Of a stretch of 64,000 bases of DNA, positions 1 through 64,000 are shown one piece after another; position 1 is the first letter of the stretch; each line of letters begins with the position of its first letter. This stretch comes from an uncultured delta proteobacterium (lineage in GTDB: Bacteria; Desulfobacterota; Syntrophia; Syntrophales; UBA2185): contig CAVOID010000003.1 in NCBI GenBank assembly GCA_963695875.1, positions 160,001-224,000 on the forward strand, in the 5' to 3' direction. A model generated the notes under the pieces. It saw only the letters and a list, made by a program, of their open reading frames with translations, did not search any database and was not told the origin of the DNA. Position numbers and translations under genes: made by a program.

Positions 1-628
1 GAGATAATGAGCGGTTTTTCAGACTTCCTGATCATGTTAAGGGCTTTTTCGCACTCCTTTTCGACAGAAGTCTTTTTACCGTTATTAGGAAGGCTCAATG
101 CCCAGGATATATCTTTCTCATCTATGAGAGCCCGTGTGACATCCTTGGGAATATCGATCAGGACAGGTCCCGGACGCTCCTGAGCGGGCTATATAGAAAG
201 CCTCTCTGACGGTTCGTCCAAGGTCTTCAATCCGCCTGACCAGAAAATTGTGCTTGGTGCATGGTCTTGTAATACCGGTGATGTCCACTTCCTGAAAGGC
301 ATCGCCGCCGATCAGTGATGTCGCTACCTGTCCGGTCAGTACGACAACCGGAATGGAATCCATAAAGGCATTGGCAATACCGGTGACCGTATTGGTTGCT
401 CCAGGTCCCGATGTCACCAGGCAGACACCAACCTTGCCGGAAGCCCTTGCGTACCCATCAGCCGCGTGTATGGCACCCTGTTCATGGCGGACTAATATAT
501 TCTTGATATTTGCTCCTGTACAGTTCATCAAAAATGTCGAGTACGGCACCACCCGGAAAACCGAAGATGGTATCAACTTTCTCTTGCTCCAAGGCATTAA
601 AAAGAACTTGTGCTCCTGTTAATTTCAC
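1..628 (-). CDS. ilvB: Acetolactate synthase large subunit, copy 2 (runs off the window edge, frameshifted)
   Basis: GTG at 628 gives [36 protein letters not shown]. After an indel near 510 it continues [36 protein letters not shown]...GDAFQEVD, the AHAS/TPP-enzyme N-terminal motifs. A further indel lies near 175. Confidence 0.9.
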
Positions 629-688
629 TTGTAACCCCCCCTTTTTTGATTCTTGGTATCTTTGTAAGTCTTTGTTCAGAATTTCTCC

Positions 689-722
689 AAAAAAAAACCG
701 TTACCTTTGGCTGGTAACGGTT
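689..722 (-). terminator. Attenuator terminator upstream of ilvB copy 2
   Basis: Minus strand reads AACCGTTACC-AGCCAAA-GGTAACGGTT followed by a T run: a 10-bp perfect stem plus U-tract. Confidence 0.85.
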
Positions 723-755
723 CTTAGTTGCAAAATATATGCTAAGCGCAAACCA

Positions 756-830
756 TCAGCCAGCCCCTTTCCGGAAGGGAATAATTATCCCGATAATTAT
801 GGCGATGGTTACGACATTTGGTTCAAACAT
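756..830 (-). CDS. Ile-rich attenuation leader peptide MFEPNVVTIAIIIGIIIPFRKGAG
   Basis: Translated by hand: 24 codons, 7 Ile and 2 Val. GAGG RBS upstream, terminator directly downstream, precedes an ilvB gene. Confidence 0.85.
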   Translation of the reverse strand: MFEPNVVTIAIIIGIIIPFRKGAG

Positions 831-896
831 GTAATTAATCCTCAATTAGTAATTAATCATTAACAGGCTCTTCTAACATTGTCAAGAATATTTTTT

Positions 897-1409
897 TCAG
901 GGTTTTCCTTTTGGTCTATTCCGTTGCATGGCAATTGATCCGGTTCTGTTCGTTTCTTCCACACCAAAGGGTTGAAAGAATTTTAAGACTGCTGCCGTTT
1001 CGTCCTGATGGCCTGTTATTTCCAGGATAAAATAATCGGGGGTCATAGTGACTATTCTGCATCCGAACATTTCAATCGCCCGCAGGACTTCGGAATGTGC
1101 TCCTTCTTTTATAGTAACACCTATTAGCATCAGTTCTCTTTGAATGAAGGCCTGTCCAGAGAGATCGGAGACTTCTATAACGTCGACAAGTTTGTCCAGT
1201 TGTTTTTTTATTTTTTCGGTAAAATCGGGATCCGATTCGCTCGTCAGCGTGATTCTCGAGACATCGGGGTTCGTGGTTTCTGCCACACAGAGGCTTTTGA
1301 TGTTGTATCCATGACGGCCAAATACACCCCCTACGCGGGACAGCACGCCCGGTTGGTTATTGACTAAAATGGAAATGGTCTGTTCCTGTTCACGTATTTT
1401 TCTAAACAT
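897..1409 (-). CDS. ilvN: Acetolactate synthase small (regulatory, ACT) subunit
   Basis: ISILVNNQPGVLSRVGGVFGRHGYNIKSL...QLDKLVDVIEV; lies between two ilvB genes. Confidence 0.92.
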   Translation of the reverse strand: MFRKIREQEQTISILVNNQPGVLSRVGGVFGRHGYNIKSLCVAETTNPDVSRITLTSESDPDFTEKIKKQLDKLVDVIEVSDLSGQAFIQRELMLIGVTIKEGAHSEVLRAIEMFGCRIVTMTPDYFILEITGHQDETAAVLKFFQPFGVEETNRTGSIAMQRNRPKGKP

Positions 1410-1472
1410 AGTATGTCCTCCGGAGTATATCGATCAATCAAGCAAGTCTGACGGCACTGTAAAAAGCCCATG

Positions 1473-3147
1473 TTAAGCAAGTCTTTCATACATCATCTCG
1501 ATGTTTGAGCATCCGGGCGGTATGATGGGATACACATAATTTTCCGGATCGATCACAGCTTCCAGCAGAAACGGACCATCAGAGTTGGCCATTGCTTCAA
1601 TGCCGCGTTTGGGGATCTTCTTCCACGGCAATCCTGCAACCCTGTATACCGAAGCCCCGGGCGACGGCGACGAAATCAACGTTTCTTCCCAGATCGATGG
1701 TGTTAAAGCGGCCATTGTAGAAATGATGCTGGATCTGGCGGATCATCCCCAGGTGGCCGTTATTGATGACAATAATCTTTATCGGCAGATTGTAGTAGCC
1801 GATTGTCGCCAGTTCCTGGATATTCATGTAGAACCCACCGTCACCCGTGATAGCTACGACGGCCCTTTCCGGTGTGCCGACCTTGACGCCGATTGAAGCG
1901 GGTAGGCTGAATCCCATAGTTCCCATCCCGCCGCTGGTGATTAGGCTGCGAGGGCCTCTCGGCCTCCATGTACGGATTGTCCATATCTGATTGAGTCCCA
2001 CGTCTGCGGTCACCGTTGTTTCCCTGGGCATGGCATCCTGAATCATGCGGATGAAATCTCCCGCCTGTCCGCACCCGCTGTCGGAAAATTTTTGTACTAT
2101 CGCATCCCTCTCCGTATCGATTCTCTGCAGCCACTCCGACTTTCCCCTCTCATCAATGAGGGGCAGCAAAGCCGCGAGTGTTTCATTAATATCACCGATG
2201 TAGGGTAGATTGATCTTGATGCTCTTGCCGATTGATGTGGGATCAATATCGATCTGGGCGATTTTTGCCAGAGGCGCGAATTCATCGATTTGCGCAGTAC
2301 TGCGGTCCGAAAAACGGGTACCCACAGCAAGGATAAAATCGCTCTGATGCACCATTTTGTTTGCCAGCTCGTTTCCGTGAGTTCCGATCAAACCCAGGTT
2401 ATATCCATTGGTGGAATCGACGGAACCAACGCCCATCATTGTTGTGACGAAGGGGATTTTTGCCTTTTCTATAAGCTCACGGATCAGGTGAAATGAATTG
2501 CTCAGTTTGACTCCTCCACCGATAATGAGAACCGGTCTTTCGCTCTGATTTAAAGCCCTGGCAATTTTCTCCAGTTGTTCCGGGTCTTCCACCACCCTGC
2601 CGTTCGTTTTCAATGCAGAGGCCGATTGTTTTTCCGCCGGCTCGCATTTCGATGCCAGAATGTCACGAGGCAGATCAACGAGGACAGGGCCTGGTCGCCC
2701 GGTCTTGGCCAGTTCAAAGGCCTGTCTAAGCGAGGGTGCAATATTGTTCACGTCGTGCACCTGGTAGCTGTGTTTGGTGATCGGCATTGTGATCCCGATA
2801 ATGTCCGTTTCCTGAAAAGCGTCCTGACCAAGGAGGCCTGTGCTCACCTGCGCGGTCAGGGCGACCATTGGTGTTGAGTCCATATAGGCTGTGGCAATAC
2901 CGGTTACCAGGTTGGTAGCTCCCGGTCCCGATGTTGCGAGGCATACACCTACCTTTCCGGTGGCGCGGGCGTAGCCGTCGGCGGCATGTGCCGCTGCCTG
3001 TTCGTGCCGCATGAGATAATGTCGGATCTGGCTATCCGTCAGGCGGTCGTGTAAGGGCAGTGTGTTTGCCCCGGGGTATCCGAAGATAACATCCACCCCT
3101 TCCTCTCTGAGGATTTGTATAATGATATCTGCACCGATGGTTTCCAT
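1473..3147 (-). CDS. ilvB: Acetolactate synthase large subunit (frameshift near 1610)
   Basis: [28 protein letters not shown] and the TPP motif GDGGFYMN...NNGHLGM. The C-terminus GPFLLEAVID..VYPIIPPG is in another frame. Confidence 0.93.
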
Positions 3148-3185
3148 ATTTCTTTTCCTTCAATTTTCTTAATTCTTTGGACAAT

Positions 3186-3260
3186 AAAAAAGCCGCAAAT
3201 TCTTCTGAACGGCGGCTTTTCAAATATAAAAAAAGCCGCGGGTTTGCGGGGCCCGCGGCT
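3186..3260 (-). terminator. Tandem terminator hairpins of the upstream ilv attenuator
   Basis: Minus strand: AGCCGCGGG-loop-CCCGCGGCT+T6 (3228-3260), then AAAAGCCGC-loop-GCGGCTTTTTT (3186-3220). Confidence 0.8.
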
Positions 3261-3281
3261 CTTCGTTTCTATGTCAATCCA

Positions 3282-3368
3282 TCACAGAAACCGAGCAGCG
3301 GTCCCCCTGAGTACAAGTACTACCACTACGGCTACGATTAGAATGTTGCTCAGTTTGTGATGGGTCAT
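3282..3368 (-). CDS. Val/Leu-rich attenuation leader peptide MTHHKLSNILIVAVVVVLVLRGTAARFL
   Basis: Translated by hand: 28 codons with the run ILIVAVVVVLVL. Followed by a GC-rich terminator and ilvB. Confidence 0.85.
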   Translation of the reverse strand: MTHHKLSNILIVAVVVVLVLRGTAARFL

Positions 3369-3597
3369 TTATTTACCATTATTCACGAATTATTGAAAAA
3401 TATTATATTAAAATTTGAATTTGTCAAGTATTTTCTGAAGTATTCATTTTTTGACTTGTTTTTCCCTTGAGAGATTGATTGGCTGATTCAAGACGTTTCT
3501 TTAGCAACTCTACCGGCAGTCGTTTATGCCTTGGCTGATCTTTGGTTCAAGGCAGAGACTTGAAATGGCAAAGTAAACTCTATTTACTCAACGTATT

Positions 3598-5640
3598 TTA
3601 ACGGGAGGCATCCTTACTCTCTTTCTTAAGATCCTCCTGCGTATCGTCACTCCCTACGGGTACTGCGCCGATTGCAGTTGTACCCTCAAGGAAACTTTCA
3701 AATAAGGCTCCTTCAGTGGACCGTGTTGCCGGAATGCCTGTGTGCGGATCTACCTTGATGAAAACAATTCCGTCTGGAACGGGAAACACTTCTACTGGCT
3801 TGCCTTGCACGGCTTTTTCCATGAAATAGAGCCATATAGGCGCTGCAGCCCTGCCTCCCACTTCGTTCTTACCAAGGGATCTTTCCTGGTCGAAGCCTAC
3901 CCACACTCCAGCCACCAGTGAAGGTGTAAAGCCTATGAACCACGCATCTCGCATGTCATCCGTTGTTCCCGTCTTCCCGGCTACAGGCCTGCCGATGCTT
4001 TTTACCCTTCTGCCTGTTCCGCTTTCCACAACATCCTGCATGACATATGATGAAATGAAGGCTATGCGGGGGTCGATGACCTGTTCGTCTATTACCTGAG
4101 CCTCTTCAAAGACCTGACCTGTTCGATCAACGATTTTTTTAATAAAAAATGGGGCGACCCTTTTACCCTGATTTGCCAGAACGCCATAACCCCTGACCAT
4201 TTCCTGAAGGGTGACACCGGACGTTCCCAATGCCAGGGTTAGGTTCTTTGTTAGGGGAGAAGTAATTCCCATATTGGTGGCATAATCAGTCGCGTAATCA
4301 ATACCGATCTCGTGAAGGACTTTTATTGTAATGATATTCCGTGACTGGACAAGTGCGTTTCTAAGAGTAGTCGGCCCATTAAATTTTCCATCAAAGTTTT
4401 TAGGTTTCCAGAAACCATCCGGTGATGACTTGTCTTCATAGATAATGGGAGCATCAAGGATCCGTGTTGATGGCGTCATTCCTTTGTCGAAAGCGGCTGT
4501 ATATATGAATGGCTTAAAAGCCGAGCCCGCCTGTCTCCTTGACTGGGTCGCACGGTTGAATTCACTTTTTTTGAAATCCCTTCCTCCGATCATGGCCTTG
4601 ATAGCACCAGTCTTCGCCTCCATACATAAAAGGGATCCCTGAACAACTCCCTTCTCATATCCCTCACGGGCTTCCAATTCTTGAAGGCCCTTTTCCACCG
4701 CATCCCGTGCCGCTTTTTGCATGTCTATATTAAGGGTGGTATATACCTCAAGACCCTCTCTGTACAGAACTTCGCTGCCGTATTTTTCCATAATGTACTT
4801 TCGTACATTTTCGATAAAATAAGGGGCTATTTTTTCCTTAGGTCTGATAGATTTGAGTCTGATTGGCGTTGCGAATGCCCGTTCTCTTTCTGCCCGGGTA
4901 ATATATTCGTCATCAACCATCCTGTCCAGTACATAGGCCTGTCTCTGGCGGGCTTTGTCGAAATGGAGAAAAGGTGAGTAACTGCTGGGTGCCTTGGGAA
5001 GGCCGGCCAGAAGTGCGGCCTCAGGCAGGGTCAGGTATTTGGCACTTTTACCAAAATATCCCTCAGATGCCGCCTCGATGCCGTAGGTGCCGTGCCCCAG
5101 ATATATGTGGTTCAGGTAGAGGCTCATAATTTCATCTTTGGTAAGATATTTGTCAATTTTATAGGCTAAGATGGCCTCTTTAATCTTTCTCATGTACTTT
5201 TTTTCTGAAGAGAGATAGAGAGATTTGGCCACCTGTTGTGTTATGGTGCTGCCTCCCTGGACAATGCGCCCTGCTTCGATATTCCTATAAAATGCCCTCG
5301 CAATGCTCAGCAGGTCGAGGCCCGTGTGCTGATAAAATCTCGCATCTTCTGCAGCCACAAAGGCCTGAATAACCACCTTGGGAACTTCGGAAAGCCGAAT
5401 TATTTTTCTGTCTTCCAGGAAAAACTCGTCGATGAGGTCATTATTGTCCGCATACACCCTAGTGGCAATGCTGGGACGGTAGTCCTTTAAGGCGGCAATG
5501 CTCGGCATTTCACTGAGAAGGATGTAGTAAACAATACTGCTTCCGATAACGCTCAGAATGAGGCAACACAGTATGGTCACCAACAATATTGTCCCGAGTC
5601 CGGAGTATTTTAAATACATTTTTTTATTCTTATGAGTCAT
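3598..5640 (-). CDS. mrcA: Class A penicillin-binding protein (PBP1A family)
   Basis: N-terminal TM; transglycosylase motifs AEDARF, GGSTITQQ, RKIKE; transpeptidase motifs SAFK, SRN, KTGT. Confidence 0.9.
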   Translation of the reverse strand: MTHKNKKMYLKYSGLGTILLVTILCCLILSVIGSSIVYYILLSEMPSIAALKDYRPSIATRVYADNNDLIDEFFLEDRKIIRLSEVPKVVIQAFVAAEDARFYQHTGLDLLSIARAFYRNIEAGRIVQGGSTITQQVAKSLYLSSEKKYMRKIKEAILAYKIDKYLTKDEIMSLYLNHIYLGHGTYGIEAASEGYFGKSAKYLTLPEAALLAGLPKAPSSYSPFLHFDKARQRQAYVLDRMVDDEYITRAERERAFATPIRLKSIRPKEKIAPYFIENVRKYIMEKYGSEVLYREGLEVYTTLNIDMQKAARDAVEKGLQELEAREGYEKGVVQGSLLCMEAKTGAIKAMIGGRDFKKSEFNRATQSRRQAGSAFKPFIYTAAFDKGMTPSTRILDAPIIYEDKSSPDGFWKPKNFDGKFNGPTTLRNALVQSRNIITIKVLHEIGIDYATDYATNMGITSPLTKNLTLALGTSGVTLQEMVRGYGVLANQGKRVAPFFIKKIVDRTGQVFEEAQVIDEQVIDPRIAFISSYVMQDVVESGTGRRVKSIGRPVAGKTGTTDDMRDAWFIGFTPSLVAGVWVGFDQERSLGKNEVGGRAAAPIWLYFMEKAVQGKPVEVFPVPDGIVFIKVDPHTGIPATRSTEGALFESFLEGTTAIGAVPVGSDDTQEDLKKESKDASR

Positions 5641-6406
5641 TCTTTTCTTGATCGTTTTTTATATCGTCGGTTTTGGGGTGTTTCTTTACGGCAAATTTCG
5701 CAACAATTATACCAATTTCGTAAAGTCCCATCAAAGGTACAGCCATGATAATCTGGGTTAGTGCGTCAGGAGAAGGTGTCAGGATGGCAGCAGCAACAAA
5801 TATTATAAGGATGGCATATCGCCTGTTTTTCGATAACATTTTTGAGTTTACCACTCCGATCTTGGCCAGGAAAAAGATCAAGACAGGGAGTTCAAAAGAC
5901 AGACCAAATGCGAGCAGGAGTTTCAGGGCAAGAGAGAGGTACTCTCGCAGCGTAAACATGGGCTTGAGAAAGTCCGATGAAAATTCCACAAAGAAGCCGA
6001 ATGCCGGGGGGAGGGCAAGAAAATATCCGAAGAGGACCCCTCCGATGAACAACAGGGAAGAAGAGATTACAAAGGGGATTACATATTTCTTTTCCGCCTT
6101 ATAGAGGCCGGGTGATATGAACTTCCATAGTTGATACAGGGTGAAGGGGCTTGTAAGAAAGAGAGATGCAAAGAAGGAGATTTTCATGTAGTTAAAAAAA
6201 GCCTCCGGCAGGCTGGTATATATCATGAAACTATTTTGAGGCAAGACCTGGTAGAGGGGCCTTGTAATGACATGGAATAACCAGTCTTTAAAATACCAGC
6301 AAACTCCAAAACCAATACCGACCGCGATAAGTACGCGGATGAGCCTGGTTCTCAATTCCCCCAGATGAGCGGTGAAGGGCATTTTTTCTTCTACAGGTTC
6401 TTCCAT
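5630..6406 (-). CDS. tatC: Twin-arginine translocase subunit TatC
   Basis: HLGELRTRL, YQLWKFISPGLY, FELP, ILTPSPD; multi-TM. Confidence 0.95.
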   Translation of the reverse strand: MEEPVEEKMPFTAHLGELRTRLIRVLIAVGIGFGVCWYFKDWLFHVITRPLYQVLPQNSFMIYTSLPEAFFNYMKISFFASLFLTSPFTLYQLWKFISPGLYKAEKKYVIPFVISSSLLFIGGVLFGYFLALPPAFGFFVEFSSDFLKPMFTLREYLSLALKLLLAFGLSFELPVLIFFLAKIGVVNSKMLSKNRRYAILIIFVAAAILTPSPDALTQIIMAVPLMGLYEIGIIVAKFAVKKHPKTDDIKNDQEKNDS

Positions 6407-6460
6407 AGATTAAATATCACGCATCTCCTTTTCGAATTGATTCTATATCGATATGTGAAG

Positions 6461-6778
6461 TCAAGATTGAGCTTTAAAAGTGGAATGTATTTGAGGTTTT
6501 TCTCTCTTTTCATCTTCGGCAGGTGAAGATTGTTTATCATCCCCCTGGTCGTCTTTTTTACCGAACAGGAGGGAATTCTTAAAATCATCAACTTCCTTTT
6601 TGACGTCATCCGGCTTCAGATTTTCTTTTAAGTTTTCTGTAACATCATCTGCCGCCTTTTTAAATTCAGTGAGCCCCTTACCTAGGGACTTGGCAAGATC
6701 AGGCAACTTTTTGGGACCTACAACTAGGAGTGCGATAATGGCGATCACGATGAGCTCGGGCAAACCGATTCCGAACAT
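6461..6778 (-). CDS. Twin-arginine translocase TatA/TatB family subunit
   Basis: [36 protein letters not shown]; directly upstream of tatC. Confidence 0.9.
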
Positions 6779-6954
6779 AACTTTAACCTCTTCTTCGCTA
6801 AATCTTGTTTAAATATATATATATTTATACATTTGTCAACGTTTTTCCAAAAATAGGAAGAGCTGTTCCTGTTTATGGAAAATTTTTGCGTTCTCCGTAC
6901 TTTTGTGCTAAAAACCTGAACCTGTGAACAAAATCCTTCCAGGGCTGGTGGCCT

Positions 6955-8012
6955 ATGTCTCGAAAAACGGGTATTGTTAAGGATGAAAGGTATTTAAGGC
7001 ATGACGCCGGATTTGGACATCCGGAGTCGCCGCAGCGGCTTGAAGCGACCCATGCTATTCTTGAAGCCCCTGATATGGCGGGGCAATTTGTTGAAATAGA
7101 ACCGCGTTATGCTACCCATGAAGAGATTGGCATTGATTCATTCTCCTTCATACATCAATCTGGTGGCCAGTACAGCCGGGCCAGCCATTCGTTTCCCTCG
7201 ATCCCGATACTGCAACAACACCGGAATCATATGATGTTGCAAAATTAGCAGTGGGAGGGCTTTGCAATGCCATTGACAGTGTTGTTTCCGGGGAAGTTGA
7301 AAATGCCTTTGCCCTTGTCAGACCTCCCGGACATCATGCGGGGGTGTCGAATGCAGCGGGATTCTGCATATTCAACAATGTTGCCATAGGTGCCATGCAT
7401 GCAATTGTGAAGCACAAAATGGATAGAATTCTGATCGTCGACTGGGATCTGCACCATGGAAACGGTACACAGGCACAATTTTATGAAGACCCGAGGGTTT
7501 TGTATTTTTCAACACACCAGTATCCTTACTATCCGGGTACAGGTGCTATAGAAGAGATCGGTCGCGGGAAAGGTCTCGGTTATAATGTCAATGTTCCCCT
7601 GAGACCCGGTACAGATAATGCCCAGTATGTCAAGATTTTTAGAAAAATAATATATCCCCTGTCCATGAAGTTTAAACCTGATCTTGTGTTGATTTCAGCC
7701 GGATTCGATCCTTATTACAAAGACCCGTTGGGCGGTATGAAGGTGACGCCTGACGGTTTTGCCTACATGGCACGGATGCTATGGATGTTGCCGATAACTG
7801 CTGCGGGGGAAAAGTGGTTGTAACCCTCGAAGGCGGGTACCATCTTACCGGTCTGGCAGAGTCGATAAAATCGGTACTCATTGAGATGAGCGACGGCACG
7901 CATGTGTCAGATGATGTGCTTGCTCGCATTGAGCAGGAGGCGGATAGCCATATAGATCCGGTGATAAAGAGGGTTATTGATCAGATCAAATCCGATCTGG
8001 CGAGTGTTTTAG
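6955..8012 (+). CDS. Histone deacetylase-family amidohydrolase (frameshifted)
   Basis: HPESPQRL, RPPGHHA, GFCIFNN, DWDLHHGNGTQ, SAGFD and LEGGY are spread over 3 ORFs. Confidence 0.9.
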
Positions 8013-8163
8013 TAGTCAATTTTTTGGTCACTGCACACAAAGTGAAGCAATCTTCTCATACTCATGATGCCGCTGGAGATTACGCATCACTCCATTCCAT
8101 GCAATGACTTTTTTTATTCACGCGAGGGATACTGTATTGTTCAATAAACGCAGGAGACGAGGA

Positions 8164-8452
8164 TTGAAGATTACAAAAGATGAAGTGGAGTATGTAGCCC
8201 ATCTGGCAAGGCTTGATTTCAGCGAAGAGGAAAAGGTCGAAATTCACCTCACAGCTCAATGATATCCTGATGTATATGGAGAAGTTGAACCAGGTAGATA
8301 CGGCGGGTGTCGAGCCGATGAGCCATGCCATTGCTCTACAGAATGCCTTCAGGGATGACGTTGTCAAAGATTCCCTCAGCCATGACCTTTCCCTGTCCAA
8401 TGCCCCCGAAGCACGGGGCCCCTTTTTCCGTGTACCGAAGGTTATAGAGTAA
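8164..8452 (+). CDS. gatC: Asp/Glu-tRNA amidotransferase subunit C (frameshift near 8240)
   Basis: TTG start gives MKITKDEVEYVAHLARL; ends ...NAPEARGPFFRVPKVIE; upstream of gatA. Confidence 0.92.
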
Positions 8453-8461
8453 TAGGGGCCC

Positions 8462-9922
8462 ATGGATCTCAATCAGTTGACTATTCACGAGTTGCAGAAA
8501 TTGATCAGGTCGGGAGAGGTAACTTCTTCTGATATCGTCAAATCAGTGTTCAAGAGGATTGATGCTGTAGAGGGGAGTGTTCATGCATATATTACCCTCA
8601 TGAAGGATTATGCCTTTGAAGAAGCTGCCAAGAGCCGACCGGGATATCAAGGCAGGGAAGATCAAGCCCCTGACCGGTATACCCATCGCCCTTAAGGATA
8701 TTGTATGTACAAAGGGTTTTTTGACGACATGCGGATCCCATATCCTGCATAACTATATCCCGCCGTATGATGCCACAGTAGTGGAAAAATTAAGAGAAGC
8801 CGGCGCGGTTTTTACGGGGAAGACAAATATGGATGAATTCGCCATGGGCTCATCTACGGAGACCTCGTATTTCGGGATTACGAGAAATCCCTGGGACCTC
8901 GACAGGATACCCGGGGGGTCCAGCGGCGGGTCCGCGGCGGCCGTGGCCGCTGATGAGTGTATCGCCTCTATCGGGTCCGATACAGGCGGCTCCATCAGGC
9001 AGCCCGCTGCCCTGTGCGGCGTCGTCGGGATGAAACCCACCTATGGCAGGGTGTCCCGGTATGGTCTGATCGCCTTTGCCTCCTCCCTGGATCAGATCGG
9101 TCCTTTTACCAAGGATGTAGAGGACTGCGCCATCATGATGAATGTCATTGCCGGTTATGATCCGAGGGAATCGACGTCCGTTCCCATGGATGTGCCTGAT
9201 TACCGGGAATTTGTCTCACGGGGCATCGACGGCTGGAAGGTTGGGATTCCGAAGGAATACTTCATCGAAGGGATTGACCCGGAAGTCATGGAGGCGATGC
9301 AAAGAAGCCATTACAACCATCGAGGGACTCGGCGCTACAGTGTATCGAGATATCCCTTCCCCATACGGAGTACTGCCTGGCCGTGTATTACATCATTGCC
9401 CCGGCGGAGGCGAGCTCCAATCTGGCCCGCTATGACGGAGTGAAATACGGCTTCCGGTCTCAGGACAGCAGGGATCTTCTGGATATGTACAAAAAGACAC
9501 GCTCGGCCGGTTTCGGAGCTGAGGTAAAAAGGCGGATCATGATCGGAACGTATGCATTGTCTTCAGGATATTATGATGCGTATTACAAGAAGGCTTCCCA
9601 GGTACGGGCGCTTATCAAGCGGGATTTTGAGGAGGCCTTCAAACAGTGTGATGTGATCCTTACCCCCACATCTCCCACCCCTGCCTTTAAAATCGGCGAG
9701 AAAATGGACGATCCCCTCCAGATGTACCTCTCTGATATATTCACCATATCAACAAACCTGGCGGGGATACCGGGGATATCCGTACCGTGCGGATTTACAA
9801 AGGATGGACTGCCTATCGGCGCGCAGTTTCTGGCAGGACACTTTGAAGAAGGCAAGTTGATCCAGATAGCCTCTGCTTTTGAAAAGCACGCAAACCTTGA
9901 GAAAAGGAGACCAGCTCTCTAA
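8462..9922 (+). CDS. gatA: Asp/Glu-tRNA amidotransferase subunit A (frameshifted)
   Basis: Amidase signature GGSSGGSAA and [27 protein letters not shown]. Confidence 0.95.
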
Positions 9923-11363
9923 TGGCATATGAACCGGTTATCGGGCTGGAGGTTCATGCCCAGCTCCTCACAAAATCAAAAATTTTCTGCAGCTGCTCGA
10001 CTCAGTTCGGGGCTGAGCCCAACAGCCATACCTGTCCCGTATGCATGGGTATGCCCGGGGTCCTGCCCGTCTTGAACAAGACAGGTGGTCGAGTTCACGA
10101 TGAAAATGGCCCTGGCGACGCACTGTAGGATCAACGAGTCATGCAATTTCGCGAGGAAAAACTATTTCTATCCTGACCTCCCCAAGGGGTATCAGATATC
10201 CCAGTATGCCCAGCCCCTTTCGGAACACGGGTATGTGGATATTGAGCTGGACGGCGGGAAGAAAAGGATCGGCATTACCCGGATTCACATGGAGGAAGAC
10301 GCGGGGAAGCTTTTGCATGATGAGCATCTGCCGTCGAGTTATGTGGATCTGAACCGGACAGGAGTTCCCCTTATCGAGATCGTCAGCGAGCCGGATATGA
10401 GAAGCGCCGAGGAGGCCGCTGCCTATCTGAGGAGACTCCATGAAATACTGGTCTATCTGGAGATCTGCGACGGGAACATGGAAGAGGGGAGTTTCCGCTG
10501 CGATGCCAATGTATCCCTCCGACCTAAAGGAGAAACGGCCTTCGGTACGCGGACGGAACTGAAAAATATGAACTCCTTCCGAAATGTCCAGCGTGCCCTG
10601 GAGTATGAAATCAAGCGACAGCAGTACATTCTGGAGAACGGCCAGGAGGTGATCCAGGAAACCAGGCTCTGGGATGATTCGCAAGGGGTGACCCAATCCA
10701 TGCGGGGCAAGGAAGAGGCCCACGATTACCGCTATTTCCCCGATCCCGATCTTGTGCCCATCGTCATTGATCAGGAGTGGATAGAAGCGGATAAGAAAAA
10801 GCCTCCCCGAACTGCCCCTGGAAAAACGGGAGCGGTTTGTCAGAGATTATCAGATTCCTCCCTACGATGCCGGGGTGCTGACGTCCAAGCCGGGCTCATG
10901 CCGATTACTTTGAGGAAGTAGTTGCGATCTCCGGAAAACCGCAAGATAGCCAGCAACTGGGTTATGGGCGATGTTCTGCGGTTTCTCAATGAAGAAAAGC
11001 GGGACATTCAAGGAATGTCCCGTTCGTCCCGCGGCTCTTGGCGGAGATGATTCTGACTCATTGAGGACGGAACCATCAGCGGCAAGATGGCCAAGGATAT
11101 TATCGTGGAAATGTACAGAACCGGCAAGCCGCCCAAAACGATTATCGAAGAAAAGGGCATGGTACAGATTACCGATGAAGATGCACTGGCAAAAACCATT
11201 GCTGGAGGTCATAGCGGCAAATCCGGCCCAGCTCGAGCAGTACCGGGGAGGCAAGGAAAAACTCTTCGGGTACTTCGTCGGTCAGGTCATGAAGGCTACC
11301 CAGGGAAAGGCCAATCCCCAGCTCATCAACGAGCTTCTGAAAAAGATGTTGGCTGTGTCATAA
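9922..11363 (+). CDS. gatB: Asp/Glu-tRNA amidotransferase subunit B (frameshifted)
   Basis: [48 protein letters not shown]. Confidence 0.95.
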
Positions 11364-11392
11364 TCAAACCTTTTAAACAAACACATCAATCA

Positions 11393-12436
11393 ATGCAAAG
11401 CGACATCAGAACGATATTCTGGGAAGACAATACGGTCGTCATGATCGACCAGAACGCCCTGCCCCACGAAGAGCGGTACCTGAGATTTACGGATTATAAA
11501 GATGTCGTCGCGGCTATCAAGGATTTGACTATTCGCGGCGCCCCGGCCATCGGCGTAGCCGCTGCCCTGGGGATTGCCCTCGGCACACTCCGGCATTCCC
11601 CATCATCGAAAGAAGAGCTGAAAGCGGCTTTCTATGAAATCTGCGAGCAATTTTCCCGGACTCGCCCCACGGCAAGGAATCTCTTCTGGGCTATAGAGAG
11701 GATGAAAAGGCGCTTCGAAGAAGCGCTGCCATTGCATCTGGATGAGATAAAGAAGGCCCTTGTGGAGGAAGCTATCCGCATCTGTGAGGAAGATATTGCC
11801 ATTAACCATAGGATCGGCATCAACGGAAGATCGCTGATCCGGGATGGCGACAGTCTCCTCACGCACTGTAATGCCGGTGCCCTGGCGACAGCAGGTTGCG
11901 GGACGGCCTTGGGCGTGATCAGGGCTGCCTTCGAAGAAGGTAAGAAAATACATGTTTTTGTAGATGAAACAAGGCCCGTTCTCCAGGGAGCCCGGCTGAC
12001 GGCATGGGAGCTCATGAAGGAGAATATCCTTGCCACATTGATAGCCGATAACATGGCCGGCTTCTTGATGAAACAGGGAAAAATCGACAAGATCATTGTC
12101 GGGGCTGACCGGATCGCTGCTAATGGTGATACGGCGAACAAGATCGGTACGTATTCAATCGCTGTACTGGCTAAAGAGCACGGCATCCCCTTTTACGTGG
12201 CTGCACCGCTGTCAACTATAGACATATCCATTCAGAGTGGTGATGACATTCCCATTGAGGAAAGAGATAGTGAGGAAATCACAACCATCCGGGGAGTAAA
12301 AGTGGCGCCCGAAGGAATTAATGTCTATAACCCTGCCTTTGATGTGACGCCGAATCGCTATATTACTGCCATTATCACCGAGGCGGGAGTTGCCTTTTCC
12401 CCTTATCAAGAAAGCATAGCTAAATTAAAGTCCTGA
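11393..12436 (+). CDS. mtnA: Methylthioribose-1-phosphate isomerase
   Basis: [53 protein letters not shown]. The ORF-track N-terminus before 11393 is a gatB fragment. Confidence 0.93.
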
Positions 12437-12541
12437 CCTCTGTATGCTGCCCCCTACTTGCTTTATTCCTGCCACCGTTTTATTATTCACATAAATAGTT
12501 TATAAACATGAACGGCAACTCCTACAGGACGGTATAAAAGG

Positions 12542-13195
12542 GTGATAAAAAAATTAAGAGATCCGATGAGCGGCTTGACACATTGTATCGGTGCTGTCCT
12601 TGCTGTTGCCGGTCTCGTCCTTTTGATTTGTGAATCTGTGAACCCGGTTAAGCCCTGGCATATTATCTCATTCTCGGTTTTTGGCACCGGCCTGATCCTG
12701 CTGTATACTGCCAGCACCCTGTATCACTGGTTGCCGCTTTCAGAAAATGGCGTCCGGAACTTGCGAAGATTAGACCATATAATGATATTTATTCTGATCG
12801 CAGCCACGTATACCCCTGTCTGTCTGATTCCGCTCCGGGGCCCGTGGGGATGGAGTTTGTTCGGCAGTGTCTGGGCATTGGCCATACTGGGAATTTTTCT
12901 CAAGTTATTCTGGCTTCAGGCCCCTCGCTGGTTCTCTACCACAGTCTATATCATAATGGGGTGGCTCGCAATTGCCGGTGTTTGGCCTCTCATAATGACT
13001 CTGCACGTGGGAGGATTTATCTGGGTCCTTATGGGGGGATTATTCTATACAATCGGCGCCATTATCTATGCGACCAAACTGCCAAACCCCTGGCCGAATT
13101 TCTTCGGATTTCATGAAATTTTTCACATCTTTGTCATGTTGGGAAGTGTTTCGCATTTCTGGGTGATGTATGAATATGTCGCGAAGTTCAGTTGA
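12542..13195 (+). CDS. Hemolysin III / PAQR family membrane protein
   Basis: STLYH, RRLDHIMIFILIAATYTP, GFHEIFHIFV; about 7 TMs. Confidence 0.9.
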   Translation: MIKKLRDPMSGLTHCIGAVLAVAGLVLLICESVNPVKPWHIISFSVFGTGLILLYTASTLYHWLPLSENGVRNLRRLDHIMIFILIAATYTPVCLIPLRGPWGWSLFGSVWALAILGIFLKLFWLQAPRWFSTTVYIIMGWLAIAGVWPLIMTLHVGGFIWVLMGGLFYTIGAIIYATKLPNPWPNFFGFHEIFHIFVMLGSVSHFWVMYEYVAKFS

Positions 13196-13269
13196 CATAT
13201 TCTCGACGGCAGGGCAGGCGTCCCGCCTGTCTGTTATTGAAACTGGACCAGGAAGGAGATTGATGGCCG

Positions 13270-15558
13270 GTGATTGAAAAGCACATAACAAAAATTGCTT
13301 CGCAATTGAATGTGGGAAGTGAGCAGGTGCAGGCAACAGTCCTGCTTCTGGATGATGATGCCACTGTACCTTTTATTGCCCGCTATCGCAAAGAAGCAAC
13401 CGGTGGGTTGGACGAGGTCGCCATTATCGCCATACGTGATCAGTTAGAATATCTTCGCGCATTAGACAAGAGAAAGGAAGCAATCCTGAAATCGCTTGCT
13501 GACCATGGAAAGCTTAACGATGACTTGCAGGAAAAGGTCTTAAGTGCGGAAACATTAGCCGTTTTAGAGGATATTTATCTCCCCTATCGACCCAAACGTC
13601 GTACCCGCGGCACGATTGCCAAAGAAAAAGGTCTCGAGCCGCTGGCCGAAAAAATATTTGCACAACCCGATATGGATCTTAAGGTGGAGGCCGCGTCCTT
13701 CGTAAATCCTGAAAAGGGCGTGGAGACTGTGGAAGAAGCTCTTGCGGGTGCGCGGGATATTATTGCCGAATGGATCAATGAGAACGCTGATCTCAGAGCG
13801 AAACTCAGGGAACTTTTTACCGGCAAAGCTACAATCAGATCGAGGGTTGTCAAAGGCAAGGAAGAAGATGGCATGAAGTTCAAGGATTATTACGACTGGG
13901 AGGAGCCTGCCGCAAAAGCGCCGTCACACCGCATTCTGGCTATTCGCCGCGGCGAGGATGAGGGATACCTCACGTTCCACGTCTTTCCGGATGAAGAAGA
14001 AGCGATAGCCCTTGTGGAGCGCTGCTTTGTGAAGAATGACAGTCCCGCAGCCGGGCAGGTTCGCCTCGCGGCACGGGATAGTTACAAAAGACTGCTCTCA
14101 CTTTCGATGGAGACGGAGATACGTTTGCAATGCAAGAAACGGGCAGATGAGGAGGCCATCAAGGTATTTGCTGAAAACCTGCGGGAACTCCTCCTCGCAT
14201 CCCCTCTGGGGCAAAGAGCAGTTCTGGGAATCGATCCCGGCTACCGCACAGGGTGTAAGGTGGCATGCCTCGATGCCCAGGGCAAGCTCCTGCATAATGA
14301 GACGATATTTCCCATTGAACCGTTCAATCGTACGGAAGAATCGGTAAAGATTTTGAAGAAGCTGGTGGAAGCGTACCATATCGAGGCTATCGCCGTAGGG
14401 AACGGGACGGGAGGTCGTGAGACGGAAGCGTTCTGCAAGAAAATCGATTTCGGGAGGCCTGTTTCTGTGGTGATGGTTAATGAGAGCGGGGCATCGGTGT
14501 ATTCTGCTTCCGAGGTAGCGCGAGAGGAATTCCCGGATTTTGATGTTACCGTCCGGGGCGCTGTGTCTATCGGCAGGCGTCTCATGGATCCCCTGGCAGA
14601 GCTGGTTAAGATTGACCCGAAGTCCATCGGCGTCGGTCAATATCAGCATGATGTGGATCAGAAGGCCCTGAAGACTTCGCTTGACGATGTGGTTTCGAGT
14701 TCCGTCAATGCCGTGGGTGTCGAAATCAATACGGCAAGCAAAGAACTGCTGAAATATGTATCGGGTCATTCCGAGAGGCTAGCCGGAAATGTGATACGAT
14801 ATCGCAATGAAAATGGTGCCTTTCTGTCCAGGGAAGCCTTGATGAATGTTTCCGGCATGGGGCCTAAGACGTTCGAACAAGCAGCAGGCTTTCTGAGAAT
14901 TCGAGGCGCAAAAAATCCCCTCGATGCCTCGGCTGTTCATCCGGAAAGCTACGGAGTTGTCGAAGCAATGTCTCACGATCTGAAATGTACGGTAGCGGAT
15001 CTCATGAGCAATGCCGATCTGAGAAGTAAAATTAAATTACAAGACTATGTAACCGATAAGGTCGGCATGCCGACGCTTACAGACATCCTGGAAGAACTGG
15101 CAAAACCGGGCCGGGACCCGCGGGACCAGTTCGAGTTATTTTCATTTACGGAAGGTGTCAACGATATGACCGATCTGGAAATCGGTATGCATCTTCCCGG
15201 CATCGTGACGAACGTAACGGCATTCGGGGCGTTTGTTGACATCGGAGTGCATCAGGACGGTCTGGTGCATTTGAGCGAAATGGCGGATCGCTTCATTAGA
15301 AATCCGCACGATGTGCTAAAGGTTAATCAGAAGGTAAGGGTTACCGTCATCAATGTGGATGAGAAGCGAAAACGCATTTCTCTGTCTATGAGAACAAATC
15401 CGTTTGAACCGGGCCGGAAGTCTTCCGAAGACACATCTTCAAGGGAGACGAAGCAAGGTGGCAAATACATAAAGCCTCCACGTCGGGAGAAGAAGGAAGA
15501 ACAACCATCTAACCCGTTTGCAAAGGTCCTGAAGGACTTGAAGATCCCCAGGCATTAG
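13270..15558 (+). CDS. tex: Tex family RNA-binding transcriptional accessory protein
   Basis: TVPFIARYRKEATG, GIDPGYRTGCK, IGVGQYQHDV, C-terminal S1 domain (FGAFVDIGVHQDGLVH). Confidence 0.93.
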   Translation: MIEKHITKIASQLNVGSEQVQATVLLLDDDATVPFIARYRKEATGGLDEVAIIAIRDQLEYLRALDKRKEAILKSLADHGKLNDDLQEKVLSAETLAVLEDIYLPYRPKRRTRGTIAKEKGLEPLAEKIFAQPDMDLKVEAASFVNPEKGVETVEEALAGARDIIAEWINENADLRAKLRELFTGKATIRSRVVKGKEEDGMKFKDYYDWEEPAAKAPSHRILAIRRGEDEGYLTFHVFPDEEEAIALVERCFVKNDSPAAGQVRLAARDSYKRLLSLSMETEIRLQCKKRADEEAIKVFAENLRELLLASPLGQRAVLGIDPGYRTGCKVACLDAQGKLLHNETIFPIEPFNRTEESVKILKKLVEAYHIEAIAVGNGTGGRETEAFCKKIDFGRPVSVVMVNESGASVYSASEVAREEFPDFDVTVRGAVSIGRRLMDPLAELVKIDPKSIGVGQYQHDVDQKALKTSLDDVVSSSVNAVGVEINTASKELLKYVSGHSERLAGNVIRYRNENGAFLSREALMNVSGMGPKTFEQAAGFLRIRGAKNPLDASAVHPESYGVVEAMSHDLKCTVADLMSNADLRSKIKLQDYVTDKVGMPTLTDILEELAKPGRDPRDQFELFSFTEGVNDMTDLEIGMHLPGIVTNVTAFGAFVDIGVHQDGLVHLSEMADRFIRNPHDVLKVNQKVRVTVINVDEKRKRISLSMRTNPFEPGRKSSEDTSSRETKQGGKYIKPPRREKKEEQPSNPFAKVLKDLKIPRH

Positions 15559-15571
15559 CCAGCCTTCAGGG

Positions 15572-17926
15572 TTGAGCGCTTCACAAAAAATAAAGAAGAG
15601 AGCTTTAAACAAGGGTGTTCATTTGATAATAACAAAAAAAAGAATCATCAAGTTCTTAGGCCTTTTTTTTGCTTTTATCTCCATAGGGATATTGCTTTAC
15701 TGCCTGTACAGTTCCTTTTTGATCGGTAAGCGATTCTCGACAAGAAGGTGGAGTATACCGTCAAAAGTATTTTCCGACACTACACTGCTCTTTCCTGGCC
15801 AGCGGATCGACCGGACGCTCTTCTTAAATAAACTGCGTCGTCTCGAATATCGTGATGTTCGGCATGTGCCGGGGAAAAATGGTGAAATGCGGATTATGGG
15901 GTCAGCCGTTGAATTGTATCTCCACGACCTGGAAATGCCGGATAAAAATCAAAAAGGCTTCCCAGTAAAAATTGTGTTCCGGAATCGAGAAATTGAGGAT
16001 ATTATCCGTCAGGATCATAACGAAAATTTGCCGCTCCTTGAACTGGAGCCGGAAAAAATAATGCTGTTTTTCGGCCCTGAAAGGCAACAGAGGCAGCTTG
16101 TGTCCATCGATCGGGTTCCAGAATATCTCATTCACGCCATTCTTACTGCAGAAGACAACCGATTCTATGAACATCATGGGGTCAATCTCCAGGCCATTCT
16201 TCGGGCCTTATATGTCAATATCCGACATGGGACGATACGGCAAGGGGGGTCGACGCTGACCCAACAGCTGGCCAAGAGTTACTTCCTGACACCGGAGAGA
16301 ACGTTTACCAGAAAAGGCAAGGAACTGCTCATGGCCCTGATAATGGAGGTCATGTATAAGAAAAAGGAAATAATCGAGATATACCTGAATGAAATTTATC
16401 TCGGCCAGAAGGGTTCCGTATCAATTAACGGTGTCGGCGAGGCCTCTTTCTTCTATTTTGGGAAGTCGGTTGATAGTCTTTCCCTGGCAGAGGCGGCAAC
16501 GATTGCAGGTCTTATCAAAAGCCCCGGTCTATATTCCCCTTATCTAAATAAAACAAAGTGCAGGGATCAAAGGAATAAAGTTCTTCACGATATGGAGAAG
16601 CTAGGTTACATTTCCCGGGAACAAATGGATAGAGCCCTCTTGGAGACGATTAAAACTGTCGGCTTCACAGTGTACGGCAAAAAGGCGCCGTATTTTGTCG
16701 ATTACCTCTCAAAGCAGCTCCCCACACTGTACTCTGCCGAAGTCCTTTCTTCGCAGGGACTCTCCATCTATACGACCCTTGATACGCAGGTTCAGGAGGC
16801 AGCGGAGAAGACCCTGGAAAGGGGATTGGCCCGTTTGGAAAAGTCCTATCCGGCCCTTATGCGTTCCAACCCGGAGCGGAAAATCCAGGGCGCCATCATC
16901 GTAATGCAGCCGAAAACCGGATATATTCTTGCGATGGTCGGCGGCAGAGATTACGGTAAAAGCCAGTTTAATCGGGCCACCCAGGCGCATCGTCAACCGG
17001 GCAGTGCATTCAAACCATTTGTTTATTTGACCGGCTTGGATCAATTCACCCCGGCGACACTGCTCTCCAATAATCCGAAGCAGTATGAAGTTGAGGGGAA
17101 ATTATGGACACCGCATAATTTGGGGCCTGTTTCTGAAGAGGGGATAAGGATGAGAGATGCCCTGGCAAAGTCGGATAATCTGGCAACTGTCGATCTGGCT
17201 ATGAAAGTCGGTCTCGACCGGATTGTGAACACAGTCAATACCTTTCAGTTTTCAACACCCATAAAGCCGCAGCCCTCCCTTGCATTGGGGGCCTATGAAG
17301 TCATTCCCCTTGAACTGGCAAGGGCTTACTGCACATTTGCTTCCGACGGCGTGGAACCTTATCCTCTGTCCCTGAAGACTGTCGTAGCTGAAAACGGGAA
17401 TATCCTGGAACGAAGACACATGACCATCCAGAATATCATTTCACCGGCAAAGGCTTATGTCATAAGCGATATGCTGAGAAGCGTGATTACAGAAGGGACG
17501 GGGAAATCACTTAAGAACATGGGAATTTCATTTCCTGTCGCGGGAAAGACAGGAACAACAAACGATTACAGGGATGCCTGGTTTGTCGGATATACCCCGG
17601 ACCTCCTGGTACTGGTGTGGGTGGGTTTTGATAATGGAGATACATTATTTGTAGAAGGTGCTGTTGCCGCACTGCCCATTTGGGCTGACCTTGTAAGTGC
17701 CATACCGCAATATATCTCAGGTGGTTGGTTTGTAATGCCTCCCGGTGTTGTTAAGAGAAAAATTTGTCCACAAAGCGGACAATTAGCCGTCGAAACCGGG
17801 TGTCCCGGGCCTATCGAAGAGGTCTTTCTCGCTGAAAATGCACCTGTTGGATATTGTCAAATTCCGGAGCATCGTCAGTATGGTGGAGTATTGAAGAAAA
17901 TGTGGAAAAAATTGTGGAGGAAGTAG
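15572..17926 (+). CDS. mrcB: Class A penicillin-binding protein PBP1B (with UB2H-like insert)
   Basis: TM, RWSIPSKVF plus about 100-aa insert, AEDNRF, GGSTLTQQ, SAFK, SDN, KTGT. Start codon uncertain. Confidence 0.85.
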   Translation: MSASQKIKKRALNKGVHLIITKKRIIKFLGLFFAFISIGILLYCLYSSFLIGKRFSTRRWSIPSKVFSDTTLLFPGQRIDRTLFLNKLRRLEYRDVRHVPGKNGEMRIMGSAVELYLHDLEMPDKNQKGFPVKIVFRNREIEDIIRQDHNENLPLLELEPEKIMLFFGPERQQRQLVSIDRVPEYLIHAILTAEDNRFYEHHGVNLQAILRALYVNIRHGTIRQGGSTLTQQLAKSYFLTPERTFTRKGKELLMALIMEVMYKKKEIIEIYLNEIYLGQKGSVSINGVGEASFFYFGKSVDSLSLAEAATIAGLIKSPGLYSPYLNKTKCRDQRNKVLHDMEKLGYISREQMDRALLETIKTVGFTVYGKKAPYFVDYLSKQLPTLYSAEVLSSQGLSIYTTLDTQVQEAAEKTLERGLARLEKSYPALMRSNPERKIQGAIIVMQPKTGYILAMVGGRDYGKSQFNRATQAHRQPGSAFKPFVYLTGLDQFTPATLLSNNPKQYEVEGKLWTPHNLGPVSEEGIRMRDALAKSDNLATVDLAMKVGLDRIVNTVNTFQFSTPIKPQPSLALGAYEVIPLELARAYCTFASDGVEPYPLSLKTVVAENGNILERRHMTIQNIISPAKAYVISDMLRSVITEGTGKSLKNMGISFPVAGKTGTTNDYRDAWFVGYTPDLLVLVWVGFDNGDTLFVEGAVAALPIWADLVSAIPQYISGGWFVMPPGVVKRKICPQSGQLAVETGCPGPIEEVFLAENAPVGYCQIPEHRQYGGVLKKMWKKLWRK

Positions 17927-17929
17927 GAG

Positions 17930-18359
17930 ATGAACAGTAAACCGATCAAAAAATTCTTATTGTATTTATTTTGTTTCATCCTGTCAGGATGTTCCATGCT
18001 TTTTCCATCGAAACATCCGCCGATGACATCTCAAGAGGAGAGAATAGGGAACAAAGGAATTGCCAGAGGAAAGACCTCGCTCAAGGGAAATGGCAGCCCT
18101 TCACCTAACGGAACAGGGGAAAATGCTCCTCGAAAGCGGTAAAATCGATGATGCAATCAGTGTTCTGGAGCGGGCCGTCAGTATCTATGGCACCAACGGT
18201 AAAAACTATTATTACCTTGCGGAAGCCTGGCTTAAGAAAGGAAATATAATGCAGGCAAGGGAGTGGAGTCGACTGGCGGAGATGTATCTGGCGGGGGATC
18301 GTGAGTGGTCACAGCGGATTTCTGAACAACGCGAGAGGATCCGCTCGCGTATCAGGTGA
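17930..18359 (+). CDS. TPR lipoprotein (LpoP-like candidate PBP1B partner); frameshift near 18050
   Basis: Lipobox ILSG-C, then TPR-like AISVLERAVSI...YYYLAEAW; directly downstream of PBP1B. Confidence 0.7.
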
Positions 18360-19027
18360 TATTTTTTTGGTAGGAGTGACAATCCGGCACGCGTAAAAAT
18401 AATATCAATCTTATATGTAAAAGTTAAAACTTGTCCTGGCGGACAGTGTCAAATTAGTTAATATATCATATAATTATCTTAACTTTTTCAAATGAGCAGA
18501 GCAACAAAATAATCTCAGATAGTCATCGTTGAAAACGCTGGACTTTTCTTCCCATATGTTGAAACCACAACGATTAACGCATCCCTGCTATTACAATGAA
18601 ACGGGGATTTTTGTCTTTAGCCTTATATATTTGAGTATATACTTGGAGGATAAAATTGGCTATGAAATGCGGGATGTTCTCAGATAAGTAAAAAATGATT
18701 TCTAAAGATTGTTTGATGCTGAAGGAATTATTGATCCTCATCTGTATCATTAAAAGGTTAGTAATATTCTTGTGTTATTAGGAAACTGAGGAATATCAGG
18801 AAAAAACAAAATAAGTCTTGACATTCAGTTAGGGTCATACTAGAAAACTCAAAGTATATGTACCCTTCAACTAGGTTACAGTTGGCAAATAGGGTATAGT
18901 AAAAGTTGGATCAGACATATTGAAGTGCAAAGGTTGGCCACCATGCTCTTTAGGTCTTGGTGGCTTTTTCTTTCTGTTATAGCTGTAATCCGACTTTGAG
19001 AAAATTTGAGAAAGGAGGATTAAAGCG

Positions 19028-19228
19028 ATGTCAGAAGGTAAAGTGAAGTGGTTTAATGAACATAAAGGCTTTGGTTTCATCGAAAAAGATGAAGGTGGCG
19101 ATGTGTTTGTTCATCACAGTGCCATACAAGCAGTCGGTTTCAAGACCTTGTATGAAGGCCAGCGTGTCAGCTTTGATGTTACGCAGGGCAAGAAAGGCCC
19201 GGCAGCAGAAAACGTGAAGATCTTATAG
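19028..19228 (+). CDS. cspA: Cold-shock protein
   Basis: GKVKWFN, KGFGFI, DVFVH, GPAAENV; AGGAGG RBS. Confidence 0.97.
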
Positions 19229-19242
19229 TATCATTGATCGTT

Positions 19243-19294
19243 AAAAAAAGGCACTCCTCTATGGGTTACCATATACCGGAGTGCCTTTCCTTTT
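19243..19294 (+). terminator. Intrinsic terminator after cspA
   Basis: AAAGGCACTCC...GGAGTGCCTTT followed by a T-rich tail. Confidence 0.75.
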
Positions 19295-19331
19295 GTAAAA
19301 AACCGAGTATGCAATTGATACATGCTAACCT

Positions 19332-19443
19332 GAATCCGTAGCGAGCGCATTCCCCGAAGCTCGCTTTAGTGTCAGCGAGCGAATACTAATAATAAAATCT
19401 ATAAGGATCGAAGCTTTCCCGAGGTATGCCGCTGGGAGCTTCA
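19332..19443. repeat. REP/MITE-like dispersed repeat, copy 1
   Basis: Colinear blocks GAATCCG, AGCGAGCGCAT.CCCC, AGCGAGCGAAT, GGATCGAAG and GAGCTTCA are shared with 55271-55385. Confidence 0.75.
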
Positions 19444-19482
19444 TGTGTGTTGATTAAGACATCAATTGCAGGAAGGGAAATC

Positions 19483-20061
19483 ATGCAAAAACTTTTGAAT
19501 TCTTTTTTAGTGGTTATCGCTATAGGTTTATTGATAGTTCCTAACTGCGAAAACATATTAGGAGCGGAAGGCTCTTTATACCCGCAAGGCTATAACGAAG
19601 CAGTGGAACGCGCTATGGTGAAATCTATTTTATGGGCTAACGACGAACAGCTCCGCAGATTGGTAAATATTGTAGAAAAAAAATATGGCAGTCAGATCGA
19701 CGAGATATCAAAAAAGTATTATGCTTGCCCGAAAGACATCAAGGCTATTGCTATCGTTGAATCTTTAATGGATGAAAATGCCGAATCCAGTGTCGGCGCA
19801 ATAGGCCTTATGGGAGTTAAACGAATGACCGGGAAGGAGATGGGGTTTGATGATATTGAACGCCCCTTAAATAACCTTGAAGCCGGAACAAAATACTATA
19901 CGGTCTTACTTGAAAGATTCAAAGATCGAGAATTAGCATTGGCAGCCTATAACCTTGGCCCGGGTGAAGTGGAAAACAGATTAAACAAGGGATTTAATCC
20001 TGAAACGATTGATTATATATGGAAAATCAGACGAGTCAGTCGATTTGTTATGCAAATCTGA
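19483..20061 (+). CDS. Lytic transglycosylase (SLT domain)
   Basis: N-terminal hydrophobic segment; AIAIVES (catalytic E), GAIGLM, ALAAYNLG. Confidence 0.85.
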   Translation: MQKLLNSFLVVIAIGLLIVPNCENILGAEGSLYPQGYNEAVERAMVKSILWANDEQLRRLVNIVEKKYGSQIDEISKKYYACPKDIKAIAIVESLMDENAESSVGAIGLMGVKRMTGKEMGFDDIERPLNNLEAGTKYYTVLLERFKDRELALAAYNLGPGEVENRLNKGFNPETIDYIWKIRRVSRFVMQI

Positions 20062-20391
20062 TTCAAAATCTCCGATTAAGACGTAGCTATTTTGTCATTT
20101 CGACCACATTGAGGTGAGAGATCCTTTCCGTATGCGGAAGCCCTGAATCTTGTGTGAGGAAAGCGAGCCATCTAAATGAATTTGGTATGTAAAGCCATAC
20201 AGTGGTATGCCTGCCCTTACACTCACTAAGATTCATGACAACTATTCAAAAAAAGTGATTGAAAAGCCGCCGACCATGGATAGAATCGCTCAATTTAATA
20301 TGGTGCCACAGGAATTGAACTGTGGAGATTGCTAAAGTCAAACCATTATTGTCTTTAGCAACATACACGGTCTGTTGTGCCCGTTTTCACG

Positions 20392-20420
20392 TTGACACAC
20401 TCGTCCTTTTTCTCTATACT
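20392..20420 (+). promoter_or_regulatory. sigma70-type promoter of the ABC-F gene
   Basis: TTGACA-17 nt-TATACT, ending about 40 nt before the GTG start. Confidence 0.75.
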
Positions 20421-20458
20421 CCTCTCACCTGAAGAGAGACAATTTCGGTGTTTAATCC

Positions 20459-22477
20459 GTGATTTATCTGAATAACATAACGCTCGCCTTCTCCGACCAC
20501 AGGATCTTCGAGAACATCACTTGGATGATTCCAGAAAAGAGCAGGATCGGCCTGGTAGGAGATAACGGCACCGGGAAAACAACCCTGTTAAAAGCGATTT
20601 TGGGAATGGTTGACCTCGACCGAGGCTCCATCGAAATCCCTAACCGGAAAAACCGGACGATCGGTTATCTGCCCCAGGATCTGGTGGACCTGGAACCTCT
20701 TCCCCTGATAGACTATCTCAGAAAAAAAAGCGGCATAGCTGATCTCGAGCAGACGCTGAAGAATTATGAAAGCCGGATGTCCCGGTGCGATCCTGAATCG
20801 GCCGAGTATGGCGAGATACTCGATGCATATGAGGCAACCGCCGCTCGGTTTCAGTCCATTGAGGGATACCGCTTTGACGCTAAGGCCAAGCAGATCCTGA
20901 ATGGCTTCGGGTTCCGGGAAGAGGATTTCTCTGAGAACTGCAGTGAATTTTCGGGTGGCTGGAAGATGCGGATTCTGATTGCCCTGATCCTCCTTTCCGC
21001 CCCGGATATTATGCTTCTCGATGAACCCACCAACCACCTGGATACGGAGAGCATGGAGTGGCTGGAAAGCTATCTGAAAAATTACCACGGCACCCTGCTT
21101 ACAATTGCCCACGACCGTGTGTTCCTTGACAAAATGGTCAATCAGATTGTTGAATTATCCAACCACCGCCTCACCGTCTACAAAGGAAATTACTCCTACT
21201 ATCTGGCGGAAAAAGAAAGACGTCTGGAAGTCCTGAAAAAACAGATGGCCCTCCAGCGGACAGAGATCAAAAAGACACAGGAATTTATCGAACGGTTCCG
21301 GTATAAGGCCACCAAGGCTAAACAGGTTCAAAGCCGCATCAAGATGCTGGAACGCTTTGAACTCATCGAACTTGAACAGAGGGGAAAACAGGTCCATTTC
21401 CAGTTTCCCGAAGCGCCGAAAAGCCGCAGGGAGGTCGTCTCTGTCCGGCACGTTTCCAAAAGTTACGACAATGTGAATGTGTTCAACTCTGTTGATCTGA
21501 CAATTTACCGTGGTGAGAAAATAGCCCTGGTCGGTGTAAATGGGGCCGGTAAATCCACACTGGCCAGGATTCTGAGCGGTACGGAAGAACCGTCTTCCGG
21601 GACCGTAACATACGGACTCAATGTGAGTATGGCTTTTTTTTCTCAGGAAAGCGCCCAAAATCTCGACTATCAGCGAACCATCTGGGATGAGGTCAACATG
21701 ACAGGGACCCGCAGCAATGACCAGGAAAAGCGGAACCTCCTGGGCGCATTTCTCTTTTCCGGGGATGACATCTATAAGGAGATTTCTGTCCTCTCCGGCG
21801 GGGAGAAGTCCCGATTGGCCCTGCTGAAAATCCTACTTCAGGATTCCAACCTGCTGATCCTCGACGAACCCACCAATCATCTTGACCTTAAAACGAAAGA
21901 AATTTTTCAGAACGCCCTGCTTGGGTATACAGGTACGGTCGTCATTGTCTCTCATGATCGTTTCTTTTTGGACTGTCTTGTTAACCGGGTGATCGAGATT
22001 CGTGACGGTCAATGCAACGAATATCATGGCAACTATTCTTATTTTATACAGAAGCGCAGTGAAATGGGCGCAACCAGTCCGGGGAGGATTGACGCAAAAC
22101 AGGTTCAGAATCTGAGAGGATCATCTGAAACTTTACGGCCATCCGCGGCTGAAGATCCGCCCGATGATCAGGGGATAACATCAGGCCGGAGGGCTTTTAA
22201 GACAAAAGAGGAAAAGCGGCTGGAAGCGGAGGAACGAAACCGGCTCTCCCGGATAACAAGGACTGTAAAAAGTGAACTTAAGTCACTGGAAAACCGTATT
22301 ATCCATCTTGAAGAAAAGAAAGCAGAGCATGAGAGGACCCTCTGCGGGCCGGACATTTACAGAGAACCGCAACAAATCAAACAGCTAAATCAGGAACTTG
22401 TTGATATCGCGAGAGAGCTTGAAGAGCTTTATGTCTCATGGGAGGATGTAACTAAAAAACTGGAAGCCCTTCAGTAG
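20459..22477 (+). CDS. ABC-F family ATPase
   Basis: Two ABC domains (GDNGTGKT/FSGGW/LLDEPTNHLD and GVNGAGKS/LSGGE/LDEPTNHLD), no TMs, C-terminal coiled coil. Confidence 0.93.
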   Translation: MIYLNNITLAFSDHRIFENITWMIPEKSRIGLVGDNGTGKTTLLKAILGMVDLDRGSIEIPNRKNRTIGYLPQDLVDLEPLPLIDYLRKKSGIADLEQTLKNYESRMSRCDPESAEYGEILDAYEATAARFQSIEGYRFDAKAKQILNGFGFREEDFSENCSEFSGGWKMRILIALILLSAPDIMLLDEPTNHLDTESMEWLESYLKNYHGTLLTIAHDRVFLDKMVNQIVELSNHRLTVYKGNYSYYLAEKERRLEVLKKQMALQRTEIKKTQEFIERFRYKATKAKQVQSRIKMLERFELIELEQRGKQVHFQFPEAPKSRREVVSVRHVSKSYDNVNVFNSVDLTIYRGEKIALVGVNGAGKSTLARILSGTEEPSSGTVTYGLNVSMAFFSQESAQNLDYQRTIWDEVNMTGTRSNDQEKRNLLGAFLFSGDDIYKEISVLSGGEKSRLALLKILLQDSNLLILDEPTNHLDLKTKEIFQNALLGYTGTVVIVSHDRFFLDCLVNRVIEIRDGQCNEYHGNYSYFIQKRSEMGATSPGRIDAKQVQNLRGSSETLRPSAAEDPPDDQGITSGRRAFKTKEEKRLEAEERNRLSRITRTVKSELKSLENRIIHLEEKKAEHERTLCGPDIYREPQQIKQLNQELVDIARELEELYVSWEDVTKKLEALQ

Positions 22478-23394
22478 AGCCAGTTGAGTCTTTCCTTGAA
22501 TTCCTCGGGGCTGATCTTGTAGTCCTGCGTTCCGTAACACTCCACAGCGAAGGAAGCGCATACGCTGCCCATCCTTGCGCACTGCTCGATGTCCATGCCC
22601 CGGACGAGCCCGCTGATCAGCCCGCCCCTGTATGAATCGCCGGCGCCTGTCGGATCCTCTACCTTCTTTGGTTTTACAACAGGAATGCTTATTTCTCCAG
22701 TTGTCGTTGATACCTGTGACCCCTGCTCACCCAGAGTTACAATGATAACCCTGGCCCGTTTAAGCAAGGCTTCTTTTTTTAACCCGGTCTTGCTCATTAT
22801 AAGATCCAACTCATAATCATTGGAGATCAGAATGTGGCAACCGTCAATGGCATCTACCAGGTCTTCGGCATCCAGCACGGGCAAAGATTGTCCGGGGTCA
22901 AAGATATAGTCAATCCCCCTGGCCTTACAGGCGCGGGGGTAATTTACCATGTCCTCGAGATTGCCGGGAGAGACGATGACAATGGTATCCGCAGGATTGA
23001 GTTTGTCGAAATCCATCGACGAAGAATATTTCATTGCACCCGGGTTGAAGCCGGTAATCTGGTTATCGGCCAGGTCTGTAGTTATGTAAGCGCAGGCCGT
23101 AAAGTCGTCTTCTATGATTTTGATGTTTTCTGTAGGAATCCCATTCTTCGTAAGCCAATCGAGGTACCTGTGATAATCATGGCCGATTGTAGCGGAGATT
23201 GTCGGCTTTTCACCCATCAGGGTGAGTGCATAGGCGATATTGCCCGCGGTACCGCCGAATTTCTCCTTCATGCCATTCACCTGGAAGCAGACATTCAAAA
23301 CATGTATCTTCCCTGGGAGAATATGGTCCGAGAAGTGTCCCGGGAAATCCATGATCCTGTCGTATGCCAGTGACCCGGAAACAATGATATTCAT
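22471..23394 (-). CDS. PfkB family carbohydrate/nucleoside kinase
   Basis: GSLAYD, GGTAGNIAY, DPGQ, DPTGAGDSYRGG. Confidence 0.9.
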   Translation of the reverse strand: MNIIVSGSLAYDRIMDFPGHFSDHILPGKIHVLNVCFQVNGMKEKFGGTAGNIAYALTLMGEKPTISATIGHDYHRYLDWLTKNGIPTENIKIIEDDFTACAYITTDLADNQITGFNPGAMKYSSSMDFDKLNPADTIVIVSPGNLEDMVNYPRACKARGIDYIFDPGQSLPVLDAEDLVDAIDGCHILISNDYELDLIMSKTGLKKEALLKRARVIIVTLGEQGSQVSTTTGEISIPVVKPKKVEDPTGAGDSYRGGLISGLVRGMDIEQCARMGSVCASFAVECYGTQDYKISPEEFKERLNWLY

Positions 23395-23408
23395 ATTAAT
23401 GAGACCTC

Positions 23409-23807
23409 TCAAATCAGTTCGAAATCATCGTCATGGAAACAACGCAGCCAGTCGTGCGCGCTGGGTTCAGTCGAGGCAAACGCGGACATCCTTGCATCAT
23501 CAATAATCTGATCATGGGTTATGATACACACCGGCCAGCCCGGATAGCCCGGCGAAACAGCACAGTTATCGTTTATACGATAGGCAAAGAATTTTTTTTC
23601 GCTGCAGGAAATCCGGTATCTTCTGTCGTGGTGCTTGATCCGGAGCGTCTGGTTGAGCCATCCTTTGCTCATAAAAACGCCGACAAATTTCTGCAAGACG
23701 TCTGTCGGATTTTTTTCTGCATGTTTTTGCAAAGGTGTGTTTCCGCCTTTCATGTTTCCCCTACTGATAATATTATAATAAAGCTGTCCAGTTTTTGCGT
23801 TTACCAT
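23409..23807 (-). CDS. Hypothetical protein
   Basis: 132-aa ORF ending just upstream of the kinase gene; start uncertain; no motif recognised. Confidence 0.5.
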   Translation of the reverse strand: MVNAKTGQLYYNIISRGNMKGGNTPLQKHAEKNPTDVLQKFVGVFMSKGWLNQTLRIKHHDRRYRISCSEKKFFAYRINDNCAVSPGYPGWPVCIITHDQIIDDARMSAFASTEPSAHDWLRCFHDDDFELI

Positions 23808-24005
23808 ACAGATTACCGGATAAAGACTTTTTTAAACTTCCTGCCAGCTGAATGTCAAGGGATATTTGGGAACTTCGGTTTCAACGCTTACATAGTTCAA
23901 TAACATGATAGCTGCTTTGATAAGAATTGTCTTAAACCTAAACTAAATTGACCCTTTCTGAAAATGGTGATAATCTTCAGCTCAAGTTATTCCTACGAAA
24001 ATAGA

Positions 24006-24125
24006 TGTCACTCTGAGCTATGTCACAGTGAACTTGTCGAACTGCGAAAAGTCATGCTTCGATCCTTCGACAAACTCAGGACAGGCTAAGAATGACAAAT
24101 ACAGTTTCATGCCGACATGGTGTCA
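24006..24125. repeat. REP-like palindromic element (TGTCA...TGACA family)
   Basis: TGTCACTCTGAGC...CTTCGACAAACTCAGG...GAATGACA plus TTTCATGCCGACATGGTGTCA; related to 47497-47552. Confidence 0.65.
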
Positions 24126-24201
24126 ATTCGGAGAGAAGGAAATCCGGAGACGTCATTCCCCACGCCGATGGGGAAATAATGGTCGGAGGCATTGTTAATA
24201 C

Positions 24202-24882
24202 ATGACGAAAAAAGATGCTCTTTTCGACGAATGGCCGGAAAAATATGATCAGTGGTTCACAACCCCAATTGGGTCCCTCGTAAAAAAATACGAATCCGAG
24301 TTGATTTCGGACCTTTTAATGCCATGTCCCGGTGAAGTGATTCTGGATGCAGGTTGCGGCACGGGAGTGTTTTCTCTCGATATAATATCCTCAGGATCAC
24401 AGGTTATAGGGCTCGATATCTCTTTACCGATGCTGCGACGGTCAAGGGAAAAGTTTGGAGGATATCCTTTCTATCCGGTCTTAGGTGATATATCGACTCC
24501 ACCCTTTCGAGAAGGTACTTTTGACAAGGTCGTTTCGATAACGGCAATTGAATTCATCAAGGACGCTAAAAAATGTGTGGCCGAGTTATTTCGTGTGACA
24601 AAAAGAGGCGGGGTCGTCGCTGTGGCGAATCTGAATAGCTTAAGCCCTTGGGCAGTGCGCAGAATAGAGAGAGCAAAAAAAGGAAAATCCATATTCCGTA
24701 ACGCAATTTTCAGATCCCCTGATGACTTGCTCTCCCTTGCACCTGTGAAAGGTGTGGTAAGGACCGCCATCCATTTTCAGAAAGACGATGTGCCTGAAAA
24801 AGCAATGGAGAAAGAGCACGAAGGCCGGATCAAGGGATGGGATACAGGTGCCTTCGCTATTGTGCGATGGTTCAAACCCTAA
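24202..24882 (+). CDS. Class I SAM-dependent methyltransferase
   Basis: ILDAGCGTG, GLDIS, FDKVVS. Confidence 0.9.
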   Translation: MTKKDALFDEWPEKYDQWFTTPIGSLVKKYESELISDLLMPCPGEVILDAGCGTGVFSLDIISSGSQVIGLDISLPMLRRSREKFGGYPFYPVLGDISTPPFREGTFDKVVSITAIEFIKDAKKCVAELFRVTKRGGVVAVANLNSLSPWAVRRIERAKKGKSIFRNAIFRSPDDLLSLAPVKGVVRTAIHFQKDDVPEKAMEKEHEGRIKGWDTGAFAIVRWFKP

Positions 24883-24957
24883 GATATAACTTATTCTTGC
24901 CGCTCCCTGTATTATTCGGAGTGACATTTTAAAAAATCAAATCAGGAGAATAAGCAA

Positions 24958-25408
24958 ATGCCAATCAGTGATGAGCATAAGGACCTTGTTAATTATCTCG
25001 AAAAGACGATTAAGATCATTGAAAAGATGGGAATGCGTATCCTGGATTTTCAAAAGCACTCCGTGAAAATTAAGCTTCCGAAAGAACCGAATATGAATCA
25101 CCTCGGTACGGTATATGCCGGGTCTCTCTTTTCCCTCGCGGATTATGCGGGAGGTGTTCTATTCTATGCCTCTTTCGATGGCAAAAAATACTATCCCCTC
25201 CTGAAGGAGGTTAACGATCGCCTTCAAGAAGCCTGCGACCACGGATATTACGGTGGAGGCATCAATGCCCCCCACACAGGCTGAACAGATTAAAAATATT
25301 ACCGACGAAACGGGGAAGGCAGATTGGGTTTTAGATCTAGAATTGAAGGACGAAAAGGGGGACATCTGCTGTATTGCACACGGCGTCTTTCAGATGAGAA
25401 AGATGTAG
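24958..25408 (+). CDS. PaaI/hotdog-fold thioesterase (frameshift near 25215)
   Basis: NMNHLGTVYAGSLFSLADYAGG. Confidence 0.8.
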
Positions 25409-25521
25409 GGCACATTATAAACCGTGCAACATTATCCGTAAAAGACCGGAAAACTGCCCAAGGCGGCCGGCCGGGTTAGCACGGTTTTCTTTATACATAG
25501 ACTTTGAAAATAGACTCCTCG

Positions 25522-25603
25522 TGTCATTGTGAGGAGCGAAGCGACGTGACAATCTTATTATTTATCAAAAGCCTAGAAGATTTTTCCCTTCGGTCGAAAT
25601 GAC
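25522..25603. repeat. REP-like palindromic element
   Basis: TGTCATTGTGAGGAGCGAAGCGACGTGACAATC...CTTCGGTCGAAATGACA with terminal inverted TGTCATT/AATGACA; lies between convergent genes. Confidence 0.65.
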
Positions 25604-25626
25604 AAAATGTAAATTTTTCAAATGAC

Positions 25627-27497
25627 TTATATCGTGAATGACTCTTCCGGCATTTCAATGGGTGTCCTGTCTCCGACTTTGATCGCTTCGCACCTGGCCT
25701 TGACGGTGGCCAAGAATATTGAGCGCAAAGAATTTAGCAGAGGCAATCTTCCCGTTATAGAAGGCAACGTCCTTGTTTTCACGGATCAGGGCCCTCTGCT
25801 TCGCCTTTGATCCTTTTGCGTCATTTTCCGTGTAGAGGGCATTCAACTTTTCATTCGCCATTGTAGCCGCCTGCATCAAGAGCGATCCGACGGCAATGTC
25901 ACCAAAAAGCTCAAGGTATGGAGTTGCATTAACGACGGGGATCAAGAAGCTTGCACCCCGGCTCAGCCGGTAAAAATGTGTTGTCAGATCGGACACTGCC
26001 TTCAGGGCCTCTTCCAGGTAGTTGCACGGTACGGTAAGATCTTCAAATCCCTTGCTCCTCGTTATGATACTATATACTTCACTATACAGGCTCATCATGA
26101 ATTCGCCTCTTCTCTGCGCCAGTTTCCTGCCGACGAGATCAAGGGCCTGAATCCCGTTTGTTCCCTCATAGATGGTTGTTATTTTGCAGTCCCTTAAATA
26201 CTGTTCAACGGGATATTCGGAACAGTAGCCGTATCCGCCGTATACATCGATGGCTTTTGAACAGACCATGCATTGCCTTATCCGAGGAATAAGCCTTACA
26301 AATCGGGATTAAGAGTTCCGCCAATCCCTGCCATTTTGCCTTATCTGTCTTGCTTTCTGAAACAGCCGCCATGTCAAAGCAGTAGGCTGTATAGTAAAGC
26401 AATGCCCTTATTCCTTCCACGTGGGCCTTCATCCAGAGAAGCGTCCTTTTGACATCGGGATGCTGGATAATAGGTACGGGCTTGGCGTCGGGGTTTTTCA
26501 TGTCCCATATGGCGACGCCCTGAATCCTTTCCTTGGCATAGGCGACCGCATGTTCATATGCCGCCGTCGCAACGCCCAGGGCCTGTATGCCGACCTCAAG
26601 CCTGGCGTCATTCATCATCTGGAACATGATCGCCATCCCGGCCCTCTCTTTTCCGAGGAGTTCTCCGATGCATTTTCCCGTCGTCACCGAAATTGAGGGT
26701 GCAGGTGGCGGAACCCTTGATCCCCATTTTGTGTTCGATATTTCCCGTACGCACGTCATTGAATTCCCCCAGGCTGCCGTCATCGTTTACCCGGTACTTG
26801 GGAACGAGAAAGATGGAGATGCCTCGTGTCCCCGCGGTGATCTCCTTCGATTCTGGCGAGAACAGGGTGAATGATGTTCGGGCAAAGGTCGTGGTCTCCG
26901 CCGGAGATAAAAATCTTAGTCCCCGTGATGCTGTATGTACCGTCGGGCAATTTTTTTGCCGTCGTTTTCAGGGCGCCTACATCGGTCCCCGCGCCCGGCT
27001 CCGTCAGACACATGGTTCCAGCCCATTCGCCGGAAAACATTTTATACATGTATTTGTTCTTCTGTTCTTCCGTTCCGAAATGTTCTATGAGTGAGGCGGC
27101 GCCGCAGGTCAGCATGGGATACATGATGAGGGGATAGTTGGCGGCCTGAAAAAGTTCAAAGCACGCAGTGGAAACACTTACCGGCATTCCCTGCCCCCCT
27201 ACATCGGGATCTTTCATGGCAGCATTGCCAGCCGGCTTCAATAAATTTCCTGTATGCATCGTGGAAACTTTTCGGTACGGAGACTTTTCCGTCTGCAAAT
27301 GTGCATCCTTCCCTGTCCCCATCCACATATGTCGGGAGGATTACTTCCAGGGCCATCTTTTCCGCTTCCGTCAGCATCATATCCACGGTTTCTTTGGAAT
27401 AATCCGCATACTTGCCACTCTTGAAAAGATTTTCCACACCAAGCTGCTCATAAAGGACAAATTGCTGATCTCTGGTGTTTACCAATAAGTTACTCAT
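25627..27497 (-). CDS. Acyl-CoA dehydrogenase (several frameshifts)
   Basis: [51 protein letters not shown] across 4 ORFs. Confidence 0.92.
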
Positions 27498-27549
27498 AAT
27501 GACCTCCTTAATAAGAATTCGTAGATGAATTGATGCTGTATATTTCAGT

Positions 27550-27590
27550 AAAAAAACAAAACCCCGCCTTCTTTTTCAGAAACGGGGTTT
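27550..27590 (-). terminator. Terminator-like hairpin in the acyl-CoA dehydrogenase leader
   Basis: Minus strand AAACCCCG...CGGGGTTTTGTTTTTT, about 50 nt upstream of the start codon. Confidence 0.6.
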
Positions 27591-27833
27591 CAACAATCAG
27601 TCCATAGTACCTTCACGTAGGGTTAAAGAACTTATGAAATTTAATCTCTGACATTACATCAGTGTTTTTGATCTATCACGATTTACAGAATAAATCTACA
27701 ATGAAAAGGAAAATCATGACTGAAGCAATTGCGACATGGCACAAAAGTTAAAAAACTGTTATAGACACCGAACTCTGTGTAGAACTATCTGAAGGTGTGT
27801 TTTCAAAATATTCAGGTAAAGGAGGAATAAAAT

Positions 27834-28320
27834 ATGAAAAAGCTGGAATGGAAGAGCTCCACCTGAAATGAAGATTGACCCAGGCAAGACATATAGGGCA
27901 GTTATTGAGACTGACAAAGGGGTAATTGAATTGGAACTTTATCCGCAACATGCACCCAAAACAGTAAACAACTTTATTTTCCTGGCGAGAGAGGGTTTCT
28001 ACGATGGCATATCTTTTCATCGGGTGATCAGCGATTTCATGATCCAGGGGGGAGATCCCACAGGCACGGGGAGGGGCGGTCCAGGCTACAGGTTTGAGGA
28101 TGAGGTGAAGGGGAATCCCTTGAAGCATGAAACAGGAGTGATCTCGATGGCAAACTCCGGACCGAACACGAACGGAAGCCAGTTCTTCATCACGCATTCC
28201 CCGCAGCCGCACCTGAACGGAAGACACACTGTATTCGGCAAAGTAGTAAGCGGCCAGGAAGTCGTCAATGCAATTCAGCAGGGCGATAAGATGCTGCATG
28301 TAAAGATACATGAGGTTTAA
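27834..28320 (+). CDS. Cyclophilin-type peptidyl-prolyl isomerase
   Basis: [55 protein letters not shown] precedes the ATG at 27834; indel near 27857. Confidence 0.93.
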
Positions 28321-28567
28321 AAAGGTCGGTAATGTGGGGAAATGATACAACTGCAGCGAAGGGGGGTGAGCTGAGACCATGAGGTAAAGTTGAGGTGGAA
28401 GTGGTAATCGTATGATTTATCAATCGCTTATAGTATTTCTCGCTTCGCTCTGATGGGGAAAATTATTGCACAGTCTCGATGTCGAAATAAAATGGAGGAA
28501 AATTCAAAATAACGTTTTCAGAGGTCATTTCATCCGCTGCTCCGGCGAAGCAATTATCCGGTAAAAT

Positions 28568-28594
28568 TAAAGTTTTAAGGCAGACAGCCGATAT
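28568..28594 (+). promoter_or_regulatory. sigma28 (FliA)-type promoter
   Basis: TAAAGTTT-N11-GCCGATAT versus consensus TAAAGTTT-N11-GCCGATAA. Confidence 0.8.
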
Positions 28595-28617
28595 ATGATC
28601 TTAGAGGGTACGGTACA

Positions 28618-29121
28618 ATGACAGGTGTCTCAGGACTGAACGCGAATATTCCGGGCAATCTCTCAAGCGGCCTTTCTAAGAAAAATTCCACAACGTCAAA
28701 TAATGCTTCTTCGATAGTTTCTGCACAACCGACTGCAGCTCAACAGCGCCAAAAAGATTCGCTTACTATGATGCTTTCTGAAATCCGGCTCTCGATGGTG
28801 CAATCTCTCTTTGATGAGGATTTTTCATTCTCCCCTCTCGAATCTCTTACCACATCGCTGTATGATTCACAGGCGACTACTGAGGCCAGTGTGTTCCAAG
28901 CTAATCCCGGTATGTCCCAGTCTATACTCAGTTCTGATTCCCTGGGGCAGGCACTGGACTCTTTGAGCCCTGCTCTGGAACTTATGAAGACTATGGAAGG
29001 GATGAATCTTTCTCCAAACAATCCCGATCAGGTACAAGCCCTCATCCAGACGTTGGAATCTAATCATGCGGAAGAGTTTGCACCCGATTCTCCCGGTTCA
29101 ATATTGGATCTGCTCGCCTGA
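28618..29121 (+). CDS. Hypothetical Ser-rich protein
   Basis: 167-aa ORF with RBS and sigma28-like promoter; ends GSILDLLA. Confidence 0.7.
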   Translation: MTGVSGLNANIPGNLSSGLSKKNSTTSNNASSIVSAQPTAAQQRQKDSLTMMLSEIRLSMVQSLFDEDFSFSPLESLTTSLYDSQATTEASVFQANPGMSQSILSSDSLGQALDSLSPALELMKTMEGMNLSPNNPDQVQALIQTLESNHAEEFAPDSPGSILDLLA

Positions 29122-29454
29122 TCCCGGATCTTATCAGCTCTATTTTAACCAAAAGTCCTGAACATCGATCGTATCAAAGGGTTTACAATTTGCTCAATGA
29201 GGTGGGCAAACATTTCTCGCTTTGCTTCCAAGAATCTCTTCCTCACCTTTAAAAATCATAGTCCTCTTTTTCAAAGCGAAACCCGAATTATCTCTTACGC
29301 CCCATAAATAAAAAATGACCGGATTTCCATGGGTACGGAGTCCCGGGGACAATAGATTCAAGTAAAATTTCTATCCATGCTCTAACACAGGCTTTCCTGA
29401 AATCAGATAATTTAGTATACTGTTCAGAACAATCCTCAGGATAAATTCTCCCCT

Positions 29455-29842
29455 ATGAAGAAGAGGCTGATACTTAACGAGATGGAGTTTGATCGGGCCG
29501 TAAGAAGGGCGATAAAGCGCATACCGTCGGGAAATACACTGTCATCTGAAAAATATTCTCATTTCCGTCCGGAAGCGCCCGTCAAAGGAAGTTCGTGAGG
29601 AAATGGGCCTTCACCGGAATACACCCCTGCTCGGCATGTACAGGGGCACATCACTCGTGGATCGTTCTGTTACCTACCCACCTATTTACCCGGATACCAT
29701 CCTTTTATTCCAGGAACCTTTGGAAAAGATATGCTGGACGATAGAAGAACTTGAAGAACAGATTGAGATTACAGTGGTGCACGAAATCGCGCATTTTCTC
29801 GGAATCAGTGAGGAAAGGCTTGCTGAACTTGGATATGGCTGA
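29455..29842 (+). CDS. Zincin-like metallopeptidase family protein (frameshift near 29530)
   Basis: LLGMYRG, PDTILLFQEP, ITVVHEIAHFLG. Confidence 0.85.
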
Positions 29843-30053
29843 CAGGAAATCATTCATCGAACTATAAGTGAAAATGTGGTAGATAGGTCACAACAAGTCA
29901 GTTCACAATATTAGTTGTTGCCGGGACAGCCTCATGTTTGAGGCGGCATAGATAAAGAGTAGAGGTCTTATAGTTCTGAAATCGGACAGCGGCATTATTA
30001 GGGAGAGACTAATTTAAGAAAAAGGAGCCAAGAAAAAAGGGAGGGAAGAAAGT

Positions 30054-31712
30054 ATGTCAGAGATTTGGAAGCCTTTAATGGAATCGGAAAAGCAAAGATA
30101 CAATACCTTGAATAAAGAAAATGTCGAATTCCTTATGAATAGGTACAACAAAGTGAACCGCTGGGTAATTGCAGATATGATCCGGCGAAGCAGCTATCAT
30201 TATCCTGATAAGAAGGCCGTGATCTTCCAAAATAAGACACTCACCTATGCCGAACTGGAAGCAGAGTGCAACAGGGTAGCAAATGCGCTGTCGGACCTCG
30301 GGGTGCGGAAGTACGATCGCGTTGCCATCCTGGCTCACAACACTATCCACCATGTTTTGACGTGGCTGGGATGTGCGAAAATAGGAGCTATCTACCTGGC
30401 GATCAATTATCTCTTAAGGGGCAAAGATATCTCCTACTGTATAAAACACTCGGAAAGTAAAGTCTTTATCGTAGAGGATAGCCTCTATGATCTGGTTAAG
30501 GATGTCATGAATGACGTGCCTACCGTAAAAACATGGATCTGGTCCAATCAGGGCGCCGGGAAACCGTCTGTGAGTAATCAGTTCAAGGATTTTGACGAAT
30601 GGTATAAAAAATATCCCGCTGAGGAACCTGATGCGGTCCTTCATATCGAGGACCCCGTGCAAATGACCTATACGAGTGGTACGGAAACGCTGCCCAAGGG
30701 CGTTATCATCAGCAATCAGGCGTTGATGGCCCAGTATATGGGAGCTATCATTGATGGGCAGTACGATGAGGATGACATTTCTGTCAATGCCCTTCCCATA
30801 TACCACTGTGCGCAGCGCGACGTATTCATGAATCCTATTTTCTGGGTTGGGGGGACCAATATTCTGATTGCTCCGGATATCAGTCTGATCCTCAAAAATA
30901 TTGCCGACTACAAGGCTACACTTTTCTTCGCACCACCAACCGTCTGGATCGGAATGCTCAGACATCCTGATTTCAACAAATACGACCTATCCAGTCTTAA
31001 AAAATGCTACTACGGCGCCTCGATCATGCCCGTTGAGGTGTTGAAAGAGCTCATAGAAAGACTACCGGGAACAAGAATTTACAACTACTACGGCCAAACT
31101 GAACTTGCCCCATACCATACGATCCTGAAGGCAAAGGACGCTTTGAAGAAGCTTGGTTCAGCCGGTATGGGAGGCTTGAACATGGAAACAAGACTTGAAG
31201 ATGATAATTATAAACCCATCGATAAGCGGGGTATTCCCGGGGAGATCTGCGGAAAGGGACCCCATGCCTTGACGATGTATTTCAAGGATCCCGAAAAGAC
31301 AGATGAGGCTATGAAGGGGGGCTGGTTCCATTCCGGAGACGTTGGGGTCATGGACGAGGATAGATATATTACCGTCGCAGATCGGAAGAAAGATATGATT
31401 AAGACCGGCGGTGAAAATGTCCCGACCCGTGAAGTGGAAGAGGCCATATACCTTGACAAAAGGGTCCAGGAGGTCGCTGTCATAGGATTACCGCATCCTA
31501 AGTGGGTCGAGGCTGTGACGGCGGTGATCGTCCCCAAGAAAGGTGAGAAGATTACGCAGGAGGAGATCATGGAACACTGTCGGAAGGAACTTGCTGCATT
31601 CAAGTGTCCCAAAGCAGTCATCTTTCTTGATGCCCTCCCCAAGACACCAACGGGGAAAATTCTTAAGAGGGAAATGCGAGCATCCTACAAAGAAATGTTT
31701 GCAGGTAAATGA
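30054..31712 (+). CDS. Acyl-CoA synthetase (AMP-forming)
   Basis: YTSGTETLPKG, YGQTE, GWFHSGD, DRKKDMIKTGGEN, TGKILK. Confidence 0.93.
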   Translation: MSEIWKPLMESEKQRYNTLNKENVEFLMNRYNKVNRWVIADMIRRSSYHYPDKKAVIFQNKTLTYAELEAECNRVANALSDLGVRKYDRVAILAHNTIHHVLTWLGCAKIGAIYLAINYLLRGKDISYCIKHSESKVFIVEDSLYDLVKDVMNDVPTVKTWIWSNQGAGKPSVSNQFKDFDEWYKKYPAEEPDAVLHIEDPVQMTYTSGTETLPKGVIISNQALMAQYMGAIIDGQYDEDDISVNALPIYHCAQRDVFMNPIFWVGGTNILIAPDISLILKNIADYKATLFFAPPTVWIGMLRHPDFNKYDLSSLKKCYYGASIMPVEVLKELIERLPGTRIYNYYGQTELAPYHTILKAKDALKKLGSAGMGGLNMETRLEDDNYKPIDKRGIPGEICGKGPHALTMYFKDPEKTDEAMKGGWFHSGDVGVMDEDRYITVADRKKDMIKTGGENVPTREVEEAIYLDKRVQEVAVIGLPHPKWVEAVTAVIVPKKGEKITQEEIMEHCRKELAAFKCPKAVIFLDALPKTPTGKILKREMRASYKEMFAGK

Positions 31713-31807
31713 TGCATGGAACAGGGGAAAACGGATTACTGTGATGAGGGCAGGTTGAGGCCTTGAATACAATCAACACAGCTTAAAGATAAAATAGGAG
31801 ACTTATC

Positions 31808-32665
31808 ATGGAAATTAAGAATGTTTGCGTCTTAGGAGCCGGTTTGATGGGAAGCGGTATAGCCCAGGTATGCGCTCAGGCAGGTTTTCAGGTAGCTATG
31901 AGGGACATTGAGCAGAAATTCATCGACGGCGGTATGAATACGATCAGAAAGAGTTTGAGCCGCGACGTGGAGAAGGGGAAAAGAACTAAGGAGAATATGG
32001 ACTCCATTTTAAGCAGGATCAAGCCGACCCTCGATCTTAAAGAGGCTGCCGGCAATGCTGACATCGTCGTAGAGGTCGTCATTGAGGTAATGGACGTCAA
32101 GAAGAAGGTTTACAGAGAACTGGAAGAGATTGTACCTGCCCACTGCCTGTTCTTTACCAACACATCCGGTCTCAGTATTACGGAGATGGCAGCTATCACT
32201 AAGCGGCCGGACCGGTTCATTGGCACCCATTTCTTCAATCCTGTGCCGGTGATGCGCCTGCTGGAGATCATCAGGGGCTATGAGACATCTGATAAGACCC
32301 TTGAGATCGCCAAAGAATGGGGGGAAAAAATTGGCAAGGAAGTCATCGTAGTCAAAGAAGCACCGGCCTTTGCGGTCAACAGGATACTCTGTATCATGCT
32401 TAACGAGGCCTTCTACGCCCTGGACGAAGCCGTCGCCAGTGCAGAGGATATAGACAAGGGCATGGTGTTGGGCTGCAATCATCCCATCGGTCCGCTAGCC
32501 CTGTCCGATCTTGTGGGGAATGATACTCTCCTCCACGTGATGGAGGGTCTGCACAGGGAATTGGGTGATAAATACCGCCCTGCTCCCTTGTTGAAGAAGC
32601 TGGTCCGGGCGGGTCGCTTCGGAAGAAAAACCGGCAAAGGAGTTTATGATTACACAAAAAAATAA
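31808..32665 (+). CDS. 3-hydroxyacyl(butyryl)-CoA dehydrogenase
   Basis: [35 protein letters not shown]. Confidence 0.93.
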
Positions 32666-32709
32666 GTACCAAAAATACAATAATCAGAATTTAGTTTGAG
32701 AGGAGAATT

Positions 32710-33883
32710 ATGAAGGAAGTTTTTATTGTAAGCGCTGTAAGGACACCGATCGGCAGACAGAATGGATATCTCCGAAACTGGACTGCTCCCGAACTCCTGG
32801 GTACCGTGCTGGATGAAGCCGTCCGCAGAATTGATCTCGATCCTGCAATTGTGGATGATGTCATTACGGGTACCGTGTACCAGATCGGTGAGCAGGGTTT
32901 TACCCTGGCACGCATGGGGGTATTAGCCTCAAAATTCCCGCTAACGGTACCGGGGGTATCAGTGAACCGTCAGTGCGGGAGCAGTCTCACCGCCATTCAA
33001 CTCGCCCACGGCATGGTCGCTTCGGGCACGATGGATGTGGTGATCGCGAGCGGATGCGAACTGCTGACGAAGTACGGGATGTTTTCAGATTTGAACGGCA
33101 CCCTGCATACAGGTAAGCCCATGGGGAATCCTTTCGGTAAATTTTACACGAGCAAGTACGGCATACCGGATCAGATCAAAGCGGCACAGATGATTGCAGA
33201 CAAGTGGAAAATTACACGCGACGAATGTCATGAGTTTGCCATAGCAAGCCACAGAAAGGCCCACGCGGCAACCGTCAACGGATACTTTCAAGAATGAAAT
33301 CCTGCCAATTAGGGGCGTCGATAAAGACGGCAAAGAAATCGTCAGGGATACCGATGAGCCTATCAGGCCCGAGACATCCCATGAAACGCTTTCCGCCCTC
33401 AAGGTTTTGCCGAATACCAAATGGATAACGGCCGGCATATCGAGCACCATCACAGACGGCGCATCTGTTGTGGTTCTCATGAGCGAAGAAAAAGTTAAGG
33501 AACTCAGGCTGAATCCGATGGCCCGGGTTGTCGCGAATGCCGTCGTCGGTTCCGATCCGGAGATCATGCTCACAGGGCCCATTTATGTAACGCCCAAAGT
33601 ACTGAAGAAAGCCGGCCTTTCCATGAATGATATCGATATCTTTGAAATCAACGAAGCCTTCGCACCGATACCGCTTGCCTGGGCCAAGGAACTGAAGGCG
33701 GATCAGAGTAAACTGAATGTGAACGGGGGCGCCCTTGCTCTCGGCCATCCTGTAGGCAATTCCGGCTGTCGCCTGACCGTTACGGCAGTCAATGAGCTCA
33801 TGCGCCGAAATGCCAAGTACGCGCTTATTTCACTCTGCACAGGCGGGGGAATGTCTCCGGCAACGATTCTTGAAAGAGCCTGA
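32710..33883 (+). CDS. Thiolase (frameshift near 33290)
   Basis: NRQCGSS, EINEAF, GHPVG, CTGGG. Confidence 0.92.
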
Positions 33884-33960
33884 GTAATATATTTCAAAGA
33901 GAGAAGACCTCTATTTTTTGGTATCCTTCAGTGTTTTTTCTCTGTTAAAGGAAGCCCTCT

Positions 33961-35253
33961 ATGAAACCATTGGTATCCCTGGTTCAATATACCGGCAGCC
34001 CTGATGCTCTCAGAGAAACAATCGAGCTTTGCGGTGGATTCGAGAAGCTGGATAAGAAAGCCGGAGTCCTCATTAAACCAAATCTTGTCACGTGGGATGA
34101 CGAGTTTAAGATAGCACCATTTGGCGTGTTTACAACGACGCGTCTCGTGGAGGATCTGGTCATCTTGCTCAAGGATTACGGATGTAATGATATATCCATC
34201 GGCGAGGGATCGGTTGACTTTAAAAAAGGCGTGGGCACCATGGAGGCCTATGCAGGCCTCGGATACAACAGGATAGCAAAAAAGTACGGAATCAAGCTCA
34301 TCGATTTTAATGCCGGCGAATTTAAGATCATCAAGGTGGGGGATGGACTAACATTTCATCTTGCAAGGGAGGCTGTGGAATCAGACTTCCTCATTGACGT
34401 TCCCGTGCTTAAAACCCATGCTCAATCCAAAGTATCCCTGGGACTTAAGAATCTCAAGGGCTGCCTGAAAACCTCTTCAAGAAAACTTTGCCATCAGGCA
34501 AGCCCCGGCCTGGAGCATTGCTTCACATTTGTTGCCGATTATGTGAAGCCTTCCCTGACAATCGTGGATGGCATCTATGCCCTGGAGCGGGGCGCCCTTC
34601 ATTTCGGAAACGCCTTCAGAAAAGACATTATCATTGCTTCCCGCGATATCCTTGCCGCCGATATGGTCGCGGCAAAAACCATAGGCTTCGACCCGCAGGA
34701 CATTATACATTTCGTTGAATATGGCAAACGTCATAATAAATCCTTAAGCCTGAATGATTACGAAATCAAGGGAGCCGTGCTGGAAAATCATGTCAAACCA
34801 CTCAAGTGGGACTGGGGATGGACCAAAGACAACACAGGCCCTTCCGTCTTCGAAAAATTCGGCATCACGGGTACAGCCGTACCCAAATACGATGAAACCC
34901 TCTGCTCCGGATGTTCGCCTTTTGCCAACATGGTAAATATCCTTGTTTTATCGGCATTTCAAGACCAACCCCTTCCCATGGTTGAGATCCTTAACGGCAA
35001 GAAAATGCAGGCGCGACCCGGCTATGATAAAACCGTTCTCATCGGCAATTGTATCATCAAGGCGAATAAGGAGAATGTTAATATCCGGAAAGCAATAAAA
35101 GTGAAGGGATGCCCGCCGGAACCCGGAGAGGTAATTGCAGCATTGAAGGAGGCAGAGCTTCATATCAACGAACTTACGTACTGGGGTTATCTTAGAGAGC
35201 AGGGCGAAAAATACGATAAACAGGACGGGTATTCCTGGGATTTCTATAAATAA
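33961..35253 (+). CDS. DUF362 family Fe-S protein with C-terminal Cys-rich extension
   Basis: VLIKPN, IGEGS, PVLKTH, SLGLKNLKG, IVDGI; later CSGC, GNC, GCPP. Confidence 0.8.
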   Translation: MKPLVSLVQYTGSPDALRETIELCGGFEKLDKKAGVLIKPNLVTWDDEFKIAPFGVFTTTRLVEDLVILLKDYGCNDISIGEGSVDFKKGVGTMEAYAGLGYNRIAKKYGIKLIDFNAGEFKIIKVGDGLTFHLAREAVESDFLIDVPVLKTHAQSKVSLGLKNLKGCLKTSSRKLCHQASPGLEHCFTFVADYVKPSLTIVDGIYALERGALHFGNAFRKDIIIASRDILAADMVAAKTIGFDPQDIIHFVEYGKRHNKSLSLNDYEIKGAVLENHVKPLKWDWGWTKDNTGPSVFEKFGITGTAVPKYDETLCSGCSPFANMVNILVLSAFQDQPLPMVEILNGKKMQARPGYDKTVLIGNCIIKANKENVNIRKAIKVKGCPPEPGEVIAALKEAELHINELTYWGYLREQGEKYDKQDGYSWDFYK

Positions 35254-35339
35254 GATATGTTCAAGCAACTAATCCCTGAAACCGTGGTGTCGTGATAAGC
35301 TGTTTTACTTAGTCGAATTTTTCTGTCAGGGTTCAAAAT

Positions 35340-37052
35340 ATGGATGCAGAATCGTATTTCCTTCCTTTCAAAATTCCCGAGCTCAAATCCCGGAATATGA
35401 GAATAGGCAAAGTAGGCCATCTGCGGCGTTCTTTCTCTGTGGTTCCCGATGATTTTTTCAGAATCTATCAGAACGAAAACCTCCATCTGGAAGTCGAATT
35501 CCAGCAGGAGGAAGCCCGCGCCAGAGTCTTTCTCTACACAAATATTGACTGTCCAAAAGACGAATGGAAGGAGATGGAATTCAAACAGGAAAAGGATAAA
35601 ATCTACAGCCTTACATATAAGGTCAGGCTCTGCGGCAGCTATAAATTCAAATTAAAATATTCTCTTGATGACGGCAAAACCTGGTACTGGGACAGGGTTC
35701 CTTTCAGCCATTTGATAGTGGACCCGGAGTCCTTTAAGGATGTGAGGATGTATACGCTGATACCGTCGGTCTCAGGAACTATCAACGACTGGATGGAGCT
35801 GCTTTCCCACATTGCGGGTCTTGGTTTTAATGCAGTTCATCTTCTTCCCATAACCAGTCTTGATTTTTCTGAAAGCCCTTATTCGGCGTACGATCTTTTT
35901 TCGATCGATAAGGCCTACATCGAGAAAGAAGATTTCTCCGGGTTTGGGGCTTTTGAAAAATTTGTTGAAAAAGCCAGGGAACTGGGGATCAGACTTTGTT
36001 TTGACCTGGCAATTAATCATATTGGGCTCAGAAGCAAGATGGCGCAAATGTGTCCGGAGTGGATAGTGCCGGACAAGGGCGAGAAAGACGGACTGAAGCG
36101 TGCAGGCTGCTGGCATATGAATTCCTGGCTGAAATGGGGTGATCTTGTAAAAATCTATTATGATCATCCCCATCCCGGTATCCGCAGTGACATCTGGGAT
36201 TATATGACAAAATATTCCACGTTCTGGTCCCATTTCGCCTGGCTTACCGGGGGTATGGTCCGTCTTGACAACCTGCATTCAAGTCATGAAGGGTTTATCA
36301 CGCACCTGCTTGAAGAGCTGCGCGGCGCCTACCCGGACCTCATTGTTATGGCGGAGTTCTTTTCAGATTCCAATACTGTTCTGAAAAAAGCGGCAGAGTG
36401 GCAGATCGATCTTTTTCTTGCCAATCAGTGGGAACACCCTTATGCGAATGATCTGCGGAACTACCTGCGATATATACATTATATAGGCCGGAAGATACGA
36501 TTTTACATGCCTGTCACCACGCATGACACAGGCGTACCGGCCCAGCTGTTCGGTAAGGCAGAGGCTGCCTTACCACGCTATGCAGTAACAGCCCTCATGG
36601 GTACAGGACAAACCGGTATCGTCCAGGGAGTTGAATACGGGTATCCGGAAAAGATAGATTTTATCGGCAGGAAACATAAGTATGAATTCCAGGAAAATTT
36701 ATACATCTCTCAGGGCATAAGAAATATCAATAGAGTGCTTTCAGAATCATCAGTATTTCATCAGGATGGTAATTTGGAGTTTATTGACAGCAACCACGGC
36801 GCGGTGCTGGGCGTCTTACGACGTCCGGATAAAGAACCGGATAAAGAAAATGACAAGGGCTATCTGGTCTTTGCCAATCTTGATATTCATAATGGCTATA
36901 CTTTACAGGTCGATCTTTCATCGCTGATAAAGAATACAAAAAAGATAAAGATGGAAGATAGAATAACCGAAGGCCGGTACGAATCGCAGGTTAATGATAT
37001 TAAGATTGACATCGAGCCCTGCGGTGTTAGAATACTTAAGATAGAGGTTTGA
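35340..37052 (+). CDS. GH13 alpha-amylase family enzyme, glycogen-debranching glucanotransferase-like
   Basis: VHLLPI, SPYS, DLAINH, WGDLVKI, RLDNLHS (nucleophile), AEFF (acid/base), THD. Confidence 0.8.
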   Translation: MDAESYFLPFKIPELKSRNMRIGKVGHLRRSFSVVPDDFFRIYQNENLHLEVEFQQEEARARVFLYTNIDCPKDEWKEMEFKQEKDKIYSLTYKVRLCGSYKFKLKYSLDDGKTWYWDRVPFSHLIVDPESFKDVRMYTLIPSVSGTINDWMELLSHIAGLGFNAVHLLPITSLDFSESPYSAYDLFSIDKAYIEKEDFSGFGAFEKFVEKARELGIRLCFDLAINHIGLRSKMAQMCPEWIVPDKGEKDGLKRAGCWHMNSWLKWGDLVKIYYDHPHPGIRSDIWDYMTKYSTFWSHFAWLTGGMVRLDNLHSSHEGFITHLLEELRGAYPDLIVMAEFFSDSNTVLKKAAEWQIDLFLANQWEHPYANDLRNYLRYIHYIGRKIRFYMPVTTHDTGVPAQLFGKAEAALPRYAVTALMGTGQTGIVQGVEYGYPEKIDFIGRKHKYEFQENLYISQGIRNINRVLSESSVFHQDGNLEFIDSNHGAVLGVLRRPDKEPDKENDKGYLVFANLDIHNGYTLQVDLSSLIKNTKKIKMEDRITEGRYESQVNDIKIDIEPCGVRILKIEV

Positions 37053-37140
37053 CAGAATAAACTTGAGCGTCTTCTGATGATGCATAGAAGTGGCCCGCTC
37101 ATCACAATGCGAAACAAGAAAAAAATGAGGGGAAAAGAAA

Positions 37141-37326
37141 ATGGATTTAGGAGATTTAGTCGTAATCGATCATCCCAAACATCCATTTAATGGCTGCGTG
37201 GGCAAAGTTGTGGGAAAGCGGGGATACAGGAAACCGGATGATCTCTGGATGCTTATATATGTTGCATCAAAAATGAGGGACTATCTTGTTCCCCAATCGA
37301 TGTTGCGTCTGGAAAAGAAGGATTAG
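37141..37326 (+). CDS. Small KOW/SH3-like hypothetical protein
   Basis: GDLVVI....PFNGCVGKVV resembles a KOW motif. Confidence 0.5.
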   Translation: MDLGDLVVIDHPKHPFNGCVGKVVGKRGYRKPDDLWMLIYVASKMRDYLVPQSMLRLEKKD

Positions 37327-37328
37327 GG

Positions 37329-37562
37329 TCAGACCCTCCCCCTGGCAGTGCGCCTTTTCTTTTCCACAAGCTCTTCCTCGATGGGCACTGCTTTCTGAAA
37401 TTCCTCGGCTTCATCCAGCGGTTCCTCGTTTTCATAATCGCCGAGTTCCCAGATCATTTCATCGAGGTCCCTATCGTACGCTTTATCCCTCCCGCTTTCA
37501 AATTCCTTAATCTTTTCATCAAGGAGTTTATCCAGCGGTTTTACTTTTTCTTCATAGGCCAT
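37329..37562 (-). CDS. Small acidic hypothetical protein
   Basis: 77 aa, E/D-rich; AAGGAG RBS upstream. Confidence 0.6.
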   Translation of the reverse strand: MAYEEKVKPLDKLLDEKIKEFESGRDKAYDRDLDEMIWELGDYENEEPLDEAEEFQKAVPIEEELVEKKRRTARGRV

Positions 37563-37989
37563 TTTATTTCTCCTTGGTTTTTTTTGAATTACTAGTTTAG
37601 CTTATGTCAGGTGTTCGGGTTGATCCATCATGGGATTCATGATTTTCACTTTCTAAAAACCTGAATTTGGGATCGGGAAATGGATGATCAGGCCCTTTCG
37701 TAGGTCACACACAATATATACAAGCGGATGTATATCAGCAGCCCCTCTCTTGTATTAATCAAGCCGAGAAAACATATTATGTAGTTAGTAATTTGTGTTG
37801 TTTTCTTAATTAGAGAGAACGGAAATAAATGGATAGCTTTAAATTTCATTTGGAACAGATCCACACAAAATGTTGTTAGACCTGTTGTAATTTGCTATCA
37901 GTTTCATAGTTATGACGATAGGCTTTCTTTGAATGGCAAATTACAATTAATTGTAGTATTAGGAGCTCAATACTATAAGGAGACCGGCG

Positions 37990-39448
37990 CTGAAACTTAC
38001 AATCTTTAACAGGCTGATCATCAGTTCTCTTTTGATAATTCTTCTGGTTGGTATCAGTGGTGTATATACCATCATGAACCTGAATGATCTTAATCAGCTT
38101 ATCGAGTCCATAATCAAGAATGATTCACGTATAATAAAGCTGACCGAAGAGGCTATGGATGATCTATATAGCCTGACAGCAGCGGAAGACAAGTATCTTA
38201 TATCCAGGGATACTGACTATTACCAGCAGTTCAAGAATACAAGAAGCGACTTCATTAAAAGAGTTGATGAGTTGGAAAAGATAGCGGATACCGGGGTCAA
38301 GATTGGTTTATTGGCGGACATCAAAAAATTCCAGGGTCTCTACGATGTGTTGATTGATGAACGGGAGTCGTTGACAGCTGACAAAAAGTTACAGGAAAAA
38401 AATAGCCAGACCTATGTGATAGACAGGGAGCTGATCACCCGTGAAATTGACCAGAAACTGCGAAATCTTGTTAGAGTTTCAACTGAGGATAGGAATACAA
38501 AATTACAGCGATCAAAGGACATGTCGACACAAATTGCAAATATTATCACCATATCGGAATTTCTTGCAGTCATTCTTGTCATTATTATAACTTTTATAAA
38601 TACGCGGAAGATCAATCTACCCATAAAGCTATTGAGCGAACGGGCAAATGAGGTGGCCGGCGGCAAATTTGGTGATCCACTAAAGATTTCTTCTCCGCCG
38701 GAGATCAAGGAATTGGCGGATACTTTCAACATGATGTGTGAACGGCTCAAGGAACTTGGACCAGATGAAAATTGATTATATCAGTCATCTGTCTCATGAA
38801 TTACGAACTCCTTTAACGGTGATCAAAGAAGCGTCAAGTATGCTTCAGGAAGGTGTTTTCTCAAAGGCCCCTGAAAAACAGGAAGATTTGTTCGTATTGA
38901 TCAAAGCAGAGTGTGAACGGTTAATATTATCTGTTAACCGGATACTTGACTTTTCGCGAATGGAAGCGGGGAAAATGTTTTTTTCCTTTCAAAAAGCGAG
39001 CCTTCGTCCTATTATAGAAAAAAATATTTTGAAGTTGTCGCCTCTTACTCAGAAAAAGAAAATGGATATTACCCTTGAAATTCCAGAGGACATTCCTTCT
39101 CTGCGAATGGACAGGGAAAGGATTGAAGAAGTCTTTGAAAATTTGTTAAGCAATGCTTTGAAGTTTACTCTGGAAGGGGGAAAGATCACTGTTTCTGTCA
39201 AGAATAACAGTGAGAATAACAACGTAGAAATATCTGTATCGGACAATGGTCGCGGCATTCCCGAAGACGGATTGATGCAGGTTTTTGATAAATTCAAGCG
39301 TGTCGATGACAAAAGAGGAGCCATAAGGGGAACCGGCATGGGACTCGCGATCGTAAGACATATCATAAATGCACATGGAGGGCATATATGGGTAAGAAGC
39401 AAAGTGGGCGAAGGAAGCACCTTTACTTTTTCTTTGCCTGCATTATAG
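37990..39448 (+). CDS. HAMP sensor histidine kinase (GlrK/QseE-like); frameshift near 38760
   Basis: 2 TMs, HAMP, SHELRTPL, NLLSNALKF, DNGRG, GTGMGL. Probable CTG start after AAGGAG. Confidence 0.9.
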
Positions 39449-39892
39449 TAATATCGATTCTAATTTGCGGTTGCACTCACTTTTATCAGGCAGCTTTGAC
39501 CAAGCCTGATTTCAAAGAGGCGAATGATTTGATGAAACGGGGAAACTACAAAGCATCTCTGGGCAAGTACGAGCAAATAATTGTACAGATACCCTGAGGA
39601 AGGCGACAGGGTCCTTTTCGAGATGGGCGTAATTTATGCGTTTCCAAGGAATCAGCAGAAAGATTATCAGAAATCTTTGGAATGCTTTCAGAAAATCATA
39701 AAGGATTACCCGGAGAGCAAGTACAGACAAGGCAGCAATGTAATGATTTTTCTTATTAATGAGGTAACAAGGCAAAGAAAACAGATTGATAAGCTCGAAC
39801 GGCAGGTGGAGGAGTTTGAAAAGAAAATAGAACAGATGAAAGAAGTCGATATGAATTTAAAAGAAAAGAAAAAATCAGTTCCTGAGAGATAA
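39388..39892 (+). CDS. TPR/coiled-coil lipoprotein (QseG/YfhG-like position); frameshift near 39575
   Basis: Lipobox ICG-C, TPR-like helices, C-terminal coiled coil ending KEVDMNL; lies between kinase and regulator. Confidence 0.7.
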
Positions 39893-41263
39893 TGGGGTCA
39901 GTGATGGACAGACTATTGATCGTTGATGACGATTTGAATGTTTTAAAAGTGCTCAAGATGAGGCTCGAGTCAGAGGGATATCAGATTGAAACCGCATCAG
40001 AAATAGAAACAGCAAAAGACTTGGTGGCTAAGAATGAATATGAACTTGCCGTGCTTGATCTGAAGTTTTCCGGTGGCAGCGGTATAGATCTGATGAAGAG
40101 TATCCGTGAAGTCGATCCTGATCTTCCGGTCATTATCCTGACGGCATACGGGACCATTGAAAGTGCAGTCGAAGCAATGAAAGAGGGCGCATATATTTAT
40201 CTGACGAAGCCCTTTAACAATCGCGAACTTCTTTTGCAGATCAGGAATGGCATTGAAAAATCAAAACTTTCAAGGGAGGTAAAGAAACTAAGGAGTATTG
40301 TAAGGCAAAATATTAATACTCAGAATATCATTGGTCAGAGTGAAGCGATGAAGAAGGTCCTTGATTTGACGTTTCTTGCAGCGGAGTCCAACTCGAATGT
40401 GTTCATCAGTGGCGAGAGCGGAACAGGAAAAGGGATCATCGCAAGGGCTTTACATCAACTGAGTGACAGGAAGGACAAGCCTTTCGTTTCACTCAACTGT
40501 GCAGCAATTCCTGCGACCCTGCTTGAAAGCGAACTTTTTGGTTTTGAAAAAGGTGCCTTCACAGGGGCTACGGCGAATAAAAAGGGTCTTTTTGTACAGG
40601 CCGATGGCGGGATAATCTTCCTCGATGAAATATCCGAGATCCCTCTTGCCATGCAGGGAAAACTCCTCAAGGCCCTTGAAGATAGAGAATTTTATCCACT
40701 GGGGGCACAGAAGACCGTCAAAGTTGATATACGGATTATATCAGCCTCCAACAAGGATATTGAGATAGAAGTTGAACAAGGAAATTTCCGCAGTGACCTC
40801 TTTTACCGTATACATGTAATTCCTATCAGGATGCCGCCTCTAAGGGATCGAAAAGAAGATATCCCTCTTCTGGTAGAACACTTTTTAGAAAAGTATGCCG
40901 TTAAGATGAATAAAAGTATCAAGAGTATCGCACCGCAAGCCCTTCAGAGGATCATGCTTTATTCCTGGCCCGGCAATGTTCGGGAATTGGAGAACATCAT
41001 TGAATGCGCCGCTGTAATGGTAAGGGATGATGTGATCACGGAAGATATGATAGTCCTTACCACCCAGAAGATGGATGAAAGCGCCTTCCGGTCATTCAAA
41101 GAATCCAAACAGGATTTTGAGCGAAGCTACCTCATAGAATTGATGAAGATCAGCAGAGGCAATGTCAGCCAGGCTGCCAAAATAGCAGGTAAGTACCGTG
41201 CTGATCTTATATGCTTTACTGGAGAAATACAACCTTAGTCCATTGGAGTTTCGACAGGACTGA
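39892..41263 (+). CDS. sigma54-dependent response regulator (GlrR/QseF-like); late frameshift near 41210
   Basis: REC domain, GESGTGK, ESELFG, GAFTGA, FLDEI, WPGNVREL, HTH FERSYL...GNVSQAAKIAG. Confidence 0.92.
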
Positions 41264-41435
41264 AGGAAAAATCCTCCATGTAACGACTGCAACAATTTAA
41301 ATATATTCGCTTGTTTTGAATTTTTTTGATTGTAGGATAATCCATACAATTTTCTGTTCCACACCGGCCCATTTTCAGGGCAAAAATAATAATAATCCAT
41401 TTAATAACAATAAGTTAGAGGCCATAAGCCCTTTC

Positions 41436-41451
41436 TGGTATGCCTTTTGCT
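41436..41451 (+). promoter_or_regulatory. sigma54 -24/-12 promoter
   Basis: TGGTATGCCTTTTGCT (GG-N10-GC). IHF-like TAACAATAAGTTA near 41405; inverted repeat ATTGTA-N10-TACAAT at 41329-41350. Confidence 0.75.
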
Positions 41452-41538
41452 ACATAAAGAATACGCTGATTCTGAAACCCAAATTAAAAAGTAACCTTTT
41501 ATTTGAAATGGATTTGCTCAGATTAAAGGAGCAGTAAG

Positions 41539-41721
41539 ATGGTTTACATAATCACTAGTATAATCATTTATTTAATCCTGGTTTTATTCTTCTGGTCTCT
41601 ATGTGCCATTAAAAATAGAAGTTCCCTCGAAACAAGTGAAAGTGTGTTAAAAAGCGAAGAAACTGAAATTTCATTTGATGAGGTTTTGGCAAGAACTTGC
41701 TCTTCCGCTGATGGAGTGTAG
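41539..41721 (+). CDS. Small single-TM hypothetical protein
   Basis: AAGGAG RBS; hydrophobic N-terminal 24 aa and acidic tail; downstream of the sigma54 promoter. Confidence 0.6.
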   Translation: MVYIITSIIIYLILVLFFWSLCAIKNRSSLETSESVLKSEETEISFDEVLARTCSSADGV

Positions 41722-41891
41722 GAAGAGCCCTTCAGTCCCTTTTCTTTCTGATTTTTTCTTATGAGAAATCAATTCGCCATATAAATAAACCTGCCATTCT
41801 GTTTATCAAAAAACTAAAATATAAATATTCCAGATAAATGCATAAAGCAGCCGTCGCCCATTACCCCTGGAGTCGTACAACCGTTTTCCCA

Positions 41892-41976
41892 TTGACACCC
41901 CACCCCTTTTTCTTTATGCTTCCCCGCGACCGAATTCCCATGCAGGATTGACATCTCTGCCAATGATGCATAATTT
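41892..41976 (+). promoter_or_regulatory. Two tandem sigma70-like promoters upstream of the 1802-aa gene
   Basis: TTGACA-17-TATGCT (41892-41920) and TTGACA-17-TAATTT (41948-41976). Confidence 0.55.
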
Positions 41977-42035
41977 TCTTAAGACAGAGACTTAGACTGA
42001 TATGGGAGAAATGTGAAGAGAGTTTATTCTTTGAT

Positions 42036-45000
42036 ATGCGGTACACGATAGAAACAAAAGACGAAGATTTGCGGGCGAAGTGCATAGAAGAACTGGCACG
42101 CAAAAGAGGATTAGATGAGATAGAGGCGCTTGCAATCGACGATCGCCTGCTTACACTCATAAAGATCATCTCCACAGGATTAGGAGAAGATGTAAACCTG
42201 AATATCGTGCCCGGTGACAGGTGGAAATACAATGCAGAGACTAACGAAATAATATTTCCCGTCGAATTGCTCTTGACCTCTTCCCCGGAAGAAATTATCG
42301 GATTTTCCGCTCATGAAGCTGGCCACAGGCAGATATCCCGCCATAATTTGAGAAAAGCGGCGTTTAAACGCTTCTTCTCCAAAGAATATTTGCGTCTTCT
42401 CTTGAATGCCTTTGAAGACAGCCGTGTAGATAACTGGCTGATTAGTTTCTACAAGGGGATAAAACACTACCTCGACATAACCTATGATGATTTGCTTCCC
42501 CGGAATTTAAACACATCAACGTATGTAAATCACCTGCGGGGCGAAATAGCCGAAAGAGCGAACACGACCTGTCATCCCTTTCTCTTGTATCCCAATTTAG
42601 AATACCTGCTGGGCATGCGGTATTACTGGAGGTATGGTCGTCTGCCATCCCAGGTAATGAATCCTGAAGTGAACGTCGCATTGAAGCGGACGCATGGGGA
42701 TTTTGATGAGATTTTCAATCATTATCCTGCCGGGCGCGTATCGGAACTGGAAAGAATGCAGTTTGCTGAAGAAGCCGCGATCCTTGTCAGGGACAAAATT
42801 CTTCCCGAGTATGAAAATTTAGTCAGGATGACAATCGAAAAATTAGTTGATGAAATAAAAAATAATCAGATCCAGATTAAACAAAAGAAGTGCGCCCAGG
42901 AAGATTTAAGCCCCAGTGAGTTGGAGGAAGAGGCCAGAAAGCTCTTGGAACTGAACGCAAAGGAACTGGCGAATAGGTTCTCCCCGAAGACAGAAAAACA
43001 GATTACAAGGAAGCTTGATAATTACAGGAAGGGCGCTTCTGAAGAAAAAGAGACACTTGTAGAAGGGGGAGAATCTCAGGAGGAAAGAAAATTAGAGTCC
43101 TTGCCTGCAGAAACACTTCGGGACCTCATCAAAAAGCAGCGGATCATTAACCGGGAGCAAGACGCGAAGATAAGCGAATATGAGAGGGTCTATAAGCTCA
43201 TCTCTAATTTAGTCCAGGCATTAAGCGGGGTCCTTGAGAATCACTTCTCGAAAAATAAAAGGCCTGCATTTAAAGGCTATTTCCCCTCGGGTCAGAAACC
43301 GGATCTAAAAAGGGCCATGGAGCTTTCCAGAAAATTGAGCGAGGGTATTCCCGTTCAGGAAAAGGATTTAAAGGTATTTTTGAAGAGGAGGCTTCCCACA
43401 CAGAGGGATCACAAGATAGTCCTGGCTCTGGATGAATCCGCCTCTATGGAAGAACCCAAGAGAACATCAGCTTTAGCAGGGCTTTTAGTCTTTATGGAGG
43501 CGCTGGATCATATCGGCATCGATTATGCGGTAATCGGATTTTCCGATAGCCCTGTCATGCATAAAGACTTTGGCAGAAAGCTGACTCCTCCTGACAGAAG
43601 ATTGTTATTTGAAGAAGTGTCGATGTACATACCTGGAGGTTCAACCGCTGATGCGGATACCCTTCAGTTAGCGACGAATATATTGAAAGATCAACCGGAG
43701 GATTCATCACGATGGATCATTATGGTGACTGATGGAGAGGGAAACGTGAATACAACAGGAAAGACATTTTTTGAGCTTCAGAAAGAAGCATTGGATCAAA
43801 AGATAGAGGTACTGGGAGTGGGTTTAGGCGAAGAAGTAACCGAGGTTATTAAACGTTACAAAAGCGGCATACAGATAGACGACGTGGAAAAACTGCCCTC
43901 TGTCGTTTCCGATATATTGGAGGAAAAACTGGTTACTCAAGATGTATTATGGGAAAATTTCTTAACTCCACAGCATGGGGGAAAGAGTGCTGAAGCGATG
44001 ACATCACCATCTCTCCCCCAGGATTTGTCCGAACTCCTGGCAAGCATCTACCTCCATCAAAAACAGCATATCCCAACCTTCAATGTGAGACACTTGAAGA
44101 GAGCTTCAGAGCTGTTGGGTTTCTTATTGAGCAGGGGTTATCCGACGAAAGAGGGATTCGGAAGGAGTCTGAAATATGCCTTTATAGACACCCAGGAGCA
44201 ACCGCAAAGGGTAAGAAATCTTCTTCTGGGAGAACTTACGGATATACAGAGGATATTATCTGACTTTACTCCTCAGGATGTGCCTCAAGACTTGCTACGC
44301 GCATCTTCTCACGCAGAGGTTCCCGTGGCCTCAATCCCTCATGACCTGGCACCATTGCTGGATATTATAATGAAGAACAACTCACATCCTCACATCGAGC
44401 AAGCCCTCTCGTTATTGAAGGAACTAATCAGCTCCTCTGATCTTGCATTTGTGTGTATCCCCGGATTGGAGGCCTGTTTCCGGGTCATTCAGGATGAATT
44501 GATAAAAGAGATAACCATAGAGGAATTGGAGAAAAAATTAGAGGATAAAAGCTGGGCTGTCCGCCAGCCCGCGGCCTTAGCCCTGGGTCGGGTTTACCTG
44601 GCACTGATCAAACAGGGGAAAGACGCGGAATTGAGTACTTTGGAAAAAGGATTGAATGATGAAGATCCGACTGTCTGCCGGGCCGCGGCCCAGGCCTTAA
44701 GCCGGATATGGTATCATGACTATCGCAAGGGAAAAATAACCGTAGCGGAACTGGAGCATAGACTGGAAGATACAAACTGGGCAATCCGTCAAACTGCGGT
44801 AAGAACCTTGGGTAAGATCTATCCGGCGCTTGTTAAACAGGGGAATGATATAGACATAAGCAAACTGGAAGAAGGGTTGTGGAATAAAAACTGGTTTGTC
44901 CGCCAGGCCGAGTCTGAAGCCCTGGGCCAAATCTATCCTGCACTCATCAAACAGGGAATAGGGGTGGATTTGAGCAGGCTGGAAGATAAATTAAAGGACA

Positions 45001-47444
45001 AAAACATACTTGTCCGTCAAACTGCGGCACTAGCTCTGGGTCAGGCCTATCCCCCCCTTATCAAACGGGGAAAAGATGTAAGCTTAAACGTACTGAAAGA
45101 AAGATTGGATGATGATGACTGGTCTGTCCGTCAGGCTACATCACAGTCCCTGGGACGGATCTGGTTTCACAGCTATTACCAGGGGAAGATGGACTTAAAA
45201 GATATAGAAGAAAAACTGGATGACATAAGCTGGTCTGTCCGCCAGGCCGCATGCCAGACATTGGGTCAGATATACCCTGCGCTTATCAAGCAGGGGAAAA
45301 ATGTAAACTTAAAAAAATTGGAAGAAAGGCTATGGGATGCGGATGTGGACAGGTCCGTATGCCAGGCCGCGGCTCAGGCCCTGGGCCGGATTTGGCCGCA
45401 CAGCTATAACCGGAAGAAGATAACCTTTAAGGCATTGGAAGAACGATTAAAGGATGACAACTGGTTTGTCCACCAGGCCGCAGCCTTAGCGTTAGTAAAG
45501 ATACACCATACCCTTGTCCAACAGGGGAATGATGCGGACTTAAGCAAACTGGAAAGAAGATTGAAGGATAAGATCTGGTCTGTCCGTCAGGCCGCAGCAC
45601 GGGCTTCCATAAAAACCTTTTCCGATCTCATATCGAACAATGAAAAAGAATTCAGCAAGGTCTTGGCCTCATTCAATGAGATGCTGGGCGAGCCAATGGA
45701 AAGCATCCTCACAGGCACTCATGCCAACCAGGTTCAAGTCGGCGAGAAGTCGTTAACGGTGGGCAATCTACTTTTTGACAGAACAAAAAGCATCGATGAT
45801 ATACCTGCCTGCGTGATGACGGCATCCGGCTATCACATTATAGAAACGTTATGTATCGGCTACCTGTTGAAACACTCTATCTTGCTCCTGGGTCCCACAT
45901 CAACGGGAAAGAGTTTCCTGATTAAATGGCTGGCGAAGGTATTGGGCTACGAGCACCTCTCGTATTCCATCAACCCCTATACCTCCAAGTTTGAAATAAT
46001 CGGCGGCATTAAACCGGATAGCGAAGGAAGATTCGTCTGGCAGGATGGGATTCTTTTGAATGCGGCAAGAGAGGGTCTATGGCTGGCCCTGGAAGAGATA
46101 AACCTGGCATCTTCTGAAGTTGTTGAGATATTGAATGATTATTTGATTACGGGAAAGATATCCTATTCAGCGAATGGGGAGCAGAAGGAATTGTATCCCC
46201 ATCAGGACTTCAGGCTCTTTGCCACCGGGAATCCTGAAAGTTACAGCCAGCGGCAGAAACTCTCGGAGGTTTTTTTATCAAGGTTTAAAATCCTCTATCA
46301 AAAAGAGCTTTCCGAGGAGGAGTTGTCCCAGATACTGAGTTCCTTATTCGAAATCTCTTCTTCTTTAGCCCTTCCGATTGCGAGATTCCATACGACCTTG
46401 CAGAATCAGGCGGATAGCCGCATCATCGGCAAAGCGGAAAAAGACCCGTATACTTTTACCCTCAGGGATATCATCAGGCTGGGTAAGAGACTGGAGCCGA
46501 TTCTCGCAAAGGGACCAGTGGATGGGGCATACCTTATGAGATTTTTCCTCGAGTTCTTCAGCGTCTATATCGGCAGGCTGAGGGATGAATATGAAAGAGA
46601 AGCGGTGATCAGCTTATTGGATACTCATTTTGGTTTCAGAGCTAAGGGACTGGATCTGGAAGCAGTGCTCATGTCTTCGTCCGAAGACCTGAAAGTCTTA
46701 CTTGAAACATTACCGTCCTCACAGGGGGGAGAATTTGTTCCAAGGGATGACGCGGACATTATACCTACACCGACACAAAGGAGAACCCTCTATTTGATCC
46801 TGAAAGCCCTCATACACAATGAGCCGGTTCTTGTGGTGGGAAATCCTGCCTCCGGAAAAACTACACTTATTAGATATTTGGCAAGGCAAAAGAAGACCAA
46901 CCTCTATTATGTCAACCTCTCCTCCGATACAGGACTGGAAGAACTCCTTGGCGGTTATACACAAGACAAGAGCGGAAGATGGCACTACAGAAAAGGGCTT
47001 CTGTTTTCGGCAATGGAGGAGGGGAGTTGGCTCTTGATCGATGAAGCGAATCTGTCTCCCTTATCGGAATACTTGAACAGCCTCCTCGACTTTGGCTATG
47101 TAATTGATGGAGAAGAAAATATCTGCTATTCCCATCCTAACTTCAGGGTATTCCTGGCCATAAATCCGCCCTCTGTGCATCAATCAAGAAATCTGCTTTC
47201 CCCCGCCTTGAGGTCACGGTTCACCGAGGTCTGGGTTGAAGAGTTGACTAATTTGGGAGAACTCGCCGGTTTAATTGATACCTGGGGTAACTCTCACGGT
47301 GTAGTATCTGGAACCCATGAGCGGAAGAAAGGCAAAAAACGCAAGGGTCGTGAGGAAAAAACTCCTGAGGATGAAAAGACAGTAAAAAAAGCCGAACAAA
47401 AGGAGTTTGCATCCTTCAAGCGATATACCCACTTTTCAACGTGA
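42036..47444 (+). CDS. 1802-aa HExxH - VWA(MIDAS) - HEAT repeat - tandem midasin/MoxR-like AAA+ protein
   Basis: HEAGH (42312); DESAS...T...TDG MIDAS (43431-43740); about 10 HEAT-like repeats (44526-45630); Walker A GPTSTGKS (45891) and GNPASGKT (46839); Walker B LALEE and LLIDE. Confidence 0.9.
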   Translation: MRYTIETKDEDLRAKCIEELARKRGLDEIEALAIDDRLLTLIKIISTGLGEDVNLNIVPGDRWKYNAETNEIIFPVELLLTSSPEEIIGFSAHEAGHRQISRHNLRKAAFKRFFSKEYLRLLLNAFEDSRVDNWLISFYKGIKHYLDITYDDLLPRNLNTSTYVNHLRGEIAERANTTCHPFLLYPNLEYLLGMRYYWRYGRLPSQVMNPEVNVALKRTHGDFDEIFNHYPAGRVSELERMQFAEEAAILVRDKILPEYENLVRMTIEKLVDEIKNNQIQIKQKKCAQEDLSPSELEEEARKLLELNAKELANRFSPKTEKQITRKLDNYRKGASEEKETLVEGGESQEERKLESLPAETLRDLIKKQRIINREQDAKISEYERVYKLISNLVQALSGVLENHFSKNKRPAFKGYFPSGQKPDLKRAMELSRKLSEGIPVQEKDLKVFLKRRLPTQRDHKIVLALDESASMEEPKRTSALAGLLVFMEALDHIGIDYAVIGFSDSPVMHKDFGRKLTPPDRRLLFEEVSMYIPGGSTADADTLQLATNILKDQPEDSSRWIIMVTDGEGNVNTTGKTFFELQKEALDQKIEVLGVGLGEEVTEVIKRYKSGIQIDDVEKLPSVVSDILEEKLVTQDVLWENFLTPQHGGKSAEAMTSPSLPQDLSELLASIYLHQKQHIPTFNVRHLKRASELLGFLLSRGYPTKEGFGRSLKYAFIDTQEQPQRVRNLLLGELTDIQRILSDFTPQDVPQDLLRASSHAEVPVASIPHDLAPLLDIIMKNNSHPHIEQALSLLKELISSSDLAFVCIPGLEACFRVIQDELIKEITIEELEKKLEDKSWAVRQPAALALGRVYLALIKQGKDAELSTLEKGLNDEDPTVCRAAAQALSRIWYHDYRKGKITVAELEHRLEDTNWAIRQTAVRTLGKIYPALVKQGNDIDISKLEEGLWNKNWFVRQAESEALGQIYPALIKQGIGVDLSRLEDKLKDKNILVRQTAALALGQAYPPLIKRGKDVSLNVLKERLDDDDWSVRQATSQSLGRIWFHSYYQGKMDLKDIEEKLDDISWSVRQAACQTLGQIYPALIKQGKNVNLKKLEERLWDADVDRSVCQAAAQALGRIWPHSYNRKKITFKALEERLKDDNWFVHQAAALALVKIHHTLVQQGNDADLSKLERRLKDKIWSVRQAAARASIKTFSDLISNNEKEFSKVLASFNEMLGEPMESILTGTHANQVQVGEKSLTVGNLLFDRTKSIDDIPACVMTASGYHIIETLCIGYLLKHSILLLGPTSTGKSFLIKWLAKVLGYEHLSYSINPYTSKFEIIGGIKPDSEGRFVWQDGILLNAAREGLWLALEEINLASSEVVEILNDYLITGKISYSANGEQKELYPHQDFRLFATGNPESYSQRQKLSEVFLSRFKILYQKELSEEELSQILSSLFEISSSLALPIARFHTTLQNQADSRIIGKAEKDPYTFTLRDIIRLGKRLEPILAKGPVDGAYLMRFFLEFFSVYIGRLRDEYEREAVISLLDTHFGFRAKGLDLEAVLMSSSEDLKVLLETLPSSQGGEFVPRDDADIIPTPTQRRTLYLILKALIHNEPVLVVGNPASGKTTLIRYLARQKKTNLYYVNLSSDTGLEELLGGYTQDKSGRWHYRKGLLFSAMEEGSWLLIDEANLSPLSEYLNSLLDFGYVIDGEENICYSHPNFRVFLAINPPSVHQSRNLLSPALRSRFTEVWVEELTNLGELAGLIDTWGNSHGVVSGTHERKKGKKRKGREEKTPEDEKTVKKAEQKEFASFKRYTHFST
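44526..45630 (+). repeat. About 10 tandem HEAT-like coding repeats (37-39 aa)
   Basis: Consensus LEexLxDxxWxVRQaAaxALGxI(YPALIKQG / WxHxYxxGK); GTCCGCCAGGCCG-like DNA recurs. Confidence 0.9.
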
Positions 47445-47496
47445 TGGGAAGAGCACTTTAAAAATCTTTCTTTAACAGCACTAGCATGAAAATGGC

Positions 47497-47612
47497 TGTC
47501 ACTCTTCGATAGGCTCAGGGTGACCATGCGTTTTCACGCCGACGTGGTGTCACCTCTTACTTTGGACAAGAATTAATTTTATAACCCCCTTTGGAAAAGG
47601 GGGCTGGGGGAT
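47497..47612. repeat. Cluster of REP-like elements
   Basis: TGTCACTCTTCGATAGGCTCAGGGTGAC and TTTCACGCCGACGTGGTGTCA (compare 24105-24125), plus the hairpin CCCCCTTT-GGA-AAAGGGGG. Confidence 0.6.
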
Positions 47613-47626
47613 TTTGTGGCAATAGT

Positions 47627-48403
47627 ATGAGAACAATGCTCCCAGCAGGTGAAATAGCACGGCGCCTCCATGACATCGTGTTCCAGAAGGGAGAAGACCT
47701 TACGGTCGAAGAAGTACATGTCGGCCTCGGTTACGTTGGGGTAAGACTTGACAACGACGGCATGGGCCTTGCAGCCCTGTTACTTCACGAGATATCGCCG
47801 GGCTGTTCTGTTATTCCCGAAGCCGGAAAGTTAGCCGGAGAAAAGGCAACCTCTCTTCTCAATAAACTTATAGAAGGACAGAATCCCCTGGATAAAGCCC
47901 TCGGCCTTGCTACTGCTAATGCCGCCCTTCATCCCACATCTATTCAAGACGAAAGAGACTCCCTCTCTATCATGAGGCTGACGCCTGACGACCATGTGGC
48001 AATGGTCGGACTCTTCACGCCGATGGTTCCGAAGATCGAGGCGACAGGGGTAAAACTTTCTGTCATTGAGCGAAACCCCGCGCGGATGGCAGTTCTTGAT
48101 AAGAAAGAGACTGGCAGGATATTAAATGAGTGCACCGTAGCCATCATTACAGCAACCACACTCCTGAATGATACCCTGGAAGAGATTCTCAATGGCCTGG
48201 GGAATCCCCGGCATGTCGCCATCCTCGGCCCATCCACCCCTCTCTGCCCTGATATCTTTCAGGGAACGCAGGTCAACCATCTGGGGGGGTCTGTAGTCCG
48301 GGATGCTTATAAAGTCATGCGGATCATCTCCGAAGGCGGCGGCACCCCGGCCATGCGGCCCTACTTGCAATTCGTGAACATCCTCCTTCCCAAAACTTCT
48401 TGA
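47627..48403 (+). CDS. DUF364 / Rossmann-like domain protein
   Basis: GLGYVGV, ALGLATANA, VAMVGLF, ITATTLLNDT, LGPSTP. Confidence 0.75.
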   Translation: MRTMLPAGEIARRLHDIVFQKGEDLTVEEVHVGLGYVGVRLDNDGMGLAALLLHEISPGCSVIPEAGKLAGEKATSLLNKLIEGQNPLDKALGLATANAALHPTSIQDERDSLSIMRLTPDDHVAMVGLFTPMVPKIEATGVKLSVIERNPARMAVLDKKETGRILNECTVAIITATTLLNDTLEEILNGLGNPRHVAILGPSTPLCPDIFQGTQVNHLGGSVVRDAYKVMRIISEGGGTPAMRPYLQFVNILLPKTS

Positions 48404-48435
48404 CATCAAATAGGAAATAAATCGCGGGCAAACGG

Positions 48436-49104
48436 ATGAGGGTCATAAACAAATACAGAAAAATCATATTCCATACAACTATACTGACCATCATCCTTGG
48501 TACGTTATTGGCGCCTGTCACCGCTTCGCCGGAATCCGGATGGAAGCTCGCATTGCAGAAGGACGGTATTGAAGTCTCCACAAGAGGTGTTCCCGGTTCG
48601 GATTTAGATGAGTTCATGGGTACGACGGTAATCGAGGCATCGGTCAATGTCATCGAGGCGGTAATTGATGATGTGCCGGCAGCACCTCAATGGATGGCGG
48701 ATTGCAGAGAAGCGAGGACTATCCGCAAAATAGACGAAAACGTAAGCGTGGTGTTAAACGTAACGAAGACGCCCTGGCCGGTGTATGACAGAGAAACTCT
48801 TTTGATATCGACGAAGCAAAAGGATGCGAAGGCAGAGACGGTGATATTTGAATTTCATTCCGTAAATGATCCCGCTGTCCCTGTAGGAAAGAAGAATGTC
48901 AGGATTCCGGCGATTGACGGTCGATGGGTTTTAACCGCTGTCGACGAAGGGCACACAGAAGTCACTTATACCGTAAAGTCCAACCCAGGTGGCTCTATAC
49001 CCAAATTCATTGCCAAACAGAGGAGCAGGGATATTCCCTACAAAACCTTGTTGGGTTTAAAGGAAATGGTCAAGAAAGATAAATATAAAGAGACAACTAA
49101 ATAA
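48436..49104 (+). CDS. Secreted START/SRPBCC lipid-binding domain protein
   Basis: Signal peptide; WKLALQKDGIEV, PWPVYDR, NPGGSIP. Confidence 0.8.
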   Translation: MRVINKYRKIIFHTTILTIILGTLLAPVTASPESGWKLALQKDGIEVSTRGVPGSDLDEFMGTTVIEASVNVIEAVIDDVPAAPQWMADCREARTIRKIDENVSVVLNVTKTPWPVYDRETLLISTKQKDAKAETVIFEFHSVNDPAVPVGKKNVRIPAIDGRWVLTAVDEGHTEVTYTVKSNPGGSIPKFIAKQRSRDIPYKTLLGLKEMVKKDKYKETTK

Positions 49105-49401
49105 CAAATACCAAGCTTCAAAGCCGCTCATCGGAAAATTCATTGAATTCCTTTTGCCATGTCCGGCGAGGAGATGAGGAATGAACCTAACTGCCCTTGT
49201 TTCAATTCCAACGCAGATAACAGAAGGCTCAAGCGTTGCCAATGCAAAGGGTTACATCCTGTCGCTCGCTCTGCATAATTGTCTCATCTAAGCAAAGTTG
49301 TTTCTTGGCAAGTGAACGTTACACGCGCTTTTCTTATCCCATCTTTCCTGAAACAAATAGTCGATACCTGGCGTGCCAATATTCAAGCTGGCCTGCCCCC
49401 C

Positions 49402-50817
49402 TCAATGATGGACGACCTTATTGTCCGCCTCTATGACCCAGCCGCCGCCTATCGCCTTGTAAAGGTTCACGAGAGACTGGAAGAGAACTCCTGTCGTTTG
49501 AGCCCGGGCAAGTTCCGCATCGAAAAGGCTGCGCTCCGCATCAAGCACCTCGATGTAGCTTGTGTAGCCGTTTTCAAATCTCAGACGCGCGAAGCGAGCG
49601 TAGGTGAGCAGAGATTCGACCTGCCGCGTCTGGATCTCAAGCCCTTCCCGTGACCTCCTCTGGTCAATAAGGGCGTCTTCGACTTCACGAAAGGCCGTCT
49701 GGATGGATTGCTGATACTGAAGGAGGGCCTGCCGCTGTATCGCCTCAGCCGCTTCGACCTGTCCGCCAATGGCGCCTGCTGTGAAGATCGGCACATTCAG
49801 AGGAACGTTCCAGCTCCAGACTCTGGATGGTCCCTGGAAGAGTGTTGAGAGGTCCGTGCTCGCGAATCCAAACATGCCGGTCAGAGAAATCGTCGGAAAA
49901 TAGAGTGACCGTGCCACACCGATTCTCGCATTGGCCGCTATGAGGACCTGCTCGGCCTGTCGTATATCCGGACGCTTGGCAAGCAAGTCTGACGGCAGGC
50001 CTGCCGGCACGGCGGGAAGTACAAGCTCATCAATCTTCTTCCCTCGTGGAATAGAACCCGGATTTCGTCCGATAAGCACACTCAGTGCATTTTCTTGTTG
50101 GCTAATGGCCTTTTCGAGAAACGGGATGATTGCGAGGGCCTGCTCATACAGTGATTTGACCTGGCTCAGTTCGAGTTCGGAGATGACACCACCCCGGAAA
50201 CGCAACTGGAAAAGGTCATAAGACTCCTTGCGGCTCTGTGCGGTGCGTCTGGCAATCTCAAGTTGTTTGTCAAGGTCGCGAAGATTCACATAGGCGCTTG
50301 CCACAGACGCTACAAGAGTAAGGATAACACCCTTTCGTCCCTCTTCCTGACTCAGTAGATCGGCACGGGACGCCTCCGTTGCCCTCCTCAGCTTGCCCCA
50401 CAGGTCGATTTCCCAGCTCGCATTCAGGAAGGCGGAATAGTTGTCCGCGGGGTTCTGAGTGGCGGATGTGAGGGCAGTTGCGCCGTTTTCTGTGGCCCTG
50501 CTTCTGCCCCCAATTGCTCCTGCGCCGGCCTGGGGAAAAAGGGAGGCGCGGGTTATACCATATCGGCCTACAAACTCTTCAACGCGTGCCGTGGCGATCA
50601 TGACATCCTTATTCTCTTTCAATGCCGTTTGAATCAGTTCATTCAGGACGGGATCATTGAATTGCTCCCACCATGCGGTATTGCCGATCTCTCTTGCTTC
50701 TTTTTCTTCAAAGCGCCAGGATGCAGGCGTCTCGACAGTCGGTCTCCGGTAGTCCGGGCCCATCATGCAGCCGAAAAGGATAATTGCCAGTAGCGGGCAG
50801 ACGACAATGTTACGCAT
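49402..50817 (-). CDS. RND efflux outer-membrane lipoprotein (OprM/NodT family)
   Basis: Lipobox [31 protein letters not shown]. Confidence 0.92.
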
Positions 50818-53800
50818 TGTTATTTTCCTTGCTCTCCCGGCGATCATCTTTTTTGCTCCTGCGGGAGAGAGTCATGACGACATAGAATGTCACGGGAATG
50901 AGAAAGACGGCGATCAGCGATGCAGTCAATGTCCCGCCCATGACGGCGGTTCCCATGATCTGCCGTGCAGTCGCGCCTGCGCCCGTGGATACGGCGAGGG
51001 GCAAGACACCGAACAGGAAAGCAAAGGATGTCATAAGGATCGGCCTGAGTCTCAGCCGCGCTCCCTCGAGGGCGGCGTCGGTAATGGACATCCCCTCTTC
51101 ATATTTCGCTTTCGCGAACTCAACTATGAGGATGGCATTCTTGGCAGTTAGACCGATAAGCACGATGAGGGCGATCTGGGCATAGATATTGTTCACCTGG
51201 CTGCGAAGCCATATCGCTATGAAGGCGCCGAAAACGGCTATGGGCGTGCTCAGAAGAACGCTGACAGGCAGCGACCAGCTTTCATACAGCGCCGCAAGGA
51301 TTAGAAAGACGCACAAGAGCGAAAACCCGAAGATGACGTACGTCGGTATTCCTTCCTGGGCCTTCTTTTCCTGGAAGCTCATGCCCATGTAATCGAGACC
51401 CATTTCGCTCGGCATTGTCTGGGCAAAGACTTCTTCGAGGGCCTTCATCGCCTGGCCGGAGCTATAACCGGGTTTGGCCGTGGCGTTGATCTGTGCCGAG
51501 CGATAAAGGTTGTACCGCATCGTAAATTCGGGACCGGAGCGCGATTCAATCGTCGTTACCGCCGAGAGCGGCACAGGATCCCCTCTTTCGTTTTGAACGA
51601 AGAACTGCCCTACCTTTTCGGCCTTGTTGCGGTATTCTCCCTCCGCCTGGACATAGACCTGCCATTGACGGCCGAATCGGTTGAAGTAATTTACGAAGTA
51701 TCCCCCCATGAAGGTCTGAAGCGTCTGGTACACCTGTCTCAAATCGATGCCCTGCTTGAGCACTTTGTCCCTGTCCACATTGATGAAGATCTGAGGAACA
51801 CCGGGCAGGAAGGTCGTCGTCACACGCTCCAGTTCCGGCCTCTGGCGCGCAGCCTCGAGAAATTTGTTGACGTTCTCCGCGAGATAGGGAATATCCTTGC
51901 CGGCCCTGTCTTCAAGAACAAGAGTTACACCGCCTGCGGTGCCGATCCCCGGGATGGCCGGGGGTGAAAAGGCAAAGGCAATCCCTTCCGGCAATTTGCC
52001 AAGTTCCCGATTCAGATGGGCCATGATGGCCTCGTACTGCTCCTCAGGCTTTTCCCGATCTTTCCACTCTTTCAGGTTTACAAAGAAGAAACCGCTGTAG
52101 GTGTTCTGCACAATGCTCAGCAGGCTCACGCCGACGACAGTCGTGTAGTATTTCACTCCGGGCGTGTTTGCAAGGATCTCCTCGATCTTTCTGCAAGCCG
52201 CGTCGGTACGCTGTAGCGAGGCTGCATCGGGCAGGGCCAGATTAATGAACATATACCCCTGATCTTCTTCCGGCAGGAAGCCTGCGGGAATCCCCTTGCC
52301 GAATGCCGGCGGAAACGACCGTGATCCCGGCAAGGAAGAGAAGGCTGAGGACGCTCTTGCGGATGAGCGTGCCCGAGAAGGAGACATAGCCGTTGGTGGC
52401 ACGGCCAAAGGCGCGGTTGAAAAGGCTGAAGAATTTTCCGAGCGGTCCCTGCGAATCCGACTTCGGCTTGAGCAAGAGTGCGCACAGCGCCGGGCTTAAG
52501 GACAGCGCATTAAATGTCGAGATGAGAACCGAGATGGCGATTGTCGCGGCAAACTGCTGGTAGAGCCGGCCCGTAATCCCCGGTATAAAGATTGTGGGGA
52601 TGAAAACCGCAGACAGGACCAGCGCAATGGCTATCATCGGCCCTGATACTTCTTCCATTGTCTTGAGTGCCGCCTCTTTCGGAGCCATGCCCTTCCTCCA
52701 TGTGCCGTTCCACCGCCTCCACCACGATGATGGCGTTATCCACAACCAGTCCTATGGCGAGAACCAGGCCGAAGATGGACAGGGTATTGATTGAGAAGCC
52801 GAGATAAGGGGAAGAAGGCAAACGTGCCGATGAGGGAGACCGGAACTGCAAGTGTTGGAATGAGGGTCGGCCTCCAGCCCTGAAGAAAGATGAAGACGAC
52901 GATGATGACGAGGATTATGGCGATGAAGAGCGTCTTGACAATCTCATGTATTCCTTCGGTGATTGCCCTTGTCGTGTCGAGACCGAGCGCATAGTCGAGA
53001 TCGGCGGGAAAGCGCTCCTTGGCCTCTTCCATTATCTTTCTGGCGCCTTGGGCAGCCGCTATCGCATTCGTCCCGGGCAACTGGTAGACGGCGATATTGG
53101 CGGCCGGTTTGCCGTTCAGCCTGCCCCTGATGTTATAAACCTGCGTCCCCAGATCAATGCGGGCCACGTCTTTCAGGCGGACAATCGATCCGTCAGGGTT
53201 GGCCCGGATAACGATCTCGCCGAATTCCTGCTCGGAGATGAGGCGGCCCTGGGCGCGAACCGCATAAGTAAATTCCTGCCCCGGAGGGACAGGCTCAGCG
53301 CCGATCTGCCCGGCAGGATTGACCGCATTCTGCTTCTGGACGGCATCGATGATCTGAGGGACGGTGATGCCGAGTTTTGCCAGGGTATCGGGCTTGACCC
53401 AGATGCGTATGGCAGTACTGGCCTGCCCCGAAGATCGAAACCATGGCGACGCCGGGGACGCGCAGCAACTGGTCGCTGAGATTGATATAGGCATAATTTG
53501 AAAGAAAAGTTGCATCATGTGTTGCATTCGGTGAATACAGGGAGAAGATCATCAACGGCGCAAACCTGGATTTCTGGACCGTGACTCCGTAATTGCGCAC
53601 GTCTAGCGGAAGCATCGGCTCGGCCTGATTCTGCCGTATCTGAGTAAGAACCTGGTCTGTATTCGGATTGGTCGCGACGTCGAAAGATACGATGATCCTC
53701 ATGATGCCGATGTTGGAGTTCAGGGAAAACATGTAATTCATGTTGTCCACGCCGCTCATCTGCTGCTCGATGGGGGTGGCAACCGACTGCTCCACCGTCA

Positions 53801-53963
53801 ACGCATCGGCGCCCATATACATGGTGTTGATCTGGATCTCCGGCGGGACGATTTCAGGAAATTGTGAGACGGGCAATTGCACGAGCGCGACGGTCCCGAT
53901 AATGACAAACATGATGGATATGACCATGGCAACGATGGGACGGTTGATAAAGAACTTTGCCAC
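50810..53963 (-). CDS. RND efflux permease (AcrB/HAE1 family), several frameshifts
   Basis: [41 protein letters not shown] over 5 ORFs. Confidence 0.92.
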
Positions 53964-53969
53964 GCCGGT

Positions 53970-55184
53970 CTACCTCTTCTCCGCCTCGGGTTGAGCCGGC
54001 GGTGTTGCCTCGGTCTTCTGCGCTTGACCGGTCGCTGGCTGAGGTTCGGATCCATAGGGGATCGGATTTACGATCATGCCCTGCCTGACCTTCTGGACAC
54101 CTTCTGCCACGACCCGCTCTCCCGGTCTTCAGCCCTTCATCAATCACCCAGAGGTCATCAACACGTTCAGCCACTTTTACCGGCCGTATATCCACTTTGT
54201 TATTCGCGACCCACCACTGCAACCTGGATAGCTGCCCTGAAGCTCCGTGACCGCCCGCTGGGGTACCAGCAGCGCTTTTTTGATCTTGATCCTGGCGCGA
54301 ATCTTGGCAAATTGTCCGGGCCGAAGAATATTTCCGGGATTCTTGAAGAGGGCGGCCACTCTGATGGTTCCTGTCTTCACGTCCACCTGGCGGTCGGCAA
54401 AGGCAAACTTCCCCTTGTAAGGATAGACACTTCCATCGGAGAGAATCATCTCCAGCGGGTTGTCCTTGAAACCGTTCGGCCTTCTGCCCGTCGCTATGAG
54501 ATATTCCTGCTCACCATACGGAGATGTAGACCTTGATAGGGTCGACTGTCGAGACCGTTGTCAGTTCCTCTATCGACTCCGGGACCGACCAGGTTCCCGA
54601 TCTGCGTCTTGGCGATGCCGGCGATGCCGTCAATGGGAGAAACGATCTTTGTGAAGTCAAGGTCCAGCCTGGCTTTCTCAACCACTGCCTCTGCAGAAAT
54701 CACCGCAGCATGGGCTGCCTGTTCCTGCCCTGTCGGCATCATCCAGGTCTTTTTTGCTGACGGCATTTTGTTCCGCGAGCGGTATGATCCTGGTCAGATT
54801 TGCCTTGGCCGTCGACCAGCGCGCCTTCTGCTCGCCCAGTTGCCCTTTAGCCTGATCGAGGGCAGCCTGAAAAGTGCGCGGATCAATCTCGAAGAGGATC
54901 TGTCCCTTCCTGACGAAATCGCCTTCATGGTAGTTCTGCTTGATGAGGTAGCCCTGAACCTGGGCACGGATCACGGCATTTACCATGCCGTCAGTAGTGC
55001 CGATCCATTCAGAATACATGGGGACATTTTTCTGGGCGACGTCCGCGACTTGCACGGTGGGTGGGGGATTGTTGCCTTTTTGTTCTCTATTGCAGCCCGA
55101 TATAAGGAAAGAGACCGAGCTAACGGCTACTATTACAAGAACACAAGCATGGCGTAATTTTGTTTTTTTATCTTTCATTGACAT
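53970..55184 (-). CDS. RND membrane-fusion protein (AcrA family), frameshifted
   Basis: Lipobox ISG-C, IRAQVQGYL, GQILFEIDP, IVSPIDG, TGTI...LRPGQF, LLVPQRAV. Confidence 0.9.
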
Positions 55185-55270
55185 AAAAAATTCCTCAATG
55201 CCTCTCTCTCGGACTGGAAAGATGTAATTTCAGGATTGAACTTTGTGCAAGTTCCCATAGGCATATTATC

Positions 55271-55385
55271 GAATCCGGCAGCGAGCGCATGCCCCTTGGC
55301 TTGCTGCGGGGTAAGCGAGCGAATGGGGAACATTATTATTCCTTGTGGATCGAAGATTCTTCGCAGTTTACTGCGGAGAGCTTCA
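55271..55385. repeat. REP/MITE-like dispersed repeat, copy 2
   Basis: Colinear with 19332-19443; hairpins CCCC...GGGG and CGCAG-TTTA-CTGCG. Confidence 0.75.
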
Positions 55386-55629
55386 ATTGATCAGAATGAT
55401 TGTTAAGAGCCGCCTTTTTAAATGTGGGGAGTATATTTGAACGTGTTCTTATATGTCAAGACAATTTGGCTGCAGACCGCAGTGGGTAACGATGTCAGGT
55501 TTAGTAATCACGGTATTATCCTGTCACGCATCGCAGTTCTAAAAGTATTTGTCCGATGATTGAATTCATTGACTTTGGATTGAAAGATGTTAAAATTTGA
55601 CAGTGTATTTTGTCTTTACGTAAAATGCG

Positions 55630-55785
55630 ACATAATGATTGTGGCGCGCCAATGGACCCAGCAGGTTATTTGGTCGATCCACGAGCCCATCTCACTCAAG
55701 GCGGGCATCAATCCTGAGGTGATCAAGGCGCTTGCCGATGGCCGTCGTCCTGTTGGCATGGATGAGGACGAAGATATCCTTTTGG
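55630..55785 (+). pseudogene. Fragment of a carboxymuconolactone decarboxylase/AhpD-like gene
   Basis: IMIVARQWTQQVIWSIHEPISLKAGINPEVIKALADGRRPVGMDEDE resembles the middle of CMD-family proteins; the flanks look non-coding. Confidence 0.55.
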
Positions 55786-56025
55786 TCAGAAATCTATTTA
55801 CAGTGGCTGATATTGTCAAAAACGAAATGATTATTATATTATCAATGACATCGCGAAAAGTTCCCCGGCATGCTCGGGGCAAGCATATTAGAGTTTAATC
55901 CCTGCATACGCATGATAAATCTTTAATGCAATAGAGCTTTTTATGTTGTCATCCTAAAATTTATCGTTCAGCGATTTTTGCGAGTTCATCATTATTGAAA
56001 AAGATCGAGTTGATAAGGGGTATTT

Positions 56026-57141
56026 ATGGCATTTTCAACAGGAAACAATACATATCGGGAGAGCGCAGAAAAAATTGCAAAGTTATCTTTTGCTGTGGGT
56101 GTTTACCGTCCACCCAGCGAGGGCGGGAGCGCGTCACTACTCCTCAGGATTACGGAGAATTGCCCGTGGAATAAATGTACCTTTTGCGAAATGTACAAGG
56201 GGCATCCCTTTGTGTATCGTAGCGTAGAAGACATCAAAGCCGATATCGATACCGTGAAGGCCATCAGCGATGAACTTACAGCCGTCTCCGGGAAAATGGG
56301 GCAGGGTGGCCGAATCACCAGAGAGGTGGGAATGGCTATTTTGCGGGCCGATCCTTCTCTTAATGACAACTATTGCTTCATCACCGTTTTCAACTGGCTC
56401 CATTCAGGAGGCAAGACGGCCTTTCTGCAGGATGCCGACAGCATGATCATGCGGCCGCATGAGATCATAGAAGTGCTCAAGCATCTGCGGGGAACGTTAA
56501 AAACACTTACCAGGGTGACCTCCTACACCCGTTCCAAGACACTGGCTCAGAGAAAGCCGGAAGAGTTAAAGGCTATCAGGGAAGCGGGCCTTGATCGTCT
56601 TCATGTTGGTCTGGAAACAGGAGATGACGAATTGTTGGGTATTGTCCGCAAAGGTGTGACTAGCGCCGAACAGATTGATGGTGGTAAAAAGGCCATGGCT
56701 GCGGGCTTTCAACTTTCCGAATACTGGATGCCCGGTCTGGGCGGCAGTGAACGCTGGCGGCAGCATGCGGAAAATACTGCCCGTGTCCTCACAGCCATCA
56801 ATCCAGACTACATTAGGTCCCGTCCCTTTGTTCCCAGATGCGGAACGCCGATTTTTGAGGATTATGAGCAGGGAAGGCTGAACCTCACTTCACCGCATGA
56901 GCGTCTTGAAGAGTTACGGGTGATGATCGAAGGGCTGAATGTGACCTCGCGTGTCTGCTTTGACCACAACATGAATTCCTGGACAAACAGACGTGGCGGT
57001 CTGCTCTTCCATCAGGATTATGAAGGCTATAAGTTCCCTGAAGAAAAACCGCTTGTTCTGGAACTGATTCGTGAAGGTCTTTCTATAGACGAATCAAGGC
57101 ACATTGATGTAAAAGATCTCATCGCCATGAAATCTCTGTGA
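56026..57141 (+). CDS. Radical SAM protein
   Basis: YRPPSE, CPWNKCTFC (Cx4Cx2C), FLQDAD, HVGLETG, DH. Confidence 0.88.
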   Translation: MAFSTGNNTYRESAEKIAKLSFAVGVYRPPSEGGSASLLLRITENCPWNKCTFCEMYKGHPFVYRSVEDIKADIDTVKAISDELTAVSGKMGQGGRITREVGMAILRADPSLNDNYCFITVFNWLHSGGKTAFLQDADSMIMRPHEIIEVLKHLRGTLKTLTRVTSYTRSKTLAQRKPEELKAIREAGLDRLHVGLETGDDELLGIVRKGVTSAEQIDGGKKAMAAGFQLSEYWMPGLGGSERWRQHAENTARVLTAINPDYIRSRPFVPRCGTPIFEDYEQGRLNLTSPHERLEELRVMIEGLNVTSRVCFDHNMNSWTNRRGGLLFHQDYEGYKFPEEKPLVLELIREGLSIDESRHIDVKDLIAMKSL

Positions 57142-57630
57142 TTACCGGGACAATGTCTGCAATGATGATTTAGGGATAAGAAGAATATTTTAGCTAGTCA
57201 ATAATTTGTTGCAGGCATGAAATAAAACAAAAAGGCAATCTATTTACCTTGTCCGTGGTCAATTCCGTGAAGTTCTTCCTGTTATATAGTAAGCAACGCC
57301 GGACATTGGATATCGAACCTTTCAAATACTATCGTTCGTATCCAACTATCGGTCCAGTTTATTGATTACAGGATCAAAGGGGTAAAAGCCTGAACCGTTT
57401 ATTTATCCGCGCAAGAAGAAAGTGAATATCTTCCTATAATGTTTTTTTTCTAATCTTGCTCTTCCATACAACCTTTCAAATAGGAATCATCAAAATGCCT
57501 GTTTAAGATAGTTCTTGACAAAAAGACCATGGCAGGCGTTCAATATCAACAACATCTTGAATAAGATGACTGGCAGCCGAGTCAAACCGTCCAGCACCTA
57601 TTGAAAGACTTCTTCGATTGATGATTGAAA

Positions 57631-57663
57631 CCCGTCTCTCAGAAGAGAGGCTGTTTTTTATTT
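57631..57663 (+). terminator. Terminator-like hairpin 35 nt upstream of the DUF374 gene
   Basis: GTCTCTC-AGAA-GAGAGGC followed by TGTTTTTTATTT. Confidence 0.55.
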
Positions 57664-57697
57664 CCGTAGTTTTTCATGAGAATAGGGGATTCTGCCC

Positions 57698-58387
57698 ATG
57701 CCTTCTATATTTAGAAAGATCGTAAGGACAAGGTTGTTCCATTCTTTTCTTTACCGCTTTATTCGCCTCTACAGCGCGACGTTCAGGATTCAGGTCGAAA
57801 ACGAAAAAGAATGGATGGACCATCTCAGGAACGGCGGCAGGGTCGTGTTATGCACCTGGCATCAGCAATTTTTCGCGATAATCCGACATTTCCAGACCTA
57901 TAGAAACTTCAAACCCTCCCTGATGATCAGCAAGAGTTCCGACGGCGAGATCGTCGCTGGTGTGGCCGAGAGAAGCGGTTGGCATGCAGTCCGGGGTTCT
58001 TCTTCGCGAGACGGAAGAGAGGCCTTGAAGAAAATGATTCACCGATTAAGTCAATCAGGACTGGCCGTTCATATCGTTGACGGTCCCAAGGGGCCGGCAG
58101 GAATCGTGAAGGCGGGGGTGATTAAGCTGGCTCACGCTGCCGATGCGGTCATTATTCCCTTTTATACCTCTGCCGACAGGGCCTGGTATTTCAACAGCTG
58201 GGACAACTTTTTTCTGCCCAAGCCCTTTGCCAGGGTCGTCATCTCCTTCGGGAATATGATCAAACTGGCGCCCGCCGCAGACGCGATCACCTTCGAACGT
58301 CAAAGGCTTGACCTGGAACGGATAATGGTTCCTGAGTTGAGAGTAAACCCCGTCAAGAAATCATCATACTGTAAGGAGCCTTGTTAA
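57698..58387 (+). CDS. DUF374 / lysophospholipid acyltransferase family protein
   Basis: WH, ISKSSDGE, VRGSSSR, DGPKGP, SWDNFFLPKPF. Confidence 0.85.
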   Translation: MPSIFRKIVRTRLFHSFLYRFIRLYSATFRIQVENEKEWMDHLRNGGRVVLCTWHQQFFAIIRHFQTYRNFKPSLMISKSSDGEIVAGVAERSGWHAVRGSSSRDGREALKKMIHRLSQSGLAVHIVDGPKGPAGIVKAGVIKLAHAADAVIIPFYTSADRAWYFNSWDNFFLPKPFARVVISFGNMIKLAPAADAITFERQRLDLERIMVPELRVNPVKKSSYCKEPC

Positions 58388-58737
58388 GCCATGTTCCTAT
58401 CTGTTTGATACACACTTTCAACTGGTAAAAATCAACCTTATATTAAGTGCTGCATGCATGACCTGTAGGTGGCACCAATAACCGGCGTATTTCATTTTTT
58501 CATCGCGCTCGTGAGCATAACGGGATGAAAGCTGCTACACAAACGCATCAACCACAAGTCTCTTCATGCTTTTCAGTTTTTTTGTAATAACTTTCATGCA
58601 TGATTCACAATCTATGTCTTTTACTAGGACTAACGGTTCGAAAGAATGTATGGATTTTTTTATTTGAAATAAAGATATAGTGGGAGTAAATAGAATCTCA
58701 CATTATGGGGAACCATTGTACTGATAGGGGGGAAACC

Positions 58738-59173
58738 ATGTCTGATTATCCGGCGTACCTCCGGAGGCTGCAATCCGGGGAAAAAGGCCTGAACCCATTT
58801 CTGGATTTTTTCGGAATAATCATGGAAGAGCTGAAGGAGGGATATGCGCGGTTCCGTATGCCGGTCCGCCCGGAGTATATTCAGGTAGCCGGTATCATGC
58901 AGGGTGGGGTTATCGTGGCGATGGCGGACGAAGCGATCTGCCCATGCCATCATGACCGTTCTTAAACCTGGTACTGAACTTACCACTATAGAGTTAAAAA
59001 GTAATTTTCTTGCCCCTGTTCGGGATGGAGAGATTACTGCGGAAGCTACCGTGTTCAAGAGAGGACGGACATTGATCATAGGCGATTGCCTGGTTATGAA
59101 TGGAGATGACAGGGAAGTGTTGCGCTGTTCGGCCACTTTCCTGGCATTCCCGGATAAGAAGAATAGTAAATAA
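58738..59173 (+). CDS. PaaI family thioesterase (frameshift near 58940)
   Basis: MQGGVIVAMADEA, TTIELKSNFLAP, KRGRT. Confidence 0.85.
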
Positions 59174-59692
59174 TGGCCGAATATATAATCCGCCCTTGTG
59201 AAGATAGCGCGTTCGAAACCATGTATGCTATTATCAATGATGCCGCGCAGGCGTACCGGGGGATCATCCCGGCGGACCGCTGGAAAGAACCGTACATGCC
59301 ACGGGAAGAACTGCGGCATGAAATCGATGAGGGGGTCGTATTCTGGGGATATGAAGAAAATGGAGAGCTTCTTGGCGTGATGGGCATACAGGATGTCCAG
59401 GATGTCACATTGATGAGGCACGCCTACGTGCGCACGGAGAGACGAAACCAGGGTATCGGCGGGAAAATTACTGTCGGTGCTTCGGGAGAAAACCACGCGT
59501 CCCGTCTTAATCGGCACCTGGGCGGCGGCGGTCTGGGCGGTTCGTTTCTATGAAAAGCATGGCTTCCGTCTGGTTACTCCGGAAGAGAAGGATCGCTTGT
59601 TGAAAAAATACTGGTCGATTCCGGAACGTCAGGTAGAAACATCCGTGGTTCTTGCGGACCGGCGCTGGTTCGATATGAGGGGGAGTAGAATC
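59173..59692 (+). CDS. GNAT N-acetyltransferase (frameshift near 59470)
   Basis: RHAYVR, RNQGIG, LIGTWAAA.WAVRFYEKHGF. Confidence 0.85.
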
Positions 59693-60179
59693 GTGATACC
59701 GATAGTGTCCATAGTAGGTCGATCAAATACGGGAAAGACAACCCTGATTGAAAAAATGATACCGGAATTAAGGCGGAGGGGCTATCGGGTGGCGACGATC
59801 AAGCACAATATCCACGGTTTTGACATCGATCATGAAGGGAAGGACAGTTGGCGGCACAAGAAAGCGGGTGCGCAGATGACGGTCATCGCATCCCCCCATC
59901 AGGTCGCCGTTGTTGAAGATGTAAACAGAGACTATGAATTATCGGAACTGAGGGATCACTATATCCGGGATGTCGATATTATCCTGTCGGAAGGCTTTAA
60001 AAAAAATCCCCATCCCAAAATCGAGGTCTGTCCGGTCGGGACTGAAACATGACCCCCTCTGCACCAGAGAGGACAATCTCATCGCCATTATGAGCGACCG
60101 GCCGGTGGACAGAGGCGTTCCCTGTCTGGATATCAATGACGTGGCTGGTCTTGCGAGTCTTATTGAGAGAAATTTTTAA
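59693..60179 (+). CDS. mobB: Molybdopterin-guanine dinucleotide biosynthesis protein B
   Basis: GRSNTGKTT, VATIKH, DHEGKDS.RH..AGA, EGFK..PHPKIEV; frameshift near 60030. Confidence 0.88.
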
Positions 60180-60925
60180 CTAACCGCAATTCTGACGGGG
60201 GTTATAAGGATTGCCGTGAGTACTGCGACTGTTCTCACGGCAACGTGGCTGTCTATCTAATATGGTAAAGGCATACGCCGTAAACATGCCATCATGGCTC
60301 AGGCTGATATCGGTATCATTCCGTCTGCCATTTAAATATACGAAAGGGAGGTTGCAGGCCGTGAGATCCTTTCTCCCTGCGGATTTCAATGCCTTCCGGA
60401 CTCTCGTCAACATATGCCGAGAGATGTTTCTTCAGTGCCTCACGCACACACAATGATTCATACGTCGGGCGAAGCTTCGGAACGGGACTGTATCCGGTCC
60501 ACGTGCCAGACAACGGCATCTGTCGTTTCTAAAGGAACCGTGGCGCCGACACAATGCACGTAATCGCGCGTGATAAAAATCCTTATATGGATATTGGCCG
60601 TACGGGGTATCCACGGTACCGGAGATAGCACAGTCTTCACCTGAAACATTCAACCGATTCATGAGAAATATCTTTCCAATCCAGACGTACTTCATACAAC
60701 CGGGGCGTGGATGAGGCTGATGGATGGCACTTGCTGATAATCTTGTATGCCGTTTCCTTGCCCGCCCACAGAGCCCAGATTATGGTGTCCGGGTTGGTGG
60801 AATTGAATATCTGTTTTTGCTCACTGAGGGTAAAGACGCGGTTGACGAATCGCAGATTCCGGCTCTTCCCCATGTTGTGCGGATCGGTCAGATCCACTAT
60901 GTCGTTGCCGATGTGAAGTAAAATA
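60180..60925 (-). CDS. 4'-phosphopantetheinyl transferase (frameshifted)
   Basis: IGNDIVDL, WAGKETAYK, ISLSHDG; start approximate. Confidence 0.82.
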
Positions 60926-61653
60926 GACTTCCTCCATGTGTGCCAGTTTTTTGATAATCTGCTCCGCATAGAACCGTTGCGCCCGGAGGCCGTTTTCTTC
61001 TGTGTAGCTCCGGCTGTAATACTTCCACATTGACGTTGAAACGTTCACCGAACCTGGGGATGAATCCATAGGTGTGTTGACCATCCCCGCGGAGATAGAT
61101 GCACATAATCTTGCAGTCTTCGAAATCTTTGACAAAGCGGCCCACACCGTAGGAATAACCTTCGGTATTCACCCGTGCCGGTCCGGGAACGCCCTCCCTC
61201 CGGGAAAATCAGAATAGGCTGATTCCATTCCAGAAGAGCGTTGCATTTGTCAAGCGTTTTTTTCATTTCCTCGCGGTCGCCGCCACGATTGATGGGAATG
61301 CATTTCGCACAGATAACAAAGAATTGCCAGGAAGATATTTCGTTGAAAATTATTCCTTTCCGGCAAATTCCACGGAAGCTGTCGATATTGCAGAAGATGA
61401 CGCGGCAATGAATACAGCGCATATGAGATAATACATGGAATCAATCATGGTGAGGTGATTGGCGCAGATGATCCATGGCCCTTCATGAGTTCTCTGAAGT
61501 GCCGAGCGCATTCCTGTCTGATCTTCCGTAAATTCCTCACCCGGTATCCCATTAACCGGATAATGGCAAAGTAGAGCGGGCCGAGGACAAATATTGCAAC
61601 CCTGCCCAGGATGTATTGAATGAGCAGAGAGCCCTGGCGTCATCTGTCTTCAT
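60821..61653 (-). CDS. PlsC-type acyltransferase (frameshifted)
   Basis: ANHLTMID (HxxxxD), PINRGG, IFPEGGRS. Confidence 0.82.
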
Positions 61654-61663
61654 ATACTTGGTC

Positions 61664-61912
61664 TTATCCCAATTTAGTTTTGATAATGATGACGGCGTCT
61701 CCGATGGTTCCGATCTTATCGGCCTCATCATCTTCGACGGTAATACCGAAGGTGTCTTCACACTTTATGATGACGTCTACCAGCCGTGCGGAATTAACCT
61801 TCAGGTCATTCAGGATGTGCGTATCCTTTGTCGCCTTGTCCAAAAGGCTCGGGTCCTTTGTGTAAAGTCTGAGAATGTCGAGCATTTTGTTAAAAATAGT
61901 CTGTTCATCCAT
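61664..61912 (-). CDS. Acyl carrier protein
   Basis: Acidic 82-aa protein; LKVNSARLVD (Ppant Ser), EDTFGI, TIGDAV. Confidence 0.9.
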   Translation of the reverse strand: MDEQTIFNKMLDILRLYTKDPSLLDKATKDTHILNDLKVNSARLVDVIIKCEDTFGITVEDDEADKIGTIGDAVIIIKTKLG

Positions 61913-61915
61913 CTT

Positions 61916-63210
61916 TTAATAACTCCTTTGATTATTATTCCATTTTTTAAATATCAAACAGCTGTTCACATCGCCGAAACCGAAACCGGCCTTGGCAATG
62001 ATGCGTAACTCGGGATAGTCCATGCACTTTTGCGGTACTTTATCTTCAAATTCGGCAATATCGGGGTGGATATCCTCGCAGTTGGCGGACGGATGGAGGA
62101 ATCTCTTGTATAATTGCAGTACGACGGCAACACTCTCGATGGCCCCTGCCGCCCCTAAACAATGGCCGACCAATGATTTTGTGGAATTGATATAGGGAAA
62201 ATTCTTGGGACCGCGTTCCAGGGCTACCGACCAGTTTTTCACTTCATAGGGGATCGGCAAAAGTAGCCGTCAAGTGACCGTTAATCGCATCGATCTCGCC
62301 AGGTGTAATACCGGCATCTGATACGGCGGCTCTAATACAGCGCTTGACGCCTTCAGGATTCGGCGCGGTTATGGAACCACCCATGCGGTGTCCGCCGCAA
62401 TTCACGGCGCCTCCAAGCACTTCCGCGTAAATCTTTGCCCCGCGCTCCAGGGCGGATTCCAGATCTTCCAGAACCAGGACCGCCGCCCCCGAACCGGGCA
62501 CAAAACCGCTTGCCGTAGCACTCATGGGCCGTGACGCCGCTTCCGGTTGATCATTGAATTTCCGGCAGATGACGCGCATGGCATCGAATCCGGCCCAGAT
62601 ATAGGGAGATGCCCCCTCAGATCCGCCGGCCAGCATACGTTTGGCCAGACCCGTACGTATTCTCCACAATGCTTCGATGACCGCTTCGTTCCCCGTGCTG
62701 CAGGCGGACGAATTTGAAGTCACCTGGTTTCCCAGTGCCAGCAAACCGGCGATACGGGCGCTGGTGCCGCTATTCATAACCTGTTCAACGATACGGCTTC
62801 CCATGCGGCGCACCTTTCCTTCGTTGACCATGGGAACCACAGTCTTGGCGATGGTATCCATGCCGCCGATGCCGGAGCCGACAATCACACCTGTGTCCCA
62901 GTCCACGTTGTCGTCCTCGGAAGTCGGGTACGGTAAAACCGGCGTCTGTCCAGGCATCCACTGCGCAGACGGACGCGTATCCGATATTGTCATTGAGGGA
63001 CATCAATTTTTCATGATCGAAGTAACTCTTGCGAATTGTATCAAAATCCTGAGGAACACCGCCAATCTGGCAGGCAAAGTTCAATTCCTTCAGCTCAGGG
63101 ATAAAACGGATGCCCGAGCGGCCTTCCCGCAGGGCCTCTTCAAAGTTATTCAAACCATGGGCGTTGGGGGCTGCTACCCCCATTCCCGTTATAACTACTC
63201 TTCTTTTCAC
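61916..63210 (-). CDS. Beta-ketoacyl-ACP synthase (FabF-like), frameshifted
   Basis: RRVVITGMG, SSACSTG (Cys), NGHLTAT (His), KSLVGHCLGAAG (His), FGFG. Confidence 0.9.
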
Positions 63211-63243
63211 CTTACACGTAATCCTCCATAAAACCATTTAATG

Positions 63244-63720
63244 CTAAATGCGGGAAGGGACTCCCCTGCCGGCCAGCGTGCCGGAACTTACTGTTTCACC
63301 ATTTTCCCTTTCCATGCTGACCTTTGATTTCAAATTTCCCATGCGGAAATAGACTTTTTGACCTCTGATGATTACCCGCTCACCGGGATGTACAATGCCG
63401 GTAAACTCCACCCCTTCGGCGAGGGTAAAAAGCGTCATCATCTCCTTCATTGACTCAAGGGGTATTCTTCTTTGCTTCATATTAAGATATAGACCAAAGG
63501 CAACAACTCCCGTTTGCGCCATTGTTTCGATAAGAATGACACCCGGCGTGATCGGTTGGCCGGGGAAATGTCCCTGATAAAAATACTCATCCTCACGAAA
63601 ACGGTACGCACCCACGATATGTTCATCATCCAGTTCCAGTATCTCGTCGATAAAACGAAAGGGGTATTGCTGGGGAACGCTATTCAGAATCCGGACCATC
63701 GTGTCCCGATCAGCCGCCAT
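63244..63720 (-). CDS. 3-hydroxyacyl-ACP dehydratase (FabZ/FabA-like)
   Basis: PFRFIDEI, GHFPGQPITPGVILIETMAQ. Confidence 0.9.
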   Translation of the reverse strand: MAADRDTMVRILNSVPQQYPFRFIDEILELDDEHIVGAYRFREDEYFYQGHFPGQPITPGVILIETMAQTGVVAFGLYLNMKQRRIPLESMKEMMTLFTLAEGVEFTGIVHPGERVIIRGQKVYFRMGNLKSKVSMERENGETVSSGTLAGRGVPSRI

Positions 63721-64000
63721 AGAGTCCTCCGTTCACATGGATGACGCTTCCGGATATGTATGAGCCGCGCGTGGCGAGAAATGCGACCACTTCGGCTACC
63801 TCCTCGGGGCGTCCTATACGGTTCAAAGTAATATTGTCAAGGATTCTTTTTTGCACCTCTTCGGGAAGAGCCTGTGTCATCTCTGTTTCAATAAATCCCG
63901 GAGCAACGGAATTGACAAGGATATTACGCCCGGCTAATTCTTTCGACAGGGATTTTGTAAAGGCATCAAGGGCCGCCTTTTCCATGGTGTAAGGAATCTG
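63710..64000 (-). CDS. 3-oxoacyl-ACP reductase (FabG-like), C-terminal part
   Basis: FTKSLSKE, VNSVAPGFIET, RIGRPEEVA, VNGG. Confidence 0.88.
   Translation of the reverse strand, partial: QIPYTMEKAALDAFTKSLSKELAGRNILVNSVAPGFIETEMTQALPEEVQKRILDNITLNRIGRPEEVAEVVAFLATRGSYISGSVIHVNGGLYGG

Follow-up and report, generated by a model that had tools for sequence, protein, structure and literature searches.

The window, i.e. the whole 64,000-nucleotide stretch of DNA that was analysed, contains an uninterrupted open reading frame of 1802 aa (P0001; 42036..47444, + strand), and this and all of the P0001 features described below lie on the + strand. From the N-terminus, the encoded protein is made up of a zincin-like domain, a VWA domain with a MIDAS, a helical linker, a HEAT array, an AAA module (module a), a midasin-type lid, a second AAA module (module b) and a basic/acidic tail. 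A gene encoding DUF4213 and DUF364 (47627..48403, +; Pfam E 1.2e-17 and 1.5e-39, respectively) follows; its start is given as TTG 47591 in the ORF list, and 255-aa relatives indicate ATG 47627. The carriers of P0001 are uncultivated peat and sediment bacteria. Strong matches were found in 18 of the 21 genomes of one family, where the gene is single-copy, shows 67-89% identity and has conserved synteny, and the relatives fall into 27 clusters of 1553-1839 aa with 62-88% identity.

Many genes in the window are broken, as the preliminary description of this DNA had stated: an AcrB-type gene is present as four ORFs (profile positions 1-182, 176-376, 416-542 and 548-1020), and a thiolase gene is divided into N and C halves. 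This assembly also differs by 1 nt from three other runs at 41737. The P0001 ORF itself is tiled by contigs from four runs belonging to four other studies; single contigs of run X1 cover 41671-44912 and 45685-47858, and the contig breaks within the ORF are confined to the HEAT repeats, where other contigs bridge them. No insertions or deletions inside the ORF were listed for the contigs of the four runs, and in 14 relatives the ORF is complete, colinear and free of stop codons. Measured against three relatives, the overall dN/dS was 0.08-0.10, with all domains constrained and values of 0.02-0.13 for the folded domains; because of this ratio and the constraint in every domain, the ORF is more than a chance open frame.

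The N-terminal HExxH domain (residues 1-320; 42036..42995) is zincin-like and forms the first half of a CobT-like adaptor. It contains HEAGH at residues 93-97 (42312-42326) and EDSR (42414-42425), and 13 diverse relatives show no variation at seven of its residues (H93, E94, H97, R102, E127, D128 and R130). A profile of the domain recovered 1102 representative relatives. The HExxH motif was kept in 142 of 151 N-domain relatives, and VWA or CobT_C was found behind the N-domain in 45 of the 52 scanned; the Atlas lead for the domain was the CobT cluster (0.95). The HExxH and VWA half therefore belongs to a large and widespread CobT-like adaptor family, an assignment that is new here. Residues 1-460 had no real match in Pfam or PHROGs, the HExxH domain matched no Pfam peptidase family, and neither of the two Pfam families reported for residues 1-460 at E <=0.1 was CobT (PF06213). 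The putative zincin assignment rests on the conservation of the motif together with a marginal profile match in the PDB (the minigluzincins MJ1213 and projannalysin, E 0.008-0.017). In the AF2 model three strands (56-75) are followed by a helix (84-100) that carries HEAGH; the domain was modelled inside an 815-residue chain, and both fold searches with that model were filled by VWA matches. The N-domain profile used as query did not match three fungal midasin fragments. Apart from preprint supplements, the literature searched described neither the P0001 family nor any zincin site for CobT.

A helical connector that is charged and in part disordered (residues 321-444; 42996..43367) joins this domain to the VWA domain. 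Its model has pLDDT <50 at 315-357 and long helices at 361-406, and its dN/dS was 0.07-0.11. The VWA domain (residues 445-640; 43368..43955) was matched by Pfam VWA (residues 461-605, E 3.8e-7) and VWA_2, and has a complete MIDAS made up of DESAS at residues 466-470 (43431-43445), T537 (43644-43646) and D566 (43731-43733), a motif that is invariant in 32 homologues. In structural comparisons using VIA, the model of this domain was closest to the MIDAS of Rea1 (6qta; Z 23.7, 219 residues, 3.1 A) and of MDN1 (8ql1; Z 21.2), with the next unrelated VWA at 16.7, and Foldseek placed NorD and MDN1 at the top. By sequence the match to midasin was weak (E 0.0034), i.e. no better than the matches to CLCA1 or CobT, the last of which had E 0.0016 in the PDB. 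The CobT_C family (PF11775) scored 18.2 bits on the P0001 VWA domain, below its cut-off of 21.

The helical linker (residues 641-815; 43956..44480; model helices 664-814) matched no Pfam family, and the second gene of the two-gene forms described below begins approximately here, judging by the split point inferred from motif positions. It is followed by the HEAT array (residues 816-1225; 44481..45710), for which Pfam gave HEAT at E 1.7e-40 and HEAT_2 at E 2.2e-36. Ten units can be read in the translation, at a spacing of ∼38 residues that appears in the DNA as a period of 114 nt (repeat families D1 and D2), and the dN/dS of the array (0.09) indicates purifying selection. The Lys/Glu-rich C-terminal tail (residues 1750-1802; 47283..47441) is poorly conserved, with pLDDT <50, no consensus in alignment A2 and a dN/dS of 0.31-0.37.

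Pfam AAA_5 matched the motor in two stretches (E 5.4e-39, 133.8 bits, best 1282-1417). Module a (residues 1255-1428; 45798..46319) has the Walker A motif GPTSTGKS (1286; 45891-45914) and the Walker B motif LALEEINLA (1350; 46083-46109), in which an invariant Glu-Glu replaces Asp-Glu. The lid (residues 1429-1533; 46320..46634) belongs to AAA_lid_7, the Pfam 'Midasin AAA lid' family PF17867 (E 7.9e-14; 52.3 bits, with a cut-off of 22.7). Module b (residues 1573-1740; 46752..47255) has the Walker A motif GNPASGKT (1602; 46839-46862) and the Walker B motif LLIDEANLS (1666; 47031-47057). Profiles of the two modules scored 329 bits (a) and 317 bits (b) on their own module and 60 and 66 bits on each other's. 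In a PDB sequence search the motor matched midasin at E 2.5e-114 to 4e-111, with per-module matches of up to 106 bits and a colinear alignment extending from module a across the lid as far as the Walker A motif of module b; the matches to CbbQ (3e-7), dynein (5e-6), NorQ (5e-5) and CobS (4e-4) were far weaker. Judged on sequence, the motor is far nearer to midasin than to the other solved AAA_5 ATPases.

We used a tree of 62 modules to place the two AAA modules. The preliminary description had allowed for their grouping with ordinary CbbQ; instead, modules a and b were separated from the CbbQ-type modules at 100/100, the outgroups being three CbbQ-type rows and one MoxR row (whose branch length of 2.96 makes it unreliable), with CobS, RavA, GvpN and dynein absent. 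Midasin AAA1-6 and the prokaryotic clades formed a polytomy. Profile scores were also tried as a means of assigning midasin AAA1-6 to type a or b, and gave ambiguous results. The AF2 model of the AAA tandem (pLDDT 79.9, pTM 0.78) could be superposed as one unit on neighbouring modules of the S. pombe Mdn1 ring (Z 24.6, 433 residues, 4.1 A, 24% identity), a predicted ring-neighbour geometry that may echo the training of AF2 on dynein and Rea1. Taken singly, the module fold was nearly as close to NorQ/CbbQ (Z ∼20.6 over 253 residues) as to midasin. A two-copy complex prediction of the tandem (A2 residues 55-550) returned a score of 0.00, i.e. 'no answer', and weighs neither way. Taken together, these analyses confirmed what had been observed on first inspection, i.e. 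a single uninterrupted frame carrying HEAGH, a complete MIDAS/VWA domain, some ten HEAT repeats and two AAA_5 modules, to which they added a midasin-type lid.

The adaptor half and the HEAT-plus-motor half, fused in P0001, are encoded elsewhere by two overlapping genes. In archaea (methanogenic or methanogen-related) and in Desulfofervidaceae, a HExxH-VWA gene of 580-868 aa and a HEAT-AAA-AAA gene of 1150-1275 aa share 8-23 nt at five loci, and within archaea the fused and split forms are interleaved in the 62-module tree. The earlier remark that MoxR and VWA partners are normally separate genes holds for these two-gene forms of the family too. More distant relatives, from Omnitrophota, Elusimicrobiota and unclassified bacteria, are giant proteins with multiple AAA_5 modules (P0084-P0087, L068, L071 and L072). 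They are assembled from the components seen in P0001, namely modules of types a and b, arrays of HEAT repeats and a HExxH-VWA unit. However, they have 4-6 modules per chain, a HExxH-VWA unit that is central or C-terminal (e.g. in L071, of 3879 aa, HEGGH is at 3331 and VWA at 3708-3842) and only 24-36% identity to P0001. The domain order, which had been described as reversed relative to midasin, is indeed so in the family of P0001, but not in those distant relatives that have a C-terminal HExxH-VWA, like the MIDAS of midasin. P0086, from Omnitrophota, has six AAA_5 stretches, arranged b-a-b-a-b after a first a-type module that is cut; its modules 2 and 4 fall in tree clade 'a' (94/92) and its modules 1, 3 and 5 in clade 'b' (96/92, starred). 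The presence of three a-b pairs in one chain supports the idea of a ring built from three chains.

The preliminary description had the gene standing alone, with its own promoters and with REP elements downstream, none of which was borne out. The DUF364 gene lay directly downstream in all seven relatives fetched and in 14 of the 15 bacterial loci of the fused form for which downstream DNA was available, with a 4-nt overlap between the two genes in seven loci; it is a conserved downstream partner in Syntrophales, where the order after the big gene is DUF364 and then MobB (MobB in 10 loci). The region 41000-49300 contains eight sigma-70-like sites, compared with 10.5 +/- 3.5 in shuffled sequences; the best upstream site (TTGACA-17-TATGCT; 41892..41920, +; 10/12) is a consensus match only. 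No repeat family covers 47444-47640, and the only hairpin in the 182-nt spacer is an 8-bp one, CCCCCTTT/AAAGGGGG (47585..47603), whose 31-nt context is unique in the genome when <=3 mismatches are allowed. Metagenome contigs end within 47584-47617, at this hairpin. The split archaeal loci have as neighbours HSP20, Fe/Mn SOD, a 185-aa protein and a transglutaminase-like gene, and the fused archaeal-type loci have a peroxiredoxin neighbour. For the archaeal 185-aa protein Atlas gave a ThuA/LBP_M-like lead (0.93), which is a lead only. The neighbours scanned were metabolic, regulatory or stress genes, with no defence genes among them, and the neighbouring ORFs scanned included no CobN/ChlH-like partner. 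Because the conserved neighbours vary by lineage, the context does not point to a single function.

On balance, we think it somewhat probable that P0001 is a self-contained AAA+/VWA remodelling machine of the MoxR/CobS class, with a midasin-like motor and MIDAS, that forms a three-chain ring and handles a client; the original interpretation is partly supported as a whole. Three chains contributing one a-b pair each would give a six-module ring, an arrangement made plausible by the alternation of modules in P0086 and by the predicted Mdn1-like placement of the two modules as neighbours. The MIDAS site would grip an acidic client residue, as in NorQ-NorD, CbbQ-CbbO, CobS-CobT and midasin, the VWA domain would dock on the ring, and ATP turnover would pull or twist the client, while the HEAT arm could hold or space a large client. 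In the least certain step, the zincin-like site might trim the client or the machine itself. Coupling between MoxR and vWA proteins is described in PMC7159879 and PMC3495828. For CobS-CobT, 10.64898/2026.10.09.757910 describes an N-domain that binds the AAA small domain and a VWA finger that enters the pore, and by analogy this mechanism is likely to carry over to P0001. The task would be cytoplasmic, and housekeeping or stress-linked, in strict anaerobes of peat and sediment, rather than mobile defence.

A different view of the same parts is that P0001 is a chelatase-like maturation motor without proteolysis, whose task is the insertion or maturation of a metal cofactor, the client being perhaps one of the molybdenum/tungsten pterin enzymes that syntrophs and methanogens possess; on this view the HExxH domain would be an adaptor anchor on the AAA lid or a metal-holding site. 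This is possible, though in our judgement rather unlikely. It agrees with the CobT-like adaptor half (the weak CobT_C score, the Atlas CobT cluster and the PDB match to CobT), with the match of the motor to the phage CobS family phrog_249 (E 4.5e-44) and with the Syntrophales neighbours DUF364/DUF4213 and MobB, and the known MoxR-class/VWA pairs NorQD and CobST serve metal insertion, according to PMC13036017. However, DUF364 and MobB adjoin the gene only in Syntrophales, the archaeal and Desulfofervidaceae loci being without them, and the sole characterised DUF364 enzyme uses methylated S-adenosylmethionine rather than a metal (PMC12930334). A chelatase-like partner of the CobN/ChlH kind was also missing from the ORFs scanned near the locus. 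Furthermore, a mere anchor would need no catalytic-type Glu, yet the Glu of HExxH is near-universal.

The suggestion that P0001 is a MoxR-vWA conflict or anti-phage system, with the HEAT arm as sensor of an invader and the motor and zincin as effector, appears very improbable and was not borne out. MoxR-vWA proteins with a HEAT/TPR superstructure and peptidase effectors are called conflict systems in PMC7159879, the motor has a Pfam bpMoxR match (35.7 bits), and the presence of related forms in both bacteria and archaea implies interdomain transfer. However, the bpMoxR match overlaps AAA_5 and scores below its 133.8 bits, and PADLOC returned weak, generic P-loop matches, the best being mad8 (E 1.5e-10), with no stretch passing alone. 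The family-wide, single-copy distribution with conserved synteny, the neighbours scanned, which are free of defence genes, and the purifying rather than diversifying selection on the HEAT arm all argue against it. That the ORF is a mis-assembled chimera, as the preliminary description had considered, or a decaying gene has next to no chance of being correct, since in spite of the frame-broken genes nearby and the 1-nt difference at 41737 it is refuted by independent contigs from four runs and four studies that tile the ORF, the 14 relatives with full, intact and colinear ORFs, the occurrence of the gene in 18 of 21 related genomes and a dN/dS of ∼0.09.

With the remodelling machine as the preferred reading of function, we put forward tentatively, as a rather doubtful proposal, that the P0001 family is the nearest living prokaryotic relative of midasin in motor and MIDAS, and that the a-b tandem is the ancestral block of rings of the midasin/dynein kind. 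A trimer of tandems would have come first, followed by fusion of the three pairs, and this may be what the split archaeal, fused syntrophic bacterial and triple-pair Omnitrophota forms reflect. The current view (PMC3495828) is that six-module motors derived from one-module MoxR. In the literature searched for prokaryotic (bacterial or archaeal) midasin, and for midasin-like and Rea1-like proteins, all uses were eukaryotic, and a search for Omnitrophota giant proteins with midasin returned no description of the P0001 family. If true, the proposal would bear on the origin of midasin and dynein and would make the midasin mechanism accessible in a small, tractable prokaryotic system.

MoxR-class AAA+/VWA pairs mature or remodel Rubisco, nitric oxide reductase, cobaltochelatase and the eukaryotic 60S ribosome. 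The P0001 family places adaptor, arm and motor in one 200-kDa chain or in two coupled genes, and so offers a compact system for studying how a ring and its MIDAS adaptor are coupled, how tandem modules make up rings and what the widely conserved HExxH does in CobT-like adaptors. Strong selection maintains the family among the syntrophic bacteria and the methanogen-related archaea that inhabit peat, wetland and sediment; since partnerships of syntrophs and methanogens control methane formation in these habitats, the client may matter to methane physiology.

Among known systems, the closest comparison is with midasin (Rea1 in yeast, Mdn1/MDN1), a eukaryotic pre-60S remodelling AAA+ protein that removes UBL-domain assembly factors and whose order is AAA ring, linker, D/E-rich region and C-terminal MIDAS. 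The two share AAA_5 modules and the midasin-type lid, and midasin is the best sequence match among solved structures; the tandem model fits neighbours in the Mdn1 ring, the VWA model, though not the VWA sequence, fits the Rea1/MDN1 MIDAS best, and in both cases the motor and the MIDAS are in one chain with a long helical element between them. However, P0001 has two AAA modules where midasin has six, its VWA domain (445-640) precedes the motor (1255-1740) whereas the MIDAS of midasin is C-terminal, a HEAT array replaces the Rea1 linker and D/E-rich region, and there is an additional HExxH domain. A nuclear pre-60S particle is excluded as the client, the host being a prokaryote.

CobS-CobT resembles P0001 in combining an AAA_5 ATPase with an adaptor in which a long linker connects an N-domain to a CobT_C-type VWA. 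It differs in that P0001 lacks a Pfam CobT (PF06213) match and scores below the cut-off for CobT_C, has a motor of two distinct tandem modules that is much nearer to midasin than to CobS, contains an inserted HEAT array and has no CobN-like catalytic subunit in view nearby. NorQ-NorD and CbbQ-CbbO share with it the single-module fold and the principle of a hexameric ring served by a VWA adaptor, and the VWA of NorD is among the top Foldseek matches. In contrast, the homohexamers of NorQ and CbbQ have one-module protomers and a separate VWA protein, whereas P0001 has two diverged modules fused to its VWA, with weak sequence similarity to them (E 3e-7 to 5e-5) and the 100/100 split in the tree. 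P0001 has the combination that marks the MoxR class, i.e. an AAA_5/MoxR-clade ATPase fused to, or encoded with, a VWA protein with an intact MIDAS.

The open reading frame (ORF) at 42036..47444 on the forward strand is open throughout and encodes 1802 residues, as the preliminary description had stated, and all of the motifs quoted there were found in its translation. HEAGH lies at residues 93-97 and the MIDAS comprises DESAS (residues 466-470) plus T537 and D566. The two AAA modules, module a (residues 1255-1428) and module b (residues 1573-1740), carry the Walker A motifs GPTSTGKS (1286) and GNPASGKT (1602) and the Walker B motifs LALEEINLA (1350) and LLIDEANLS (1666), respectively. Pfam placed a VWA domain at residues 461-605, a strong HEAT signal at residues 817-1190, AAA_5 in two stretches and the family 'Midasin AAA lid' at residues 1429-1533, i.e. 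between the modules. The claimed HEAT-like repeats, about ten in number, are legible as ten units with a spacing of ~38 residues, and their DNA is periodic at 114 nt. The parts of the machine and their conservation are directly evident. All 32 full-length homologues aligned keep the MIDAS motif unchanged, and comparison with three relatives gave an overall dN/dS of 0.08-0.10 for the ORF (AAA modules 0.02-0.08, VWA 0.04-0.08, HEAT array 0.09, N-terminal domain 0.10-0.13, C-terminal tail 0.31-0.37).

Residues 1-460 matched no family in Pfam or PHROG. In the N-terminal domain (residues 1-320), H93, E94, H97, R102, E127, D128 and R130 were invariant across 13 diverse relatives. The profile of these 13 sequences gave marginal matches (E 0.008-0.017) to the minigluzincins MJ1213 and projannalysin, spanning a strand and the HExxH-bearing helix; in the AF2 model three strands are followed by the HExxH helix. 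A search of 1.84 billion proteins with the profile gave 1102 representatives with E <= 0.001. A VWA domain lay behind the N-terminal domain in 45 of the 52 representatives scanned, mostly with CobT_C matches, while six of the other seven had no Pfam family and one had an M20 match only. HExxH was kept in 142 of 151 relatives and was followed by [ED]DxR in 118; four of the nine without it are fragments missing that region. Atlas leads for the N-terminal half were a CobT cluster (0.95) and phage proteins (0.96). Because of the profile matches, the VWA behind the domain, the retention of HExxH and the Atlas leads, we assign the N-terminal half to a large family, so far unnamed, of CobT-like adaptors that share a conserved, putative zincin-type site. 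Sequence matches of the VWA itself were weak (midasin E 0.0034, CobT 0.0016, CLCA1 0.0006); its structural model fitted the Rea1 MIDAS domain with Z 23.7 (219 residues, 3.1 A) and that of MDN1 with Z 21.2, other VWA domains reaching Z <= 16.7.

When residues 1221-1802 were compared with the PDB, midasins matched at E 2.5e-114 to 4e-111, in alignments extending from module a via the lid to the Walker A of module b. CbbQ (3e-7), dynein (5e-6), NorQ (5e-5) and CobS (4e-4) came after them. The AF2 model of the AAA tandem (pLDDT 79.9, pTM 0.78) fitted two adjacent ring modules of S. pombe Mdn1 with Z 24.6 over 433 residues (4.1 A, 24% identity). The tandem also fitted dynein (Z 22-26, identity 16-17%), and a single module with its lid fitted NorQ/CbbQ (Z about 20.6, identity 18%). 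The fold alone is therefore no separator of the families; the sequence is.

A protein search with the ORF product returned 95 hits. They included 27 clusters of 1553-1839 aa (identity 62-88%), which their sources call 'MoxR-like ATPase/HEAT repeat protein' or 'HEAT repeat domain-containing protein' and, in error, 'PDS5'; five longer clusters (1871-1874 aa, 42-46%); ~45 shorter ones (about 1010-1300 aa), most of which have just HEAT and two AAA modules; a few giant proteins; and eukaryotic midasins (best E 9.5e-102). The domains are already known and the proteins stand in databases under automatic names; in the parts of the literature that our searches reached, no paper dealt with this protein family, with midasin-like proteins of prokaryotes or with a zincin site of CobT-like adaptors. 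A scan of 185,579 species genomes gave 49 loci, many of them from fen, bog or peat. By record title their sources are bacterial (Syntrophales/Syntrophaceae, Desulfofervidaceae, Acidiferrales, Planctomycetia, Omnitrophota) and archaeal (Methanomicrobia, other 'Euryarchaeota/Halobacteriota/Methanobacteriota' MAGs, Bathyarchaeia). L055, titled Candidatus Acidiferrales, and L043 and L044, titled Euryarchaeota, have nearly identical copies of the 1871-aa fused form and of the genes around it (peroxiredoxin, rhodanese/metallo-beta-lactamase, ABC transporter), which reflects recent transfer or else an error of binning or labelling.

Short forms have a gene of 580-868 aa with HExxH and DESGS directly upstream, which shares 8-23 nt with the motor gene in 5 loci and lies 4 nt from it in 2 more. 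The machine is thus encoded either by a single gene or by a coupled pair, its parts being linked through gene fusion and through overlap of genes. In a tree of AAA modules, the fused form from archaea grouped with the split ones from archaea at 100/98, and the window's form clustered with split Desulfofervidaceae forms. Fused forms therefore group with different split forms, and by this tree fusion or fission occurred more than once. In giant proteins that are more distantly related, 4-6 AAA_5 modules and HEAT arrays occur together with a HExxH-VWA unit, mid-chain or C-terminal. Four bacterial ones, P0086, L068:31-8625, L071:4-11643 and L072 (2817-3879 aa; Omnitrophota and unclassified MAGs), contain as many as 14 HEAT_2 stretches beside their 4-6 AAA_5 modules and HExxH-VWA unit; in L071 that unit is C-terminal, the place of the MIDAS in midasin.

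The module tree comprised 62 modules and 174 columns (IQ-TREE, careful search); CobS, RavA, GvpN and dynein were outside its scope. A module entered the tree only if its profile match reached from below position 40 to beyond position 120, which excluded, for example, the first module of P0086, which is cut, and AAA1 of P0088; the CbbQ loci L112, L114 and L115 were omitted as well. In this phylogeny, of the kind that had been proposed for placing the modules, CbbQ-type modules stood apart at 100/100, and midasin AAA1-6 formed six separate clades in a polytomy with the prokaryotic clades. Module a clustered with modules 2 and 4 of P0086, the Omnitrophota multi-AAA_5 protein, at 94/92, and module b with its modules 1, 3 and 5 at 96/92 (starred). 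The cut first module scores as a-type, giving the full order a-b-a-b-a-b, and the Walker B motifs of P0086 alternate likewise (Glu-Glu/Asp-Glu). This alternation is the best, though indirect, support here for the idea in the preliminary description that three chains make one six-module ring.

The mechanism that we propose is modelled on solved MoxR-class/VWA machines and midasin, as described in the literature (10.64898/2026.10.09.757910, PMC7159879, PMC3495828, PMC13036017). Three chains would assemble into a ring on which the VWA would dock, the MIDAS would bind an acidic residue of the client, and ATP would drive pulling on the client, with the HEAT array as a holding or spacing arm; the zincin site may then cleave, which is the least certain step. 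On balance, we lean towards the ORF product being a remodelling and processing machine of this kind.

The conserved core of the loci is the machine itself. A DUF4213+DUF364 gene is next in all 7 Syntrophales relatives compared. Of the 15 fused bacterial loci whose sequence continues downstream, 14 have it there, all but L057, and in 7 loci it shares 4 nt with the big gene; in the window it lies 182 nt downstream. MobB follows in 10 Syntrophales loci, within about 1-2 kb after DUF364 in the relatives. The window's MobB (59477-60001) lies beyond ~11 kb missing in relatives, which looks like a lineage-specific insertion or rearrangement; 48404-59476 holds a START-domain protein, an outer-membrane factor, a broken RND pump, a radical SAM protein and DUF374. 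Upstream genes of the window's form were not conserved among the relatives compared. Split archaeal loci have HSP20 directly upstream (8 loci), Fe/Mn superoxide dismutase (7 loci), a transglutaminase-like gene on the opposite strand (14 loci) and, directly downstream in 14 loci (L039, L040, L045, L047, L048, L050, L053, L054, L060, L061, L064-L067), a 185-aa protein without a Pfam family (e.g. L040:11918-12475), for which Atlas leads, at 0.93 only, were ThuA/LBP_M-like (glutamine-amidotransferase-like) folds. In 4 of the fused archaeal-type loci, an AhpC/TSA peroxiredoxin gene lies downstream. The archaeal neighbours hint at stress or proteostasis and the Syntrophales neighbours at molybdenum-cofactor genes; across lineages they give no single answer on function. 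A chelatase-like, non-proteolytic maturation motor is possible and in our judgement rather unlikely. The defence role raised in the preliminary description appears very improbable.

The ORF is real and no assembly artefact, the latter reading having a negligible probability: the mis-assembled chimera named in the preliminary description as a refutation did not appear, as Logan contigs from four runs and four studies tile the ORF. Single contigs of run X1 cover 41671-44912 and 45685-47858, breaks are confined to the HEAT repeats and are bridged there by other contigs, and no insertions or deletions within the ORF are listed in these contigs. At least half of the sampled words of the stretch occur in each of 14 runs (peat, wetland, sediment), and all runs holding its words come from 17 studies in total. 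Strong matches were found in 18 of the 21 other genomes of the taxonomic family, as one colinear stop-free ORF in 14 of them (67-89% identity); of the remaining three, one retains a 34-residue trace where a contig ends, and the other two, each 92% complete, gave no match. Among the 39 genomes from the order's other families, the only matches were weak ones to part of the AAA or HEAT regions, in five genomes.

Neighbouring genes are broken, as had been noted: an AcrB/RND pump gene (50810-53963, reverse strand) is in four ORFs (profile positions 1-182, 176-376, 416-542 and 548-1020), a thiolase (32710-33883, forward strand) is split into N- and C-terminal halves, and a histidine kinase (38032-39448) lies in two overlapping ORFs. 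Since there is a one-base difference between the window and three other runs at 41737, these breaks may be assembly indel errors rather than pseudogenes. By eye, TGGTATGCCTTTTGCT (41436-41451), just 3' of a sigma-54 activator gene (39892-41238), resembles a sigma-54 promoter; downstream of it is a small ORF of ~60 codons with a hydrophobic start (41540-41722). The contigs of X1, X2 and X5, three of the four runs, stop or diverge with differing flanks at 47584-47617, around the hairpin in the spacer before DUF364. This spot seems variable among strains, and the element is unique within the window's genome. MoxR proper (AAA_3) had no match over the Pfam cut-off in the 9 genomes searched of the window's family, its own included, and two in G023, a genome of another family; the window's genome also has a MoxR-like ORF with a cut N-terminus (C9:214592-214879).

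Compared with known systems, the ORF product falls short of Pfam's cut-offs for CobT and hence is not CobT by those. Nor is it a midasin: it has two AAA modules where midasin has six, its domain order is reversed, and it carries an extra zincin-like domain. From our analysis, it would work like a MoxR-class AAA+/VWA machine, as a variant of that kind.
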